Both the position numbers and the translations under genes were made by a program. From Candidatus Woesearchaeota archaeon (GTDB taxonomy: Archaea > Nanobdellota > Nanobdellia > SCGC-AAA011-G17 > PNOQ01), in the NCBI GenBank assembly GCA_964603065.1, contig CAZRTL010000004.1, positions 9,686-73,685 on the forward strand: a stretch of 64,000 bases of DNA. The letters are read 5' to 3'. Under the pieces are notes generated by a model that worked only from the letters and a program-made list of their open reading frames with translations, was not told where the DNA came from and searched no databases. How positions within the stretch are numbered: position 1 is the stretch's first letter; every line of letters starts with the position of its first letter. Positions 1 to 64,000 of the stretch are shown piece by piece.

Positions 1-130
1 TCTTTTCGGAATAGTATTTGTGTTAATAGGTCTTAAGACATTATTTTGGAGACACTGTTGTCACTAAATAACTTCTTTTTTATTTTTTAGTATATAAGTT
101 TTTATAAATTGGAGTACTTTTTAATTCTAA

Positions 131-1960
131 ATGAAAGACTTATTTCCTTTTGAATCTTACAGAAAAGGCCAAGATTCTTTTATTAAAGTTGTAAATACTG
201 CTTTGGCGTATAAAAAAGATGTTTTGGCAAATGTTCCTACTGGAGTTGGGAAAACTGCTGCTACATTGGCCCCTACTTTAAAATATGCTATAGAGAACGA
301 TAAGACTGTTATTTTTTTAACTTCAAAGCATACTCACCATAAAATTGCTGTGGAGACCTTAAGAGAGATAAAAGAAAAACATAATGTTCAATTTCAGGTT
401 GCGGATTTTATTGGAAAGATTTGGATGTGTCCTCGTGAGGATATTGGAAGCTTGAATTCTAATGAATTTAGAGTTTTTTGTAAAAATGCTGTTGAAAATA
501 AAGAGTGTGACCACTATAAGAATTATTATGATAAGTCGAAGATATTTGTTAATCAAGGTTTAAAGCAAGATCTTAAAGACAATATTTATCATGTTGAGGA
601 GCTAGTTAATAGGTGTAGAAATGCCGAAGTTTGTACTTTTGAAGCTGCAGCAGATGTTGGGAAGAAAGCCAAAGTGATTATTGTTGACTATTTTCATATT
701 TTGAACCCTTCAACTAGGAAGGCTTTTTTGAAAAAGATAAATAAAGAGTTGGAAAACTGTATTTTAATTTGGGATGAGGCCCATAATCTGCCTTCTCGAG
801 CTAGAGATTTAATGTCAGATAATATTAGTACTTTCAGTTTAGATTCTGCAATTAAGGAAGCGGGTAGATTCAATCAAGAATTGGAACCTGAGATTATAGA
901 AATTAGAAATAAATTATTAATATTGAGTGAGAAATTGGGAGTTGAAAAGAGTGAAGTTTTAGTTAGTAAAGATGAATTCAGAGTTTTAAATGAAGCTTTG
1001 ATTGAAAATTTAGCTAAGACTTCTGAAAAAGTGGTTGAGGAGGAGAAGAGAAGTTTTTTGAATTCTTTGGCCGTGTTTTTGTCTTTATGGAAGAATGAGG
1101 ATAGCAGATTTTCAAGAATATTGAAAAGGAGTTTTACAAGGGCTGGAAAGCCCATCATTTCTTTGTTTTACAATTGTTTAGATCCTAGTATTGTTATGGA
1201 AGATATAATAAAAATTGCACATTCTAATATTTTTATGTCAGGAACTTTATATCCGTTAGACATGTATGGGGAAATTTTTGGCTTGGAATTGCCATTAAAA
1301 GTTGAATATGAAAATCCTTTTCCTAAAGAAAATAGATTGGATTTGGTTGTTCCAGCTATAACTACTAAATTTACTTCGAGAGGTAGTGAGATGTATGAAA
1401 GGATAGCCGATAATATAAATGAGTTAGTTGATATTATTAAAGGAAATAAAATATTCTTTTTTCCTAGTTATGATTTGATTAATAAAGTGAAAGATAAAAT
1501 TGAAGCTAAAAACTTATTTATTGAGGAGAGTGGGATGAGTAAGTTAGCCAGAGAAGATATCCTAAATAGGTTTTCTATATTGAAAGAAGAGGGCTGTACT
1601 TTGATAGCTGTGAGTTCTGGAAGTTTTGGAGAGAGTATAGATCTCAAGGGAGATAAACTAAAAGCAGTTGTTATTGTTGGATTGCCATTTGCTAAGAATG
1701 ATTTAGAAAATAAAGAATTAATTAGATATTATGATGAAAAGTTTGGAAAGGGTTTGGATTATGGGTATATTATTCCGGCATTTACAAATGTCTTACAAAA
1801 TGCTGGAAGATGCATTAGAAGTGAAATGGACAAAGGCGTCATTATTTACCTTGATGAGAGGTATGCTTGGAGTAATTATAGGAAATGTTTTCCTGCTTCT
1901 ATTGAATTGAATGGAGCAAGGAGCTATGATGATGTGAAAGAATTCTATTCTAAAATATAG
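131..1960 (+). CDS. xpd: XPD/Rad3-family SF2 DNA helicase with FeS-cluster domain
   Basis: Walker A (VPTGVGKTAA), DEAH box (WDEAHNL), four Cys (WMC, FCK, ECD, EVC) at the FeS-domain position, 609 aa, typical for archaeal XPD. Confidence 0.8.
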   Translation: MKDLFPFESYRKGQDSFIKVVNTALAYKKDVLANVPTGVGKTAATLAPTLKYAIENDKTVIFLTSKHTHHKIAVETLREIKEKHNVQFQVADFIGKIWMCPREDIGSLNSNEFRVFCKNAVENKECDHYKNYYDKSKIFVNQGLKQDLKDNIYHVEELVNRCRNAEVCTFEAAADVGKKAKVIIVDYFHILNPSTRKAFLKKINKELENCILIWDEAHNLPSRARDLMSDNISTFSLDSAIKEAGRFNQELEPEIIEIRNKLLILSEKLGVEKSEVLVSKDEFRVLNEALIENLAKTSEKVVEEEKRSFLNSLAVFLSLWKNEDSRFSRILKRSFTRAGKPIISLFYNCLDPSIVMEDIIKIAHSNIFMSGTLYPLDMYGEIFGLELPLKVEYENPFPKENRLDLVVPAITTKFTSRGSEMYERIADNINELVDIIKGNKIFFFPSYDLINKVKDKIEAKNLFIEESGMSKLAREDILNRFSILKEEGCTLIAVSSGSFGESIDLKGDKLKAVVIVGLPFAKNDLENKELIRYYDEKFGKGLDYGYIIPAFTNVLQNAGRCIRSEMDKGVIIYLDERYAWSNYRKCFPASIELNGARSYDDVKEFYSKI

Positions 1961-2006
1961 TTTTTTCTGCTATAATCCTTTTAAGTTGGATTAATTTACC
2001 AAAAAT

Positions 2007-2450
2007 ATGGAAAGAGGCCATTTTAATGAAAGTCATTTTGATATCAAACCTAGGAATGATTTATTAGCGAAGTGCAAAAAATGCGGCAATAAGGCTCCGG
2101 CTAAAGATTTTAAGATAGATGATGATCTTGGAGTTATGGTTTGTAGTAACTGTTTTCAGAGCACCAGTTTTAAAAAAGTAAAAAAAGAGATAAAAACTGT
2201 TGAGGAAAAAGAGGTGATTAAAGAGAAACCTAGGTCTATGGTTATCTATGATGAGGAGGATGTTTTTAGAGAGAATAGAAAAGAGAGAGTTGTTAAATCT
2301 AAAGTTCAAGATGATAGACTAAAGTTTATTTGTGATAAATGTGGTTTTGGGTTTAAATATAATCCAATAAAAATGTGGCCACGTGGATGCCCAGCTTGTG
2401 GTAGAAAAATAAGAGATATCAAAGAGGGTAGTTCAATTATGAAGCTTTAA
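2007..2450 (+). CDS. hypothetical double zinc-ribbon protein
   Basis: Two CxxC...CxxC pairs (CKKCGN..CSNC; CDKCG..CPACG); lysine-rich linker. Confidence 0.4.
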   Translation: MERGHFNESHFDIKPRNDLLAKCKKCGNKAPAKDFKIDDDLGVMVCSNCFQSTSFKKVKKEIKTVEEKEVIKEKPRSMVIYDEEDVFRENRKERVVKSKVQDDRLKFICDKCGFGFKYNPIKMWPRGCPACGRKIRDIKEGSSIMKL

Positions 2451-2916
2451 CTCTTTTTAGAATTTTTTTTAAATAATTAAATAATTCTGTATGTGATTTC
2501 ATTAAGTCTTTGTACATTTTGTATAACAATTCAACTCTTAGGATATATCTTTCTTTAAGTTGTTTTTTATCGTTAGGCATTGTTAATCCATTATGAATTA
2601 AGTCTGCCATTTTTAGGATTGCTCCTTCTTTGTCCGTTATTATAAATTTCCCATCTTCTTTTTTTGTTACCTGATTAACCAGATTTGCTACTCGTTCTCC
2701 AAAATGTTCTTCTACTTCTTCTAATTCTATTGAAGAGTCTTCAACTACATCGTGTAAAATTGCTGCTATTAAGATGTCATTATCTTTTACGTTAAATGTC
2801 CTTAGAATTCCCATAACTGCTAATGGATGAACTATGAATGGTGATCCGGTAAGTTCTCTTATTTGCCCTTCGTGTGCTTTTACAGCCATTTCGAAGGCTT
2901 TGTGAAATCTATCCAT
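2437..2916 (-). CDS. HD-domain phosphohydrolase
   Basis: H..HD motif (ILHDVVEDS) and a downstream conserved Asp, 159 aa. Confidence 0.6.
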   Translation of the reverse strand: MDRFHKAFEMAVKAHEGQIRELTGSPFIVHPLAVMGILRTFNVKDNDILIAAILHDVVEDSSIELEEVEEHFGERVANLVNQVTKKEDGKFIITDKEGAILKMADLIHNGLTMPNDKKQLKERYILRVELLYKMYKDLMKSHTELFNYLKKILKRVKAS

Positions 2917-3030
2917 AGAGTAATTAGAGTGTTAAAAAATATAAAAGGTTAACTGAGAATTATTGTCATTTTGTAGTAGTACATAAAGAAAAAGTTTATA
3001 AATCACGATTATTGGGTAAATCAAGAGAAA

Positions 3031-3564
3031 ATGGAAGATTTAATGTTGTATTCAACATCGGGATATCCTATTCAAGTGATCGGTGCGGGATATGATGGCC
3101 TAGTAGCTAGAGTTTCTATGGATCATGTTGCTAAGGTTTTCTTTAATAACAGGAGGGGCAAAAGAAGTTCAAAAGATTCTGCCAGGTGGGAATTTGATAT
3201 TGCGGAAAAACTATTTGGAAATGGGATTTCTGTTCCTGAACCCTTAGGAGTTTTTTTGTTCAGTGAACTAACTAAAAACATTCTTCATGATAATGATCCT
3301 TTTAAAGGGAATTTTAGAAGAAAGCTTCCCGAAAACCCAGCGGGGTATATCATGCACCACATTCCTGGGGCTGTAGACTTATGTAAAGTAAATTTTGCTT
3401 CAACTGAAGAAAAAAAGAGTTATTATGCATTATATGAAGAGGAAATTGAAAAAGCTAGAGAATTAGGTTTTGTTCCAAATGATTGTGGTCCTAGCAATAT
3501 GATTTATCAACAGGACGAAGGAAAAGTTTATTTAATTGATTTCGCTGCTTGGCTAATTAGTTGA
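3031..3564 (+). CDS. small atypical protein-kinase-like protein (Bud32/RIO/KdkA-like fold)
   Basis: Gly-rich loop GAGYDGLVARV, Lys in AKVF, catalytic-loop-like PNDCGPSNM, DFG-like LIDFAA. Confidence 0.4.
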   Translation: MEDLMLYSTSGYPIQVIGAGYDGLVARVSMDHVAKVFFNNRRGKRSSKDSARWEFDIAEKLFGNGISVPEPLGVFLFSELTKNILHDNDPFKGNFRRKLPENPAGYIMHHIPGAVDLCKVNFASTEEKKSYYALYEEEIEKARELGFVPNDCGPSNMIYQQDEGKVYLIDFAAWLIS

Positions 3565-3577
3565 TTTTTTAAAAAAA

Positions 3578-4975
3578 TCATGATAATTTGATATGTCTTA
3601 ATCTTACAGAGGGCCCACCCATTAAAACGGGGATGCCTTGCATAGGCTCGCCTTTCCCACAAGTTCCGGCGAAAAATTGTAGATTATTGGCAACTAAATC
3701 TATAGAAGACCATAATTTAGGAGTTGTTAATTCTAAAGCTGGACTTTTAACGGGCTTTGTTATTTCGCCATTTTCTATTAGGTAAGCTTCATTACCTACA
3801 TATTTTTGCTGATATCTTTTGTCATCAATGTTCCATTCCATAAAATTTTTGATATAAACTCCTTTTTTTGTTTCTTTGATTAATTCTTCTTCTGAAATTT
3901 TTCCAGGTTTTAAATAGGTATTTGCCATTCTAACCATTGGTTCTACAGAATAATGATTTGCACGAGCTGAACCGTTACTTTTTAGATTCATACTTCTTGC
4001 GGATTGTCTATCATGCAGAAATTCATTTATTTTTCCATTTTTGAATAAAACTCTTTCTTTAGCTTGTACTCCCTCGTCATCATATAAATAAAAACCATAA
4101 CTTCCTTCTAAAGTTGGGTCATCCACTATGGTTACTTCTTTAGATCCTATGTCAGAGTTTAACATTTCTTGAGTTACAAATGATTCTCCGGCTTGTGCTG
4201 CTTCTCTTCCAAAAATTCTATCTGCTTCTGTGGGATGACCGCATGCTTCGTGTACAGCGATTCCTGTAACTTCTGGAGCTACTACAACATCAACTTCATC
4301 TTTTGGAGCTGAGACTCCTTTTAACATATTGTCTCTTAAAGCTTTAACTTCCTTTTGTATTTCTGACATCAAGTTCCAATTTTTTAGAGCTTCATAGCCT
4401 GTTGTAGATCCTTTTTGTAAATATCTTTGAATTGATTGATTTTTTTCTATTAATGTTAAGAAGTAAAAGAAATTAACTCTTGGAATTTCTGAAGAAATTT
4501 GTGAACCCTCTGTATTTACATAGTATTTTTCTAATAAATTATCTGATAATGAAATATATTTGTGTTCTGCATCTATTCCTTTATCTATTTCAGTTAGAAA
4601 TTTAAATTTGTCTTCATGAGAAAAGTCTTGTATATTTTGTTTTTGTTTTACTTTGAAAGATTTTTTTACCGGTTTGCTTTCTGAGAAATCTATTTTTTCT
4701 GAAATTTTCGCCCCTTTTTGTGTTAATTTTAGTGATTTTTCTAATTGCTCTTTTAATTTTTCTTTTTTTAAATCATTTATAGAAACAAAACCCATATTAT
4801 TTTTTATTAGAAATCTTACCCCGATTCCTGCAGACTGGTCAAAACCAGTTACTTCAGGATTTGAATCTTTTAATATTAATCCCGTGGACGAATTAGTTTC
4901 TAGTCTTGCCTCTGCGTAATCTACTTCTTTTTTTCGTAGAAATTCAATTGAAAAATCAGCTAAGTCTTTGTACAT
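3578..4975 (-). CDS. tldD: TldD/PmbA-family metalloprotease
   Basis: HEACGH motif (GIAVHEACGHPTEADR), 465 aa. Confidence 0.8.
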   Translation of the reverse strand: MYKDLADFSIEFLRKKEVDYAEARLETNSSTGLILKDSNPEVTGFDQSAGIGVRFLIKNNMGFVSINDLKKEKLKEQLEKSLKLTQKGAKISEKIDFSESKPVKKSFKVKQKQNIQDFSHEDKFKFLTEIDKGIDAEHKYISLSDNLLEKYYVNTEGSQISSEIPRVNFFYFLTLIEKNQSIQRYLQKGSTTGYEALKNWNLMSEIQKEVKALRDNMLKGVSAPKDEVDVVVAPEVTGIAVHEACGHPTEADRIFGREAAQAGESFVTQEMLNSDIGSKEVTIVDDPTLEGSYGFYLYDDEGVQAKERVLFKNGKINEFLHDRQSARSMNLKSNGSARANHYSVEPMVRMANTYLKPGKISEEELIKETKKGVYIKNFMEWNIDDKRYQQKYVGNEAYLIENGEITKPVKSPALELTTPKLWSSIDLVANNLQFFAGTCGKGEPMQGIPVLMGGPSVRLRHIKLS

Positions 4976-4998
4976 GTATATTTTGAAACTTAGGTTGT

Positions 4999-5781
4999 TT
5001 ATATAGATTTCTGAATAACATAATAAAATTCGTTTTGAGTTTTTACTATTCTAAATTTGTATTTTAGTCTATTCAATAGTTTTTCAAACCATCCCCTTCT
5101 AGGATATTTCATCATTTTGTTAGATATTGTTTTTGTTGAGAACGAAGCCACTATAAATTTTGATTTTATTGATTTTAGTAATTCTTCTGAGAACTTATGT
5201 CCCTTTTTTACTTCTAATGGATCTATTACTTTGAATAAAAAAGCTATATCTGTTTTTGGTAAACCTTCTATGTTTTCTTTATTTATGGCTTTTAGTATTG
5301 CTTTCCCTTTTATATTTTTCATTTTGAAGTATTTATTTATGAAATTTACATCTTCTTCATCTATTTCTAAAGCAGTATAGCTAGGATCGCATTCTAGGAA
5401 AGGATAAGAAATTGGATTTATTCCAGAACCTAAATCTAAAATTGATTTTGGTTTATCTGTAATTAGAAAAATTCTGTGATATAGGGTGTTGTACGCCTTC
5501 ATCCTTTCTTTTGTTGATAGGTTTGTTTCTAATATTTTTCTGTGTAATTCTATTGAATTGGGATTATCTTTTAGTTCTTCTAATAATGTATCTCGCTTTT
5601 TTTTCTTTTTTACTTGAAAAGAACCATAGATTCTATGTAAACGTGCTTTGACTCCTTTTATTATTTCTTTGTCTTTTGCTTTAGGTTTTTTCTTTAGAAA
5701 ATTATTTATTTCTTGATCTATTATCTCATCAGATAAGGAAGCATATTTCTTTGATTTTATTTTATTTATTAGGGAATTCAT
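4999..5781 (-). CDS. SAM-dependent methyltransferase, FmrO/Rmt-like (16S rRNA m7G methyltransferase family) candidate
   Basis: ILDLGSGINPISYPF resembles the LD(I/L)xCGxNPL SAM motif of the Rmt/ArmA/Sgm family; N-terminal STKER-like helix; 260 aa. Confidence 0.45.
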   Translation of the reverse strand: MNSLINKIKSKKYASLSDEIIDQEINNFLKKKPKAKDKEIIKGVKARLHRIYGSFQVKKKKKRDTLLEELKDNPNSIELHRKILETNLSTKERMKAYNTLYHRIFLITDKPKSILDLGSGINPISYPFLECDPSYTALEIDEEDVNFINKYFKMKNIKGKAILKAINKENIEGLPKTDIAFLFKVIDPLEVKKGHKFSEELLKSIKSKFIVASFSTKTISNKMMKYPRRGWFEKLLNRLKYKFRIVKTQNEFYYVIQKSI

Positions 5782-7169
5782 TTCTTCGTAATTATGTAGC
5801 CTTCTTTAGAATCTTTTATTTCATAACCTTTAGAACTAATTTCGTCTCTTAATTTGTCTGATTCTTCCCAATCTTTGTCTTCTCTTGCTTTTAATCTTTT
5901 TTCTGCTAAACCTTTAATTTCTTTTGGGATTTTTTCTTCTTTGATATTTTTTAAATCTAAACCTAGGACTTCATCAAATTTGTAAAGTAATTCTAATTTT
6001 TCTTTAGAGCCTAATTCTTTATCCCTTAGGACATTCCATAAAACAGAAACGGCTTGAGGAGTATTTAGATCATCATTCAAACCAGATAAAAATTCCTTTT
6101 CATAAGTATTTTTTGTTTTGTTTGAATCTTTTTTTGTTTTTAATTCTAATATTATATTTTTTAATCTGTCATAAGCATTTTTTGCAGAATCTAAAACTTC
6201 TAATGAAAAAGCTAATTTTTTCCTATAATGTGTTAGTAAAGTTAAATATCTAAAATCTAAAGGAGAATAACCTTTTTCTCCTAAATCAGATATTGTGTAA
6301 ACATTTCCTTCAGACTTCGACATCTTTCCTTCTTTAAGAGTTAGCCACCTTAGGTGTAACCAATATTTTACCCAAGGTCTTTTTTTAGTAGCAGCTTCTG
6401 TTTGAGCTATTTCATTTGTATGATGGATTGGGATGTGTTCTTCTCCACCAGTGTGAATATCAAATTGTTCTCCTAAATATTTGGTTGACATTGCGGAACA
6501 TTCGATATGCCAGCCCGGAAACCCTCGGCCCCACGGTGAATCCCATTGCATAATATGGTTGGGCTGGTTTGTAATCCATAAAGCAAAATCTGAAGAATTT
6601 TTTCTTTCTGGGTCTCTTTCAACACGTGCCCCTTGTTTTAATTCTTCTAAATTTAAATTTCCTAGTTTAGTATAGTCTTTTGCTTTTGAAGTATCAAATA
6701 TAAGTCCAATTTTGGTTTTGTATGTGTAACCATTTTTTTCTATTTTTTTGATCATATCTATCATATCTTTAATATGTTCTGTTGCTTTTGCCCATTTTGT
6801 TGGTTCTAAAATATTTAATTTTTTTAAATCTTCAAAGAAAATATCTTCGTATTTTTTTGAGAGTTTTAATAATGATTCAGAAGTTAGAGGCAATTTTTCT
6901 CTTTTTAGAGCTTTCATCATCTTATCTTCACCTTCGTCTGCATCTGAAGTTAAGTGGCCTACATCTGTTATGTTGATTACATTTTTTACTTTTAGTTTGT
7001 TAAATAATAAGGTTCTTTTTAGAATATCTGTAAATATATACATACGCATGTTCCCGATGTGTTGATTCCAATAAGTAGTTGGACCACAAGAATAAGAAGT
7101 AGCAGTCCCTTTTTTTATTGGTTTGAACTCTTCCTTTTTTCTAGTTAGAGTATTATATAGTTTAAGCAT
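5778..7169 (-). CDS. cysS: cysteinyl-tRNA synthetase
   Basis: HIGN (HIGH) and KMSKS motifs, 463 aa; 4-bp overlap with the downstream gene. Confidence 0.9.
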   Translation of the reverse strand: MLKLYNTLTRKKEEFKPIKKGTATSYSCGPTTYWNQHIGNMRMYIFTDILKRTLLFNKLKVKNVINITDVGHLTSDADEGEDKMMKALKREKLPLTSESLLKLSKKYEDIFFEDLKKLNILEPTKWAKATEHIKDMIDMIKKIEKNGYTYKTKIGLIFDTSKAKDYTKLGNLNLEELKQGARVERDPERKNSSDFALWITNQPNHIMQWDSPWGRGFPGWHIECSAMSTKYLGEQFDIHTGGEEHIPIHHTNEIAQTEAATKKRPWVKYWLHLRWLTLKEGKMSKSEGNVYTISDLGEKGYSPLDFRYLTLLTHYRKKLAFSLEVLDSAKNAYDRLKNIILELKTKKDSNKTKNTYEKEFLSGLNDDLNTPQAVSVLWNVLRDKELGSKEKLELLYKFDEVLGLDLKNIKEEKIPKEIKGLAEKRLKAREDKDWEESDKLRDEISSKGYEIKDSKEGYIITKK

Positions 7170-7212
7170 AAGTTTTGTTTTGTTTTTTGATTTATATAGG
7201 TTATTGTTTGTT

Positions 7213-7255
7213 ATCTTGACAGCTTGCCATGTACGGCAAAAGGACTTATAAATGA
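7213..7255 (+). promoter_or_regulatory. conserved upstream motif (ATCTTGACAGCTTGCCAT...) + TATA box, copy 1
   Basis: One of five near-identical modules; TATA CTTATAAATG 19 bp before the ATG at 7274. Confidence 0.5.
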
Positions 7256-7273
7256 GATTTCCATTTTTTATTT

Positions 7274-7693
7274 ATGAAAAATAGATACTATGTAGATACT
7301 TCTATTTGGAGAGATTATTACGAGAATAGGTCTGACAAATTTAGGCCCTTGGGGGAATGGGCACTGGCTTTTTTTAATAATTCCTTAGAAAATGGAGATT
7401 TTATTCTTTATTCTGAGTTTGTTCTTTTAGAACTTGGAATTAAATATGATAGTGAGGAAATTGAAAAAATCTTGGAGATAGTGAATAGAAGAAATTTATT
7501 AGTTAAAGTAGAGATTACGGGGCAGCAAAGAAAAGAGGCCGCAATTCTCTGTAAGAAAAGGAAAGTTGCATTTGGAGATGCATTGCATATTATTTTAGCT
7601 AGAGATAACAACGCAATTATTATCACTAGAGATAAACATTTTTTAGAACTTGAAGATATATCTGAAATTAGAAAGCCGGAGAATTTAATCTAA
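7274..7693 (+). CDS. PIN-domain (VapC-like) ribonuclease
   Basis: N-terminal YYVDTSIW (PIN Asp), C-terminal ITRDKHF, 139 aa. Confidence 0.65.
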   Translation: MKNRYYVDTSIWRDYYENRSDKFRPLGEWALAFFNNSLENGDFILYSEFVLLELGIKYDSEEIEKILEIVNRRNLLVKVEITGQQRKEAAILCKKRKVAFGDALHIILARDNNAIIITRDKHFLELEDISEIRKPENLI

Positions 7694-7745
7694 TTTTATG
7701 CCAAATTTTTTGATGTATTTTTTCCCTACTTTTTCTCTAAGTTCT

Positions 7746-8036
7746 CTATCTTCTTTTAGAGTTGTGTTTGTTTTGGGTTTTCCAAAGTATTTTATTAGTT
7801 GATGTATTTGTTTTTGTTTGCTTAATTGTTTTTTTTTTTATGTTGTAACTGGTCTTTATCTTAGCTTTACCAAAGTATTTTTTTAGCTCATAAAGTGCTC
7901 TTTCTTTTTTTATTTCTTTTATTTTATCTCTGATAGCTTCTCTTATAAATTCTGTTTTTGTAGAATAATCTGATTTCATGGCTTGATCTATTTCTTTGGC
8001 CAAATTAGTTTCTACTTTAATTGTTATAGATTCCAT
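7746..8036 (-). CDS. ribbon-helix-helix (CopG/RHH) protein; C-terminal tail of doubtful validity
   Basis: N-terminal ITIKVETNLAKEIDQAMK...FIREAIRDKI is RHH-like; the last ~40 codons are low-complexity K/T-rich and overlap a poly-T/duplicated segment. Confidence 0.45.
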   Translation of the reverse strand: MESITIKVETNLAKEIDQAMKSDYSTKTEFIREAIRDKIKEIKKERALYELKKYFGKAKIKTSYNIKKKTIKQTKTNTSTNKILWKTQNKHNSKRR

Positions 8037-8121
8037 AGTAAGACTAAGTAAGACTAAGTAATATATAAAGTTTATGGTTTTTTAAGGAAAGTTTTAAATA
8101 ACTAAATCAAAAATCAATAGT

Positions 8122-9477
8122 ATGAAATATAAGACTCATAATTGCGGCGAACTAACTAAAAAAGAAGTTGGTAAGAATGTTATTTTATCTGGTTTTGTAG
8201 AATCAATTAGAAAGCACGGTAAGATTGGTTTTATTAATTTGAAGGATAGATATGGAATTACTCAAATTTTTTTAAGTAAAGAGTTTAATGAAGAATTATT
8301 GAAGTTAACTAGAGAGTCTGTTGTTAGAGTTGAAGGTGAAGTTAAGAAAAGACCTGATGCTAATAAAAAATTAAAAACGGGAGATATTGAAGTTTCTGCA
8401 AATAAATTTGAAATTTTAACTTTAGCTCCAGAATTGCCTTTAGAATTAAATGAAGATATTGAAAGTACTGAAGAAACTAGATTAAAATATAGATACTTAG
8501 ATTTGAGAAAACCTAAGATGCAGGATAATTTAGTTGTTAGGCATAAAATAATTAAAGCTATTAGAGATTTTTTGGATAAGGAGGATTTTTTAGATGTTGA
8601 AACTCCTTTACTAGCTAAGTCTACTCCAGAAGGAGCTAGAGATTATTTAGTTCCAAGTAGATTAGACAAGGGAAAGTTTTTTGCTTTACCACAAAGTCCG
8701 CAATTATTTAAACAGTTATTGATGATTGCTGGAATCGATAAATATTTTCAGATTGCTAAATGTATGAGAGATGAGGATTTGAGAGCAGATAGACAGCCGG
8801 AATTTACCCAATTAGATTTAGAGATGAGTTTTGTTGAGGAAGAAGATGTTTATGGTTTATTTGAGAAGATGTTAAAGTTTGTTTTCAAAGAAGTTTTGAA
8901 TGAAAATTTGAAAATTCCTTTTGAAAGAATTACTTACGAAGAATCTATGAAAAAATATAAATCAGATAAGCCCGATTTAAGAAAAAAAGGAGAAAAATTC
9001 AAGTTTGCTTGGGTGACTGAATTTCCATTATTTGAATGGAGTGAAGAGCAAAAGAGACATGTTTCTTGCCACCACCCGTTTACAGGAATACACCCAGAGG
9101 ATATCGATAAATTAGGTAAAACTCATGATATTAGAAGTAGAAGTTACGATTTAGTTATGAATGGTTGGGAGCTAGGTAGTGGAAGTGTAAGAATTCACGA
9201 TGGAAAATTACAAAGTGAAGTTTTCAAAGCTTTGAAGTTAGAGGAAAAAGATGCTAAAGAGAGATTTGGTTTCTTTTTAGACGCATTAAAGTTTGCTCCC
9301 CCTCATGCCGGCTTTGCAATAGGATTGGACCGGATGATAGCTTTGATTACTGAAAGTGAATCTATTAGAGAAGTTATTGCATTTCCAAAAAATAAAGATG
9401 CGAAAGATCTTATGTTGGATGCTCCAAGCAAAGTTGATAAAAAACAATTAGATGATTTAGGGATAAAGACAAAATGA
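8122..9477 (+). CDS. aspS: aspartyl-tRNA synthetase, archaeal type
   Basis: Class IIb motifs: FALPQSPQLFKQ, GxGxDR (AIGLDRM), N-terminal OB fold; 451 aa. Confidence 0.9.
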   Translation: MKYKTHNCGELTKKEVGKNVILSGFVESIRKHGKIGFINLKDRYGITQIFLSKEFNEELLKLTRESVVRVEGEVKKRPDANKKLKTGDIEVSANKFEILTLAPELPLELNEDIESTEETRLKYRYLDLRKPKMQDNLVVRHKIIKAIRDFLDKEDFLDVETPLLAKSTPEGARDYLVPSRLDKGKFFALPQSPQLFKQLLMIAGIDKYFQIAKCMRDEDLRADRQPEFTQLDLEMSFVEEEDVYGLFEKMLKFVFKEVLNENLKIPFERITYEESMKKYKSDKPDLRKKGEKFKFAWVTEFPLFEWSEEQKRHVSCHHPFTGIHPEDIDKLGKTHDIRSRSYDLVMNGWELGSGSVRIHDGKLQSEVFKALKLEEKDAKERFGFFLDALKFAPPHAGFAIGLDRMIALITESESIREVIAFPKNKDAKDLMLDAPSKVDKKQLDDLGIKTK

Positions 9478-10754
9478 AATTCATGCCAATAGAAGAAGCA
9501 TTAAAGAAAAAATCTGGAAAAGTAGCTATTCGGGGTTGGATTTATAGAATAAGGAAAATGAAAGATAAGAGTTTTATTGTTATGAGAGATTCTTCTGATA
9601 TTATTCAGTGTGTTTTGAAAACTCCTAAATTAGTTAAGGATGCTGATGATTTACTTATTGAAAGTTCTTTAGAGTTAGAGGGTACTTTGAATAAAGATAA
9701 GAGATCTCCCGGTGGTTATGAATTAAACATTTCTAAAATGAATATTATTCACAAGGCAGATGATTTCCCAATTGGTAAAGATCAAAGTCCTGAATTTTTA
9801 TTAGATCAAAGACATCTGTACATAAGAAGTAGAAAAATGACTGCAATTATGAAAATTAGAAGTACTGTTACTGGTGCTTTACATGAATATTTTAGAGGTA
9901 AAGATTTTTATGAATTTCAGAGTCCGATTATAATTCCTGGTGGAGCTGAAGAAGGGCCCACTATGTTTGAAATTAAATATTTTGATAGGCAAATGTTTTT
10001 GGCTCAAACTTGGCAATTGTATGCTGAAGCGGCAATGTTTGGTTTGGAGAAAATTTATTGTATTGCTCCTTCTTTCAGAGCGGAAAAGTCAAAAACTAGT
10101 AGACACTTAACTGAATACTGGCATACTGAAATGGAAGTTGCCTGGTGTGATTTAAGTCAACTAATGGATTATGCTGAAGAAATGGTCAAATTTGTTTTGG
10201 GTAAAGTTTTGAAGAAAAATAAAAAAGAGTTAGAACTTTTAGGTAGAGATGTTAAGAAATTAGAGCCTTCTCTAAAGAAAAAGTTTCCAAGAATTACTTA
10301 TGATGAGGCTCTAAAGAAATTGGAAAAAAACGGTATGAAGGTTGCTTGGGGTAAAGACTTGCGTACTTTGGAAGAAGAAAAACTAATGGAACTATATGAT
10401 ACTGTTGTTTTTGTAACTCACTATCCTAAAGAAGCTATGGCTTTTTACAAACCTAAGGACCCAAAAAATCCTAAAGTGTCCTTATGTTTTGATGCTCTAG
10501 GTCCTGAAGGGGTTGGAGAGTTGATTGGTGGAAGTGAGAGAGATACAAATATTAAAGAGTTAGTTGGTTCTTTAGAAAAATTAAATGAAAATATTGAAGA
10601 TTATAAATACTATTTAGATACAAGAAAATATGGTAGTGTCCCTCATGCTGGTTTTGGCTTAGGAACTGAAAGATTAATTAGATGGATATGTGGTTTGGAT
10701 TCAATAAAAGATGCCATAGGTTTTCCAAGAACAATACAGAGAACACAGCCTTAA
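9474..10754 (+). CDS. asnS: asparaginyl-tRNA synthetase
   Basis: Class IIb; N-terminal IRGWIYRIRK...FIVMRDSSDIIQCV; GLGTERL motif 3; ATGA overlap with aspS. Confidence 0.85.
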   Translation: MKFMPIEEALKKKSGKVAIRGWIYRIRKMKDKSFIVMRDSSDIIQCVLKTPKLVKDADDLLIESSLELEGTLNKDKRSPGGYELNISKMNIIHKADDFPIGKDQSPEFLLDQRHLYIRSRKMTAIMKIRSTVTGALHEYFRGKDFYEFQSPIIIPGGAEEGPTMFEIKYFDRQMFLAQTWQLYAEAAMFGLEKIYCIAPSFRAEKSKTSRHLTEYWHTEMEVAWCDLSQLMDYAEEMVKFVLGKVLKKNKKELELLGRDVKKLEPSLKKKFPRITYDEALKKLEKNGMKVAWGKDLRTLEEEKLMELYDTVVFVTHYPKEAMAFYKPKDPKNPKVSLCFDALGPEGVGELIGGSERDTNIKELVGSLEKLNENIEDYKYYLDTRKYGSVPHAGFGLGTERLIRWICGLDSIKDAIGFPRTIQRTQP

Positions 10755-11878
10755 ATTAATTCAAAAATCTGATTTATTATTCCAATTATAAAAACTAATA
10801 TTAATAAAAATCCTATCAAATGTTTTTTTCCTAGTTTGAATTCGGGTTGTCTTTCTCCATATTTTCTTGCACGCCAGAACATTAAAACTATTAAAATTCC
10901 ATCTATCCCTCCAGCAAAAGCTCCAGTTATTCCGATGACTTTAATAAAACTTTTTGCCCCAATTAAAAATATGATTAAAGGTATAAAGACCGTTAGGGCC
11001 CAGGATAAAAAAGGTTTTATTTTATAATCATACATATAAATTTGTTTCATTGCTAATCCAAGAGTTAGAAAAGAAGTGAACATTGCAAAGATAGCAAATA
11101 AATTTCCAAAGATCAAAATGGAGGGTCCTAGTAAGTTTCCTAAGCCAATTGTAGCTACTTCCGTTGTATTAATTCCTGTTGTTCCAACAACTGCAAAGGC
11201 AAATATCAAATAAAATAGTATTGGGATTATTGACCCTATTAAAATAGATTTTTTTAATTGTTTTCTGTCCCTGCAAAGACATTCTTTCATTTCTGGAATT
11301 GCTGCTGCGCCTACAAAGGCAAATAAGATGACTCCATAAGGAATTAAAATATTTTTTAGGTTGAACGTTGCCAGATTAGCTAGGTTAAATTTTCCAGAGA
11401 ATATTGAGAAGATTGAAATTGCTAAGACTAAGATCAAGATTATGGTTGAAAAAACTAATTCATATTTTACTATTGTTTTTAATCCTAAATAAACTAGGAT
11501 TGCTGATATCACAAAAAATATAAGTGAAAATATAAGAGGGGTGAATCCAAAAATTGCTGATAGTGATTCTCCTTCTCCAATCAGATATGCTACTAAAGCT
11601 CCATAAATTCCTGCAAACATGGAGAATAACATTATTCGTTTCCCCCATTTTCCCAAATATTTTTCTGCATATCCTGGAATCTGATGGTTTCCAGGAGTTC
11701 TTAGTATTACTTCTCCAAAAAATAAATTAAGGAATAGTATGGCAGATCCTAAAATTAAAATGGTTAGTAATCCCGTTAGAAAACCTGCCTTTGCTATAAC
11801 ATAGGGGATACCTAGGACGCCTGCACCAATTACAGTACCACATAGAAGCGCTGAAGCCCTGAAAACACCTTTATCCAT
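10751..11878 (-). CDS. polytopic membrane transporter, amino-acid-permease-like
   Basis: About 11 hydrophobic segments, 375 aa, no soluble domain. Confidence 0.45.
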   Translation of the reverse strand: MDKGVFRASALLCGTVIGAGVLGIPYVIAKAGFLTGLLTILILGSAILFLNLFFGEVILRTPGNHQIPGYAEKYLGKWGKRIMLFSMFAGIYGALVAYLIGEGESLSAIFGFTPLIFSLIFFVISAILVYLGLKTIVKYELVFSTIILILVLAISIFSIFSGKFNLANLATFNLKNILIPYGVILFAFVGAAAIPEMKECLCRDRKQLKKSILIGSIIPILFYLIFAFAVVGTTGINTTEVATIGLGNLLGPSILIFGNLFAIFAMFTSFLTLGLAMKQIYMYDYKIKPFLSWALTVFIPLIIFLIGAKSFIKVIGITGAFAGGIDGILIVLMFWRARKYGERQPEFKLGKKHLIGFLLILVFIIGIINQIFELI

Positions 11879-11915
11879 AGTATAACTTTTAGAATTTTTA
11901 TTTAAATAGTTTTTG

Positions 11916-12350
11916 TTAAATTATTTTCAATTTTTTAAACAATCTTTCCCATGCGGGTTCTAATTTTAAATGTTTTATCTCCTCTTGGGTGTACCATTCC
12001 ATAGATTTTGATTCATGGTTCCTTTTTACTTCTCCGGAATATTCTATTTCATATACATACCAATGATGGATATTTATCCCGTAAGAACACTCTCCAAAAT
12101 GATGTATATCTTCGATTAGTAATTTTGAGTTTTTTACATCTAGGTTACATTCTTCCTTAACTTCTCTTGTTAGGGATTGTTCTGGAGTTTCCCCTTTATC
12201 TACATGACCAGCTATGCAAGCGAATCCGAATGGCGGTTTCTTTCTATCCATTAACAAAAATTTGCCATCCTTCTTTATTATGGCTCCAACTGAAAAGTGC
12301 ATATCCCCTTTTTCAGTTTTTTTAATCTCTAATTCTGTCATTTTAACCAT
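11916..12350 (-). CDS. NUDIX hydrolase
   Basis: Nudix box GHVDKGETPEQSLTREVKEECNL. Confidence 0.8.
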   Translation of the reverse strand: MVKMTELEIKKTEKGDMHFSVGAIIKKDGKFLLMDRKKPPFGFACIAGHVDKGETPEQSLTREVKEECNLDVKNSKLLIEDIHHFGECSYGINIHHWYVYEIEYSGEVKRNHESKSMEWYTQEEIKHLKLEPAWERLFKKLKII

Positions 12351-14920
12351 ATCTTTCTAACTTCTAAAACAGCAACACCTACTAAGGAAACTGCTAAGAT
12401 TCTTATCCAGTCCATTAAGGCTAATCCAGTTAGATGGAACAAACCAGAAATTGGAGTGTAAATTAATAGTAAATGTAAAATTACTGATAATAAAACTGCC
12501 CCAATCAAATATTTGTTCGTTAAAAATCCTAGCTGGAATATGTTTTTCTTTTCAGATCTACAGGAAAACGCTAAAAATAATTCAAAAAATATTAATGTTG
12601 TTAATGCAATTGTTCTCGATTTATCTAAGTCTGATGTTGAAAAGTATTCTAAAGAGAATAATCCTAAAACAATTATTGTTGAAATTATAGTGGTTAGAAT
12701 AATAAATCCTCTTGTTCCCGCTAAAATAGTTTCTTTTGGAGATCTAGGTTTTCTTTTCATAATTCCATTTTCGGCTGGGTCCATTCCCAAAGCTAAAGCA
12801 GGTAATCCATCTGTAACTAAATTAATCCATAAAATTTGTAAAGGTAATAAAGGAAGAGGGAATGAAAATAATAAAGAGAAGAATATTACGGAGATCTCCC
12901 CTAAGTTAGCAGATAATAGAAATTTAACGAACTTTTTGATATTATCATAAATAGATCTCCCATATTTTACAGCCTTTACTATGGTTGAAAAATGATCGTC
13001 CATTAGAACCATATCTGAAGCTTCCTTTGAAACATCGGTTCCAGTAATGCCCATTGCAACTCCAACGTTGGCTTTTTTTAGAGCGGGAGCATCGTTAATT
13101 CCATCTCCAGTCATAGCTACAATGTGTTTATCTTGTTGTAGTGCGTGAAGAATTTTTACTTTATGTTCTGGGTTAACTCGGGCAAAGATTGAAGTTTGTT
13201 TTGCTGCGTTTTGTATTGCTTCATCTGACATTCTATCTAGTTGAACTCCAGTTATGACTTCAGATTTAATTCCTATTTGTTCTCCAATAGCTTGAGCTGT
13301 AAGAGCATTGTCTCCAGTTATCATGACTACTCTCATTCCTGCTTTTTTGGCTATTCTTATTGATTTAGCCACAGATTCACGGGGAGGATCTATCATTCCG
13401 ATTAAACCTAAGAAAATTAAATCTTTCATAGAACCATCTTCAGAATATGCAAAGGCCAGAACTCTTAGTGCGGAAGAAGCCATCTGGTTGTTCATTTCTA
13501 TGATTTTTTCTCTATCCTTATCTGTTAGTGGTCTTACTCTTGTTCCTGTGTTTATTTGTTTACACATCTTAAGAACTATTTCTGGAGCACCTTTCACGTG
13601 AGAATTTTTTGTTTTTCCTTTTTCATCTAAAGTGGCCATATATTTTTTAGAAGAATCAAAAGGAATTTCTTCTAGTCTTTTGAAGTCTGTTTTTATTTTT
13701 CCTTTTAGAGAAACTATTTTTAGAGCCAGTTCAGTAGGCATTCCCTGTTTTTCTTTTGGATCTGCATTATTACATAAATAGGCAGTTTCTAAGAGTTTGT
13801 GTATTTTTTGAGGGTTGTAAGGTTGGCCTCTTTCGGTAAATATTCCTGATGATGAATATCCTGAACCTGTAATGCTGATTAAAGAGTTATTTGCATATAT
13901 TGCTTTGGCAGTCATTTCGCCAGAAGTCATTGTTCCGGTTTTATCGGCACATATGACTGTTGTTGAACCTAGTGTTTCGACGGCTCCTAATTTTCTTATT
14001 AAAGCTTTATTTTTTACTAAACGCTTTACTCCTATGGCTAGAGAGATAGTTACTACAGCTGGCAGGCCTTCCGGAATTGCTGCCACAGCTAAACTTATAG
14101 AAGTCATTAAAGATTCAACTAGAGTTAATTTTTTTAGTAATCCAAGTAAGAAAACAACTATAATTACTCCCAAAGTTATGAATCCTAATTTTTTTCCGAA
14201 TTTTCCAAGTTTTCTTTGTAAAGGTGTAGTTTGTTCTTCAATAGTATGTAATGATTCTGCGATTTTTCCAAATTCGGTTTTATTTCCGGTTCCGGTTACA
14301 ATTGCTTTTCCTCTCCCGTAAGCAATTGCAGTTCCGGCAAAAACCATATTTATTTGATCGGCTAAAACTGAATCTTGTTTAATAGGATCTATGAATTTGT
14401 CTTTTGGTACTGATTCTCCAGTTAGAACTGCTTCGTTTACTCTTAGACTTGTAGATTCTATTATTCTGGCATCTGCAGGAATTTTATCTCCAGTTTCAAG
14501 AATTAGTATATCTCCTGGAACTAATTTGTTAGCTTCAATTTGTTTTATATGTCCGTTTCTTAGAACTTTGGCATGTGGAGCTGCCATTTTTTTTAGTAAT
14601 GCTAGGGCTTTTTCGGCTTTGTATTCTTGAGTAAATCCTAGAGCTGCGTTTATTATTACTATTGCAAGAATTACATAAGCGTCTAGAAAATGTTGTATTG
14701 CTAAGGAAATAATTATTGCTGCTAATAATATGTATACTAAAGGATTAATGAATTGTTGAATTAATATTTTTAGAGGTGAAAGCTTTTTTTCGTGTGTTAT
14801 TTCGTTTAAGCCGTATTTTTTTTGTCTTAGATCTACTTTTAGTTGTTTAAGCCCTATTTTTTCATCTACTTGTAATTTTTTTAGAACATCCTCTTTTGAT
14901 AGTTTATAGAACTCTGACAT
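12338..14920 (-). CDS. P-type cation-transporting ATPase (type II, Ca2+/cation)
   Basis: DKTGTMT phosphorylation site, TGES-like, MTGDGINDAPALKKA hinge motif, about 10 TM; 860 aa. Confidence 0.9.
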   Translation of the reverse strand: MSEFYKLSKEDVLKKLQVDEKIGLKQLKVDLRQKKYGLNEITHEKKLSPLKILIQQFINPLVYILLAAIIISLAIQHFLDAYVILAIVIINAALGFTQEYKAEKALALLKKMAAPHAKVLRNGHIKQIEANKLVPGDILILETGDKIPADARIIESTSLRVNEAVLTGESVPKDKFIDPIKQDSVLADQINMVFAGTAIAYGRGKAIVTGTGNKTEFGKIAESLHTIEEQTTPLQRKLGKFGKKLGFITLGVIIVVFLLGLLKKLTLVESLMTSISLAVAAIPEGLPAVVTISLAIGVKRLVKNKALIRKLGAVETLGSTTVICADKTGTMTSGEMTAKAIYANNSLISITGSGYSSSGIFTERGQPYNPQKIHKLLETAYLCNNADPKEKQGMPTELALKIVSLKGKIKTDFKRLEEIPFDSSKKYMATLDEKGKTKNSHVKGAPEIVLKMCKQINTGTRVRPLTDKDREKIIEMNNQMASSALRVLAFAYSEDGSMKDLIFLGLIGMIDPPRESVAKSIRIAKKAGMRVVMITGDNALTAQAIGEQIGIKSEVITGVQLDRMSDEAIQNAAKQTSIFARVNPEHKVKILHALQQDKHIVAMTGDGINDAPALKKANVGVAMGITGTDVSKEASDMVLMDDHFSTIVKAVKYGRSIYDNIKKFVKFLLSANLGEISVIFFSLLFSFPLPLLPLQILWINLVTDGLPALALGMDPAENGIMKRKPRSPKETILAGTRGFIILTTIISTIIVLGLFSLEYFSTSDLDKSRTIALTTLIFFELFLAFSCRSEKKNIFQLGFLTNKYLIGAVLLSVILHLLLIYTPISGLFHLTGLALMDWIRILAVSLVGVAVLEVRKIWLK

Positions 14921-14995
14921 GGTGTGATTTAATTACTATATGTTTAAATTTGTTTTGGTTGAAAGGAGAAGAAAGGGGTTTTATCCCCGTTTCTA

Positions 14996-15187
14996 TTATT
15001 CTTCTAGTCTCCTCTCCGCACCGTCCCTTAGGTAACGGATATCTGCTAGCCATACTTTTCTTTCATATTTGGAGCCAGGCTCGTCTGTATAGGGTTCACT
15101 ATCGGCTTGGCTGATTTTTCTTTCGAGTTTGTCTAGTTCTCTTACAAGTGTTTTTTGGAGTTGTCTTCGTTGATATTCGTCCGTCAT
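14996..15187 (-). CDS. small charged hypothetical protein in a GC-elevated island
   Basis: 63 aa; codon usage GC-richer than its neighbours; directly downstream of the PHPT1-like gene on the same strand. Confidence 0.35.
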   Translation of the reverse strand: MTDEYQRRQLQKTLVRELDKLERKISQADSEPYTDEPGSKYERKVWLADIRYLRDGAERRLEE

Positions 15188-15210
15188 TTTTTATTCCCCT
15201 TTGTTGGTTT

Positions 15211-15561
15211 TTAGTATCCTTTCCCCATTTGTACTAGTACTTCTTTTCCTAGGTCGGATGCATATTCTTTTAGTATCTTTTCTACTGTTTCTTGGTCTGC
15301 TTTGCCGTAGTCTCCGCTGTATCCGTATGCGTGGATTGAATCTTCCGTAACTTTGATTCTTCCTCCGCCCGAAACACTTTCTAGGTGGAATCCTATTGGT
15401 AATTTTCGCGGGTATTGATGTACAATATGCCTATGCCATTCTACTCCTGGCTGACCGACCAAGACCGTTCTTTCGTCTTTTCCATCCGTTACTTCAGCAA
15501 GGACAAACTTATATGTTCCTTCTGCTGGTAGGACCACTTGTTCCAAATCTTTTAGTTCCAT
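15211..15561 (-). CDS. PHPT1/Janus (Ocnus) family phosphohistidine phosphatase homolog
   Basis: Aligns along its whole length with the human 14-kDa phosphohistidine phosphatase: GTYKFVLAEV vs GVFKYVLIRV; VEWHRHI vs AEYHADI (catalytic His); SGGGRIKV...IHAYGYSGDYG vs LGGGRISH...IHVYGYSMAYG; C-terminal GKGY vs NDGY. Strong Shine-Dalgarno GGAGGT upstream. Confidence 0.7.
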   Translation of the reverse strand: MELKDLEQVVLPAEGTYKFVLAEVTDGKDERTVLVGQPGVEWHRHIVHQYPRKLPIGFHLESVSGGGRIKVTEDSIHAYGYSGDYGKADQETVEKILKEYASDLGKEVLVQMGKGY

Positions 15562-15695
15562 TTTCGTTTACCTCCTTCAGTTGCGTCATTGCGTCGTGCT
15601 CAGGTTTTTGAGCATTAAATGTGTAAATAAATATTTGTTGTGGATATTTCTACAACAATAGAAACATTTATAATTAAGAAAAATTTTAGAAAAGT

Positions 15696-16418
15696 ATGCA
15701 ATTTGAAGAGATTAGAGAAACTTTGAAGAAAATAGGATTGGGACATAATGAATCTAAAATATATTTGACTTTGTTGAGATTTGGCCCTAGTATGGCCGGA
15801 AGAATTGCTAAAGAAGCAAATATTGATAGAAGTGCTTGTTATGATTCTTTGAAGGCTTTATTGAAAAAGGGTTTAATTAGTTATGCTATAGAGGCCAATA
15901 GGAAAAAATTTGCCGTTAATGATCCACAGAGATTGAAAGATTATTTGAAAGAGAAAGAAGAGCTTGTTGATGATATATTGCCGAATTTGAGTTCTTGGTT
16001 TTCTAGTAAGGGTGAAAAATCCCAGGTTTTGATGTATAAAGGTTATAAGGGATTGAAATCTGTTTTTGAAGATATTTTAAAAGAGGCTAAAGAAAATTTA
16101 GTTATAGATTCTTCTGGAGCGTTTATGCAGAGGATGCCTTATTATGCTCCACATTTTATTAGAGGTTTAGAAAAGAAGAAAATTAAAGTTAGACATATTG
16201 TTAGAAGGAAAACAAATACTAATCCTAGTAAAACTACTAGCTTAAGATATTTTTCAAGAAATATTAAAGAAACTACAATAACCACTAATATTTACAATAA
16301 TAAAGTTGCTATGATTATATGGTCGGATGTTCCTGAGGCAGTTGTGATAGAAAATAAAGGAGCGGCAGAGGCTTATAGAGATTATTTTGAAATGTTGTGG
16401 AAACAGGCCAAGAAATAA
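15696..16418 (+). CDS. TrmB-family transcriptional regulator
   Basis: N-terminal wHTH LGHNESKIYLTLLRFGPSMAGRIAKEANIDRSACYDSLKALLKKGLI typical of TrmB; 240 aa. Confidence 0.75.
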   Translation: MQFEEIRETLKKIGLGHNESKIYLTLLRFGPSMAGRIAKEANIDRSACYDSLKALLKKGLISYAIEANRKKFAVNDPQRLKDYLKEKEELVDDILPNLSSWFSSKGEKSQVLMYKGYKGLKSVFEDILKEAKENLVIDSSGAFMQRMPYYAPHFIRGLEKKKIKVRHIVRRKTNTNPSKTTSLRYFSRNIKETTITTNIYNNKVAMIIWSDVPEAVVIENKGAAEAYRDYFEMLWKQAKK

Positions 16419-16473
16419 TAAAATAACAAAAGGGTGCGCGAGCCGCGACAAATACTCCAATTCCCGACCCTTT

Positions 16474-16514
16474 ATCTTGTCAGCTTGCCACGCACACGGA
16501 CAGAATTTATAAAT
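16474..16514 (+). promoter_or_regulatory. conserved upstream motif + TATA box, copy 2
   Basis: ATCTTGTCAGCTTGCCACGCACACGGACAGAATTTATAAAT; ATG at 16535. Confidence 0.5.
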
Positions 16515-16534
16515 TAATTTTGTTATATTAAGTT

Positions 16535-17287
16535 ATGAAAATTAATGAAGATCTTGCTGAAGCATTTGGAATTCATGCTGGAGATGGATATTTAAGAGTT
16601 AAAGAAAGAAACAGAGGCGAGATAGATATTAGTGGAAATATTGAAGAAAAAGGATATTATGATGACCACGTAGTTCCTTTGTTTAATAAAATATTTAATT
16701 TAGATATGGGAGGAAGATATTTTTCTAGAGGTACTTATGGGTTTGTTAATTGTCAAAAGGAAGTTAGAAACGTTTTTCTTGAAGCAGGTTTCCCTTCTGG
16801 TAAAAAATCGCAAATTGTAAAAACCCCAGATTGTATTTTGAATAGTGGAGATGAAAAAATATACTCTAAATTTTTAAGGGGATATTTTGATACTGATGGT
16901 TGTTTATATTTTTGTAACAAAAAGGGAGGGGGAAAATATTGTGATTTCAAGAAAAAGTTTCATTATTATCCTCTTTTATCAGTATCTAGTGTATCGAAAA
17001 GATTAATTGAGGATGTGGTGTTTATTCTTAATAGAATTGGATTGCCTCACTATACTTATGATTATCAACCAAAAAATAAAAGAGATAATCATAAATGGGT
17101 TATAACTATTGCTGGAAAAAGTAGACTAGAGAAATGGATGAAATTAATAGGCACTAAAAATCCAGTAAAGCTCAGTAGATATTTAGTTTGGAAAAAGTTT
17201 GGATTTTGTCCTCCACATACTACTTTAAAGCAAAGGGAAGATTTTTTAAATGATAAAGCAGATATCAATTTACTATATTCAGCTTAA
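16535..17287 (+). CDS. free-standing double-motif LAGLIDADG endonuclease-family protein
   Basis: Motif 1 LAEAFGIHAGDGYL, motif 2 FLRGYFDTDGCL; 250 aa. Confidence 0.75.
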   Translation: MKINEDLAEAFGIHAGDGYLRVKERNRGEIDISGNIEEKGYYDDHVVPLFNKIFNLDMGGRYFSRGTYGFVNCQKEVRNVFLEAGFPSGKKSQIVKTPDCILNSGDEKIYSKFLRGYFDTDGCLYFCNKKGGGKYCDFKKKFHYYPLLSVSSVSKRLIEDVVFILNRIGLPHYTYDYQPKNKRDNHKWVITIAGKSRLEKWMKLIGTKNPVKLSRYLVWKKFGFCPPHTTLKQREDFLNDKADINLLYSA

Positions 17288-17354
17288 TGGGAGCCGAATG
17301 GTGGAGTTTAAGTACAAACCAACTGTGAAACCGTATTTCGACATTAGGTTGTTT

Positions 17355-17428
17355 GGGCCTGTAGTTTAATCTGGATAAAATTCTCGGTTTCGGCCCGAAG
17401 GATCCCGGTTCAAATCCGGGCGGGCCCG
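17355..17428 (+). tRNA. tRNA-Arg (anticodon TCG)
   Basis: Acceptor GGGCCTG/CGGGCCC, anticodon stem TCGG/CCGA with loop TTTCGGC, T-arm CCCGG-TTCAAAT-CCGGG, 74 nt, no encoded CCA. Confidence 0.7.
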
Positions 17429-17442
17429 TTTTATTTTGAAAG

Positions 17443-18114
17443 ATGCACGAATTAGTTAGAGCGTATAAGGAGGAATTTAAGAAAAGTTCTGATAGTGAGT
17501 TTGCTAAAGGCGCTCAGAGATATATGAAGAGTGAGATGCCTTATTATGGAATAAGGAGTCCTATAAAGAAAAAAATTGATTCTAGATTAAGAAAGAAATT
17601 TGAATTGAAGAGTTATGACGAATGGTATTCTGTAATAAATGAATTGTGGGATGCTCAGTATAGGGAAGAGAGATATGCTGCCATGACTGTTTTAAGTCAA
17701 TATAAAGAATATCATACTTTGAAAATAATTCCTTTGATTGAACATATTATAGTTACGGGAGCTTGGTGGGATTTTATTGATGGAATTGCTCCTAGAACTG
17801 TTGGAGACTTATTAAAGAAATATCCTAAAGAAATGGAAAAAGTTTTGAGGAGTTGGAATAACTCAGAACATATGTGGCTTAGGAGAGCTTCAATATTAGT
17901 ACAATTAAAATTTAAAGGTGAGACTGATGAAAAACTATTGTATTCATTTATTAAAAATAGGATGCATGAAAAAGAGTTTTTTATTAGAAAGGCTATTGGT
18001 TGGGCATTGAGAGAATATTCTAAGACAAATCCTGAATCTGTTAAGAAATTTATTTCTGAGAATAAAGATAATTTATCAAATTTGAGTATTAGAGAAGGTA
18101 GTAAGTATGTTTAA
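17443..18114 (+). CDS. DNA alkylation repair protein (AlkC/AlkD-like HEAT-repeat glycosylase family)
   Basis: N-terminus MHELVRAYKEEFKKSSDSEFAKGAQRYMKSEMPYYGIRSP is typical of the DNA_alkylation family; 223 aa. Confidence 0.65.
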   Translation: MHELVRAYKEEFKKSSDSEFAKGAQRYMKSEMPYYGIRSPIKKKIDSRLRKKFELKSYDEWYSVINELWDAQYREERYAAMTVLSQYKEYHTLKIIPLIEHIIVTGAWWDFIDGIAPRTVGDLLKKYPKEMEKVLRSWNNSEHMWLRRASILVQLKFKGETDEKLLYSFIKNRMHEKEFFIRKAIGWALREYSKTNPESVKKFISENKDNLSNLSIREGSKYV

Positions 18115-19130
18115 TTAGATAGTCTTTCCTTAGTTTCAAAGTAATTTCTTCTGCTAATGAAATAGTCCATAAAATTCTCTGTTTCAGATGGGAATATCTT
18201 CTTTGGAACTGTTTGTGGTTCTAATTGATCATTAACAGAAACAAAAGTGAATCTGCATATGTTTGAAGTATAAACTGGTTTTCTAGTACTTGGATCTAAT
18301 TTCTCCACTCCTACTTGGACATTCAAAGATTTTTCACCAATATGAGTTACCATTGAAGTAAATTTAACTATATCTCCTAGAGAAAGAGGTTTATTAAAAT
18401 CCACTCTGTCAACACAAACAGGAAGAGGAGCAGTTTTTACATAAGGCATCGCAGTTTGCCAGGCTGACTCATATGCTAATCTTACTACCCTGCCTCCAAA
18501 AACAATATTATGAAGATTCTTGTCTTGGGGGAACATTTGAGGTGTGTTTATTATAGCAGTATCTTCCATTCTTGTAAACTGTTCTGGAGACTTTTGATAA
18601 CTTAGTATTAATCTGGCCATGTGATCTTGTTCTTCTGAAGTCAACTTTTCCTGAAACGGTTTGCACTTTCTTCTTTCTTTTATTGCGGCCATTCTAGCAA
18701 GTGCAGGTTCTAAAATTTCTGGATTAGGATCTTGTAATTTAGGAAGAGATTTTTTTTCTTTTAGGTCATTCGTAAGCCCCACAAAATATAAATATCCTGA
18801 TACTACTTTTTCTCCTTCTCCGGTAAATAACTCGATTTCCGTTTCCATGGAATACTTCCCGACTCCATTAACGGTTGAAATAAAATGTAGATCTTCATTT
18901 CCAGGTATTTGTTTCATTAAATCTAATCTATCCATTGAAACTGTGACTACCCTCATTTCATCTTCGCCAGAAATTTTTAGATATTCTGTAGCATTAGTAC
19001 CACAAAGTAAATCAATATCTTCTAATACTAATCCAAGTCTTAGAAATCCATTTGTATCTACGTATTGTTCTCTTAAAATTTCATCAGTACTAAAGTTTAG
19101 AAGTTTTTCTAGTTTTTTGTGGGTTCCCAT
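18111..19130 (-). CDS. hypothetical protein, possibly double hot-dog acyl-CoA thioesterase-like
   Basis: 339 aa; two internally similar halves; weak resemblance only. Confidence 0.3.
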   Translation of the reverse strand: MGTHKKLEKLLNFSTDEILREQYVDTNGFLRLGLVLEDIDLLCGTNATEYLKISGEDEMRVVTVSMDRLDLMKQIPGNEDLHFISTVNGVGKYSMETEIELFTGEGEKVVSGYLYFVGLTNDLKEKKSLPKLQDPNPEILEPALARMAAIKERRKCKPFQEKLTSEEQDHMARLILSYQKSPEQFTRMEDTAIINTPQMFPQDKNLHNIVFGGRVVRLAYESAWQTAMPYVKTAPLPVCVDRVDFNKPLSLGDIVKFTSMVTHIGEKSLNVQVGVEKLDPSTRKPVYTSNICRFTFVSVNDQLEPQTVPKKIFPSETENFMDYFISRRNYFETKERLSN

Positions 19131-19217
19131 CCTAATTTGAAGATAATAGGTGTTGTTTTAAGCTTTTCGAATGAAGGAAACAAAAAGTTTTAAAAGTTAG
19201 TTTAATTCAATGAGATT

Positions 19218-20666
19218 ATGAAAAAACAGAGTTTAGAAGGAATTACGGTTAAAAAGTCTGAGAATTTTTCTGAGTGGTACACTCAAGTTATTCAGAAAGC
19301 AGAAATAGTTGATTTGAGACTTGGAGTTAAAGGATTTATTATAGTTAGACCGTGGGGAGCTTTAGCTATGGAAAAAATGTTTCGCCTTTATGAAGATGAA
19401 CTACAAAGAAAGGGCCATAGTCCTGTAATAATGCCTTCTGTTATTCCAGAATCAAATTTGAAGAAAGAATCTAGTCATGTTGAAGGTTTTACACCGGAGG
19501 TATTTTGGTTGGATGGAGACAAAGATGAAGAAAGACTTGCTTTGAGACCTACAAGTGAAACTGTTTTTACACCTATGTTTGACTATTGGGTTAGAAGTCA
19601 TAGAGATTTGCCTTTAAAATTATATCAGAAAGGTTCGGTTTTTAGATATGATACTAAAGCAACTAGGCCTTTGATTAGAGGTAGAGAGTTTAATTGGATA
19701 GAGGCACATGATGCTTTTTCAACTAGAGAAGAGGCAGAAGCTCAAGTTCAAGAAGATATTCAAATGACTGAGAATATTATGCATCAAAAATTTGGAGTTC
19801 CTTTTTTAGCTATGAAAAGACCGCAGTGGGATAAATTTGCGGGAGCAGAATATACTATTGGATCCGATGTTATTATGCCCGATGGAAAATTAATACAGCA
19901 GCCTTCTACTCATTACATGGGGCAGATATTTTCTAGAGCATTTGGATCTAAATTTATTGATAAACATGATAAGGAAGAGTATTTGTATACTACAGCTTAT
20001 GGTCCTGCAATTTCTAGAATTTTAGTTTCTATTATTTGCATGCATGGGGATGATAAAGGATTAGTTTTACCATATTGCATTTCGCCATTAAACGTGGTTG
20101 TAGTTCCCATATACAAGAAAAACAACAAGGATAAGGTTTTGAAGTATGTAAAAAGTATTGAAAAAAAACTAACTGGAGTTAAATATAAAGTTGATGATCG
20201 AGAAGAATACAGTCCTGGATGGAAATTTAATGAATGGGAATTAAAAGGTGTTCCGTTTAGGCTAGAAATTGGAGAGAAAGAGGCGAAGAGCAAAAAATTA
20301 TCTTTATTTATTAGAGACACAGGAGAAAAAATAAGTATTTCGTTAAGTGAATTGAAAAATCTGAATAAGATGGGTAAGGAATTTGATGAGAGATTATTGA
20401 AGAAAGCCGATAGTTTTATGAGGGGTAAAATTGTTGATTGTAAAACAAAAGTTGAAATTAAAAAAGCTATGTCAGATGGAAAAATAGCTCGTGTTCATTG
20501 GTGTTCTTTAGATGGAAATGGAGTTGAATGTGCCGAAGCAATAGAAAAAGATTTTTTAGCAGAAGTTAGGGGCACTATGGCTAACAAGAGAGAGAAATCG
20601 AAAGGCAATTGTGTAATGTGTAAGAAACCGGCTAGTGAAATGGTTTATGTTGCTAAAAGTTATTAA
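19218..20666 (+). CDS. proS: prolyl-tRNA synthetase, archaeal/eukaryotic type
   Basis: Class IIa motifs, FRYDTKATRPLIRGREF, C-terminal Zn-binding Cys cluster; 482 aa. Confidence 0.9.
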   Translation: MKKQSLEGITVKKSENFSEWYTQVIQKAEIVDLRLGVKGFIIVRPWGALAMEKMFRLYEDELQRKGHSPVIMPSVIPESNLKKESSHVEGFTPEVFWLDGDKDEERLALRPTSETVFTPMFDYWVRSHRDLPLKLYQKGSVFRYDTKATRPLIRGREFNWIEAHDAFSTREEAEAQVQEDIQMTENIMHQKFGVPFLAMKRPQWDKFAGAEYTIGSDVIMPDGKLIQQPSTHYMGQIFSRAFGSKFIDKHDKEEYLYTTAYGPAISRILVSIICMHGDDKGLVLPYCISPLNVVVVPIYKKNNKDKVLKYVKSIEKKLTGVKYKVDDREEYSPGWKFNEWELKGVPFRLEIGEKEAKSKKLSLFIRDTGEKISISLSELKNLNKMGKEFDERLLKKADSFMRGKIVDCKTKVEIKKAMSDGKIARVHWCSLDGNGVECAEAIEKDFLAEVRGTMANKREKSKGNCVMCKKPASEMVYVAKSY

Positions 20667-20758
20667 TAACCTATCTAATAAAAAAATTTATTTTAGAGTA
20701 AATCTTATATACTTCTTGACACTATTTAATTGTTAACTAAAAGAGAAGGCTATATTCA

Positions 20759-21121
20759 ATGAAAAAGTCATATCAAGTTTATATTTTAATTGGAATTGTT
20801 CTAATCTTATTTATAATGCTGTTAATCACACGACCCATTATATTTAATTCACCAAATAATGGGGAAACTTGGATAGATAAAGATGGAAATATATGTCAAG
20901 CATCTCAAAATGATGCCAAACTATCCCCCGAAATTCAAAAAAGTGGAGCGAGTGGAACATGTCAATGTAGTACAAATGATCAAGGAGAAGAAATATGTTG
21001 TAAATGTAGTGTGGGGGGTTGTCCAGGTTGTTCTCCTTCCGGATCTTCCTGTCAATGCGAAGGGGGAGATTCCATTATACCTTTAGATACAACTTGGTCA
21101 AATATAAAAAATCTATTCTGA
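20759..21121 (+). CDS. small secreted/membrane-anchored Cys-rich protein
   Basis: N-terminal TM or signal (ILIGIVLILFIMLLI), 14 Cys in a 60-aa C-terminal region; immediately upstream of the protease gene. Confidence 0.5.
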   Translation: MKKSYQVYILIGIVLILFIMLLITRPIIFNSPNNGETWIDKDGNICQASQNDAKLSPEIQKSGASGTCQCSTNDQGEEICCKCSVGGCPGCSPSGSSCQCEGGDSIIPLDTTWSNIKNLF

Positions 21122-21125
21122 CAAA

Positions 21126-22925
21126 ATGAAAAAAATAATTTTTCTAATATTGTTCCTTGTTATCATTTCAAGCTGCATGATACAGGAAAAATCTCCACCC
21201 TCATTTAAAAAAATTTCGGAAATAGCTTCTGAAGAATATTGGGATTCTGGCTTTACTTATGATTTTCCTTACTCTTTTGATTGGTCTTATAGACATAATG
21301 ACAATTATATAACCGATCGGGACGAACAACATTCTAATAATTGTTGGTCTTACTCTACAGTTGCCGCTGTAGAATCTCATATGTTACTTACGGGGAGGGG
21401 AGAGTATGATTTTTCAGAACTAGGACTTATGTGGGAATGCCAAGAAAGGGTAGACTGTTATCTAATAAACTATATGGGTTGCAACGGCGGATCTGCGCGC
21501 CATGCAATTGGGATACTGGGGACTATTGCATATGAGGAAAGCTCTAATTGTTACCCAAATTCAGATCTAGAAAACCCTGGTTATCCTCATAATAGTTGTT
21601 CTTGTCCAAATTGTGTAGATCAAACTGATGATAATTCCAGTAATGACCCCTATAGTTGTAGCGCATATAATTTAGGAATCGGCTCAGGAATGAAACAAAA
21701 CATAATTATAACACAGGAAATGGTAAAATATCATTTGCTTTCAAGGGGTCCACTCACAGCCTCTTTCGCTCCAGGACCATATGGTGGAATTCATAATATG
21801 TTAATTTATGGTTACAGTGGAAATAATTGGATTGTTAAAGATAGCGCCTATAATAATTATCAAGATCGTCCTATGTCGGATACATTGTATAATATAGCCT
21901 GGCCAGAGAGCGGCTATTCTGAATTTTGCCAAAATGATGATGGTGATGCTTTTTGTTGGTGGGGAATAAGTTCAATGGTTGAATATCATGATCCGTTTGA
22001 AATATTTGGCTTACCTAGTAGCTGTGATGGGAAAGGATGTAGCAGAAATGAACCAGATTTTAATGATTATGTTGCTTGTGAAATAGATTCATCGGAAAAT
22101 TCTAATGGTGGGTGTGCACCCGAATTTGCCTGTGGTGATGGAGTTTGTCAGGGTTGGGAGTCATGCAGAACTGGTCCGCCGAATGGAGGGTGTTTTAACG
22201 ACTGCTACATACCTGGATATGGGGGCAGAAGTGATGCCTGTTGCGGGAACGGAATCTTCGAAGAGGTGGAAGATTGTTCAAACTGTCCACAGGACGTCCC
22301 AGGAGGCTGTCCCGAATGTTCTGATAGAATAGATAACGATGGAGATGGATTTGTTGATTACCAAGGTTATGTGTTTTCAGAATCAGATCAAGATTGTGAA
22401 AATTTTGAAGATGATTCAGAATCTACGGAAGAATGTATTTGTGGAGACAATAACTTGTGTGGCGACGAAATATGTGAATTAACTCAAGAAAGTAATGTGA
22501 TATGCTATGATGCTCTAGCACAAGATAAAAAATGTTATGGTCCATTTAGTTCATCTGATGATAGCTATTGGGATAAAGGAGCATGGATGGATAATAAATG
22601 TTATCCCTTGGTTGGAACAACTACTAGGGATTGCGAAAATTGTGAGAATTGGATTCCTAATTGGGATGATTGTAAAACTTGTCCTGCAGTTGACGGTATA
22701 AATCCGGAAGATTATTTGGAAAGAGTGTATGTGACAGAAACAGAATGTAGGCAAAAAAGATATTCGGATAATCAATGGGTAAATATTCCATTTGAAACAT
22801 ATCCTAGACAGTTTCCAAAAACAAAAGACATTCATTTCGAAGAACAGTCACCTGGAGAATCACTGAAAAGTTCTATTTGGAATAAACTTAAGTGTGCGTT
22901 GCTAACTTGTTCAGAGGATAGCTAG
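21126..22925 (+). CDS. secreted papain-like (C1-family) cysteine protease with Cys-rich, Ca-binding-like C-terminal extension
   Basis: Signal/lipobox (IISSCM), catalytic Cys NCWSYSTVAAVES, His HNMLIYGY, Asn/Trp downstream, DNDGDGFVD thrombospondin/dockerin-like motif; 599 aa. Confidence 0.75.
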   Translation: MKKIIFLILFLVIISSCMIQEKSPPSFKKISEIASEEYWDSGFTYDFPYSFDWSYRHNDNYITDRDEQHSNNCWSYSTVAAVESHMLLTGRGEYDFSELGLMWECQERVDCYLINYMGCNGGSARHAIGILGTIAYEESSNCYPNSDLENPGYPHNSCSCPNCVDQTDDNSSNDPYSCSAYNLGIGSGMKQNIIITQEMVKYHLLSRGPLTASFAPGPYGGIHNMLIYGYSGNNWIVKDSAYNNYQDRPMSDTLYNIAWPESGYSEFCQNDDGDAFCWWGISSMVEYHDPFEIFGLPSSCDGKGCSRNEPDFNDYVACEIDSSENSNGGCAPEFACGDGVCQGWESCRTGPPNGGCFNDCYIPGYGGRSDACCGNGIFEEVEDCSNCPQDVPGGCPECSDRIDNDGDGFVDYQGYVFSESDQDCENFEDDSESTEECICGDNNLCGDEICELTQESNVICYDALAQDKKCYGPFSSSDDSYWDKGAWMDNKCYPLVGTTTRDCENCENWIPNWDDCKTCPAVDGINPEDYLERVYVTETECRQKRYSDNQWVNIPFETYPRQFPKTKDIHFEEQSPGESLKSSIWNKLKCALLTCSEDS

Positions 22926-23287
22926 TATCCTATCAATAAAGAAGCCCAATCTTTCTTAGTTTTTCTGTTTTTAATTAAATAATTATGTAGTCTTTTTGAA
23001 GGAGAAGAAGAAATTGAATTTTTTATTTCTGGAAAAGGAATGGCTGGAAAAATAACTTCTTTGTCAATCTTTTTAACTATTTTTTTTTGAGGTTTTCTGA
23101 ATTTAGAATCGTGAAAAACCAGAATTATATTTTTTTTATTCAGAACCTCTTCCACTCCAATATTATTTGGTTCGTTTAATTTTCTAATTTTATTTATTTC
23201 TTTATTTTTTAGAGGGGTAGGACTATGTAACCCTTTAATAAACCTTAATTTTAAGATCTGAATAAATTTATTAATTGCCAATACCAT
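22922..23287 (-). CDS. hypothetical protein
   Basis: 121-aa ORF between protease and transglutaminase-like genes; lysine-rich; coding status uncertain. Confidence 0.25.
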   Translation of the reverse strand: MVLAINKFIQILKLRFIKGLHSPTPLKNKEINKIRKLNEPNNIGVEEVLNKKNIILVFHDSKFRKPQKKIVKKIDKEVIFPAIPFPEIKNSISSSPSKRLHNYLIKNRKTKKDWASLLIGY

Positions 23288-25155
23288 GGTAAATTATTAA
23301 TTATGATTCTTTGGGAGTACTCTTGAGTATAAATATTTCCATATTCATCTTCATATTCAATTGAAATTTGTATTCTTTCTGAGTTGAGTCCTTTAGAGTT
23401 TGCAGTTAGTGTAAAAGATTTGGTTCCTTGTAATTCTGGAAATTCTACTGGTTGAAATCTATTAATTTTTAGAATAATATTTTTTAATGGGGTTGGGGAA
23501 TTGATTTCTATAGGGATTTTTATTTCTTCATTATAATTTATTTGATTAATATCTATTTGTGAAATTTCAATTTTAGGTTTTTCGATTATACTTAGAATAA
23601 CATTTCTTCTAACTTCTATTTCTGAATTTTTTAGTATTGCTTTTATTGGTTTGTTTAAGTTGGCAAAAGTAAATATGAATTCTTTCTCTGAATTCGCCGG
23701 CATATCAAAATTTTGACAATCTTCATTTAAACATAAACTTAAACCATTTATATTATTGTTAAAGGTTCTGACTAAACAATTCACTTCAGCCTCTTCGAAA
23801 GAATAAAAGTAAGTTTTTTTAGGGTTACAATTAAGAACTATTTGGTTAGAGTATGAATCCTCCTCATCAATTTCTAAAGAATCCACTATTTCTTGGGCTG
23901 CTTCTAGTGTTACTGATTCACCTCCTAAGAAAAAAGTTACTACTGTTGATTCTCTGGACCCATATAGATCAATAAATTCTATTGTTGTTGTGTAAGTATA
24001 TCCTTCTTGTGCTTCTTTCGGAAGTTTAAATATCCAGAATGTTTCTTTTTCTCCCCTTGGTTTCAATGCTATTAATTTTTGATTGTTTTCTATTTCTCCC
24101 GGAGCTTTTGTTAATATTATTGAATTCGATAAATAAGCATCATAAGGATTATTAACTTTTATTCTTACGGGAACATAGCTCCCTGGAGCAACATTATCTT
24201 TTAAGACAACTATGGAAGTTTCAAAGGGAGATATTATTTTGTTTCCCTGATTAGTTATTGTTGCGACGGTTGATATTTCTTGAGATGTATCTATGTTAAG
24301 CTGACCCGAAGATTCCCATTCGTATAGGATGGAAGTTTCTATGTCCTCCGATTTTTGGAGTGCTATGTGAGTTGGATCTATCCATCCTAATTGTCCATAA
24401 GTAACATCATAAGGCACCCATCCATATTCTGGGAAGTAGACTTCTGCCCATCCGTGATTTCCAAATTTGTCTCCTAAATTAGTGTAGGCCATTCCTGAAA
24501 TGAATCTAGCTGGAATTCCTATTGACCGAGTCATAGAAATAAATAAGGAACTTATTTCATCACATACCCCATATTCATTTTCTAAAACCCAAGAAGATTT
24601 TTGTGAAGCTTTTTCTGTAAGTGTAGTTAAATTGTATTCTATATTATCGTTTATCCACATTCCTATTTTGTGTACTGCCATATAAGCATTATCTTCAGAC
24701 TGAATAATCTCTGATGTTTTTGAGATTATTTCTGGAGTTATATCTATTTTTTCTTCTGATTGTAAATATTTATTATAATCTGAGGATAAATCTGAATAGG
24801 GAAAACTGATTTCTGGAACTTGATATAATTTGTTTGTTGTTTCAATCTGTTTGTTAAATCCAAATGAATAATCAGTTGACTGTTGCTCCCATATATATGT
24901 TATGAAGCCATCTGAAGTTATTTGGGAATTGGGAGAAGAATATTCTTCTGAGGATAAAATTTCTTGTATGTTATCATTTATTGGATTTAAAAAAACAGTG
25001 GCCATTAACTCATTTAAACTCCCAGATCCGACTAGGGAAACTTGAGAATCTAAAGAGAAATCAATTTGTAAAGTTTGGTAAATATTATAATTATCTTGAG
25101 CAAGAACTAAATTAAATGATAGGAATATTAATATTAACAAAAATATTTTTTTCAT
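23251..25155 (-). CDS. secreted transglutaminase-like (Cys-His-Asp) domain protein
   Basis: Signal peptide; core YGVCDEISSLFISMTRSIGIPARFISG...GNHGWAEVYFPEYGWVPYDVT (Cys, His, Asp triad); 634 aa. Confidence 0.7.
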   Translation of the reverse strand: MKKIFLLILIFLSFNLVLAQDNYNIYQTLQIDFSLDSQVSLVGSGSLNELMATVFLNPINDNIQEILSSEEYSSPNSQITSDGFITYIWEQQSTDYSFGFNKQIETTNKLYQVPEISFPYSDLSSDYNKYLQSEEKIDITPEIISKTSEIIQSEDNAYMAVHKIGMWINDNIEYNLTTLTEKASQKSSWVLENEYGVCDEISSLFISMTRSIGIPARFISGMAYTNLGDKFGNHGWAEVYFPEYGWVPYDVTYGQLGWIDPTHIALQKSEDIETSILYEWESSGQLNIDTSQEISTVATITNQGNKIISPFETSIVVLKDNVAPGSYVPVRIKVNNPYDAYLSNSIILTKAPGEIENNQKLIALKPRGEKETFWIFKLPKEAQEGYTYTTTIEFIDLYGSRESTVVTFFLGGESVTLEAAQEIVDSLEIDEEDSYSNQIVLNCNPKKTYFYSFEEAEVNCLVRTFNNNINGLSLCLNEDCQNFDMPANSEKEFIFTFANLNKPIKAILKNSEIEVRRNVILSIIEKPKIEISQIDINQINYNEEIKIPIEINSPTPLKNIILKINRFQPVEFPELQGTKSFTLTANSKGLNSERIQISIEYEDEYGNIYTQEYSQRIIINNLPWYWQLINLFRS

Positions 25156-26183
25156 TTTAAATATTCTTTGAACTTTTTTATGAATTCCTCAAATTGATTT
25201 ATATTTATTGAAGCTCCACAGGCATTTTCGTGTCCCCCACCGAATCCATCTAGTTCTTCGAGGGCTTTTGTTAAGGGGTCTCGGATGTTTATACCCTGAC
25301 TTCTTAGGCTCATCATGATTCTATCTTCTTTTTTTCTAACACTTATTATTATTTTCGTAGGATGTTTATAAATTAAATAGTTTGAAATTGTACTTATATG
25401 GGAATTCTTGGATTTTGGAAGTTCTATTATGAATAACTTATCTTTCGAGGGTTTTTGTTTCTCAACATACTTCATCATTTTATCGTAATCAGATAACAAA
25501 ACTCCTACTTCTCTAAGGATAAATTTTGATCTTGATGTTTTTCCTTCAATTAATTCATAAGGATCATCTATTTTTAGAAGTAAGTTTGCTATTCTATGTA
25601 CTTTTGATGTGGACGTTTTTAATGAAAGGGAAAATATATTAATTATTTCTCCTAGCTTTGAATCAAAAATCGCCTCAGGGGGAGTTTTTAATTTACTTGG
25701 CAGGATATCTGGATATTTTTTTGAGAATTCTTTTGCAAATTCTGGCAGATACCAATCTGCTATGCTTCCCAAGGTTCCTAAAAACAGTTCTTTTTCTTCT
25801 GTTATTTTGTACGCCATGTATGTAGTAGGTACTGTTTTATTTGATTTTAACATAGGATTAAAATATTTCACATTCTTTCTTTTTATTGGACTGTGGTGAT
25901 CTAGCCATATAATAGGAGCATCACATCTATCTATAAACTCTTGAGAAACTATTGGCACATCTAGAATGAAAATTACATCAGGATTATATTCCTCTACTTT
26001 ATGGTGCAAATTTACATCTAGGACAGAAGTTGTTTTTAGAACTGCGCCTTTTCCTTTGTCTATATATTTTTTTAGTATTAGGTATGAGCAGAGTCCATCC
26101 GGATCATCATCAAAGAAAAATAGAGGATTCTTTGCTTCTTTTAGATATTTTCTAAATTCTTTGATTTGTGTTTGAGTTAACAT
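25152..26183 (-). CDS. DHH/DHHA1-family phosphoesterase (NrnA/RecJ-like)
   Basis: DDDPDG, ILDVP, WLDHH motifs and DHHA1 GGGHENACGASI; 343 aa. Confidence 0.7.
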   Translation of the reverse strand: MLTQTQIKEFRKYLKEAKNPLFFFDDDPDGLCSYLILKKYIDKGKGAVLKTTSVLDVNLHHKVEEYNPDVIFILDVPIVSQEFIDRCDAPIIWLDHHSPIKRKNVKYFNPMLKSNKTVPTTYMAYKITEEKELFLGTLGSIADWYLPEFAKEFSKKYPDILPSKLKTPPEAIFDSKLGEIINIFSLSLKTSTSKVHRIANLLLKIDDPYELIEGKTSRSKFILREVGVLLSDYDKMMKYVEKQKPSKDKLFIIELPKSKNSHISTISNYLIYKHPTKIIISVRKKEDRIMMSLRSQGINIRDPLTKALEELDGFGGGHENACGASININQFEEFIKKFKEYLK

Positions 26184-26214
26184 AAATTTAATTTAAGAGA
26201 AGGATTTATAAGTT

Positions 26215-26778
26215 TTACTTAGAACGGCCCTTGTTTGCTCTTCTACTTGGTCTTATTTTTTCGGCTCCCTTTCCTTTTTTGTATAATCCTCTAGATTTTT
26301 TGGCTGCTGAAGTCAAACCATGTGTTACTCTTTTTTTATTGGCACCCTTTCCTAACATATTTAATTTTTTGTTAGATTTAATTTGTGGATGTTCTGGATC
26401 AATCATTATTATTTCAAACCAATAATGTTTTCCGTCTTTTCCCACTTTATATGAATTTAAAACTTCTAAATTTTTATAGAATTTTTGAGCTCTTTGTTCT
26501 GCTACCCATTGATATGACATTCCTACAATCTTTTTCCTTCTTGCAGCTTTTGAACGTCTTCCTTTTTTTATTTGTTCTCTTTTTCTTCCACCACGTATTA
26601 CTCTTACTCTAACTGTTATGAAACCTTGTTTTGCTTTATACCCGATAGATCTAGCTGATGCTAGGTTTGTAGGTTTATCTATTCTTAAAATAGCTGGGTC
26701 TCTTCTCCACTCTATTAATCTATCTCTTAATAAAGATTTTTCTGGAGATTTCCATAAGCTTCTTAATGACTTGTACAT
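26215..26778 (-). CDS. rpl15e: ribosomal protein L15e
   Basis: MYKSLRSLWKSPEK N-terminus and a very basic 187-aa protein characteristic of L15e. Confidence 0.85.
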   Translation of the reverse strand: MYKSLRSLWKSPEKSLLRDRLIEWRRDPAILRIDKPTNLASARSIGYKAKQGFITVRVRVIRGGRKREQIKKGRRSKAARRKKIVGMSYQWVAEQRAQKFYKNLEVLNSYKVGKDGKHYWFEIIMIDPEHPQIKSNKKLNMLGKGANKKRVTHGLTSAAKKSRGLYKKGKGAEKIRPSRRANKGRSK

Positions 26779-26876
26779 AATAAGAAATTGTGGAGATGGT
26801 TGGTTTATAAATGTTTCTAATGTATATTGTCAAGTACATAAATTAAGTATTTAAATAAAGTAAAACTCCTAATTAC

Positions 26877-28070
26877 ATGGGGGAGAGTGGATATAGTCAA
26901 AGAGATGCTACAAAATTTAATTTTGCTAATCTAGATTTAAACAGTTTGGATTTTTCTGGAAATAGTCCACCAGCAGTTTTTGTCGGTAGATTTGGTTATC
27001 CAAAGGTAAATGTGGGTGTTTTGAGTCCTACCCAGAAAGATGAACACTCCTTCTTGATGGATAACCCTAAAGAATGGGTTAAGAGGGGATTTAAAGATCA
27101 TGAAATTTTGAAATTAAGAGCTCAGCTAGTTAATGCTAGATTTCAGAGTCAAGTGAAAAATTTTGATAATAGATTAACAGATTTATCACAGGAAGTTGGA
27201 ATGGCACATAAACCTGTGGATATGGAAGTTTTCTTGAAAAATAAACCAAGAAATGTTTTGAAAATGGAAAATGTTGCTAAGCCATTGAGTAATAATGCTA
27301 ATGTTAAGAATATAAAATTACAAGAAAATCCAAAAATAAAAACTTCTGTAGATAAAGTAGTATCTGATGGAGATATGAAATCTGTTGACGGGATTTACAA
27401 ATTATACAATAAAGGATTTGATGATAATTTTTTATCTAAAGTTTTAAGCATAGGTTTACTTGGAAAAACTAAAAATAGAAAGTTAGTTCCTACGAGATGG
27501 TCAGTTACGGCAACCTATAGCACATTAGGTAATGAAATACTGAAAGATGTTAGATATAATGAATCTACTGAAAATCAATTATATTTTGAAAGTTATCTTG
27601 GTAATAATTATTTAGTCATGTTTTTTCCTGGAGTTTGGAGTTTTGAGCTATTTGAAATGCCGGTCCCGATGCGAGTTAATCCCTGGAGTAAACATGGAAA
27701 TTTTTATGCCACAGATTATGAAGGTTTTTTTGGTAGAAAATATTATGTTGAGGAAACTGCTGGAGGTTATGCCGCTGCAAGGTTTCCAATAATAGAGAAA
27801 TTAAAAAAATTGAGAAAGCAGGGAAGTGTTTTAGTTTTAAGATTTATTACTCATGAAGATAAGTATCCTTTGGGTAGTTGGGTCTGCGCTGAAGCAAGTA
27901 GAAAATCAATTGAAAGTACACCAATAAACTTTGAAGATAAAGAAACTATGCTGGAATATGCTAAGTTATTAATTAAGAAAAAATTTAATTTTGATATTGA
28001 GAAATTATTGAAAATTAGTAAAATTTTAAATGAAGAAAGAACTCAGATGAGAATGTCTGAGTTTATATAG
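26877..28070 (+). CDS. hypothetical protein
   Basis: 397 aa; no motif recognised. Confidence 0.4.
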   Translation: MGESGYSQRDATKFNFANLDLNSLDFSGNSPPAVFVGRFGYPKVNVGVLSPTQKDEHSFLMDNPKEWVKRGFKDHEILKLRAQLVNARFQSQVKNFDNRLTDLSQEVGMAHKPVDMEVFLKNKPRNVLKMENVAKPLSNNANVKNIKLQENPKIKTSVDKVVSDGDMKSVDGIYKLYNKGFDDNFLSKVLSIGLLGKTKNRKLVPTRWSVTATYSTLGNEILKDVRYNESTENQLYFESYLGNNYLVMFFPGVWSFELFEMPVPMRVNPWSKHGNFYATDYEGFFGRKYYVEETAGGYAAARFPIIEKLKKLRKQGSVLVLRFITHEDKYPLGSWVCAEASRKSIESTPINFEDKETMLEYAKLLIKKKFNFDIEKLLKISKILNEERTQMRMSEFI

Positions 28071-29265
28071 CGACCCATAAAATATTTCTTCCTTTTTTTC
28101 CAAATCTCGCTGTTTTATTATTTTTTTCTAAATTCCCTAAATGCTCTCGGATAGAAGAATTCCCATAATTTAGTATTTCAACTAGTTCCGCTGTTGTTTT
28201 TGGACTATTACTAAGAATTCTTAGGATCTTATCTCTAGTTGCTCCATCTTTTTCTTTTATTAATCCTCTTTGTTTTCTTTTGATTAGTATTCTAAAATTT
28301 TTTGTTTTGTGGGCAAAATTGCATAGAGGGAATGCTATTTCTAATTTCTCTATATCTTTGGCTAAATTCAAATAACTTTCTGAAGAGATTAAAAATCGAT
28401 ATGAATCAAAGACTCCGTATCTATATTTCTTTTTTATTGGCATACAGCTATAACTACATTTTATTGCTATTTCCCCTACATCTTTTATTAATCTATAATT
28501 TTTTGAATATATTTCTATTACTTCTCCAATGTTCCCATCATCAATTACAAAAGAAACTAATCCTGCTAATAGAAAGTTTTTTGGAAGGGATTTTATATTA
28601 TTAGGAATATATGCATCAAAGGTATTGGTATTTGGTAAATTAAAGTAATAGTTATAAAATTTTGTAATTATTTTTGGGATATACAACTTCCCCAATTTGA
28701 ATTCATTTTCACTATACTTAAAATCTCCGAAAATATTATTTAGTTTTGATAAAAAATTGTTTAATCCTTCGTTATTCATTTGTCTATATGAAGAATTTGT
28801 TTTCTTATCTCCAATATGCCCATCTCCGCAAAAGTGAAATATTACAGAAATTAATTCCGGAGTTAGATATATAGGCAATTTTGGGTTGTATATTCTGCTT
28901 GATCCAGATATTGCATTATAATATTTTATGTTTCTCTCAATTTCTTTCATTAATTTATTATTTCTGGTTTTACTTCTTGTGATTAATTTGGATATCTCTA
29001 TTAATACCCACAATGGGATTGTTCTAGCTTTCTTTTGATTGTTTGGTCCAGAATATCCTTTTTTCCAGTAAAAAAACATTCCCCTTGAATACTTTCTTTT
29101 TAGATTATACTTTCTACTTTGATTGTTAAGATAGTTTATTGCTTTATTTTCACTTTGGAATTGATTAATAAATCGTGCAAGTAAATTATATCTGAACTTC
29201 TCTTTTAATTTAATGTATGTTTCGATCGGAGGAAAATCCCAAATATGGATTTCTTTATATTTCAT
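28063..29265 (-). CDS. LAGLIDADG endonuclease-family protein with C-terminal winged HTH
   Basis: Motif 1 FHFCGDGHIGD, motif 2 LLAGLVSFVIDDGNIG; C-terminal ArsR-like wHTH (KILRILSNSPKTTAELVEILNYGNSSIREHLGNLEK); 400 aa. Confidence 0.65.
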   Translation of the reverse strand: MKYKEIHIWDFPPIETYIKLKEKFRYNLLARFINQFQSENKAINYLNNQSRKYNLKRKYSRGMFFYWKKGYSGPNNQKKARTIPLWVLIEISKLITRSKTRNNKLMKEIERNIKYYNAISGSSRIYNPKLPIYLTPELISVIFHFCGDGHIGDKKTNSSYRQMNNEGLNNFLSKLNNIFGDFKYSENEFKLGKLYIPKIITKFYNYYFNLPNTNTFDAYIPNNIKSLPKNFLLAGLVSFVIDDGNIGEVIEIYSKNYRLIKDVGEIAIKCSYSCMPIKKKYRYGVFDSYRFLISSESYLNLAKDIEKLEIAFPLCNFAHKTKNFRILIKRKQRGLIKEKDGATRDKILRILSNSPKTTAELVEILNYGNSSIREHLGNLEKNNKTARFGKKGRNILWVAI

Positions 29266-29285
29266 ACCCTAATATTGATTTTTTT

Positions 29286-29326
29286 GTTTAAATAGTCTGT
29301 GTCCGTGTATGGCAAGCTGACAAGAT
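29286..29326 (-). promoter_or_regulatory. conserved upstream motif + TATA box, copy 3 (minus strand)
   Basis: Reverse complement reads ATCTTGTCAGCTTGCCATACACGGACACAGACTATTTAAAC; minus-strand start codon at 29265. Confidence 0.5.
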
Positions 29327-29371
29327 AAATTAATGAACAGGAAAAGTAAACAAAAGAGGTTGGCAAGTTAT

Positions 29372-29713
29372 TTATAGATATTTTAGAAATTTGTTGTTTT
29401 CATCTACTAAAATATTTTTGGGTTCTATTTCTTCATCTGTTATTTCGAACCCCATAATTATGATTTCTTCATCTTTTTTTATTAAATGGGCGGAGGCACC
29501 ATTCATACAGATTACTCCTGAGTTCCTTTCTCCAAGAATTACATAGGTTTCTAATCTATTTCCGGAAGTATTGGATACAACCAAAACTTTTTCTCCTTCT
29601 TTGAAACCGGCTTTTTCTACCAATTCTTGATCTATTGTTATTGAACCTATATAATCTAAATTCGCCTCTGTTACGGTGGCTTTATGTATTTTTGATCTGA
29701 GTATGGATCTCAT
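29372..29713 (-). CDS. panD: aspartate 1-decarboxylase, pyruvoyl-dependent (PanD)
   Basis: MRSILRSKIHKATVTEANLDYIGSITID with the Gly24-Ser25 self-cleavage site and the family's conserved C-terminal region; 113 aa. Confidence 0.85.
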   Translation of the reverse strand: MRSILRSKIHKATVTEANLDYIGSITIDQELVEKAGFKEGEKVLVVSNTSGNRLETYVILGERNSGVICMNGASAHLIKKDEEIIIMGFEITDEEIEPKNILVDENNKFLKYL

Positions 29714-29785
29714 ATGTTGTTAAAAAATTTTAGTATTTATAAAACTTAACAAAACTTTTAAAAAAGAGTTTAATTTCATTCTATC

Positions 29786-30349
29786 ATGGTTTTAATAACG
29801 GCTGTTGAAATTATCAAATTGGCAGTGACTGCTATAGTTTTAGGAATAATTTTTATGGGTTTATTTCAGAAGAAACCCAGAACAGTTTATGATATGATGC
29901 ACAAAAAAGTTTTCAAGTGGGAAAACCTTTGGTTTGCTGTTTTGGTAGCTGCTCCTGCTGTTGTTTTTCACGAATTGGCCCATAAATTTGTAGCTATGGG
30001 TTTTGGGTACTCGGCAAGTTTTGAAATTTTTTATTTGGGCCTAGGATTAGGTTTGGTTTTAAGACTTATTAATTCGCCTTTTTTAATTATTGCTCCAGGT
30101 TATGTTACAATTCCACCAGAAGTTGCTATTAATCCTTTAGCCTATAAGATGATTGCTTTTGCTGGACCTTTATTTAATTTGGCCTTATGGGGATTTGCTT
30201 TTTTTATGATAAAAACTAGAAAACATAAAATGAGTCATGGAGCTTTGAGTTTTTGGTTAATGACTAGAAATATTAACTTGATATTATTCATATTCAATAT
30301 GATTCCATTTGGGCCCTTAGATGGAGCTAAGGTTTTCTTTGGACCTTAG
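29786..30349 (+). CDS. small membrane metalloprotease, M50/site-2-protease-like
   Basis: HExxH inside a TM helix (VFHELAHKFV), about 5 TM, C-terminal LDGAKV (S2P-like Asp motif); 187 aa. Confidence 0.5.
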   Translation: MVLITAVEIIKLAVTAIVLGIIFMGLFQKKPRTVYDMMHKKVFKWENLWFAVLVAAPAVVFHELAHKFVAMGFGYSASFEIFYLGLGLGLVLRLINSPFLIIAPGYVTIPPEVAINPLAYKMIAFAGPLFNLALWGFAFFMIKTRKHKMSHGALSFWLMTRNINLILFIFNMIPFGPLDGAKVFFGP

Positions 30350-30839
30350 TTTTTATTTCATTTAGTGCTCTTAGAAGTTCATTATCATCTTCAGGTAGAA
30401 TTACTTTATCTTCAATTATTCCTATTGGAACATATTGTCTCACGGGAATATAAACTATTTCATATTTTTTAAAATCCAATTTTTCCTCTTTTAGAATATT
30501 TGGTTTATAATCTGGTTCGTCGGGAAACATTGCATCTTCAACATGTACAATCAAGGAGTCTTGGAAATGCCCGTAACCGGCCCCTTTGCTTTTTCTAGAA
30601 AATCTCGTCCATGGCCAGTATTGAAAATCATTTATTAATTCTTCTGGAAAATTATGATTTAATATTTTGAAAGCTGTTTCTTTCCCTATATGGGTGCATA
30701 AATATCTTGAGTCAAATAGTTTTTGGGTTTCTCTTAAGAAATCACCGGCATAAGGTCTTACGTAAGTTTCCATTCCCTTCTGAGTAAATAGATTTGAAAA
30801 TAGAGTCTCATCTAAATCTAACATTAAAATTTTATTCAT
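30327..30839 (-). CDS. HAD-superfamily phosphatase, NIF/FCP1-like
   Basis: LMLDLDETLF DxDx(T/V) motif at the N-terminus; 170 aa. Confidence 0.55.
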   Translation of the reverse strand: MNKILMLDLDETLFSNLFTQKGMETYVRPYAGDFLRETQKLFDSRYLCTHIGKETAFKILNHNFPEELINDFQYWPWTRFSRKSKGAGYGHFQDSLIVHVEDAMFPDEPDYKPNILKEEKLDFKKYEIVYIPVRQYVPIGIIEDKVILPEDDNELLRALNEIKTKVQRKP

Positions 30840-30841
30840 TA

Positions 30842-31378
30842 TTATGCAGTTGCTTCTGCAACTGTAGAATGCTCTTCAGGTATTTCTTCTAGAATTGAGA
30901 GTTCTTTTTTTAATTCTCTAATTATTTTTTTATTGTCAATTTCTTTTAGGACTTTTTCACATTCTGGGCATCTGAAACTATTTTCTAAAGCATTATCAAA
31001 TTTTACTCTTAGGCACTTTGTTGAACATGTATAAAATATGCTCGAATCTTCTCTTTCAAGTCTCTTTTTTAAGTTGAAAATACGACTTTCTTTCATTCTT
31101 TTTACTGTTGCCTTAGCTTCTGGATGATTAAATGTCCAGTAATATATGTACCATCCTTTTTTCTTGTCTTTTTTTCTTATAAATGTGATTAAATTATTCT
31201 CTTGAAGTCTATAAAGCATGTTTCTAATAGCATTTATTGGCACTTCTAGGGCTTCAGCAATTAGAAATTCTGATACATTTTCACCTTGAGAAAGAATATA
31301 TCTGACTACATCTACTGTCTCTTCTCCAGTTAATTGAGATACAAGTGTGTTTATTTCTTTTTCTGTCAGATCGGTCAT
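30842..31378 (-). CDS. tfe: transcription factor E (TFE/TFIIE-alpha homolog)
   Basis: N-terminal winged helix plus Zn ribbon CSTKC...CPEC; 178 aa. Confidence 0.8.
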   Translation of the reverse strand: MTDLTEKEINTLVSQLTGEETVDVVRYILSQGENVSEFLIAEALEVPINAIRNMLYRLQENNLITFIRKKDKKKGWYIYYWTFNHPEAKATVKRMKESRIFNLKKRLEREDSSIFYTCSTKCLRVKFDNALENSFRCPECEKVLKEIDNKKIIRELKKELSILEEIPEEHSTVAEATA

Positions 31379-31513
31379 TTTTCACCTTTATTAATTCTGG
31401 TTGTAGTATATTTAAAAATTTTGCCATTTATAAACTTTACTATTTCTTAGTAGTAAAGAAGGTTTATATAATGTTAAAATCAAATTTTAATAACTTTCGG
31501 AGGTGGTATTTAA

Positions 31514-31963
31514 ATGCCATTATTTAAGAAAAAAGAGAAAAATTTTGATTCTGAAGTTCCTGAATTCAAACCATTGCCCCTTGATAAACCAAAAATGGGG
31601 ATGGCTGATACGCCTAAATTACCTAATTATGATAATGAATTTGGGACCATTAAGAAAGAAGTTGGTATGCCAAAACCTATGCCTATGCCAAAAGTAAGCA
31701 TTCCTGAAAGGAGAAAACCTGAAACTGTTGGAAGTCCTTCTATGTCAGGAGATAAACCAATTTTTGTTAAAATAGATAATTATAGGGATGCTATGGAAAA
31801 TATAACAACTATTAAGGAATTATGTAATGAGGCCGATAGTTTGTTAGATAGTATCCATAAAATTAGAAATGAAGAAGACAGAGAATTGGAAAAATGGCAC
31901 AGAGATTTAGATAAGGTTAAAGATAGACTTTTGAATGTAGATAAAAAACTGTTTGAAATGTGA
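31514..31963 (+). CDS. hypothetical protein (Pro/Lys-rich N-terminus, coiled-coil C-terminus)
   Basis: 149 aa ORF. Confidence 0.35.
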   Translation: MPLFKKKEKNFDSEVPEFKPLPLDKPKMGMADTPKLPNYDNEFGTIKKEVGMPKPMPMPKVSIPERRKPETVGSPSMSGDKPIFVKIDNYRDAMENITTIKELCNEADSLLDSIHKIRNEEDRELEKWHRDLDKVKDRLLNVDKKLFEM

Positions 31964-31969
31964 TATTAA

Positions 31970-32374
31970 ATGGCTAAAAAGCGGGCTAAAAAAACAACTA
32001 GAACTCATCACAAAAAAGAGGATGATAGTGTTACTTATGTGAAAGTAGATTCTCCTCACCCTTTGAGAAAAGATGTTCTAGAAACTGCTATTGAATCTGC
32101 TGAGCTATTAAAAAAATGGGAAAGTTACCATAAATTAAAAGAGGAAAAAGCAGAGATTTATAAAAAATTAGTTGGTGTTATGAAGAAAATTGATAAAGAA
32201 ATTACTTCTTTGAAAAGACATATCCCAAAGATGGATGAAGTAGATGTAAAAGAAGAAAAACCAATTAAAGTTAAAGAATCTATAGAAAGTCCAGTAGTTA
32301 AAAAAAGCCATGAGTCGGAATTAGATCGAGAAATTGATGAAATTCATTCTAGATTAAACAAATTAAAAATATAA
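31970..32374 (+). CDS. hypothetical charged coiled-coil protein
   Basis: 134 aa ORF immediately after the previous one. Confidence 0.35.
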   Translation: MAKKRAKKTTRTHHKKEDDSVTYVKVDSPHPLRKDVLETAIESAELLKKWESYHKLKEEKAEIYKKLVGVMKKIDKEITSLKRHIPKMDEVDVKEEKPIKVKESIESPVVKKSHESELDREIDEIHSRLNKLKI

Positions 32375-32386
32375 TTATTTTTTCTT

Positions 32387-32650
32387 TTATTCTCTAAAAG
32401 ATAATATTTGGAATCCGAAATTAGATATATCCTTATCTGATCCAACTTCTAGTTCTTTTGTGTTTAATACGTTAGAAATTTCCTTTTCTACTATTCTTCC
32501 AGTATAATCCTCTTTTTCAGGGTCCCATTCCCTTAATATTAGTAAATCTCCTGGTTTAGCTTCAAAATCTGCTAATCTTACATCTGATTTTTTAGTCCCG
32601 CTCACTACTTGTTCAAATCGTTCTGGCCAAAGCTTTTTTTCGATTTTCAT
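32387..32650 (-). CDS. ASCH/PUA-like small protein (DUF3850-like)
   Basis: KIEKKLWPERFEQVVSGTKKSDVRLADFEAKPGDLLILREWD fits the DUF3850 pattern; 87 aa. Confidence 0.5.
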   Translation of the reverse strand: MKIEKKLWPERFEQVVSGTKKSDVRLADFEAKPGDLLILREWDPEKEDYTGRIVEKEISNVLNTKELEVGSDKDISNFGFQILSFRE

Positions 32651-32760
32651 AAAGTTATTTTGATTTTTGAGTTTATATGAATTTTGTAGGTTAATTCTAT
32701 AAGTTTGATTAGTTATATTATAGGCAAAAATTTTTAAATTGGAGATCTTTTTATATCTGT

Positions 32761-34482
32761 ATGGATTTAAAGAAGAAATATATAGAATTTTTTAAAAGTA
32801 AAGATCATAAGGAGATCAGAAATAGTTCTTTGGTTCCAGAAAATGATCCTACTGTTTTATTCACTACGGCTGGAATGCATCCTTTAGTTCCTTTTTTGCT
32901 TGGAGAAAAACATCCCTCTGGAAAAAAATTGGTTAATATTCAGAGATGTTTGAGAACTGGGGATATAGAAGAAGTGGGGGATGATACTCATTTAACGTTT
33001 TTTGAAATGTTGGGAAATTGGTCTTTGGGAGATTACGAGCGGGAAGATGCAATTAAGTTTACTTATGAGTTTTTTACAAAAGAATTAGGTTTAGATAAAG
33101 ATAAATTAGCTATTTCTGTTTTTAAAGGAGATAAAGATGTTCTTAAAGATGAAGAAAGTTATAATGTTTGGTTAGATTTGGGAGTTCCTAAGGAAAGAAT
33201 TGTTTTTTTAAATAGAAAAGAGAATTTTTGGGAACCTGCTGGGAAAACTGGCCCGTGTGGTCCCGATACAGAAATGTTCTATTATGTTGGTAGAAAGGCG
33301 CCTAAGAAATTTGATGTTAAGGATGAAAAATGGGTTGAAATTGGAAATGATGTTTTTATTGAGTATAACAAAGATGAAAAAGGCAAGTATAAAGAGTTAA
33401 AACAAAAGAATGTTGATTTCGGTGGAGGATATGAGAGATTATATTATATTCTAGAAGGTAAGAAAAATGTTTACGAATGTAGTTTATTTTTTCCAATTAT
33501 TGAAAAAATCAAAGAGTTATCTAAAAATAAAGATGAAAAAGCTTTAAGAAAAGTTGCTGACCATTTAAGAGCTTCAGTTTTTTTATTGATGGACGGTATT
33601 GTTCCTGCAAATGTTGATCAAGGTTATGTTTTGAGAAGGTTAATTAGAACTAGTGTTAGATATGGAAGAATTCTAGGAATAAATGATAATTTTTGTAAGG
33701 AGATTGGGAAGGTTGTTATTGATATTAATAAGAAAGGTTATCCTTTGTTAAAAGATAAGAAAGATTTGATTTTGGAAGAGTTAGATAAGGAAGAAACTAA
33801 ATTTAAACAAACTTTGGAAAAAGGTCTTAGAAGATTTGAAAAATTTAGTAAAGATAAAAAATTGAATGGAAAGGAATCCTTTTTGTTGTTCCAATCATTT
33901 GGATTTCCCATAGAAATGACTTTAGAATTAGCCAAAGAGAAAAAAGTTAAGGTTGATGTTAAAGGTTATAATGAAGAATTAAAGAGGCATCAAGAACTAA
34001 GTAGAACTGCTACAAAAGGTAAATTTGGAAGTGGTTTGGCAGATACTTCTACTGAAACAACTAAATTACACACTGCTTGTCATTTGTTACATTCTGCTTT
34101 GCAGGAAGTTCTAGGAGAAAAGGTGGAGCAAAGAGGTTCTAATATTAATGCCGAAAGATTAAGATTTGATTTTAGTTTTGATAGAAGATTAGAAGATGAT
34201 GAGTTGAAAAGAGTTGAAGATTTAGTTAATAAAAAAATAAAAGAAAGTATTGATATTGTAAAAAATGAAATGAGTGTTCAGGAAGCAAAAAAGAGGGGTG
34301 CCGAAGGTGCCTTTGAGCATAAGTATGGCGAGAAAGTTTTTGTTTATTTTGTTGGGAACTTTTCAAAAGAAATTTGTTCTGGTCCTCATGTTAAAAATAC
34401 TAAAGAGTTAGGTAAATTTAAAATTATTCAGCAAAAATCTGTTGGTTCTGGAGTTAGAAGAATAAAAGCCATTTTAGAATAA
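32761..34482 (+). CDS. alaS: alanyl-tRNA synthetase, short form (catalytic + editing, no C-Ala domain)
   Basis: N-terminal AlaRS catalytic signature (FTTAGMHP, RCLRTGDIE, GNWSFGDY-like), editing HxxxH (HTACHLLH) and CxxxH (CSGPH), ends GVRRIKA; only 573 aa. Confidence 0.85.
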   Translation: MDLKKKYIEFFKSKDHKEIRNSSLVPENDPTVLFTTAGMHPLVPFLLGEKHPSGKKLVNIQRCLRTGDIEEVGDDTHLTFFEMLGNWSLGDYEREDAIKFTYEFFTKELGLDKDKLAISVFKGDKDVLKDEESYNVWLDLGVPKERIVFLNRKENFWEPAGKTGPCGPDTEMFYYVGRKAPKKFDVKDEKWVEIGNDVFIEYNKDEKGKYKELKQKNVDFGGGYERLYYILEGKKNVYECSLFFPIIEKIKELSKNKDEKALRKVADHLRASVFLLMDGIVPANVDQGYVLRRLIRTSVRYGRILGINDNFCKEIGKVVIDINKKGYPLLKDKKDLILEELDKEETKFKQTLEKGLRRFEKFSKDKKLNGKESFLLFQSFGFPIEMTLELAKEKKVKVDVKGYNEELKRHQELSRTATKGKFGSGLADTSTETTKLHTACHLLHSALQEVLGEKVEQRGSNINAERLRFDFSFDRRLEDDELKRVEDLVNKKIKESIDIVKNEMSVQEAKKRGAEGAFEHKYGEKVFVYFVGNFSKEICSGPHVKNTKELGKFKIIQQKSVGSGVRRIKAILE

Positions 34483-34493
34483 GAAAAAAAAGA

Positions 34494-35516
34494 TTATTTC
34501 CAAAACATAAGATTGGAAATAACTCTTTCTAAAAAGTTTTTAAACTTTGTGTTGGTTGGTTCTCTTACAAAATCTCCTGTTAGATCTTCTAAAGAATCAC
34601 TATTATATTCTACTCCGGCAGCAGTTGCTTCTTGCATAAGTGCTTTTCCTGCAAAAATTCCAAAATTGTTTGTCATTACAGAGTCTGATGCTGCTTCATA
34701 ATCTGGAGCGGTTCTTGTTTCATGCATATATTCTACTGGGATTGCTCTTTCCTCATAGTACTCTCGAACATTCCTTCTTTCATAGAATAAATTTATATGA
34801 GACCCACCGGTTTTTCTCGCAATCGTTTTCCACTGGTTCATTCCCTCTTGGTTCATTCCAGATCCTGATGCTGTATAGATTCTAATGTTTTTATCTTGTG
34901 CATCATCTATAGCATCTTTCCAATTATACTTATGATAATTTGGTTCTGGCTCATTCCCATAATAATTTTGATTTGGATAATTTCTTGCTGGAGCATCTCC
35001 AACTAAAATTATTATTTTATGAGCTGAACTTCTCCAGTTCATATGATTAATTGCTTCATCTAGGCCAGCTTCAACAGCTTCTTCATAATCTCCTCCACCA
35101 TAAGATTCGATACTTTTAATAAATTTAACCGCATCTTTTGTGTTTCTTGTTAGAGGTGTTTCTCTAGTTAGATAGCTGTGTTCATATGGTTCGTAATCTC
35201 TATAGGTGACTACTCCCACTCTTACGTCAGGTCTAGGGTAACCAGAGTTTACTTTTCCTACTATGTTTCTTAATTCTTCTTTTACTGTTCTTATTTCGTC
35301 ATGCATAGATCCTGTTGAATCTATTACAAAAACTATATCTAATTGTATTTGTTCCGATGGAACATAGTTTGGCCCCACTTCTGAACAAGATATTTCAGTT
35401 GTGGATTGCATAAATTCACATGGCAGGTCGTAATCTCTTTGTCTCTCATCGTATGCCAGTGTGAATGTTGAAAGTAATATCAATCCAACGAAAATCATGC
35501 TTAATATTTTTTTCAT
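34494..35516 (-). CDS. secreted von Willebrand factor A (vWA) domain protein
   Basis: Signal peptide; MIDAS DxSxS (DIVFVIDSTGSM); 340 aa. Confidence 0.75.
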   Translation of the reverse strand: MKKILSMIFVGLILLSTFTLAYDERQRDYDLPCEFMQSTTEISCSEVGPNYVPSEQIQLDIVFVIDSTGSMHDEIRTVKEELRNIVGKVNSGYPRPDVRVGVVTYRDYEPYEHSYLTRETPLTRNTKDAVKFIKSIESYGGGDYEEAVEAGLDEAINHMNWRSSAHKIIILVGDAPARNYPNQNYYGNEPEPNYHKYNWKDAIDDAQDKNIRIYTASGSGMNQEGMNQWKTIARKTGGSHINLFYERRNVREYYEERAIPVEYMHETRTAPDYEAASDSVMTNNFGIFAGKALMQEATAAGVEYNSDSLEDLTGDFVREPTNTKFKNFLERVISNLMFWK

Positions 35517-35612
35517 TTTATTTGAACCTCCTTAAAGTTCTAAGAACTAGTAAGATAGAATTATATTTAAACGTCGTTTAGGCTTTAAGTTGATTTGAAG
35601 TAAAAGTAGAAA

Positions 35613-36209
35613 TTATTTTTTTCTTAGAAGTGACAATAATAAAAGTATCAGAATTACAAATAAAGAACCCATTAGGAAAACTAGAGCATAGTTTGGATCT
35701 ACAGCTTGGGTTGCTACTTCTACTGCCAAATCTGTAGCTTGATCTTTTCCGGGGAGAGCTTTACCTGCTACTTCTGTTTGTGCCTCAGATAGGGAGCTTA
35801 CAGTTTTTGTAGCGAATGTTCTAGTATTCTGCCATAAGTAAATTATGCCGGATCCAACTAAACTTAACAGAGTAACTGGAAGAAGATTTTTTAATTTTGA
35901 TAAGTTATTTTCAGAAGAATCCGGTGCGATTATAATATATTTTTTTGCTAGTTTGTACACTAACATTTCTTTTCCTTTTTTACTCCAGAAAAATTCTTTT
36001 GCTTCTATTAATTTAGCTTTTTTTAATTGCTGAATATTATAATGTATTGTTGGAAGAGGCACTTTTAGTTCTTTTGCTATGTCTGATTCTGTAGATTCTT
36101 TATGTTCTGCTAGATATGAGATTATTTTTTGAGCAGTTTTGTTTGACATGGCATCTGCTACTGCTTTTGAATCTTTCATTGAGAGTAGCATAAATGTTTC
36201 GTCTTTCAT
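35613..36209 (-). CDS. ArsR-type wHTH regulator with C-terminal membrane anchor
   Basis: HTH LPTIHYNIQQLKKAKLIE; C-terminal TM LVFLMGSLFVILILLLLSLL; 198 aa. Confidence 0.55.
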   Translation of the reverse strand: MKDETFMLLSMKDSKAVADAMSNKTAQKIISYLAEHKESTESDIAKELKVPLPTIHYNIQQLKKAKLIEAKEFFWSKKGKEMLVYKLAKKYIIIAPDSSENNLSKLKNLLPVTLLSLVGSGIIYLWQNTRTFATKTVSSLSEAQTEVAGKALPGKDQATDLAVEVATQAVDPNYALVFLMGSLFVILILLLLSLLRKK

Positions 36210-36269
36210 TTTATTTTAAAGGTAGAAGTTAATTTATAAAGGTTATTTTGGGTTTGAATCTGATTGAAG

Positions 36270-38876
36270 CTATTCTATTTGTATCCCTGGTTTTAATGGC
36301 ATAGCTTTTGGATTGTTTTTTTCTATTTCAATTGGAATTCCCAGTTCTTCAGTAATTAAATCTTTATTTTTCATCAAAGTTTCAATCTCTGTTTTTTGAT
36401 CTAACAATACTTTTGGAATTTTTGATTCATTTTTTAATAAAGAAGGAACTATTTTAGAAATATCTTTAGCGTGTTTTTTATCCATGACTTTGTCCATTAT
36501 CTTTTTCAAGTCGTGAGTTTTTTCCATTTCTTTTTTCAAATTTTTAATTAGATTATACTTCCATTCTTCAGCTACTGAAACTGTAGCTTTTTTAGGTTCT
36601 ATCTTAATAAAATCAAAAATTCTTTTTATATCTCTTATTGTATTTTCAATTAGATCTTGTTGTGCGTCAATTTCTGGGTCTATTTTAGATTCCTCAAAAG
36701 TTGGCCATTCTTGTAACATTACAAATTCTTTATTTCCTAATTTAAACCATAACTCTTCTGCTAAGTGGGGCATAAAAGGACTAATTAACTTAGACAAAAC
36801 TTCTATTGATTCTTTTGTTATTTCATTCTTTGATAAAAAGTTAATATATTCTGATAATAATATTGTTGACATGTTGAATTGCATATTTTCAATTGTTTCA
36901 GTAATTTCTTTGGTTGTTTTATTTTGAATGTTATCTAATTCTGGATAAGATTTTTTTATGAATTGTTTTTCGGTTAAAGGCAAAATTTTATTTGTTAATC
37001 TAAATGCTCCTTCAATTCCTTTGTCTGTCCAGTCTTTATCCTTATCTGGAGCCGATAATGAATATAGAAAAAACCTTGCTGTATCTATCCCGTATTTTTC
37101 TGCTATTGGTTCTTGATTTACAATGTTTCCTAGAGATTTTGACATTTTGTGTCCATCTCTATTTAACATTCCTTGATTGAATAATTTTTGAGCTGGCTCG
37201 TCAAAACTTAATAACTTTAAATCTCTTAGAACTTTTGTTATGAACCTACAATAGATTAAGTGAAGTGTTGCGTGTTCTTTTCCCCCTATGTATAAATCTA
37301 TTGGCATCCAGCGATTTACTTTTTCCTTTGAGAACATTTCATCGAAATTATGGGAGTCTATAAATCTTAGGAAGTACCATGAAGAGTCCATAAATGTGTC
37401 CATTGTATCTGTTTCTCTTTTTGCTTTTGCACCACACTTTGAACATAAAGCATTTTTATATTCTTCAGATGTTTCTAGAGGGTTTCCTCCTTTTGTGAAA
37501 GTTACGTCTTCTGGTAATTTTACAGGCAGGTTCTCTTCTTTCTCTGGAACCAGACCACAGGATTCACAATTTAACATTGGGATAGGTGTTCCCCAGTATC
37601 TTTGTCTTGATAATAACCAGTCTCTTAATCTATATTGAATTGTTTTTTTACCTAATTTTTGTTCTTCTAGATATTTTGTTATTTTTTTTATTGCGTCTCT
37701 GTTTTTTAAATCGTTAAAATCATTTGAATTAATTAGGATTCCATCTTCTATGTATGCCTTTTCTAAAAGTTCAGGTAATTCTTTATCTTTAGGTTTAATT
37801 ACAGTTTTGATATCTATATCGAATTTTTTTGCGAATTCGAAATCTCTTTGATCATGAGCTGGTACGGCCATTACTGCTCCGCCACCATAATCTGCAACTA
37901 CGAAGTTTCCTATATAGATTGGAACCTCTTCTTTTGTTAATGGATTAATTGCATATTTTCCGATAAACATTCCTTCTTTTTCTACGCTTTCAGAAATTCT
38001 TTCAAATTTGTCTTGAGTTGATACTTTTTTTATGAATTTTTTTGTTTCTTCTTCATATTTAGTTCCTTTAATTAACTCTAAAACTTTTGGATGTTCAGGG
38101 GCAAATACCATAAAAGTAACCCCATGAATTGTATCTGCTCTTGTTGTAAATATTGGAATCTCTTCGTTTGTATCTTTAAATTTGAAATTTATTGTTGTAC
38201 CTTCAGATTCTCCTATCCAGGTTTTTTGCATCTGTTTGATGTTTTCTGGCCAATCTAATTTTTCTAAATCTTTTAGTAATTCTTTTGTGTAAGCCGTGGT
38301 TTTGAAGAACCACTGGTTTAGTTCTTTTAGTATAACCTCTGTTTTACTGTGTCTCCAACAACAACCATTTACAACCTGTTCATTTGCTAATACAGTGTTA
38401 CACTCTGAACACCAATTTACTGGGGCCGTTTTTTTGTAGGCCAATCCTTTTTCAAACATTTTTAGGAAAAGCCATTGATTCCATTTGTAATATTCTGGAT
38501 CATGAGAGTAAATCATTCTGGACCAATCATAACTTATTCCTAATTCCTTAAGTTGTCTAATATAATTTGTTATTGCTTTATCTGTGTAAATTTTTGGGTG
38601 AGTATTGTCTTTCATTGCCGCATTTTCTGCCGGCAATCCAAAAGAATCAAATCCTGATGGATGTAAGACATTAAAACCTTTCATTTTTTTATATCTAGCT
38701 ATTACATCCGTAATTGTGTAGTTTACAGCATGGCCCATATGGAGGCCATAAGCCGATGGATAAGAATACATCCCTAGGCAATAAAATTTTGGCTTCTTTG
38801 AAGTTTCTTCTGTTAAGAAGATTTCTGATTTTTCCCAGGCCAATTGCCACTTTTTCTCAATCTTATGGTAATTCAT
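36270..38876 (-). CDS. leuS: leucyl-tRNA synthetase, archaeal type
   Basis: HMGH (HIGH variant), KMSKS, CP1 editing insertion; 868 aa. Confidence 0.9.
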   Translation of the reverse strand: MNYHKIEKKWQLAWEKSEIFLTEETSKKPKFYCLGMYSYPSAYGLHMGHAVNYTITDVIARYKKMKGFNVLHPSGFDSFGLPAENAAMKDNTHPKIYTDKAITNYIRQLKELGISYDWSRMIYSHDPEYYKWNQWLFLKMFEKGLAYKKTAPVNWCSECNTVLANEQVVNGCCWRHSKTEVILKELNQWFFKTTAYTKELLKDLEKLDWPENIKQMQKTWIGESEGTTINFKFKDTNEEIPIFTTRADTIHGVTFMVFAPEHPKVLELIKGTKYEEETKKFIKKVSTQDKFERISESVEKEGMFIGKYAINPLTKEEVPIYIGNFVVADYGGGAVMAVPAHDQRDFEFAKKFDIDIKTVIKPKDKELPELLEKAYIEDGILINSNDFNDLKNRDAIKKITKYLEEQKLGKKTIQYRLRDWLLSRQRYWGTPIPMLNCESCGLVPEKEENLPVKLPEDVTFTKGGNPLETSEEYKNALCSKCGAKAKRETDTMDTFMDSSWYFLRFIDSHNFDEMFSKEKVNRWMPIDLYIGGKEHATLHLIYCRFITKVLRDLKLLSFDEPAQKLFNQGMLNRDGHKMSKSLGNIVNQEPIAEKYGIDTARFFLYSLSAPDKDKDWTDKGIEGAFRLTNKILPLTEKQFIKKSYPELDNIQNKTTKEITETIENMQFNMSTILLSEYINFLSKNEITKESIEVLSKLISPFMPHLAEELWFKLGNKEFVMLQEWPTFEESKIDPEIDAQQDLIENTIRDIKRIFDFIKIEPKKATVSVAEEWKYNLIKNLKKEMEKTHDLKKIMDKVMDKKHAKDISKIVPSLLKNESKIPKVLLDQKTEIETLMKNKDLITEELGIPIEIEKNNPKAMPLKPGIQIE

Positions 38877-38911
38877 AGAGGTTTGGTAATTTAGAGAATT
38901 TAAATAAGTTT

Positions 38912-39130
38912 TTATTTAACTCTTAAATTGCGAGCTTTTTCGGATAGGCGGAATATACCCTCTTGTTGCTCTTTCACTTTTTTTGCGTTTTCCAATCCCT
39001 GCCTTATTAGTTCTTCTAAATCATTTTTTGTTAATGGTTTTTGTGGAACTTCTTTAGGTTTGTAACTTTCTAAATTTTTAGATTTATAAATTCCTATGTA
39101 ATTTAAAGCTCTTTTAATGTAATCTATCAT
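38912..39130 (-). CDS. hypothetical small protein
   Basis: 72 aa ORF, 4-bp overlap with the upstream ORF. Confidence 0.3.
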   Translation of the reverse strand: MIDYIKRALNYIGIYKSKNLESYKPKEVPQKPLTKNDLEELIRQGLENAKKVKEQQEGIFRLSEKARNLRVK

Positions 39131-39447
39131 TTGTATCTCCTTTTGTATTCTTCTGGGGGTATTTGGAATAACGGCTCATATTCTTCACGAACTTTTTTGG
39201 CTATTTCTTCTCCTTCCTCCAATAAATATCTTAAACCTAATATTCTATCGTCTAATCCTTCTAAATCTTGACGTCTTGTAAAATCAGATAAAAACTTATC
39301 CAGAGTTAATTTGAGTGTCTTTCTGAATCTTCTTTTATCATCATAGAGAACTTTTAATTTTACGGATTTTTCATCTATAAAAGTGACTTCGTAAAAACCG
39401 CCTTTGTGATGTTTGTATATACCTAGCTCTATTTTATCTTTAAACAT
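39127..39447 (-). CDS. hypothetical protein
   Basis: 106 aa ORF. Confidence 0.3.
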   Translation of the reverse strand: MFKDKIELGIYKHHKGGFYEVTFIDEKSVKLKVLYDDKRRFRKTLKLTLDKFLSDFTRRQDLEGLDDRILGLRYLLEEGEEIAKKVREEYEPLFQIPPEEYKRRYK

Positions 39448-39530
39448 AAAAGGAATACAAGTTATTAATTTAAATAGATTTTGGTTTAAAAGAAAGAAAA
39501 AGAATTATTTTCAAGGAGTAAATTAGTTGT

Positions 39531-39571
39531 ATCTTGTCAGCTTGCCACGCACGCAGGTAGAGTTTATAAAT
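39531..39571 (+). promoter_or_regulatory. conserved upstream motif + TATA box, copy 4
   Basis: ATCTTGTCAGCTTGCCACGCACGCAGGTAGAGTTTATAAAT; ATG at 39592. Confidence 0.5.
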
Positions 39572-39591
39572 AAAAAACTATATTTTAAGGT

Positions 39592-40437
39592 ATGGAAATG
39601 GATGTTGAAAGCACTTCTAAATTAATAAGGGGTAAGAAGGAAATTTGTGTTTTTTATAATGATAAAATTTTTGAAGAAGTTATGTCTAATTTGAATCCAA
39701 AAGAAATTATGGGAATTTCTAGAAGATCTGTTTATTATTGGAAGCAAAAAGAGAGACCTATTCCAGTTTCTCATTTAGTCAGTATTTGTAAAAATAATAA
39801 TATTGAAAAAATTAATCTTGTGTCTTTATCTACCAATAGCGGAAATAAAATTAATTTACCTGAAAGCAATAATTTATCTTTATATCATTTTTTGGGATTA
39901 TTATTGGGAGACGGATGTCTTTGTATAAGTAAAGAAAGAGAATTGAAGAGACAAAGCTACACAGTTAGAATTGCTGTTAATAGCAAAAATAGAATAAATC
40001 AAATTTCTAGATTAATGGAGTCTCTTTTTGGAATTAAACCTAGTTGTCATAAATGTAAAGGGTGCTATGAAGTTTGTATTTACTCTAAGGCTTTGTTATT
40101 TTTCTTGAATACATATTATGAAATCCCCATTGGTGAAAAATATCCACTTATGAAGGTTCCTTTGAGAATAAAAAATGATTTTGATAGTATAAGATATTTT
40201 CTAAGAGGATTAATGGATAGCGATGGAAATCAATATATCTATAGGGGGAGATTGTGTTTTCAATTGAGACAAAAATCTGGAGAATTTCTTAGTGAAGTCT
40301 ATAACTTATTTCATAAAATTGGTATGAATATAAATGGGCCCTATTTTGATAAAGCTAATAATTCTTGGGTGATTTGGTGTAGTAAAAAAAACATTGTAGA
40401 TAAATTTATAAATGAAATAGATGCTCTTAAAATTTAG
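39592..40437 (+). CDS. LAGLIDADG endonuclease-family protein with N-terminal HTH
   Basis: Motif 1 LYHFLGLLLGDGCL, motif 2 FLRGLMDSDGNQ; N-terminal HTH-like segment (EIMGISRRSVYYWKQK); 281 aa. Confidence 0.7.
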   Translation: MEMDVESTSKLIRGKKEICVFYNDKIFEEVMSNLNPKEIMGISRRSVYYWKQKERPIPVSHLVSICKNNNIEKINLVSLSTNSGNKINLPESNNLSLYHFLGLLLGDGCLCISKERELKRQSYTVRIAVNSKNRINQISRLMESLFGIKPSCHKCKGCYEVCIYSKALLFFLNTYYEIPIGEKYPLMKVPLRIKNDFDSIRYFLRGLMDSDGNQYIYRGRLCFQLRQKSGEFLSEVYNLFHKIGMNINGPYFDKANNSWVIWCSKKNIVDKFINEIDALKI

Positions 40438-40438
40438 T

Positions 40439-40560
40439 GGACTGGTAGCTCAGCTTGGATAGAGCACTAAAGAAGTTTTGCGCGAGTATGCTTCTGTGTA
40501 GGCCTTCTAAACCAAGTTGAAGAAAGCTAGGGGTCGAGGGTTCAAATCCCTTCCAGTCCG
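40439..40560 (+). tRNA. tRNA-like gene interrupted by a ~48-nt insertion (intron-containing tRNA or pseudo-tRNA); anticodon unresolved
   Basis: Perfect 7-bp acceptor stem GGACTGG/CCAGTCC; canonical D-arm TAGCTCAGCTTGGATAGAGCA; T-arm GAGGG-TTCAAAT-CCCTT; ~48 extra nt between them. No single-intron model gives a canonical anticodon loop. It starts 2 nt after the stop codon of the LAGLIDADG gene. Confidence 0.5.
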
Positions 40561-40566
40561 CTTTTT

Positions 40567-41088
40567 TTAAAAATCAAAATTAACAAGTAATTTGTATTCT
40601 AATTCTCTGTCTTGATCTAGATTTAATTTGTATTGTGCACGAGTCCCTCTGATATTTCTTGTTAATTCAAAATTTAGATCGCTTAGTCTTGAAGATCCAT
40701 CGTAACCTAAATCTAATATGGCTTCCGTACTTAGTTTAAATTGTCCCGGTAAATTTGCATTTAAAGCATTTCTAAGGATTATTCCATCCCGATCTAAGCC
40801 ATATACATCTGTTTTAATATTAGAATCAAAATAAGGTGGGCCAAATTGTGTATTCGGAGAATATTTTTTGAGGGATTTTTCCAATTCAGCCAAAGTATTA
40901 TCCCGAGGTTTTTCTTTGGCAGAAAGATTTAAGGAGCTTCCATCAAACATTTCAACCAATCTTCTGTTTTCCTCTTGTTTTAGCTGTTTTTTAACATAAT
41001 TTATATCTATGTCTTGAGAAGTGAATTGGAGCACAGCTAGTAATATTATTGATGCTTTTTTTCCAATATTTTTCCATAGTGTCATTTT
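40567..41088 (-). CDS. secreted hypothetical protein
   Basis: Probable start at MTLWKNIGKKASIILLAVLQF (signal peptide); the longer ORF in the track runs into tRNA-Cys, so the internal start is preferred. Confidence 0.4.
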   Translation of the reverse strand, partial: KMTLWKNIGKKASIILLAVLQFTSQDIDINYVKKQLKQEENRRLVEMFDGSSLNLSAKEKPRDNTLAELEKSLKKYSPNTQFGPPYFDSNIKTDVYGLDRDGIILRNALNANLPGQFKLSTEAILDLGYDGSSRLSDLNFELTRNIRGTRAQYKLNLDQDRELEYKLLVNFDF

Positions 41089-41178
41089 TACTACCAATGA
41101 TTGGTAACTTTTACTTATAAATGTACTGTTTGTATAAGAAAGATATTTAAAGTTTAAATTACATCTTATTTCACAAGT

Positions 41179-41249
41179 GCGCACGTGGCCAAGCGGTAAG
41201 GCAAGAGGCTGCAACCCTCTGATCCCCGGTTCGATTCCGGGCGTGCGCT
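41179..41249 (+). tRNA. tRNA-Cys (anticodon GCA)
   Basis: Acceptor GCGCACG/CGTGCGC, discriminator U73, anticodon stem AGAGG/CCTCT with loop CTGCAAC, T-arm CCCGG-TTCGATT-CCGGG; 71 nt. Confidence 0.8.
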
Positions 41250-41252
41250 TTT

Positions 41253-41624
41253 TTAATGAATATAACCTTTTATTCTATATTCTTCATATAATAACATATA
41301 ATGGTATGCTTGGGCCACCCAGTATAATTTATCTCCCTCTGTAGAATGAATTGTAAATTCCGATCCCATATTCAGACTACACTCTGCAACTATCTTTTCC
41401 AGCTCATTGACTTTTTGTTGTCTTCTTACTGTTAAATCAACTTTTTTAACCCAATCTTCTTTAATATTTTTAGTTAAGAAATCATAAACATTTTGGGGAG
41501 TAAATTTCTTTCCATCCCTAAGTTCGGCTATAAATGGGTTTATTCCTTCTCGTTTCATACGTCTCGATTTAGAATTTTCTTTTCTTATCGCTCTTGCTTC
41601 AGATGTTCTTTTTTTAGTAGCCAA
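41253..41624 (-). CDS. hypothetical basic protein
   Basis: 123 aa ORF abutting tRNA-Cys. Confidence 0.35.
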   Translation of the reverse strand: MATKKRTSEARAIRKENSKSRRMKREGINPFIAELRDGKKFTPQNVYDFLTKNIKEDWVKKVDLTVRRQQKVNELEKIVAECSLNMGSEFTIHSTEGDKLYWVAQAYHYMLLYEEYRIKGYIH

Positions 41625-41696
41625 TATATAAGGGTAAATCTGATTTAATTAATAAGAATTGTTGTTATATAAATATAATAAGAAAAAAGAAAGAAA

Positions 41697-43415
41697 TTAT
41701 CTTCTTTTCCTAAATAATAGGACTAAGAAGTATATTGCTACGATTACTAAGACGATATCTCCTAGTATCCAAAAGACTGTTGTCCAAGTACCCTCTTCTA
41801 AACCAAGACCTGCCCATCCTGTTGGTAGGAATACCATATTTTGTTCTTCTTGATTTTCTTGAGTAGTGTCTACTATTACTTCTTCTTCAAGCACTTCAGT
41901 AGCAACACAACCCGAAAGAGTTATTGATTCAACATAGTTCTTTTGTTCATCTAAATCATCGTAGTATAGTGTAAAAGTCAGTGTATAGTCTTGATTTTCC
42001 ATGTCCGCAGGTATATCTGCAGTTAGGTAAACAGTATTGTCATCATCACTATCATCATATTTGTCCAGTTCAAATGTTTCTGAATATATATCGATTCCTA
42101 ATGCTGAATTGTACATTCTAACTTTTACTGCATCATCATTTCTTCTTCCAACATTTTTGACATCTAATTCTGCTGTGAATGTTCCTTCACAACTTAGTGT
42201 AATTGGAGTGATTATGATTTCGTCTATGATAACTTTGTGATCTGGTCTATCAATATCTACTACTTCAACTTCTTCGATACATTGTTCATCTTCATTATCA
42301 TCTTCGTATGCAATAACATGAACTTCATAATCTCCATCGTCTAAATCATCATCTAGATCAAGTTCAAATTGGAAAGATTCTTTCTTATCTTCATCTATGT
42401 CGATTCGATCACTTTCTTCTGATTCAATTTTTCTTGTTTTACCTTCTTCAGTAATCCATACTTCGACAATAACATCGTCTATATCATCATTTCCACGATT
42501 TTCAACTTCTACGTCAACAATTATTGTGTCTCCTGGAGAATATTCATCATCGTCTAGATCAAAATCTTCTATTCTAAGATCTCCAACGTCACAAAGATCA
42601 TCTTCACCTAGTATGTTAACATCCTCCTTTACCTTAACATCATGATGAGTTGCTTCGTCATCTGTTTTGTAGGCTTTAACGTAAAGATCATAGTTGTCAT
42701 TTGGATCTAAATTTTCATGAAGATCTAAATCAATTGTAAATGTTTCATCTTGTCCATCATCTATTGTTTGATCACTAGATGATTCTTCAAAAGCTACTAC
42801 TTGTTTAAGATCTGAATTATATAACCATACTTCTAACATAACATTAGTTGTTAGATCTTCGTTTCCAGTATTTTCAACATCTATATTTAATTCTATTGTT
42901 CTCCCAGCTCTCATTTGATCTGGAATATCATCATATGAATCTGTATCTACAATCTCAAGGTATCCTGCTTGACCGGTATATTGGTCAACAAAAACTGTTG
43001 CAGTTATAACTGCTGTAGTTATATCTTGGTTTATTGTATCATTATATAGTGCTGTAAATGTAGCAGTATATTGTCCCATCATTGTGCTTAATGAAGGAAC
43101 TGTCATTGTTACGTTTACATCTTCTGATTCATCCGGTATTAATGTAAAGTTGTTCGGACTAAAAATTGTGGACCCCTCAAAACTTTTATTTCCTATAAAT
43201 TCGTTTGAGTAACTGAATAATCCTGAATCCAGTGTAATCTCTGTTGCATTTTCTGGACCTGGATTTGTTATTGTTAATGTTGTTTCAACACTTGAATCTT
43301 GGTTTGCATCTCCAAAATCTACAGAAACTGGGTCAAAAGCCAGTTCTGCGCTTACAAATGCTGCTAATAACATTAAAAATATACCTAAAAATGATATTTT
43401 TTTATTCATTGTCAA
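41697..43415 (-). CDS. acidic cell-surface protein with CARDB-like repeats and C-terminal LPTG-TM-RKRR anchor
   Basis: Signal peptide; repeated ...N.GN.D...V.L.V motifs (CARDB-like) in D/E-rich spacers; C-terminus FLPTGWAGLGLEEGTWTTVFWILGDIVLVIVAIYFLVLLFRKRR. Confidence 0.65.
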   Translation of the reverse strand: MTMNKKISFLGIFLMLLAAFVSAELAFDPVSVDFGDANQDSSVETTLTITNPGPENATEITLDSGLFSYSNEFIGNKSFEGSTIFSPNNFTLIPDESEDVNVTMTVPSLSTMMGQYTATFTALYNDTINQDITTAVITATVFVDQYTGQAGYLEIVDTDSYDDIPDQMRAGRTIELNIDVENTGNEDLTTNVMLEVWLYNSDLKQVVAFEESSSDQTIDDGQDETFTIDLDLHENLDPNDNYDLYVKAYKTDDEATHHDVKVKEDVNILGEDDLCDVGDLRIEDFDLDDDEYSPGDTIIVDVEVENRGNDDIDDVIVEVWITEEGKTRKIESEESDRIDIDEDKKESFQFELDLDDDLDDGDYEVHVIAYEDDNEDEQCIEEVEVVDIDRPDHKVIIDEIIITPITLSCEGTFTAELDVKNVGRRNDDAVKVRMYNSALGIDIYSETFELDKYDDSDDDNTVYLTADIPADMENQDYTLTFTLYYDDLDEQKNYVESITLSGCVATEVLEEEVIVDTTQENQEEQNMVFLPTGWAGLGLEEGTWTTVFWILGDIVLVIVAIYFLVLLFRKRR

Positions 43416-43446
43416 ATAACCCCCATGGTATTGATATTTGTTATGA

Positions 43447-44046
43447 TTGTGGAGTTGTGAATCGCTTATAAAGGTTTCTATGGCAAATTTTATAAGTTCG
43501 TTTTCTGAGAATATTGCTATGATTAGGTACTATTATAATCTTATAATTAGATTATTAATTATTTTAATTGTTACTATAAATTATCCTCTGTTTTATGTTA
43601 TTTTGAGTCCCATTACTGTATATTTGAGTTATTTTATACTTGGATTATTTTATGATGTTTTGTTAATTGGAAGTAGTATTGGGATAAATGGTGCAGGGTT
43701 TAGGTTTATTGAGGCTTGTGTTGCTCCTGCTGCCTACTATTTATTGTTTATTTTAATTATTGGATTGAAGGATTTAGACTGGAAAAAAGGTTTGAAAATG
43801 TTCTTTTTGGGCAGTTTATTGATTTTAGGAATGAATTTGTTAAGAATTATTATACTAATTGTTTTAGATGTTGAGTTTGGGAAAGATTATTTTGATGCTG
43901 TCCATCTGATATTTTGGAACTTTGTCTCCGGAGTTTACATAGCTTTAGTTTGGATTTTTTTGGTTAAAAAGTTCAAAGTCAGTAAAATTCCGTATTATTC
44001 TGATTTGAAATATTTCTATAAAAAGAGTTTTCTTAGAAAGAAGTAA
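43447..44046 (+). CDS. polytopic membrane protein, exosortase/archaeosortase-like candidate
   Basis: About 6 TM; Cys in IEACVAPAAY and Arg in MNLLRIII, resembling the Cys/Arg signature helices of the exosortase family; divergent from the surface-protein gene; true start probably internal. Confidence 0.4.
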   Translation: MWSCESLIKVSMANFISSFSENIAMIRYYYNLIIRLLIILIVTINYPLFYVILSPITVYLSYFILGLFYDVLLIGSSIGINGAGFRFIEACVAPAAYYLLFILIIGLKDLDWKKGLKMFFLGSLLILGMNLLRIIILIVLDVEFGKDYFDAVHLIFWNFVSGVYIALVWIFLVKKFKVSKIPYYSDLKYFYKKSFLRKK

Positions 44047-44485
44047 ACCCAAAGTAAATAGATGAAACTATTAGGGCAGCTACAAAAACGCCCAAGGCTA
44101 TTGTTAGTATTGCTTTTATTCTGTTTATTTTGAATAACCAAGCGGCTAAAGCTCCTGTATATGCTCCAGTTAATGGAAAAGGGATAGCTACGAATAAAAA
44201 TAAGGTGGGCAATTCCCATTTCGTTCCGATTTTATGTTCTATTTTTTTTCTCGCCCTATTTACCCATTTATTAAAAAAATATCTATAGGGTTTTATTTTG
44301 TAAAATTGATGATGTAATGTATCTAGAAATATCAAAAATATTGGAACTATCAATATATTTGCTAAAATAGAAAAAATGAACGCCGTTGGAAAACTTATTC
44401 CAGTTTGTAGAGCATAAGGTAGGCCACCTCTAACTTCGGAGATAGGAAGCATACTAAGAATTATTGAGTTTAATAGATTGTTCAT
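44033..44485 (-). CDS. small membrane protein (small multidrug-export/COG2426-like)
   Basis: PISEVRGGLPYAL motif and 4 TM; 150 aa. Confidence 0.4.
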   Translation of the reverse strand: MNNLLNSIILSMLPISEVRGGLPYALQTGISFPTAFIFSILANILIVPIFLIFLDTLHHQFYKIKPYRYFFNKWVNRARKKIEHKIGTKWELPTLFLFVAIPFPLTGAYTGALAAWLFKINRIKAILTIALGVFVAALIVSSIYFGFTSF

Positions 44486-44511
44486 AAAATTGGATAATAT
44501 TTAAAGTTTAT

Positions 44512-45216
44512 TTAAGTTTTGTTATTAAGAATTTGTGTAATCAATTGTTTTTGTCCACTTAAAAAATTCCAATCTGGATTATTTGAAAAATTCTCTTCAA
44601 AGTTGGGTATTTTCATCTTTAAAACTTCTTTTGCATAAAGATTTGTATAACCGTGCCGTATTTCCTTAAATTGAAAAGGCAATTTATGCTTAAATATATT
44701 CAAAAAACTATCATCTTCTACTTCAATTTCTACAAATAAACCTAGATTATTAACAGAGTCGATACAAATCTTACAATTCTCATTTTCTGCAGACCATCTA
44801 GTTTTTTTGATTTTTATTTTCTCAATAAATTTAAGTTTTTGAAAAAGCTCTTTAAGTTTATTACTATCTATTTTGTTTGGTAAATCCATATTATGATTAA
44901 TATTTGCAATATTGAACAAATGAGCTAAATCTTTTTTAGAAATGGGTAAATTATATTCTTTTTCCAATACAAACCAGGGATTTGGTTTTTTTTCCGGTAT
45001 AAGAAATAAAGCTTTGTAAGCAACCTCTTTATCATTTCTTATTCTTAATACATGATTTAGTTTAAAATAAAAATTATCTTTCAAATCATAATAAGTATCA
45101 TTATCCTGCTTTACACTTTCAAATTTAATATCGAATAATTCTTCAATTATTTTCTTGATATTATAGATACTATGATTTCCTAAGATTCTTACTTTAATTT
45201 CTTTTTCTTCCCCCAT
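44512..45216 (-). CDS. CYTH-domain (CyaB/thiamine-triphosphatase-like) protein candidate
   Basis: N-terminal ExExK (EKEIKVRI); 234 aa; weak. Confidence 0.4.
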   Translation of the reverse strand: MGEEKEIKVRILGNHSIYNIKKIIEELFDIKFESVKQDNDTYYDLKDNFYFKLNHVLRIRNDKEVAYKALFLIPEKKPNPWFVLEKEYNLPISKKDLAHLFNIANINHNMDLPNKIDSNKLKELFQKLKFIEKIKIKKTRWSAENENCKICIDSVNNLGLFVEIEVEDDSFLNIFKHKLPFQFKEIRHGYTNLYAKEVLKMKIPNFEENFSNNPDWNFLSGQKQLITQILNNKT

Positions 45217-45316
45217 ATTGGTAGATTGGTATCCATTTATATAAATCTTCTTGAAATGGGTCTTGTAAATATCTTTGGGACGATAACTTTTTATATCTCA
45301 ATTATAGTTAATCATT

Positions 45317-45562
45317 ATGGACTGGAATTTTGAAAAATATGGGTTTAAGATAATGAAGTGGGATTTTCCTGAAGAGGATATGCCCCATTGTGAAATAGCA
45401 TTACGAATCAATACTGGTTTAAAAAAAATAGATGATGAAACCTACTCATTTTCAGGTTCTCCGCTCCCATGGGATGGAGAATTAGAAATGCTTAAAAATT
45501 TGAAAAAAAGTATTGAGTTGGCAATTAAAGAAATTGAAGATAAAGTGAAGGATTCTAAATGA
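45317..45562 (+). CDS. hypothetical small protein
   Basis: 81 aa ORF. Confidence 0.3.
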   Translation: MDWNFEKYGFKIMKWDFPEEDMPHCEIALRINTGLKKIDDETYSFSGSPLPWDGELEMLKNLKKSIELAIKEIEDKVKDSK

Positions 45563-45651
45563 ATCTTTAAATTTGATTGGGCAATATGGGCAATTATACC
45601 TCTTTTATCGAAAGAGATATATAATAGTCATCTTATCCACTTTAAACAAAA

Positions 45652-46044
45652 ATGAAAGAAATTTTAATGTATGAAAATAGAAAGTCTGGAACTTATATTT
45701 GGGATATTTCTACACCTGAACTTAAAGATCAAGCTTTCTTAAAATTATTTAGAGTCTTAGATGAAGAATGGAACGTTTATTTTGAGTTAAAGGAATTAAA
45801 ACAACCTGAATCTCCTGGAATGAGTAGAGAAGAAGTGGAAGCAATGCCTGAAGGATCAATTCGAGAGAGTGCATTGGAAGCATTATTAAAATATGAAAAA
45901 TCCCTAAAAGAATTTAGATTGTTAGAGGAAGACAGTAAACTATATGAATTGGCTAAAGAAGGAGATGTAAGCAAGGCAAAATTACTTTTAGAATTACATA
46001 GAGATTATGAGTACGAAAAATGGGATACTCATCAGGTCATGTAA
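45652..46044 (+). CDS. hypothetical acidic protein
   Basis: 130 aa ORF; its stop codon overlaps the left 48-bp repeat. Confidence 0.3.
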   Translation: MKEILMYENRKSGTYIWDISTPELKDQAFLKLFRVLDEEWNVYFELKELKQPESPGMSREEVEAMPEGSIRESALEALLKYEKSLKEFRLLEEDSKLYELAKEGDVSKAKLLLELHRDYEYEKWDTHQVM

Positions 46045-46091
46045 AAATATTATTACTTTTTATCTTGAGATCCTTGAAAAATCATTAAATC
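46044..46091. repeat. 48-bp direct repeat, copy A (TTACTTTTTATCTTGAGATCCTTGAAAAATCATTAAATCTTCGGTTGT)
   Basis: 47/48 identical to copy B at 47019..47066; on the minus strand it encodes TTEDLMIFQGSQDKK*, identical to the C-terminus of gene 47019..47864. Confidence 0.85.
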
Positions 46092-46110
46092 TTCGGTTGT
46101 TAATTACTTT

Positions 46111-46947
46111 TTATGGAAAGAAAGTATATTTTGGCATATTTAATATCCTAATGGAATCATAATCTTTTATTATGTCGGAAAAACTATTCGTTAGCTCCAT
46201 TGTGAAATTTTTTAACTGATTTACATCTTTCATCTCTAAGTCAATTTCATAATCCCATTCGGCCAATGTTCTTATTACAGATATTACTCGATTGTTTGAT
46301 CTGCAGAAAGAAAGTAATTTGTCCTCCTTTTGTTTAGATAAATTGCTCAGAAATATTAACAGTTTATAGTGGGATTGATTGATTTTTTCCTGATCTAAGA
46401 TTATGTTATATCCTAGGATAATCTCTTCTTTCTTTAATTTTTTTAATCTTTGTAAAATTGTATCTGGAGAGATTTTAATTTCCTTGGACAATTCTATGGC
46501 ACTTGTCCTAGAGTTTTTTCCTAAAATCGTACATATTTGATTATCTATTTCATCTAGCTCTATGAAATTTTTATAATACTTGTAAGAAATTTTTTTAAAA
46601 CTAGTTCTTTCTTTATCTATTAGATAATCTCTTGGGAAAAATTCTGCATTTAAACTAATCGATATGGTTTTTTTCATAATATATTTATTGAATTTTTCAA
46701 ATAGAGTATTGATTGTTTCTTGCAATTGTACTTGATCTTTTACATATGCAATGAAAGCGATATCGTAATTCCCTTCTAAATTTCCGATCCATGCTATTTT
46801 TGGATGATTTATTAAATATTTTAAGATGGTATTTCTTTTCTGCTCATTTATATTATGCAATTTTAACATAACTTGATAATAAGAATTACCTAATTTAGTG
46901 CTGTTTAAGATTGTTAGAAATTTTCGTATTATCCCCTCCCGTTCCAA
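46111..46947 (-). CDS. Lrp/AsnC-family transcriptional regulator with unusual RAM-HTH-RAM domain order
   Basis: Central HTH_AsnC (IDNQICTILGKNSRTSAIELSKEIKISPDTILQRLKKL) with RAM-like regions on both sides; 278 aa; flanked by the 48-bp repeats. Confidence 0.6.
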   Translation of the reverse strand: MEREGIIRKFLTILNSTKLGNSYYQVMLKLHNINEQKRNTILKYLINHPKIAWIGNLEGNYDIAFIAYVKDQVQLQETINTLFEKFNKYIMKKTISISLNAEFFPRDYLIDKERTSFKKISYKYYKNFIELDEIDNQICTILGKNSRTSAIELSKEIKISPDTILQRLKKLKKEEIILGYNIILDQEKINQSHYKLLIFLSNLSKQKEDKLLSFCRSNNRVISVIRTLAEWDYEIDLEMKDVNQLKNFTMELTNSFSDIIKDYDSIRILNMPKYTFFP

Positions 46948-47018
46948 GGAATTAATTCTATACCTTATAGTTTCTTGTTTTATTCCTGTAGCCTTTGCTA
47001 TTTGGGAATAGATTTAGC

Positions 47019-47066
47019 TTACTTTTTATCTTGAGAACCTTGAAAAATCATTAAATCTTCGGTTGT
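47019..47066. repeat. 48-bp direct repeat, copy B (3' end of gene 47019..47864)
   Basis: See copy A. Confidence 0.85.
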
Positions 47067-47864
47067 AAGTTTTTTCTTTGTTTTTAATTTCTCTTCAACT
47101 TCTCTAGTTTTTTCTTTAAGAACTTTATCTGTTTCTCTTTTGTTCTTTGAAATTATTTCTTCGCCCAATTCTTTAGCATTTTTTAGTTTATTTTTTAACT
47201 GTTCATTAACTTTAGAAAATTTTTCTTTGGATTCTATAAATTTTTTAAAAGCCTCTTCTTGCTCTTTTCTTAATTCATTTATCTTTTTTGTTAACTCGAA
47301 AAATTCAGAATATCCTTTTGCTTCTTTAGATTCATCTCTTATTTTTTTATGATATTCTTCTGCTTTTTGTTTTGTTTTTGTTATTTTATCAGAAAGTTCT
47401 TTTAATTCCTTGAATAATGATTGTACATCTCCTGCATCTTGGAGTTGTTTTTTAAATTGATTAATTTGCCTCATGATTGTCTTTTCTTTTTCAAAAGACA
47501 CCCCTTCTGTTTCTATCGTAAACTCTAATTTTTCAATTTTCTTTATTATTCCAGATGGATCGAAGTTAATCTTCTTTTCCTTTAGAATTTTTTGTTTTTC
47601 TTTGTTTAGTTCTTGAAACTTTTTAATTAATCCCTGGACTTCTTTGTTATATTTGTCTCTTTCTGTTTTTAATTTCTGAATATTTTCACTTGATTTATCT
47701 TTTTTTGTTTTTAAAGATTTAATTTTGTTAATTAGACTAGAAATATCTTTTTTCAAGTTCTCCTTTTTAGAAAACCAGTTTTCTTTCTGGATATTTAATT
47801 CGTTCAAACTTTTTTTTAGTTGAATTATTTCTTCTTTAAGTTTCGTTGATTGTTTTTTGTCCAT
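47019..47864 (-). CDS. K/E-rich coiled-coil protein
   Basis: 281 aa, heptad-rich; last 16 codons lie in repeat B. Confidence 0.4.
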   Translation of the reverse strand: MDKKQSTKLKEEIIQLKKSLNELNIQKENWFSKKENLKKDISSLINKIKSLKTKKDKSSENIQKLKTERDKYNKEVQGLIKKFQELNKEKQKILKEKKINFDPSGIIKKIEKLEFTIETEGVSFEKEKTIMRQINQFKKQLQDAGDVQSLFKELKELSDKITKTKQKAEEYHKKIRDESKEAKGYSEFFELTKKINELRKEQEEAFKKFIESKEKFSKVNEQLKNKLKNAKELGEEIISKNKRETDKVLKEKTREVEEKLKTKKKLTTEDLMIFQGSQDKK

Positions 47865-47909
47865 TAAGCATCACTCAATAAAAAATATAAAAAAAGAAAA
47901 AGGAAAAAT

Positions 47910-48206
47910 TTAACCGAAAAGAGCTCCTAGTCCAGCAGCTGCTTGACCTTCATCTTTCTTTTCTTCTTCTTTCTTTTCTTCCTTCTTTTCTTCAGATGGT
48001 GTACTTTCTGAAGATGGAGCGGCACTTACAACAGCGGCTTCTTTGATTGCTTTTTCTATATCGACACCATCTAAAGCAGCAACTAATGCTTTAACTTTGG
48101 TATCATCTACTTTTGCGCCAGCTGCATCCATGACTTTTTTTAATTTTTCTTCATTGATTTCACTACCTGATTTGTGAAGGAGTAATGCTGCATATATGAG
48201 TTCCAT
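47910..48206 (-). CDS. rpl12: ribosomal stalk protein P1 (L12e)
   Basis: MELIYAALLLH... and acidic EEKKEE...GLGALFG tail. Confidence 0.85.
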   Translation of the reverse strand: MELIYAALLLHKSGSEINEEKLKKVMDAAGAKVDDTKVKALVAALDGVDIEKAIKEAAVVSAAPSSESTPSEEKKEEKKEEEKKDEGQAAAGLGALFG

Positions 48207-48224
48207 TTTAATACCTCCAATGAA

Positions 48225-49130
48225 TTATGATTCATTTGCCTCCTGTGTGTTGTTTTCTTCTTTATTCTCTTCTGCCTTTGTTTCTTCTGTTGTCTCTTCT
48301 TTTTGTTCCTCTGTTGTCTCTTCTTGTTTTTCTACTGGTTTCTCTTCAGTAGATTCTTCAGGTACTTTTGTTGATAAAGCCAAAGCTTCACGCTCCGCCT
48401 TTTGAAGTAATATTTCAGTAGTTTCCTGAGTAGGATATGATATGAACACAGCTAAATTTAGTGCTTCTCTAGCCATATTTTGTAAATTTTCTATATATTC
48501 TTCTTCTCTTACAGATAATACATCCGATCTGAATATTTGTCCATCTTGGTATATTGCTTTTAGATTTAGCCCAATTTGTATTGGTTCTATTCCAAATTTA
48601 TCCAGAACTCCAGTTTGTTTTTCTGTCAGTGTATCTCCTTCTTTTGCAATCACTGTTTCTTTTTGAACAACTATCTTACCATCTTCAACTGCAGCAATTA
48701 TCCCTGCTTGTCCAAGTTCTCCTATAATCGGTCCTGGTGTGAAAGCAGTTGGCCCCGCAGGTATAACTAAATCCTTAGGAGCTATTTGTCCTGGCTTAGC
48801 TGCCATATTGGTTTTATTTTGATCAAGAGTTTTTGCTATTTTGAAAGCGTCTTCTTCTGTGACTAATAAAGCAGGAATACATTTTTCTAAATCTTTTTCT
48901 AATTCTTCTATTCCTTTTTTATTTTCTTTTATTTTTTCTAGAGCTAATTTAATTAGAGATTTTTTAGTAACTGTTATTTGTAATTTATCTTTTAGTTTTG
49001 ATTTAATTTTTTGAAATTGTGCAGAAGGCAAACTAGTTAGATCAACTATTCCTATATTTTTGGAATTCTTGATTAGATTAATTATTCTTGCAAGTTCTTT
49101 TTTCTTTGCTTCTGATACGTGAGCTTTCAT
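48225..49130 (-). CDS. rpl10: ribosomal protein P0 (L10)
   Basis: L10 core plus acidic C-terminal tail; follows L1 in a conserved operon. Confidence 0.85.
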   Translation of the reverse strand: MKAHVSEAKKKELARIINLIKNSKNIGIVDLTSLPSAQFQKIKSKLKDKLQITVTKKSLIKLALEKIKENKKGIEELEKDLEKCIPALLVTEEDAFKIAKTLDQNKTNMAAKPGQIAPKDLVIPAGPTAFTPGPIIGELGQAGIIAAVEDGKIVVQKETVIAKEGDTLTEKQTGVLDKFGIEPIQIGLNLKAIYQDGQIFRSDVLSVREEEYIENLQNMAREALNLAVFISYPTQETTEILLQKAEREALALSTKVPEESTEEKPVEKQEETTEEQKEETTEETKAEENKEENNTQEANES

Positions 49131-49867
49131 TTCTTAACCTCTTTAGGTTCTTTTTTTTTAGGTTCTGTCTTTTTCTTTACTTTTACTTTTTTTTCATGAA
49201 CTATTGGCCCTTTATCGGTTATTTCAACAGAAGGGCTCATTGTGAATTTGATAAATACAGATTTTATATTATCTTTTTCTCTTGGTAATGCATGTAATAA
49301 AGTATTATAGGCAAAATGGATATTTTCGACTATATCTTCTTCTGTCATATCTTCTGATCCTACCGAGGATTTAACTAAAAGTTGATCTTTCATTACAAAT
49401 CTTACTGTAGATTCTATTTTCTTTTTTATTGGTTCCAAAGTTGGGATTACTGGGGGAACAATACAACCTGCTTTCGGGTTTGGCATCTTTCCTTTTGGTC
49501 CAAAAACCTTACCAAACGCTGTGGCTATTTCTCCCATTAAATTTGCTTGTGCTACAAAATAGTCGAATTCTATAGCTAACTTTTTTGTTGCTTTTTTGTC
49601 TTTTGAATATTTTTGAAAATCTTCTTTTAGAATTACTTTATCAAAAATTTTAGCTTTTGTTTCTAACTCTTTGTCAACTAAAGCACAAATTTTTGGTTTT
49701 TTTTGTTTTTCTTTAGGTAATTGTAAGAATAAATCTACTTTTTGTTCTGAATTTTTTGGATTTAATTGTTTAAGATTTACGATTAAGTCAATCGATTGAT
49801 TAAACTTCCTTTTTTTAGAAATCCCACGTAATTTTTTTGTTGATTCTAATATAACTTTTTTATCCAT
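49127..49867 (-). CDS. rpl1: ribosomal protein L1
   Basis: FGKVFGPKGKMPNPKAGCIVPP signature; 246 aa. Confidence 0.9.
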   Translation of the reverse strand: MDKKVILESTKKLRGISKKRKFNQSIDLIVNLKQLNPKNSEQKVDLFLQLPKEKQKKPKICALVDKELETKAKIFDKVILKEDFQKYSKDKKATKKLAIEFDYFVAQANLMGEIATAFGKVFGPKGKMPNPKAGCIVPPVIPTLEPIKKKIESTVRFVMKDQLLVKSSVGSEDMTEEDIVENIHFAYNTLLHALPREKDNIKSVFIKFTMSPSVEITDKGPIVHEKKVKVKKKTEPKKKEPKEVKK

Positions 49868-49981
49868 ATTTCCCTCCTACTAAACGTAGTACTAATGGGT
49901 TATTAGTTGGTTTTTTGAGGCATTTATAAAGATTTTGGTTGATAGGAAATAATATAAAATTGACCACTTCCTCAATTAATT

Positions 49982-50236
49982 ATGGTTGATAATCCCAAAT
50001 GTTTATTTCCTGAACGGGAGGTTTGTTTGAGCACAAAAATAATTCCTATTGTTCTTTCTTTTGGGAGGGGGGCCATTTCTAGTTGTTTTGATCCTTTTTA
50101 TTTGAAAAAATTAAACCAAGATATAAATCATGGGAAAGATAATGTTATTGAACTTCTTTGTGACACTGCAGGATTAGTCGGCTATGCTTCTGGTTTTGGA
50201 ACAATAATTTACTCGATTACTCAATTGTTAGGATAA
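49982..50236 (+). CDS. hypothetical small protein
   Basis: 84 aa ORF. Confidence 0.25.
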   Translation: MVDNPKCLFPEREVCLSTKIIPIVLSFGRGAISSCFDPFYLKKLNQDINHGKDNVIELLCDTAGLVGYASGFGTIIYSITQLLG

Positions 50237-50295
50237 GGATTGATTGTGATTTAATCTATATATAATTTGGGCTCCAGATCTATTGGCATAAAGTT

Positions 50296-50814
50296 TTATT
50301 CAATTAAATATACATATAAAGTTTCGAATGGAATTTTTTCTTTGTCTAATTCTTTAAATTTGTAGTTTAATTTTTTTAGATTGTTATCTACTTCAGGGGT
50401 TAGAGACGAAAAAACTATTAGAATTTTTCCTTTTTCACTTAAATGAGGTTTAGCCTGTTCTAAAAATTTAACTAGAATTTCATTACCTTTTTTTCCTCCT
50501 GTGGTAGATAATTGAGAATCTTTTGGTTCTCGAGGTTCTTCAGGTAGATAAGGAGGATTAAATATAATGAGATCAAATTTTTCTTTTATATTTTCAAATA
50601 ATTTAGATTGTATTGCTTCTATTCCTAATTTTTTTACATGCTCAACACATTTTGGATTTATGTCTGCGGCCAAAACTTCAGCGCCTAGCGCATGTGCTTC
50701 CAGGGCTTGAATTCCAGAGCCAGTACCCATATCTAAAACTTTCATTTTACTTTTGATAATATTTTTTAATTGCTTTTTTAGAAGAAAGGAATCTTCGGCT
50801 GGTTCGTAAATCAT
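50296..50814 (-). CDS. HemK/Mtq2-family N5-glutamine (release factor) methyltransferase-like
   Basis: SAM motif LDMGTGSGI, catalytic NPPY (IIFNPPYLP); 172 aa. Confidence 0.6.
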   Translation of the reverse strand: MIYEPAEDSFLLKKQLKNIIKSKMKVLDMGTGSGIQALEAHALGAEVLAADINPKCVEHVKKLGIEAIQSKLFENIKEKFDLIIFNPPYLPEEPREPKDSQLSTTGGKKGNEILVKFLEQAKPHLSEKGKILIVFSSLTPEVDNNLKKLNYKFKELDKEKIPFETLYVYLIE

Positions 50815-51266
50815 TTTAAAGCTTTGAAATACTCTTCAACTCTTTCCAGAATATTACTTAGATAGAAATTTTTTATTCTTTTCTCAAAAATTTCATGTAG
50901 TTCTTCAAACTCAGTTATTCTGTAATCTGTTTTGACATTTTCAATTAAATGTAGGTCTTTTAATCTCTTTAATTGTCTCCTTACATTAGAGGAGGCAACT
51001 CCTTTCAAAGGGAGATTATATTTTTTTCTATTGGCTATTACTTTATCCCTAACTTCTTCAGAATTCATTAATATTTTATCTTTTTTATTAATCATTAAAA
51101 CTTGAAAAACATCTACAATGATATCCCTAGAATCTCCCGGTTGTAGTAATCCAACTGATAAACATAATTTTCTTGTTAAATCTCTTTTAGAAGCCGTATA
51201 AGGTTTTTCATATCTCCTCAAGGTTATTTCGGATAAAGGTATATCTCTTGAAATTGTTTTAGGCAT
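50811..51266 (-). CDS. hypothetical wHTH protein
   Basis: 151 aa; 4-bp overlap with the methyltransferase gene. Confidence 0.35.
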   Translation of the reverse strand: MPKTISRDIPLSEITLRRYEKPYTASKRDLTRKLCLSVGLLQPGDSRDIIVDVFQVLMINKKDKILMNSEEVRDKVIANRKKYNLPLKGVASSNVRRQLKRLKDLHLIENVKTDYRITEFEELHEIFEKRIKNFYLSNILERVEEYFKALK

Positions 51267-51359
51267 AATTAAGAAATATTTATAATTGTTTAAATAGTTT
51301 TGGTTTTGCTGATAATAAAAAAGTTTATATAGTAATTTATCTACTGTAAAGTAGAAAAA

Positions 51360-51731
51360 ATGGTAAGACCTCCAAAACTTCCTAGGACTAAAAAAGAATT
51401 AAAACAATTGGGTATACCTTATAATATTTATAAGAGCGTTATAATGGAGAATAAGGGATATGATATTCCTTATGATGATGAAATGGCTCTTGATGAAAGA
51501 GATGGAGATATACTTATGAATGTTTATGCTCCTGGAAGTCCGAACGTAAAAATAACGCAAAGTATAAGCGGTAGAACATTGGATATTTTAATTGAGGGGG
51601 CATCTCTTGAAGGAGGAAAAGGAATTTTTGTTACAACTCCCTTACATCCGGATGTTGATGGTTCTGAAAAAGAATTTGAAATTAAAAAGTTAGAAGATGC
51701 TATTATTGTAGTCATGCCCAAAAAAAACTAA
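51360..51731 (+). CDS. small heat-shock protein (Hsp20/alpha-crystallin) candidate
   Basis: DILMNVYAPGSPNVKITQSISGRTLDILIEG...IIVVMPKK resembles the alpha-crystallin domain pattern. Confidence 0.5.
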   Translation: MVRPPKLPRTKKELKQLGIPYNIYKSVIMENKGYDIPYDDEMALDERDGDILMNVYAPGSPNVKITQSISGRTLDILIEGASLEGGKGIFVTTPLHPDVDGSEKEFEIKKLEDAIIVVMPKKN

Positions 51732-51765
51732 ATATTTATATATCAGTTCTCTTTGTTTTAGATAA

Positions 51766-52119
51766 ATGGCAGATTTAATAGCAGTTTTATCTACGGGAAA
51801 GGGCACTTGGGGACATGTGAATGGTTTAATTAGTGGTGAAGAATGGGATAAAATTTATTTATTGACTAATGATTTTGGGAAAGATACTTTTAAGGCAAAT
51901 GATAAAACAGAGTTGATTGTTTTTAATTTTAATGCTAAAGTTGAAGAGTTGGCTAAAGAAATGGAAGAGAAATTGAAAGAGAAGATTTCTGGAGAAGTGG
52001 GGGTTAATTTTATTTCTGGAGCGGGAAAGGAGCATATGGCTTTAGTTAGTGCTTTGATTAAGTTAGGGGTTGGTTTTAGATTAGTTGTTTCTGAGATGGA
52101 TGGTGTTAAGGAGTTATAG
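51766..52119 (+). CDS. hypothetical Rossmann-like protein (weak CARF-like motifs)
   Basis: IAVLSTGKGTW and FISGAGKEHMALVSALI loosely resemble CARF motif-1/motif-2; 117 aa; speculative. Confidence 0.3.
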   Translation: MADLIAVLSTGKGTWGHVNGLISGEEWDKIYLLTNDFGKDTFKANDKTELIVFNFNAKVEELAKEMEEKLKEKISGEVGVNFISGAGKEHMALVSALIKLGVGFRLVVSEMDGVKEL

Positions 52120-52154
52120 TAAGATTTATATCTAACTTAATTCTTCTTTTTCAT

Positions 52155-53198
52155 ATGGGTTTATTTGATGATATTCTACACGATAATGAATCGCTTTTCA
52201 TTAATGAGCAGGCTCTAGATTATGATTATGTTCCTAAAGAAATCCCTCATAGAGAAAATCAGCAGCATTACATTGCAGAAGTGATAAAACCTTTATTTCA
52301 AAGAAAATCTGGAAGAAATTTATTTATTACTGGAGTTCCTGGAATTGGAAAAACAGTTGCTGTTAAACATGTTTTAAGAGAGTTAGAGGAAAAGACGGAT
52401 GATATTTTTACAGTATATATTAATTGCTGGAAGAAAGATACTAGTTATAAAATTTTATTGGATATTTGTGAGCAGCTAAATTACAAGTGGATTCATAATA
52501 AGAGAACAGATGAATTAATGAAAATTGTTTCTGATTTGGTTAATAAAAAATCTGTTGTTGTTGTTTTAGATGAAGTAGATAGGGTTAAGGAGTTAGATAT
52601 TTTGTATAATTTCTCCGAGGATTTTTATAAAAAATGTATTTTAATGATTGCTAATAATGGAGATTGGATTATTAATTTGGATGAAAGAATAAAATCTAGA
52701 CTAAATGTTGATATTTTGGAGTTTAAGTCTTATAATTATAATGAGACTTTTGATATTTTGAAACAAAGAGCAAACTATGCTTTTGTTGAAAATGTTGTTG
52801 ATGAGAAAGTTATTGAATTAACTGCTAGTAAAGCCTTTGAGAATGGTGATGTTAGAACGGGAATATTTTTGTTGAGAGAAAGTGGGAATGTTGCCGAGAT
52901 GAAAGCTTCTAGGAATATCTTGGTTGAGCATTGTGAGAAGGCTATTGAAAAAATGAATAATTTTAAAATTAAAAATGTTGATGAATTTGGTGAAGAGGAA
53001 AAGAAGATTTTAGAGCTAATAAAAGAAAATTCTGGATTAACCATAAAAGAGTTGTTTGATTTGTATTCTGGAGGGGTCTCATATAGGACATTTCATAGGA
53101 AAATAGAAGAATTAGATAAAAATAATATGATTTCTTTGGGGGAATTAAAAGATAAGTCTAAAGTTGTTAATTATAATAAGAAATTGAGTGAGTTCTAG
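52155..53198 (+). CDS. orc1: Orc1/Cdc6 AAA+ replication initiator
   Basis: Walker A GVPGIGKT, Walker B VVVLDEVD, C-terminal winged helix; 347 aa. Confidence 0.85.
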   Translation: MGLFDDILHDNESLFINEQALDYDYVPKEIPHRENQQHYIAEVIKPLFQRKSGRNLFITGVPGIGKTVAVKHVLRELEEKTDDIFTVYINCWKKDTSYKILLDICEQLNYKWIHNKRTDELMKIVSDLVNKKSVVVVLDEVDRVKELDILYNFSEDFYKKCILMIANNGDWIINLDERIKSRLNVDILEFKSYNYNETFDILKQRANYAFVENVVDEKVIELTASKAFENGDVRTGIFLLRESGNVAEMKASRNILVEHCEKAIEKMNNFKIKNVDEFGEEEKKILELIKENSGLTIKELFDLYSGGVSYRTFHRKIEELDKNNMISLGELKDKSKVVNYNKKLSEF

Positions 53199-53232
53199 TA
53201 ATACTTATAAGTTTTCCTCAATTCCCTTTTTC

Positions 53233-53553
53233 ATGGGTAAAAAGCTAACCTTAGGATTAATTGTATTAGGATCTTTTGCCTTGGGTTTTGTTACTAAGGG
53301 AAATATGGAGTTTGGAAAACCTGCCAAAATTGTTAGAAATCCTGGAACTATGTTAACTGGAGCCGAGATAGAAACTCAATTTGGGATTATGAATCGATTG
53401 AATGTTTATTTTTCGGATGGTAATATTTACACTTTAGAATATATTAGAAATAGTCTTCCTGGACAGTTTATTAATCCTTTTGTTGAAGAAAGAAATTATC
53501 CTGAATTTAATACTACAAGACAAGATAATTTGAGGGAGGATTTTTATATTTGA
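53233..53553 (+). CDS. small secreted hypothetical protein
   Basis: Start taken at MGKKLTLGLIVLGSFALGFV (signal peptide); the track ORF starts earlier at 53188. Confidence 0.35.
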   Translation: MGKKLTLGLIVLGSFALGFVTKGNMEFGKPAKIVRNPGTMLTGAEIETQFGIMNRLNVYFSDGNIYTLEYIRNSLPGQFINPFVEERNYPEFNTTRQDNLREDFYI

Positions 53554-53624
53554 GGATAATATATTTTCGATAATATAATTATTTAAAAAAGTTAATTGGT
53601 TTAAACTTATAGGAGGAATAAAAA

Positions 53625-55040
53625 ATGGCTGAAGAAAAAACAAAATCTGGAATATATGTTATTACTGCTGCGCAAGCAGTTCAATCTGAGAGAAATGGAG
53701 AGAGATACTCCGATATAGAAACCTCTGCTCAAGGATCTGAAAGAGGTGCCCCGAATAAGAATTTAATAAAGGGGTTAGAAAGATATTGCAAAGATAATGG
53801 GGCAGAGCTTAATATTATCAGGATGAGTGGGATGAATAATTCTGAAAGAGAATTACATTCTTTCTTTCAAGATAGAGAAGATGTTCATGACCACCATAAT
53901 AAAAAATTGAATAGCAACATTGAAATTTCAAATATGGTTGTTCCTCCTCAAAATGTGGATCCTGCTTCTGGAAGAGATAGGTTTGTTCAGAGGGAATTAA
54001 CTAAGGTTGTTGCACACTCTAAACAGAGATTTAAGGCGATTCCTGCAAGCAATGCTGACTTGCCAAAACTTTTTGTGAGTACTGGTTGTGTTACACACCC
54101 AAACTATCACCCATTAAATCATAGGGGGGATGCTGCTAAGAGAGATCATATGTATGGGGCAGTAGTTGTTGAAGTTATAGATGATAAATTTTATAATGTT
54201 AGAATAATGAGGAGTCAGAAAAATGGAATATTTGCAGACATGGGTCTAAAATATGATGGTGGTAAGAAACCAAGTAAAGCTAAAGTTGAAGCTTTGATTT
54301 TAGGAGATTGGCATGTGGGAGATCATGACCCTACAACAGTGGATGCAAATTATGAGATGATTGATTTTTTTAATCCATCTAGAATTTTTGTTCATGACTT
54401 ATTTAATGCACATAGTGTAAATCCTCATGAAAAAGATAATCTAGCTAGTAGGGTCAGAATGTTTGAAGAAGGAAGACTTTACTTAGAGCAAGAATTCAAA
54501 GAAAACTATGATGAAGTTTGTAGATTAGCAAAGGCTATGGGAAAAAGAGAAGTTAATGTAGTTGCTGCAAATCATCCTTTCTTTGTAGATAGGTACTTAG
54601 AAAGAGGAGAGTTTATGAAAGAACCTTGGAATGCTAGAATTGCTTCCAAACTTGTTGAAGCTGTAATGGATAAGAAAGATCCGGTTGAAGAAGGAATAAG
54701 AATGATGGGAAAAGTTCCTTCTAATGTTAATTTCTTAGGACTTGGGGACGATTATAAGGTCTGGGGGTGGCAATGTGCCAGTCATGGACATATGGGAATG
54801 TCTGGAGCTAGAGGGAGTGTTCGTAGCAGAGAAATAAACCATGGAAAAAGTTTTACTGGACATACTCACACACCCGAAATACTGCGAGACACTTTTATAG
54901 TTGGGACAAGTACTGATTTGAATCTAGATTATACTAAAGGTCAGGGTTCTGCTTGGATGGGTGCAAATGGATTAATTTATGAAGGGGGTTTGGCTCAGTT
55001 GCTTCCAATTATAAAAGGTAAATGGAGAATAAAAAATTAA
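53625..55040 (+). CDS. large hypothetical protein with degenerate calcineurin-like metallophosphoesterase motifs in the C-terminal half
   Basis: GDWHVGDHD, ANHPFF, GHMG, GHTHTP motifs; 471 aa; N-terminal half unrecognised; codon usage slightly GC-richer. Confidence 0.45.
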   Translation: MAEEKTKSGIYVITAAQAVQSERNGERYSDIETSAQGSERGAPNKNLIKGLERYCKDNGAELNIIRMSGMNNSERELHSFFQDREDVHDHHNKKLNSNIEISNMVVPPQNVDPASGRDRFVQRELTKVVAHSKQRFKAIPASNADLPKLFVSTGCVTHPNYHPLNHRGDAAKRDHMYGAVVVEVIDDKFYNVRIMRSQKNGIFADMGLKYDGGKKPSKAKVEALILGDWHVGDHDPTTVDANYEMIDFFNPSRIFVHDLFNAHSVNPHEKDNLASRVRMFEEGRLYLEQEFKENYDEVCRLAKAMGKREVNVVAANHPFFVDRYLERGEFMKEPWNARIASKLVEAVMDKKDPVEEGIRMMGKVPSNVNFLGLGDDYKVWGWQCASHGHMGMSGARGSVRSREINHGKSFTGHTHTPEILRDTFIVGTSTDLNLDYTKGQGSAWMGANGLIYEGGLAQLLPIIKGKWRIKN

Positions 55041-55075
55041 TTTTCTTTTCTTTTTTAATTCTTAAGTAACAAACC

Positions 55076-55118
55076 ATCTTGTCAGCTTGCCACGCACGCG
55101 GATAGGATATTTAAATGG
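55076..55118 (+). promoter_or_regulatory. conserved upstream motif + TATA box, copy 5
   Basis: ATCTTGTCAGCTTGCCACGCACGCGGATAGGATATTTAAAT; first plausible ATG at 55150 preceded by GGTGA. Confidence 0.5.
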
Positions 55119-55149
55119 AATTTGTAATAGGTTGGTTAGAGGTGATAAA

Positions 55150-55278
55150 ATGATACTAAGACCAACAAAATACATGGAATGGGAAGAATTCAAAGTTATG
55201 GATTCTGAGGCTCAATTTTGGAACTCTGTTAATAGTGACTTTATGAGATTTTTTAAGCAAAAAGAGGTGGTAATATGA
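55150..55278 (+). CDS. tiny hypothetical ORF (43 aa)
   Basis: MILRPTKYMEWEEF...; start chosen downstream of the motif. The track ORF at 55087 begins inside the motif and is rejected. Confidence 0.3.
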   Translation: MILRPTKYMEWEEFKVMDSEAQFWNSVNSDFMRFFKQKEVVI

Positions 55279-55373
55279 ATATTTACTCTATGGAAGATCA
55301 GGATGAATTAATTGAAATTGGAGCTATTGATGAATATGATAGTGCCTTGATGGTAGGCTATTTGGGGGCCTAA
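55275..55373 (+). CDS. tiny hypothetical acidic ORF (32 aa)
   Basis: ATGA overlap with the previous ORF; not in the ORF track because of its length. Confidence 0.25.
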   Translation: MNIYSMEDQDELIEIGAIDEYDSALMVGYLGA

Positions 55374-55374
55374 G

Positions 55375-55590
55375 ATGGCTAAGAGAGAAACTTTAGAAAG
55401 TCTAGAGAAATTTCTCAGACTAGAACAACAAATTAGGAGAGTTGGAAAGGAACATCCCTATTCTAATTTGTATCATCAAATTTTGGACGCAATTCCAGAT
55501 TTGACAAAAGAGGCGTACGATTATGGGGCCAGTAAAGAAGAAGTTCAAGGATTATATAGTCAATATTTTGATACAAAAGCAAAAACATAA
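55375..55590 (+). CDS. small hypothetical protein (71 aa)
   Basis: Starts 2 nt after the previous stop. Confidence 0.3.
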   Translation: MAKRETLESLEKFLRLEQQIRRVGKEHPYSNLYHQILDAIPDLTKEAYDYGASKEEVQGLYSQYFDTKAKT

Positions 55591-55623
55591 GTCTTAAAAA
55601 ACTTATTTTTCTTTGTTTTATTT

Positions 55624-56220
55624 ATGAAGATTTTAGCATTTACAGATGTACATGGAAATGATAACATCATAAAGGAAGTTTGTAAATTAGCTAGGTTGAA
55701 AAAACCTGATTTATTAGTTTGTCCAGGGGACTTAACTATATTTGGACAGGATTTGAATGAAGTTTTGTTTAAGTTTAATAAGATTGATATCCCCTTAATA
55801 GTTATTCCTGGAAATCATGAAGAAGGGGAAGATATGAAAAAGATTTGTGATAAATTCAAAAATATTATTTATCTACATCGAGGAATTTTTGAAATTGAAA
55901 ATTATATTTTCTTTGGTTTTGGAGGGGATGGATTTAGCCAAACAAATACAGAATTTGAAAAGATATCAAAAATTATAGGGAAGAAGTTTAAAGGGAAAGA
56001 AATAATTTTGATTACTCATCAGCCACCATATGGGACAAAATTGGATTATTTAGAATATTTTGAACATGTTGGCAACAAATCTTATAGAAAATTTATAGAA
56101 GAATTTAAACCGATTTTAGCTTTATCTGGACACTTGCATGAGAATTTTGGTGAGATGGATAATCTTGGAACAACAATTTTGATTAATCCGGGCCCATTGG
56201 GAAAGATGATTAAAATTTAA
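55624..56220 (+). CDS. metallophosphoesterase (YfcE/MJ0936-like)
   Basis: FTDVHGN, CPGDLTIFG, PGNHE, GHLHE motifs; 198 aa. Confidence 0.7.
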   Translation: MKILAFTDVHGNDNIIKEVCKLARLKKPDLLVCPGDLTIFGQDLNEVLFKFNKIDIPLIVIPGNHEEGEDMKKICDKFKNIIYLHRGIFEIENYIFFGFGGDGFSQTNTEFEKISKIIGKKFKGKEIILITHQPPYGTKLDYLEYFEHVGNKSYRKFIEEFKPILALSGHLHENFGEMDNLGTTILINPGPLGKMIKI

Positions 56221-57139
56221 GTACTCTATCTTCATAATTTTCTTTTGCCAACAAAATTGCTTTTGATTCTTTGTGAGTATCAATAACTTTATAATTAATT
56301 AGTTTGGCAATTTTTTCTGCGAACCCCAAACAATCTTCATAAGATGGCACATTTTCTAAATTTAGTCTTTCTCTAGATTCGCCTACCCAAGAATAAGATT
56401 TAATTTCTACGAATTTTGGATTTGCTTTTTTTATTAGTTTAGCATAATCAGATTCATTACACATATTTAATTCTTTTACTGCTGTTATTCTAATCACTGT
56501 TCTGGTTTTTAGTCTTGATAATATTTCTAGAGATTTGTTAAAACGTTCCCAGTAATCTTTTAGCATAGGATTATCTATTTTTTTGTATAGTTCCTTTGTT
56601 GGAGCATCTAAAGATAAATACATTTGAGTAGGTAATTCTTTTAGATTTTCTAAAGCTTCTGGAAACATACCATTGGTAACTAAAAAAGATGTAAATTTTT
56701 GTTTATGTAACTCTTTTAATAATTCGTTTAATTTTGGATAAATTGTCGGTTCTCCAGTTAGAGAAATTGCAAAATGTTTCGGTTTGAATGATTCTTCTAA
56801 CAATTTTTTATCTGATTTTTTAGTTCCACCAAATCCCGCTAATAATAATTTTTGTTCTTCTAAAGATTTTTTTATTATTTCTTTTGGTTCATCTAGTTCT
56901 TCCATTGTTTCTGCAGTATAAAGATCTAGAGAACGCCAACAAAATTGGCACCTATTTGGACACACCATTGTGGGAGTCATTTGTACACATTGATGTGTGT
57001 TAATTCCGTAAAATTTTTGTTTGTAGCAGACTCCTTCGTTTCTTAATGCTTTTTTTGTCCAGTCGCAAATTTTTACAGAACTATGTTTTCCAGTGAATCT
57101 ATATCCTTGTTTTTCCAACTGTTTTTTTCCAGCGCTCAT
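56210..57139 (-). CDS. taw1: radical-SAM tRNA 4-demethylwyosine synthase (Taw1/TYW1)
   Basis: CPNRCQFCW CxxxCxxC cluster; upstream YGINTHQCVQMTP and second Cys cluster typical of TYW1; 309 aa. Confidence 0.75.
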   Translation of the reverse strand: MSAGKKQLEKQGYRFTGKHSSVKICDWTKKALRNEGVCYKQKFYGINTHQCVQMTPTMVCPNRCQFCWRSLDLYTAETMEELDEPKEIIKKSLEEQKLLLAGFGGTKKSDKKLLEESFKPKHFAISLTGEPTIYPKLNELLKELHKQKFTSFLVTNGMFPEALENLKELPTQMYLSLDAPTKELYKKIDNPMLKDYWERFNKSLEILSRLKTRTVIRITAVKELNMCNESDYAKLIKKANPKFVEIKSYSWVGESRERLNLENVPSYEDCLGFAEKIAKLINYKVIDTHKESKAILLAKENYEDRVLKF

Positions 57140-57903
57140 TTTGTATATTGTCTTACTAATCTTTCGGTTCTATTTTTTATTTTTTCTGCCACTTCCAAAG
57201 GGACTTTTTCTTTAGCCGCCTGATATGAAAAATGAGTATTTAATATGTTGGTATTTTTTAAATTTATATTGGGCCCATATTCTTTTAATAATTGACCTAC
57301 GGTTGTTTGCCATACCTTTGATTCTAATTTAGTAAATAGTCCATTTTTCTCAAAAATTATATCTCCACTAAAGAAATAATCTTGTCTTGGGGGAACTCCC
57401 CAATATTTTCCGTTGACTAAGGCAGGTTTTTCAAAAATAAATCCTTTTTCATAAGGTTTTATTTTTCTATCAAATGAAATTTTTTCTCCACCAAATGTAA
57501 ATGCTTCTTGGGAACTTCTTGGTTTTGTGGACCTGTATCCTTTCAAACTACCTTGAAGGGTACAAAAATCAATATACCCTTCTTTTTCATAAACAAATGA
57601 GTTTACTTCAACTCCTTCCAGATAATTAGTTGCCCAGAATAAGTTAATCTTTCCCTCCTTGAAAGCATTTATTGCTTCCCGTGGCAGTTTACCTTTGAAT
57701 AAATCTTTCCTTAATAATTCACCTAGTTGATTTTTTTCTATTACTACAACCATGTCTATGTCTGATTTTTCTGTTACTGAATAATTCTGACCGAATCCCA
57801 TTGATCCGCCTAGCATTATCCCTTGGACACAATTCTCTAGCGATTTGGAGATTCTTCTGGATATTTCAAGTCTTTTTTCGGTTTCTTTTTTGGAGGCTGT
57901 CAT
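57136..57903 (-). CDS. nucleotidyltransferase-fold (Pol-beta superfamily) protein
   Basis: GGSMGFGQ...SDIDMVVV = GS-x(n)-DxD NTase signature; 255 aa; ATGA overlaps with both neighbours. Confidence 0.5.
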   Translation of the reverse strand: MTASKKETEKRLEISRRISKSLENCVQGIMLGGSMGFGQNYSVTEKSDIDMVVVIEKNQLGELLRKDLFKGKLPREAINAFKEGKINLFWATNYLEGVEVNSFVYEKEGYIDFCTLQGSLKGYRSTKPRSSQEAFTFGGEKISFDRKIKPYEKGFIFEKPALVNGKYWGVPPRQDYFFSGDIIFEKNGLFTKLESKVWQTTVGQLLKEYGPNINLKNTNILNTHFSYQAAKEKVPLEVAEKIKNRTERLVRQYTK

Positions 57904-58643
57904 TTTGCAAATAAATTTTGATAATTCATAAAAATTATTTTTTCCAATTCTTCTTCAGAAATATGTTTTAATTCTGCAATCTTTCTTATTGTTTCTTTTA
58001 TGAAAGAAGGTTCATTTCTTTTTCCTTCGTAAGGAGATAAAAGTGGTGCGTCTGTTTCGGTTAAAATGGATTTTAATTGTATTCTTTTAGCTAATTTTCT
58101 GAAAGTTTTACTCTTAACTATCGTAGCTGGAATTGAAAATAAATATCCAAGTTCTTCTGCTTCTTTGGTTAATTCGGCATTTCCACAAAAACAATGTAAA
58201 ATTACTTTCTTTGCTTCATTTTCTTTTAAGAAATCGATTGTTTCTTTTTCTGCTTTCCAGGAATGGATTATTATGGGTATATCTAAATTTTTTGATAGAT
58301 TAATTAATTTTTTAAAAACTTTTTTTTGTTTTTCTAAATCCTTCCCATATTTTAAATCAAGTCCGATTTCTCCTATTGCTACTGGATTATTTTTCTCTAT
58401 GAATTCTAAGGTTTCGTTTATTTTTTCTTCGGACATTGATTCTGCTTCGGTTGGATATAATCCAAAAGCGGGTTTAACAATATCATATTTTTTTGATAAT
58501 TCTAAAACTTTTTTGTTTTTTTCTAGATTGGTACCGTTAGAAATTATAACCTTAACATTATTTTTTTTAGCTCTTTCTATAACTTCATCTCTATCTTTAT
58601 CAAATTCTTCAAAATCCAAATGGCAATGTACATCCACTATCAT
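57900..58643 (-). CDS. tatD: TatD-family metal-dependent hydrolase/DNase
   Basis: IVDVHCHLDF N-terminus and conserved His/Glu/Asp ladder; 247 aa. Confidence 0.8.
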   Translation of the reverse strand: MIVDVHCHLDFEEFDKDRDEVIERAKKNNVKVIISNGTNLEKNKKVLELSKKYDIVKPAFGLYPTEAESMSEEKINETLEFIEKNNPVAIGEIGLDLKYGKDLEKQKKVFKKLINLSKNLDIPIIIHSWKAEKETIDFLKENEAKKVILHCFCGNAELTKEAEELGYLFSIPATIVKSKTFRKLAKRIQLKSILTETDAPLLSPYEGKRNEPSFIKETIRKIAELKHISEEELEKIIFMNYQNLFAK

Positions 58644-58674
58644 TTTAATTTAGAGAATAAATTGGCTTTATAAA

Positions 58675-59880
58675 TTATATGAAAGGAGAAATTAAAAGAT
58701 TGAATAGCTGTGGTAAAATTAATAGTACCAATAATAATATTAGAATTATATTTGTAAATTTCCAAATTTTCTTGGTTATCATTTCATTTTTAGTTAAATG
58801 CAATATTGCTAGATAGAACATTTTTCCACCATCGAGAATTCCTAATGGTAGAAGATTAAACATTCCAACCCCGAGATTAATCATAAATAACCATGAGAAC
58901 AACATCGTAATCCATATCATTGTTTTTATAAAAAAAGTTCCATACTTTTCTTCTATTTCTGGATTATAAATTTGCTCTTTTGCGGTCAAAAATACACCTA
59001 AATGGGCTTTTCCAGATTCTTCTGTTGATTCAGTCAAAGTTACATAATAAGTTGAGTTTTCTGTTTGTAAAGAAATTTTTTCATTTGGTGAGTACCTATC
59101 TAGTTCTTGTTTAAATTCGTCCAAACTATTTATTGGAACATCATTTATAGCAACAACTGTTTCATTCATTTTTATTCCTGCTTGTTCTGCGGGTCCCCCC
59201 TCTTTTAGACCTGCTATAACCACCCCTGTTTCTTGTAACATATTTCCAACAACGGGACCCAATACAAAACCAAATATCACTAGAGCTATAATTGCGGTAA
59301 TAAAATTAGCAAATGATCCTGCAGATAAAACGGATAATTGAGCTTTTTTTGGGGCTTTTTCCATCGATTTTTCATCCGGCTCTACAAAAGCAGCAGGTAT
59401 TATGGGAAGTACTATTCCAAATAGGGCAAATCCTGAAGATTTAACTTTTATTTTATTTAGCCTAGCAAATACTCCATGAGAAAATTCGTGAACAGAAGCT
59501 AGAATAAAAATTGTGATTATCCAATGAAAGAATGATAATTTGGGAAGCCCGGGAATCGTTTCGACTCCTGGTAATACTAGACCAACTGGAGAAGGCATAT
59601 CTAAGAATAAAAATTCATATGCGCCCTTGAATAAAAAGAATATAATAAATGCCATTCCTAGGTAACCTATTGTTATGGAGACATAACTCAAAATATTAAG
59701 AGACCTAGGAAACTTGCTAGCCAGTTTATCCATTTTATTTAGGCCCAATTTAGTCCGGTAGATAATCATATAGAGAAATGGGAATGCAATTTTTTGTAAT
59801 TCGGTTCTTTTTTTATTTAGTAGCATAACTACCAATAATATCGAACCAAATATTACTAAAAATAATAAGTCATAATTCAT
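58675..59880 (-). CDS. site-2 protease (M50/RseP-like) with PDZ domain
   Basis: HEFSHGVFA HExxH in a TM helix, PDZ-like GGPAEQAGIKMNETVVAINDV, C-terminal LDGG; 401 aa. Confidence 0.75.
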   Translation of the reverse strand: MNYDLLFLVIFGSILLVVMLLNKKRTELQKIAFPFLYMIIYRTKLGLNKMDKLASKFPRSLNILSYVSITIGYLGMAFIIFFLFKGAYEFLFLDMPSPVGLVLPGVETIPGLPKLSFFHWIITIFILASVHEFSHGVFARLNKIKVKSSGFALFGIVLPIIPAAFVEPDEKSMEKAPKKAQLSVLSAGSFANFITAIIALVIFGFVLGPVVGNMLQETGVVIAGLKEGGPAEQAGIKMNETVVAINDVPINSLDEFKQELDRYSPNEKISLQTENSTYYVTLTESTEESGKAHLGVFLTAKEQIYNPEIEEKYGTFFIKTMIWITMLFSWLFMINLGVGMFNLLPLGILDGGKMFYLAILHLTKNEMITKKIWKFTNIILILLLVLLILPQLFNLLISPFI

Positions 59881-59881
59881 T

Positions 59882-60049
59882 TTATTTTGCTTTTCTCAAA
59901 GGTCTGAAAGCTTTACTGCCACATTTTTTGCAAAGTATCTTTCCTTCTATTACTTTTTGCATAGTCGATCTTCGTTTAGATTTACATTTTTTACAAACAA
60001 AAACATTTGCAAAAAGTCTTCTTTGTGTTTCTGGGAATTTTGTTGCCAT
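59882..60049 (-). CDS. rpl40e: ribosomal protein L40e
   Basis: Not in the ORF track. Translation MATKFPETQRRLFANVFVCKKCKSKRRSTMQKVIEGKILCKKCGSKAFRPLRKAK matches the L40e pattern (MARFPEAEARxF...C.KC...N...A..CRKCG...LRPK); 55 aa. Confidence 0.7.
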   Translation of the reverse strand: MATKFPETQRRLFANVFVCKKCKSKRRSTMQKVIEGKILCKKCGSKAFRPLRKAK

Positions 60050-60050
60050 T

Positions 60051-60446
60051 TTATTTTTGTTTTAAAACTTTCTCCCCCATTATTATCCAATAACTTACCT
60101 GGTCCCCTTCTTTTACTTGCCCTTGTAAATCTTCGGGCACATCTAAATCAAAAGTCTCATAGGTTTTCATATCCATTACGTTTGCTTTACTTCCAGATAC
60201 AGATAATACTTGAGCAGATTCTTTTTCTATTATTGGAACTTCAACTTTATCATGGCCCGGATACAACTTAACTTTTTTTGTTCCATCTGTCAAAGATATT
60301 GCTGCTATTCTTGCTTTTGCATGTCCGTGTTTTCCCGTCCTTGAAATATCAATTGAGGATACTTTACAAGCAACATTATCAAAAATGACATATCCTCCAA
60401 CTTTTAAGCTAGAAGCACCTACCACTTTTTTGTCTGAACCTTCCAT
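60051..60446 (-). CDS. aif5a: translation initiation factor 5A (aIF5A)
   Basis: Hypusination loop SRTGKHGHAKARI; 131 aa. Confidence 0.9.
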   Translation of the reverse strand: MEGSDKKVVGASSLKVGGYVIFDNVACKVSSIDISRTGKHGHAKARIAAISLTDGTKKVKLYPGHDKVEVPIIEKESAQVLSVSGSKANVMDMKTYETFDLDVPEDLQGQVKEGDQVSYWIIMGEKVLKQK

Positions 60447-60487
60447 ACAAGAGAAAGAGAAAAAGGGATGTTTATAAAATTTTTGTT

Positions 60488-60826
60488 TTAAAACTTCTTT
60501 AAGGTTTTTATTAATTTATCCACATCTTCTTTCTTTTTTTTAGTTCTAAGGTGTTTTTTCTTTTCTTCTAGCAATTCTACTACTATTGCTTCTAAATATT
60601 TTATTCTTACTTTTGATTCTCGCAGATCCTTGGATAGTTGTGCTAGGGAAATCCATAGCTGAGCTATTTTTTGATCTTTAGCTAAAACAATATCCTCTTT
60701 GTATTCTGCAGAACCCTTTATTACCTTATCAAGATGCAACTTTAAAGGAGATTTTATATTTTCTCGCCAATTTGCCATGAAAGAGGGAATTGAGGAAAAC
60801 TTATATAGCTTTTTAATATAACTCAA
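60488..60826 (-). CDS. hypothetical coiled-coil protein
   Basis: 112 aa ORF. Confidence 0.3.
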   Translation of the reverse strand: MSYIKKLYKFSSIPSFMANWRENIKSPLKLHLDKVIKGSAEYKEDIVLAKDQKIAQLWISLAQLSKDLRESKVRIKYLEAIVVELLEEKKKHLRTKKKKEDVDKLIKTLKKF

Positions 60827-60873
60827 TTTTATAATTAGTAAACTTTAAATAAAGTATTAGTTCTCGTTTTCCT

Positions 60874-61548
60874 ATGGTTAAGATAAAGAAAGGCGACTTC
60901 ATAGAGTTAGATTACACTGGTAAGTTAGATAATGATAGAATTTTTGATACTAGTGTGAAGGAAGTTGGAGAAAAAGAGGGAATAAATAAATCTAAATATG
61001 AACCCTTAATAATTTGTGTAGGCGAAGGCCAAGTAATCAAAGGTTTGGATAAACAGCTAGAAGGGAGCGAAACTGAAAAAGATTATACTTTCAACATTGG
61101 ATCAGAAGAAGCTTATGGGAAAAAAGATGCTAAATTGATAAGAGTTGTTTCAAGATCATTATTCACAAAACAAAAATTAAACCCCTACCCAGGGATGCAA
61201 ATAAATGCAGAGAATATGATGGGCGTTGTTAGGAGTGTTTCCGGGGGAAGAATTTTTGTAGATTTTAACCATCCTTTGGCTGGAAGAGATTTAATTTTTG
61301 AGGTAAAAATAAAAAGAATTCTTGAAGATGCTAAGGAAAAAGTTGAAAATTTGTTGGGAGCCATGTTAAGGATGGACCCTTCTAAATATAATTTGGAAAT
61401 TGAAGGTAAGAAGCTAAAAATAAAGAGCGAAATTAATCTTCCAGATGTTTTTTTAAATATTATTAAAGAAAAGATTCCTAAATTGATACCAGAAATTAAT
61501 TCTATCGAGTTTATAGAGGAAAAAAGTAAAGCAACTACTTCAGAATAA
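60874..61548 (+). CDS. FKBP-type peptidyl-prolyl cis-trans isomerase (SlyD-like)
   Basis: MVKIKKGDFIELDYTGKLDNDRIFDTS FKBP N-terminus plus IF-domain insertion; 224 aa. Confidence 0.8.
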   Translation: MVKIKKGDFIELDYTGKLDNDRIFDTSVKEVGEKEGINKSKYEPLIICVGEGQVIKGLDKQLEGSETEKDYTFNIGSEEAYGKKDAKLIRVVSRSLFTKQKLNPYPGMQINAENMMGVVRSVSGGRIFVDFNHPLAGRDLIFEVKIKRILEDAKEKVENLLGAMLRMDPSKYNLEIEGKKLKIKSEINLPDVFLNIIKEKIPKLIPEINSIEFIEEKSKATTSE

Positions 61549-61589
61549 TTAACTTTATATATTGATATCATTTCCCCCAAATATCACGA

Positions 61590-62717
61590 TTGAAGGGGTT
61601 TAAGATGGAAAGCTTTATTGAAAATGCAAGGTCTGTTGATTCGATTTCTAGGGCACTGCCCGAAAAATTGAGTAATATTGATGAGGAGTTGGAGTCTTTA
61701 ATTTCTACACAAAAAGCTAAAATAAAAGTTATTGGTGCCGGAGGTGCTGGTAATAATACTATTAATAGAATTTCTGAAGTGGGTATTGCGGGTGCACAAA
61801 CTGTTGCAATCAATACTGATGCTCAAGACTTGTTATATACTAATGCTAATACTAAAATTTTGATTGGAAAAGAGCTTACTCAAGGACTAGGAGCTGGAAG
61901 TGTTCCTCAAGTGGGGGAAGAAGCTGCTAGAGAGAGTGAACATGAAATTAGAGATGCTATGAAAGGAGCAGATATGATTTTTGTTACTTGTGGTCTTGGT
62001 GGTGGAACGGGTACAGGAAGTGCTCCTGTTGTTGCAGATATTGCTAAGAAACTAGGTATACTTACTGTAGGGATTGTTACAATTCCTTTTGAAATGGAAG
62101 GTCAAAGAAGGTATGAAAATGCTATTATTGGTTTAGAAAAATTAGAAAGTATTGTTGATACTTTGATTGTTATTCCAAATGATAAATTATTGGATTTAGC
62201 ACCGGATCTGCCTTTACATACTTCTTTTAAGGTTGCAGATGAGATTTTAACTAACGCTGTAAAAGGTATAGCTGAATTGGTTACAAAAGCAGGTTTAGTT
62301 AACTTGGATTTTGCTGATATTAAGACTGTTATGGGGAAGGGAGGTGCTGCTTCTATTGGTGTTGGCGAATCTGATAGTGAAAATAGAGCGATGGAAGCTG
62401 TTGAACATGCAATAAACAATCCGTTGCTTGATGTTGATATAACTGGAGCGGATGGTGCCCTAATTAACATTGTAGGTGGCTCTGATATGTCTTTGGCGGA
62501 GGCAAAAGGGGTCGTTGAAAGTGTTTCTCAGAGGTTGGATGAAGACGCTAAGATTATTTGGGGAGCGCAAATTTCTGAAGACATGGATAAAACACTTAGA
62601 GTAATGTTAATTGTAACAGGTGTTCAAAGTCCTCAAATATTTGGTCACAAGAATATTCCATCTGATAAGAAAAGAAAAGATATTGAGAATGAGCTTGGAA
62701 TAGAGTTTGTAGATTAA
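61590..62717 (+). CDS. ftsZ: cell division GTPase FtsZ
   Basis: GGGTGTG tubulin signature, T7 loop; 375 aa. Confidence 0.9.
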
Positions 62718-62777
62718 TTTTTTTTATTTAATTAATTTTACATAGGTTTTATTAAATAGTTATAAACCTCTTAAATT

Positions 62778-63077
62778 ATGATATGTCCTAAAAACTTGAG
62801 GGAACTTTTAGTTCGCATAGATCCAAAGATATCGAATGGTGAAGAAAAATATTATATTGATGATGTCAAAAGGGATTTGGTTGAGCATATGGGACATTGT
62901 CCCGAATGTAAACAGAGTTATGTTAAGTATATTATCGAATTGACTTTGAGCGATCTTTATAGGAGCGAAGTTATTCAGGGATCTTGTTGGGGTTCAAGGG
63001 AAACTGCTTTGAAAATCTTAGAAGATAAGTTGGATTATTCTTTATTAAATATCAGGCCTTTTGATAGTGTAAAATGA
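62778..63077 (+). CDS. hypothetical small Cys/His-containing protein
   Basis: 99 aa with a HCPEC motif. Confidence 0.3.
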   Translation: MICPKNLRELLVRIDPKISNGEEKYYIDDVKRDLVEHMGHCPECKQSYVKYIIELTLSDLYRSEVIQGSCWGSRETALKILEDKLDYSLLNIRPFDSVK

Positions 63078-63667
63078 TAAAGGAAGAATTTGAAAAAAAG
63101 AAAAAAATTATTCAGAATAGATTAAAGGAATTTTCTGAAATTGATGAAAAAGACTATTTTTACGAATTATGTTTTTGTTTATTGACTCCTGGCTCGAAAG
63201 CAAGACAAGCAGAGAAGGTTATTGATTTTTTGAAGAAAGAAGATTTTGAAAATAAATCTATTAAATTTGGTGATGAATTAAAAAAAGTTAGATTTCATAA
63301 TAATAAAAGAAGAAATTTAGTTGAAATGAAAGAGAAATATTCTGAAATTTTTAATAAATTGAATGGGGAGAACGATAATTTAAGATTAAGAGAATATTTA
63401 GTTAAAAATGTTCGTGGACTAGGATATAAAGAAGCTAGTCATTTTTTGAGAAATATTGGAAGAAAAAATTTAGTTATTTTGGATAGACATATCCTAAAAA
63501 ATATGGTCACGTCTGGAGCCTTGGATAAAATTCCCCATTCATTGAGTAGGAAAAGTTATTTGGAAATTGAGAGAAAATTCAAGAAATTGGCTAAAGAGAG
63601 TAGTATTTCTGTAGATGAATTAGATTTGTTATTTTGGAGTTTTGAAACAGGCGAAGTTTTTAAGTAG
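63074..63667 (+). CDS. ogg: 8-oxoguanine DNA glycosylase/lyase, archaeal Ogg2-like (HhH-GPD)
   Basis: HhH RGLGYKEASHFLRNIG with catalytic Lys, followed by an Asp (ILDRH); 197 aa. Confidence 0.7.
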   Translation: MIKEEFEKKKKIIQNRLKEFSEIDEKDYFYELCFCLLTPGSKARQAEKVIDFLKKEDFENKSIKFGDELKKVRFHNNKRRNLVEMKEKYSEIFNKLNGENDNLRLREYLVKNVRGLGYKEASHFLRNIGRKNLVILDRHILKNMVTSGALDKIPHSLSRKSYLEIERKFKKLAKESSISVDELDLLFWSFETGEVFK

Positions 63668-63730
63668 AAACCTTTATAAATCTAGTAAAAGCAACATTTT
63701 TAAATTCTTAATTATCAAAGAACCTAGAGA

Positions 63731-63925
63731 ATGGAGCACGAAAAACAAAGTTTCGGATCAAAAGCAAAGAGTTTTTATCTGAAAAATAAGAGAGTATTGA
63801 AAATCACGAGGAAACCTAATAAAGAGGAATTTAAGATAACCTTAAAGGTGGCCGGATTAGGTACTCTTTTAATAGGATTTATTGGTTTCATAATTTACAT
63901 GGTAGGAGCACTAATAACAAAATGA
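63731..63925 (+). CDS. secE: preprotein translocase subunit SecE (Sec61-gamma)
   Basis: Single C-terminal TM GLGTLLIGFIGFIIYMVGALI after a basic N-terminus; followed by the Spt5 start. Confidence 0.7.
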   Translation: MEHEKQSFGSKAKSFYLKNKRVLKITRKPNKEEFKITLKVAGLGTLLIGFIGFIIYMVGALITK

Positions 63926-64000
63926 GCGAAGAAGAAAGAACATATATTTTTGCTTTGAGAACCACTGCAAATAGGGAAGATCAAGTATTAGATTTTGTAG
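63922..64000 (+). CDS. spt5: transcription elongation factor Spt5/NusG, 5' fragment (window edge)
   Basis: MSEEERTYIFALRTTANREDQVLDFV NGN-domain start; conserved SecE-Spt5 synteny. Confidence 0.55.
   Translation, partial: MSEEERTYIFALRTTANREDQVLDFV

Follow-up and report, generated by a model that had tools for sequence, protein, structure and literature searches.

The 64-kb window, by which is meant the whole stretch of DNA analysed (64,000 nucleotides), comes from a Woesearchaeota/Pacearchaeota-like (DPANN) archaeon and contains two direct copies of a 48-bp repeat on either side of a truncated Lrp/AsnC gene (Lrp'), immediately downstream of a coiled-coil gene. This arrangement is probably the scar of a one-off, illegitimate, microhomology-mediated recombination within a lineage-specific islet, in which a gene fragment was captured and a short stretch duplicated, and not a mobile cassette. 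The reading is carried by the observed anatomy of the repeats, the truncation of the gene between them, the insertion relative to related genomes, the uniqueness of the arrangement and the microhomology at its joints; from these we infer the order of events and the mechanism. The features of the locus are as follows.

44033..44485, minus strand: Sm_multidrug_ex gene (Pfam E=4e-32), ancestrally the gene directly downstream of the coiled-coil gene
44473..47039, no strand: lineage-specific islet of 2.57 kb, delimited by blastn breakpoints and by the coiled-coil/Sm adjacency in 17 relatives
44512..45216, minus strand: islet gene with a CYTH domain and a TATA box of its own
45317..45562, plus strand: 81-aa ORF in the islet, with no assigned function
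45652..46044, plus strand: ORFan of 130 aa that converges on copy A and has a TATA-like box of its own and no Pfam match
46043..46047, minus strand: run of five T just past copy A, on the sense strand of the coiled-coil gene and Lrp', a candidate archaeal terminator
46053..46100, minus strand: repeat copy A, an orphan duplicate 47/48 identical to copy B
46101..46114, minus strand: 3-nt spacer (46101-46103) and a third copy of the repeat's terminal 11-mer (46104-46114)
46111..47013, minus strand: Lrp', a 5'-truncated tandem Lrp/AsnC gene with an open frame of 300 codons, recognised by homology to 318-aa proteins
47011..47018, minus strand: junction or filler of 8 nt (sense GCTAAATC), from the coiled-coil stop to the first Lrp-homologous codon
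47019..47066, minus strand: repeat copy B, the functional last 15 codons and stop codon of the coiled-coil gene
47019..47864, minus strand: DUF7121 coiled-coil gene, 281 aa (Pfam DUF7121 E=5.5e-9; synteny)

The coiled-coil gene is the last of the conserved rpl1-rpl10(P0)-rpl12(P1) cluster, and alignment of the 139 homologues found identifies a family-invariant motif, KKLTTEDLxxFQ, at the C-terminus of its protein, with L266, T267, T268, D270, L271, F274 and Q275 as the invariant residues. Copy B encodes this motif, confirming an earlier, preliminary description of copy B as the genuine 3' end of the gene at 47019..47864. The same description had reported two near-identical direct copies and had taken copy A for an orphan duplicate on the minus strand, and both points are borne out: comparison within the window shows agreement at 47 of 48 positions, the single mismatch being synonymous (GGT/GGA), and copy A still encodes TTEDLMIFQGSQDKK followed by a stop, with an in-frame TAA two codons upstream. 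At up to three mismatches these are the only matches to the 48-mer in the 64 kb, where shuffled sequences lead to an expectation of zero. Copy A had been placed at 46044..46091 and the repeated unit given as 975 bp; its true position is 46053..46100, the start-to-start distance between the copies is 966 bp, and 8 nt lie between copy A and the stop codon of the convergent 130-aa ORF. A codon-degenerate pattern of the 48-mer had no matches in viral contigs and none in metagenome contigs, the latter in a collection that evidently lacks even the JGI short contigs known to carry the repeat; the search for the 48-mer elsewhere that had been suggested thus found nothing beyond the two window copies, and its metagenome part is weak given these missing carriers. 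The T5 run at 46043-46047 is a candidate terminator that would now have been moved 966 bp from the coiled-coil stop codon, and a reading of the sequence found no run of at least four T within about 55 nt after copy B. Given that Lrp' lies between the coiled-coil stop codon and this putative terminator, it is probably co-transcribed with the coiled-coil gene.

The gene between the copies had been described as an intact regulator of atypical RAM-HTH-RAM architecture with its own promoter, but it is a fragment. Its homologues are 318-aa HTH-RAM-HTH-RAM proteins, to which it aligns from homologue residue 20 (window position 47010) to the stop codon, the closest being 71% identical over residues 20-318. 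Homologue codons 1-19, comprising the start codon and helix 1 of HTH-1, are missing, as is the TTTATAAAT TATA box that lies 27 nt upstream of the ATG in the homologues. An in-frame TAA within the 8-nt filler closes the Lrp frame, and the first in-frame starts, TTG at 46947 and ATG at 46869, have neither a consensus TATA box nor a strong SD. Of the first HTH only the latter half of the HTH profiles is matched, by residues 2-30, from about position 19-22 up to the C-terminal end (47-51); the second HTH lies at residues 153-199 (HTH_24 E=9.5e-15, HTH_AsnC-type E=2e-12), and the AsnC_trans_reg (RAM) score of 25.0 bits equals the curated cut-off. The 318-aa homologues, in the manner of tandem Lrp/AsnC proteins (NirDL/AhbAB-like, Pfam PF22451), give two HTH_AsnC/HTH_24 signals and RAM (AsnC_trans_reg) signals, whereas Lrp' has its second HTH and RAM in place but neither start codon nor promoter, and its N-terminal winged HTH, lacking the first 19 residues, is incomplete. 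The lost N-terminus was sought elsewhere in the window and was not found. A viral origin of Lrp' was considered and rejected, there being no viral relatives and none in viral contigs. In the absence of helix 1 of the first HTH and of a normal start, Lrp' is most likely a young pseudogene; a frame open over 300 codons at roughly 27% GC is compatible with retained function too.

The islet at 44473..47039 stands in place of 17 bp in the closest relative (L013), where the coiled-coil gene overlaps Sm_multidrug_ex, and across 17 relatives the offset of the Sm_multidrug_ex start from the coiled-coil stop codon is between about -30 and +45 nt. The comparison with relatives that had been proposed therefore supports an insertion, of 2.57 kb against the 17 relatives, and shows neither a single-copy empty site nor any presence/absence polymorphism: the arrangement does not vary among the 7 contigs with the exact coiled-coil protein and the 12 with the 130-aa protein. 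Copy A lies within the islet, and lineage-specific DNA extends a further 1.6 kb, to 44473. Of the other islet genes, the CYTH gene has a homologue, 57% identical, that adjoins rpl11 elsewhere, and a viral origin for it was rejected as it has no viral relatives; the 130-aa protein matches only itself among 5.8 billion proteins. A 131-aa/80-aa pair beside an Lrp paralogue in L007 was considered as a relative of the 130-aa/81-aa pair of the window and is not homologous. A second lineage (L014-L016) carries an insertion at the same intergenic point, and none of 30 related loci, these three and 27 others, has an orphan copy of its own coiled-coil tail; a score-30 match in L027, considered as a tail duplicate, is A-rich low-complexity similarity on the opposite strand. 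The islet resembles the archaeal 'dark matter' islands and variable islets (PMC4158269), which are likewise short lineage-specific blocks of ORFans and fast-evolving genes between conserved syntenic genes, but at 2.6 kb it is very small, and no signatures of defence, secretion or mobile elements were seen in it.

Short homologies are present at the joints. The 11-mer TTACTTTTTAT (plus strand) opens each repeat copy and recurs 3 nt beyond copy A, where it overlaps the Lrp' stop codon (46111-46113); its three occurrences in the 64 kb, at 46053, 46104 and 47019, compare with an expected 0.5. Furthermore, the repeat end GATAAAAAGTAA resembles the Lrp gene at its two ends: 11-12 nt are common to it and the 3' end of the Lrp fragment, CCATAAAAAGTAAT, and it matches GATAAAAAG or GATAA(A/G)AAT in codons 5-7 and 13-15 of full-length Lrp homologues. 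The locus thus combines the marks of a microhomology scar, namely short sequence shared at the joint, a truncated capture and a unique event, absent from the 30 related loci. It is proposed that the coiled-coil gene was ancestrally followed directly by Sm_multidrug_ex and that the 2.57 kb would have been built up between them later. A promoter-less fragment of a multi-copy tandem-Lrp gene, from codon 20 to the stop, would have been attached directly behind the coiled-coil stop codon, leaving the terminal 48 nt of the coiled-coil gene on either side of it; the similarities between the repeat end and the Lrp ends are of the kind that would serve template switching or the joining of ends through short homologies. 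One possible route starts with an in-frame tandem duplication of 51 nt, after which the insertion took place at the 11-mer, and another is a single multi-switch replication or repair event; the donor Lrp may have carried GATAAAAAG (5', codons 5-15) and ATAAAAAGTAAT (3' flank) beforehand. At least two steps or a multi-switch event would be needed, given that no simple one-step model produces the duplicated 48 nt together with the additional 11-mer. Two such models were set aside: a staggered cut alone, with duplication of a 48-bp target, does not account for the 11-mer, and crossover at the 11-mer alone would leave a repeat of just 11 nt instead of a full copy A. No pre-insertion sequence, from which the order and number of the events could be read, was found. 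That one repeat boundary coincides with the stop codon would follow if only rearrangements keeping the invariant TTEDLxxFQ tail and the stop survive selection.

MMEJ and MMBIR/FoSTeS-type rearrangements produce short duplications and captured gene fragments, and the window likewise has a truncated capture, a few-base filler, 11-12 nt of joint homology and a short duplication of the flanking target in a unique, non-recurrent event. It differs from simple end joining in that the 48-nt duplication is long and more than one step is assumed, in a mechanism that we infer from the sequence. On the scar reading the event is an ordinary one.

Against the scar reading, a 48-bp direct repeat that rebuilds the 3' end of a gene is also the classic signature of integrase-mediated integration. 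It could be supposed that an attP identical to the last 48 nt gave rise to attL (copy B) and attR (copy A), that a later deletion took the integrase and everything up to Lrp codon 20 and that the 130-aa, 81-aa and CYTH genes stem from an older insertion. Such a decayed integrative element would fit direct repeats that regenerate a conserved gene 3' end in a region that is an insertion relative to relatives, the more so given that L014-L016 carry an insertion at the same intergenic point, that the repeat length falls within the 29-69 bp (median 45) of crenarchaeal att sites and that integration into 3'-distal parts of protein-coding genes is known in archaea, for example in thaumarchaeal iMGEs (PMC6563490). 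To this extent the att-type footprint of the preliminary description stands: the insertion did occur at the 3' end of a conserved gene, a duplication preserved the essential tail of that gene and 48 bp is an att-like length. Site-specific integration of a regulator cassette nevertheless finds no support, the cargo being promoter-less and truncated, with no recombinase and with copy A away from the distal edge, and a decayed element is considered unlikely. The islet and 40 further ORFs of the window (all those of at least 180 aa outside the locus and two smaller ones) were scanned with Pfam and showed no recombinase, transposase or other mobile-element gene, and tblastn of a Pacearchaeota integrase gave no match in the 64-kb window, so that the earlier statement that no integrase is present holds across the whole window. 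The supposed deletion would need to end within 8 nt of the repeat to leave one gene fragment as cargo; copy A lies inside lineage-specific DNA with no third copy next to Sm_multidrug_ex, and the repeats are therefore not at both boundaries of the DNA that relatives lack; the tail is not duplicated in L014-L016 or the 27 other loci; and the extra 11-mer beside copy A is left unexplained. Archaeal attL/attR elements (SSV-type and pNOB8-type, with tyrosine recombinases) likewise have direct repeats of tens of bp, one a functional gene 3' end and one an orphan, but the window differs from them in having no integrase or element genes, a single truncated cargo fragment, an orphan copy that is not at the far boundary and extra 11-nt microhomology at the junction, and in showing no recurrence and no empty site, the element, its repeat and a possible att site having been found nowhere else searched. 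Were precise excision true, this would be a rare protein-gene att site in DPANN archaea.

It is quite unlikely, in turn, that two events between diverged strains produced the locus, one strain having the coiled-coil gene with Lrp' and the other the coiled-coil gene with the 130-aa, 81-aa and CYTH genes. A fragment of the second strain, starting in the coiled-coil tail, would have entered downstream of Lrp', one joint being illegitimate and the other a homologous one located in or beyond Sm_multidrug_ex, and this would agree with copy A running seamlessly into the rest of the islet, with a roughly 1%-diverged strain (L005) in the same samples and with a sole copy difference that is synonymous, as for two alleles under selection. 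However, one synonymous difference out of one has almost no statistical weight, neither parental arrangement occurs among the 7 coiled-coil or 12 130-aa contigs and two independent illegitimate joints are needed. A functional, integrase-less cassette mobilised in trans and delivering a RAM-HTH-RAM regulator would account for the intact 300-codon frame and the almost identical repeats; it is highly improbable, given the lack of an own promoter or clear start signal, the truncated first HTH, the absence of other copies of the unit anywhere searched (no close copy of the cassette was found, the nearest Lrp homologue being 71% identical), the absence of presence/absence polymorphism across samples and the lack of an attC-like structure. 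The two repeat regions have folding z-scores of +0.45 and -0.37, with no attC-like fold of the kind an integron cassette would show, and Rfam gave no match above noise at the locus. We regard it as improbable, too, that the 966-bp unit or a degraded parent of it is an integrase-less cassette whose trans-acting recombinase targets the TTEDLxxFQ-coding tail of the DUF7121 gene, in which case, if true, the tail would be a protein-gene att site not recognised before in DPANN archaea. The combination of TIR, transposase or Cas1 and short TSD that marks transposons, IS elements and casposons is absent, and none of the inverted repeats found is a terminal one at 46101 or 47018; usual TSDs are far shorter than 48 bp. 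An assembly artefact, whether a repeat-induced mis-join or a linearised strain bubble, might be suspected from several short contigs of other samples that stop in or near Lrp' (46255 twice, 46598, 46608, 46957 and 46963), one of which, L048, departs from the window sequence over its last 39 nt. The chance of this is negligible and the artefact was rejected: independently assembled contigs, drawn from several samples and from two assembly pipelines, run through the two copies and all of the DNA between them at 100% identity, base for base, and the copies differ at one base, so that k-mers of 31 or longer tell them apart. Of the three options of the preliminary description (a decayed element, a cassette mobilised in trans and a segmental duplication), the last, taken as a duplication or rearrangement, comes closest to the recombination scar favoured here.

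As a recombination scar, the locus calls for the Lrp/AsnC gene to be flagged in annotation as a 5'-truncated remnant, with no new RAM-HTH-RAM architecture, and the 48-bp repeat is unfit as evidence for an integrative element. As a natural example it illustrates cleanly that the rearrangements surviving beside a ribosomal-protein operon in a reduced DPANN genome are shaped by selection on an invariant C-terminal motif. The tandem Lrp family is a multi-copy paralogue set in DPANN, whose full-length homologues have no flanking repeats, and the locus shows the turnover of this family in these archaea through the capture of fragments and through truncation. L018 has another member of the family that lost its 5' end independently, which is consistent with frequent birth and death of tandem-Lrp paralogues.

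The locus occupies the minus strand where the archaeal rpl1-rpl10(P0)-rpl12(P1) cluster ends, in a genome with a GC content of roughly 25-35% and with relatives labelled Woesearchaeota, Pacearchaeota or Nanoarchaeota. It comprises a coiled-coil gene whose protein has at least 139 homologue clusters, a 48-mer repeat pair and an intervening Lrp/AsnC-type gene:

47019..47864, minus strand, DUF7121 coiled-coil gene, owner of copy B
47019..47066, minus strand, copy B of the 48-mer repeat
46111..47013, minus strand, Lrp', a 5'-truncated tandem Lrp/AsnC gene
46053..46100, minus strand, copy A of the 48-mer repeat

The two copies are direct repeats identical at 47 of 48 positions, as reported in the preliminary description, in which copy A was set nine bases too far to the left and the unit was given as 975 bp; the start-to-start distance is 966 bp. 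No further match with three or fewer mismatches was found across the 64-kb window, where the pair is unique; chance alone would give none. Both copies read TTEDLMIFQGSQDKK* on the minus strand, their sole difference (GGT vs GGA) being synonymous. The assignment of copy B as the 3' end of the coiled-coil gene and of copy A as an orphan is upheld, the latter because an in-frame TAA sits two codons upstream of copy A. Given that the C-terminal KKLTTEDLxxFQ, which precedes a short variable tail, is invariant in the coiled-coil alignment (83-45% identity), the repeat spans a part of the protein that selection must keep. The whole repeat-to-repeat interval is base-for-base identical among independent contigs from several samples and two pipelines (ENA SUTE22-1 scaffolds; Logan contigs of SRR8062320 and SRR8062321; JGI 3300007511), indicating that the arrangement is a property of the natural population; an assembly artefact was ruled out on this ground and retains a negligible probability.

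Lrp' has an open frame of 300 codons, from 47013 to 46111, in which residues 2-30 match the second half of HTH profiles only and residues 153-199 form a complete second HTH. Nearly all of its 55 homologue clusters are HTH-RAM-HTH-RAM proteins of 315-325 aa that start MDNKDKKILYELDKNxRxSYSQIAKAT. By tblastn, homologue residues 20-318 align to 47010..46114 at 71% identity and residues 1-19 have no counterpart anywhere in the window. Full-length homologues carry a TTTATAAAT box ~27 nt upstream of the ATG, the usual leaderless-promoter layout for first genes in the window. Both this box and codons 1-19 are missing from Lrp', whose first Lrp-homologous codon comes 8 nt after the coiled-coil stop; the gene is therefore a fragment that is truncated at its 5' end and lacks a promoter. 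Its earliest in-frame start codons, TTG 46947 and ATG 46869, lack a consensus TATA box and a strong match to the Shine-Dalgarno sequence. The RAM-HTH-RAM architecture and own promoter previously ascribed to this gene were thus misreadings of a truncated HTH-RAM-HTH-RAM homologue.

Several contigs end or diverge within Lrp'. One ENA scaffold (SCRA20-1_SAMN11854485 scaffold_48181, 2368-2406) follows the window without a difference as far as 46598 and departs at 46598/46599, its final 39 nt being absent from the window and from every fetched locus; either the scaffold end is chimeric or another sample carries a structural variant here. Other short contigs stop at 46255 (twice), 46608, 46957 and 46963. 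Elsewhere, a tandem-Lrp member that is 69-70% identical (JGI 3300025317, Ga0209541_10226103, 1-1591) is independently cut at about codon 40 and abuts unrelated DNA, where a repetitive gene of higher GC content lies in the opposite orientation; either this is a genuine second remnant or the contig is chimeric. Three HTH-RAM-HTH-RAM paralogues (2752-3705, 5001-5957 and 9042-10016) share a 10-kb stretch of GCA_975903435.1 with small ORFans and a LAGLIDADG gene. These DPANN genomes carry the family in several copies, in non-conserved contexts, and this truncation and these paralogues suggest that it turns over fast.

At locus L013, from the nearest relative found (85% identity in the coiled-coil protein), the coiled-coil and Sm_multidrug_ex genes overlap, the latter beginning within the former. 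DNA homology runs from 49938 to 47040 and resumes at 44472, and the window therefore has an islet of ~2.57 kb (44473..47039) in place of 17 bp. Among 30 related loci, taken from a species-representative genome scan and from loci fetched earlier, 17 have Sm_multidrug_ex starting about -30 to +45 nt from the coiled-coil stop codon, at coiled-coil identities of 85% down to about 45%, and this adjacency is thus the ancestral state. Intervening DNA is found in two lineages only. In the window it holds Lrp', a 130-aa ORFan, an 81-aa ORF and a CYTH gene; in L014-L016 (coiled-coil 76% identical) it is a 1.4-kb insertion (L014 6868-8286), without duplication of the coiled-coil tail, that holds an unrelated, convergent 171-aa gene and a TrmB-family regulator. 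Insertions have therefore occurred at the same intergenic point at least twice. In no relative is a gene of the window's islet found close to the coiled-coil gene, a search of 5.8 billion proteins gave no homologue of the 130-aa protein, and the only CYTH relative found in metagenome contigs lies beside rpl11. Copy A is positioned mid-islet, not at the distal edge, and there is no third copy beside Sm_multidrug_ex.

On the sense strand the upstream joint reads ...AAA AAA CTT [R: ACA ACC ... GAT AAA AAG TAA] GC TAA ATC TAT TCC CAA, where R is the 48-mer and Lrp homology starts with Y20. The downstream joint reads TTT CCA TAA AAAGTAATTA [R] TAATATTTTTA and is followed by the 130-aa gene in antisense. 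The 11-mer at the end of the repeat, ATAAAAAGTAA (TTACTTTTTAT on the plus strand), occurs at only three places in the window, against 0.5 expected. The third takes in the Lrp' stop codon and is separated by 3 nt from copy A, with which it is in frame; it lies 51 nt (17 codons) from the 11-mer that ends copy A. Full-length Lrp homologues carry GATAAAAAG at codons 5-7, the same string as the repeat's final sense codons GAT AAA AAG, and the closely similar GATAA(A/G)AAT at codons 13-15, so that the repeat end resembles both ends of the captured fragment. Such short homology is of the kind that would be used in template switching or microhomology-mediated joining, and its presence at both fragment ends is not predicted by a site-specific integrase model. 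It is reasonably probable, if well short of certain, that the locus is the scar of a one-off microhomology-mediated rearrangement with a captured gene fragment. No single-step model was found that accounts for both the complete 48-nt duplication and the additional 11-mer. Two routes would fit, the order of events being inferred: the coiled-coil tail was duplicated in tandem and in frame (51 nt) before insertion at the 11-mer, or one multi-switch replication or repair event produced the arrangement.

Of the named phenomena, the attL/attR duplication seen with archaeal integrative elements comes closest; these elements can target 3'-distal parts of protein genes and, in crenarchaea, have att sites of 29-69 bp (PMC6563490). 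The window shares the repeat geometry only, and a decayed integrative element is an unlikely origin: no integrase was found, the repeat boundaries do not match the empty site in relatives and no evidence for mobility of the Lrp' unit was found. The absence of an integrase noted earlier is borne out by Pfam: the proteins of the islet and of 40 further ORFs in the window (every ORF of 180 aa or more outside the locus and two shorter ones) gave housekeeping matches or none, and no integrase, transposase or other recombinase was among them; nor did a Pacearchaeota integrase match the window by tblastn. Terminal inverted repeats are absent from either end of the 918-bp interval, the folding of both repeat copies is no better than that of shuffled sequence, and nothing meaningful came from Rfam. 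No empty site was seen, since 7 of 7 contigs with the exact coiled-coil protein and 12 of 12 with the 130-aa protein show the occupied arrangement or end within it, and a strain diverged by roughly 1% (L005) has an identical junction.

A cassette mobilised in trans is very improbable. The search for the 48-mer elsewhere gave no second site: its codon-degenerate form had no match in a viral contig collection or in metagenome contigs, the latter a weak search of a collection without the short repeat-bearing JGI contigs. The cassette was not seen elsewhere, the nearest Lrp' homologue being only 71% identical, and no flanking repeats surround full-length homologues in other genomes. An orphan copy of the locus's own coiled-coil tail occurs in none of the 30 related loci (best scores at most 22, against 48 in the window); a candidate scoring 30 was rejected as low-complexity similarity. 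Recombination between two strains is also doubtful, a little more so than a decayed element. Integron cassettes and transposon TSDs were rejected on their defining tests. What stands of the interpretation in the preliminary description is an insertion that regenerates the gene end; site-specific integration and a mobile cassette find no supporting evidence. The locus fits an ordinary illegitimate-recombination scar inside a small variable islet like the archaeal 'dark matter' islands (PMC4158269).

No run of four or more T occurs within ~55 nt after copy B and a T5 run directly follows copy A (46043-46047, minus strand). Lrp' is therefore likely to lie between the coiled-coil stop codon and the candidate terminator formerly used by that gene, and to share a transcript with the ribosomal-protein cluster. 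Because it has no normal start and helix 1 of the first HTH is missing, Lrp' is most simply a young pseudogene. The intact 300-codon frame and near-identical repeat copies fit a recent event, and may also be compatible with a truncated product.

Elsewhere in the window, an operator-like motif, ATCTTGTCAGCTTGCCAYRCAC, is strongly conserved, with 16 invariant bases and five copies in 64 kb:

7212-7286, plus strand, upstream of a PIN-domain gene (7274)
16473-16547, plus strand, upstream of a free-standing LAGLIDADG_3 gene (16535)
29260-29329, minus strand, preceding a 400-aa ORF without a Pfam match (29265, minus strand)
39530-39604, plus strand, upstream of a free-standing LAGLIDADG_3 gene (39592)
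55075-55149, plus strand, preceding a small-ORF region at 55.1 kb

A TATA box (TTTATAAAT or ATTTAAA) follows the motif after ~10 nt and is itself ~26 nt before the ATG; the motif resembles a shared regulon or promoter module, which may be linked to the homing-endonuclease-like genes. A 31-nt inverted repeat, 97% complementary, has arms 7.5 kb apart (53206-53236 and 60775-60805) that overlap the 5' ends of ORFs 53188..53553 (plus strand) and 60488..60826 (minus strand). Two class II (D/K/N-type) aminoacyl-tRNA synthetase paralogues are arranged in tandem and overlap (8122-9477 and 9474-10754).
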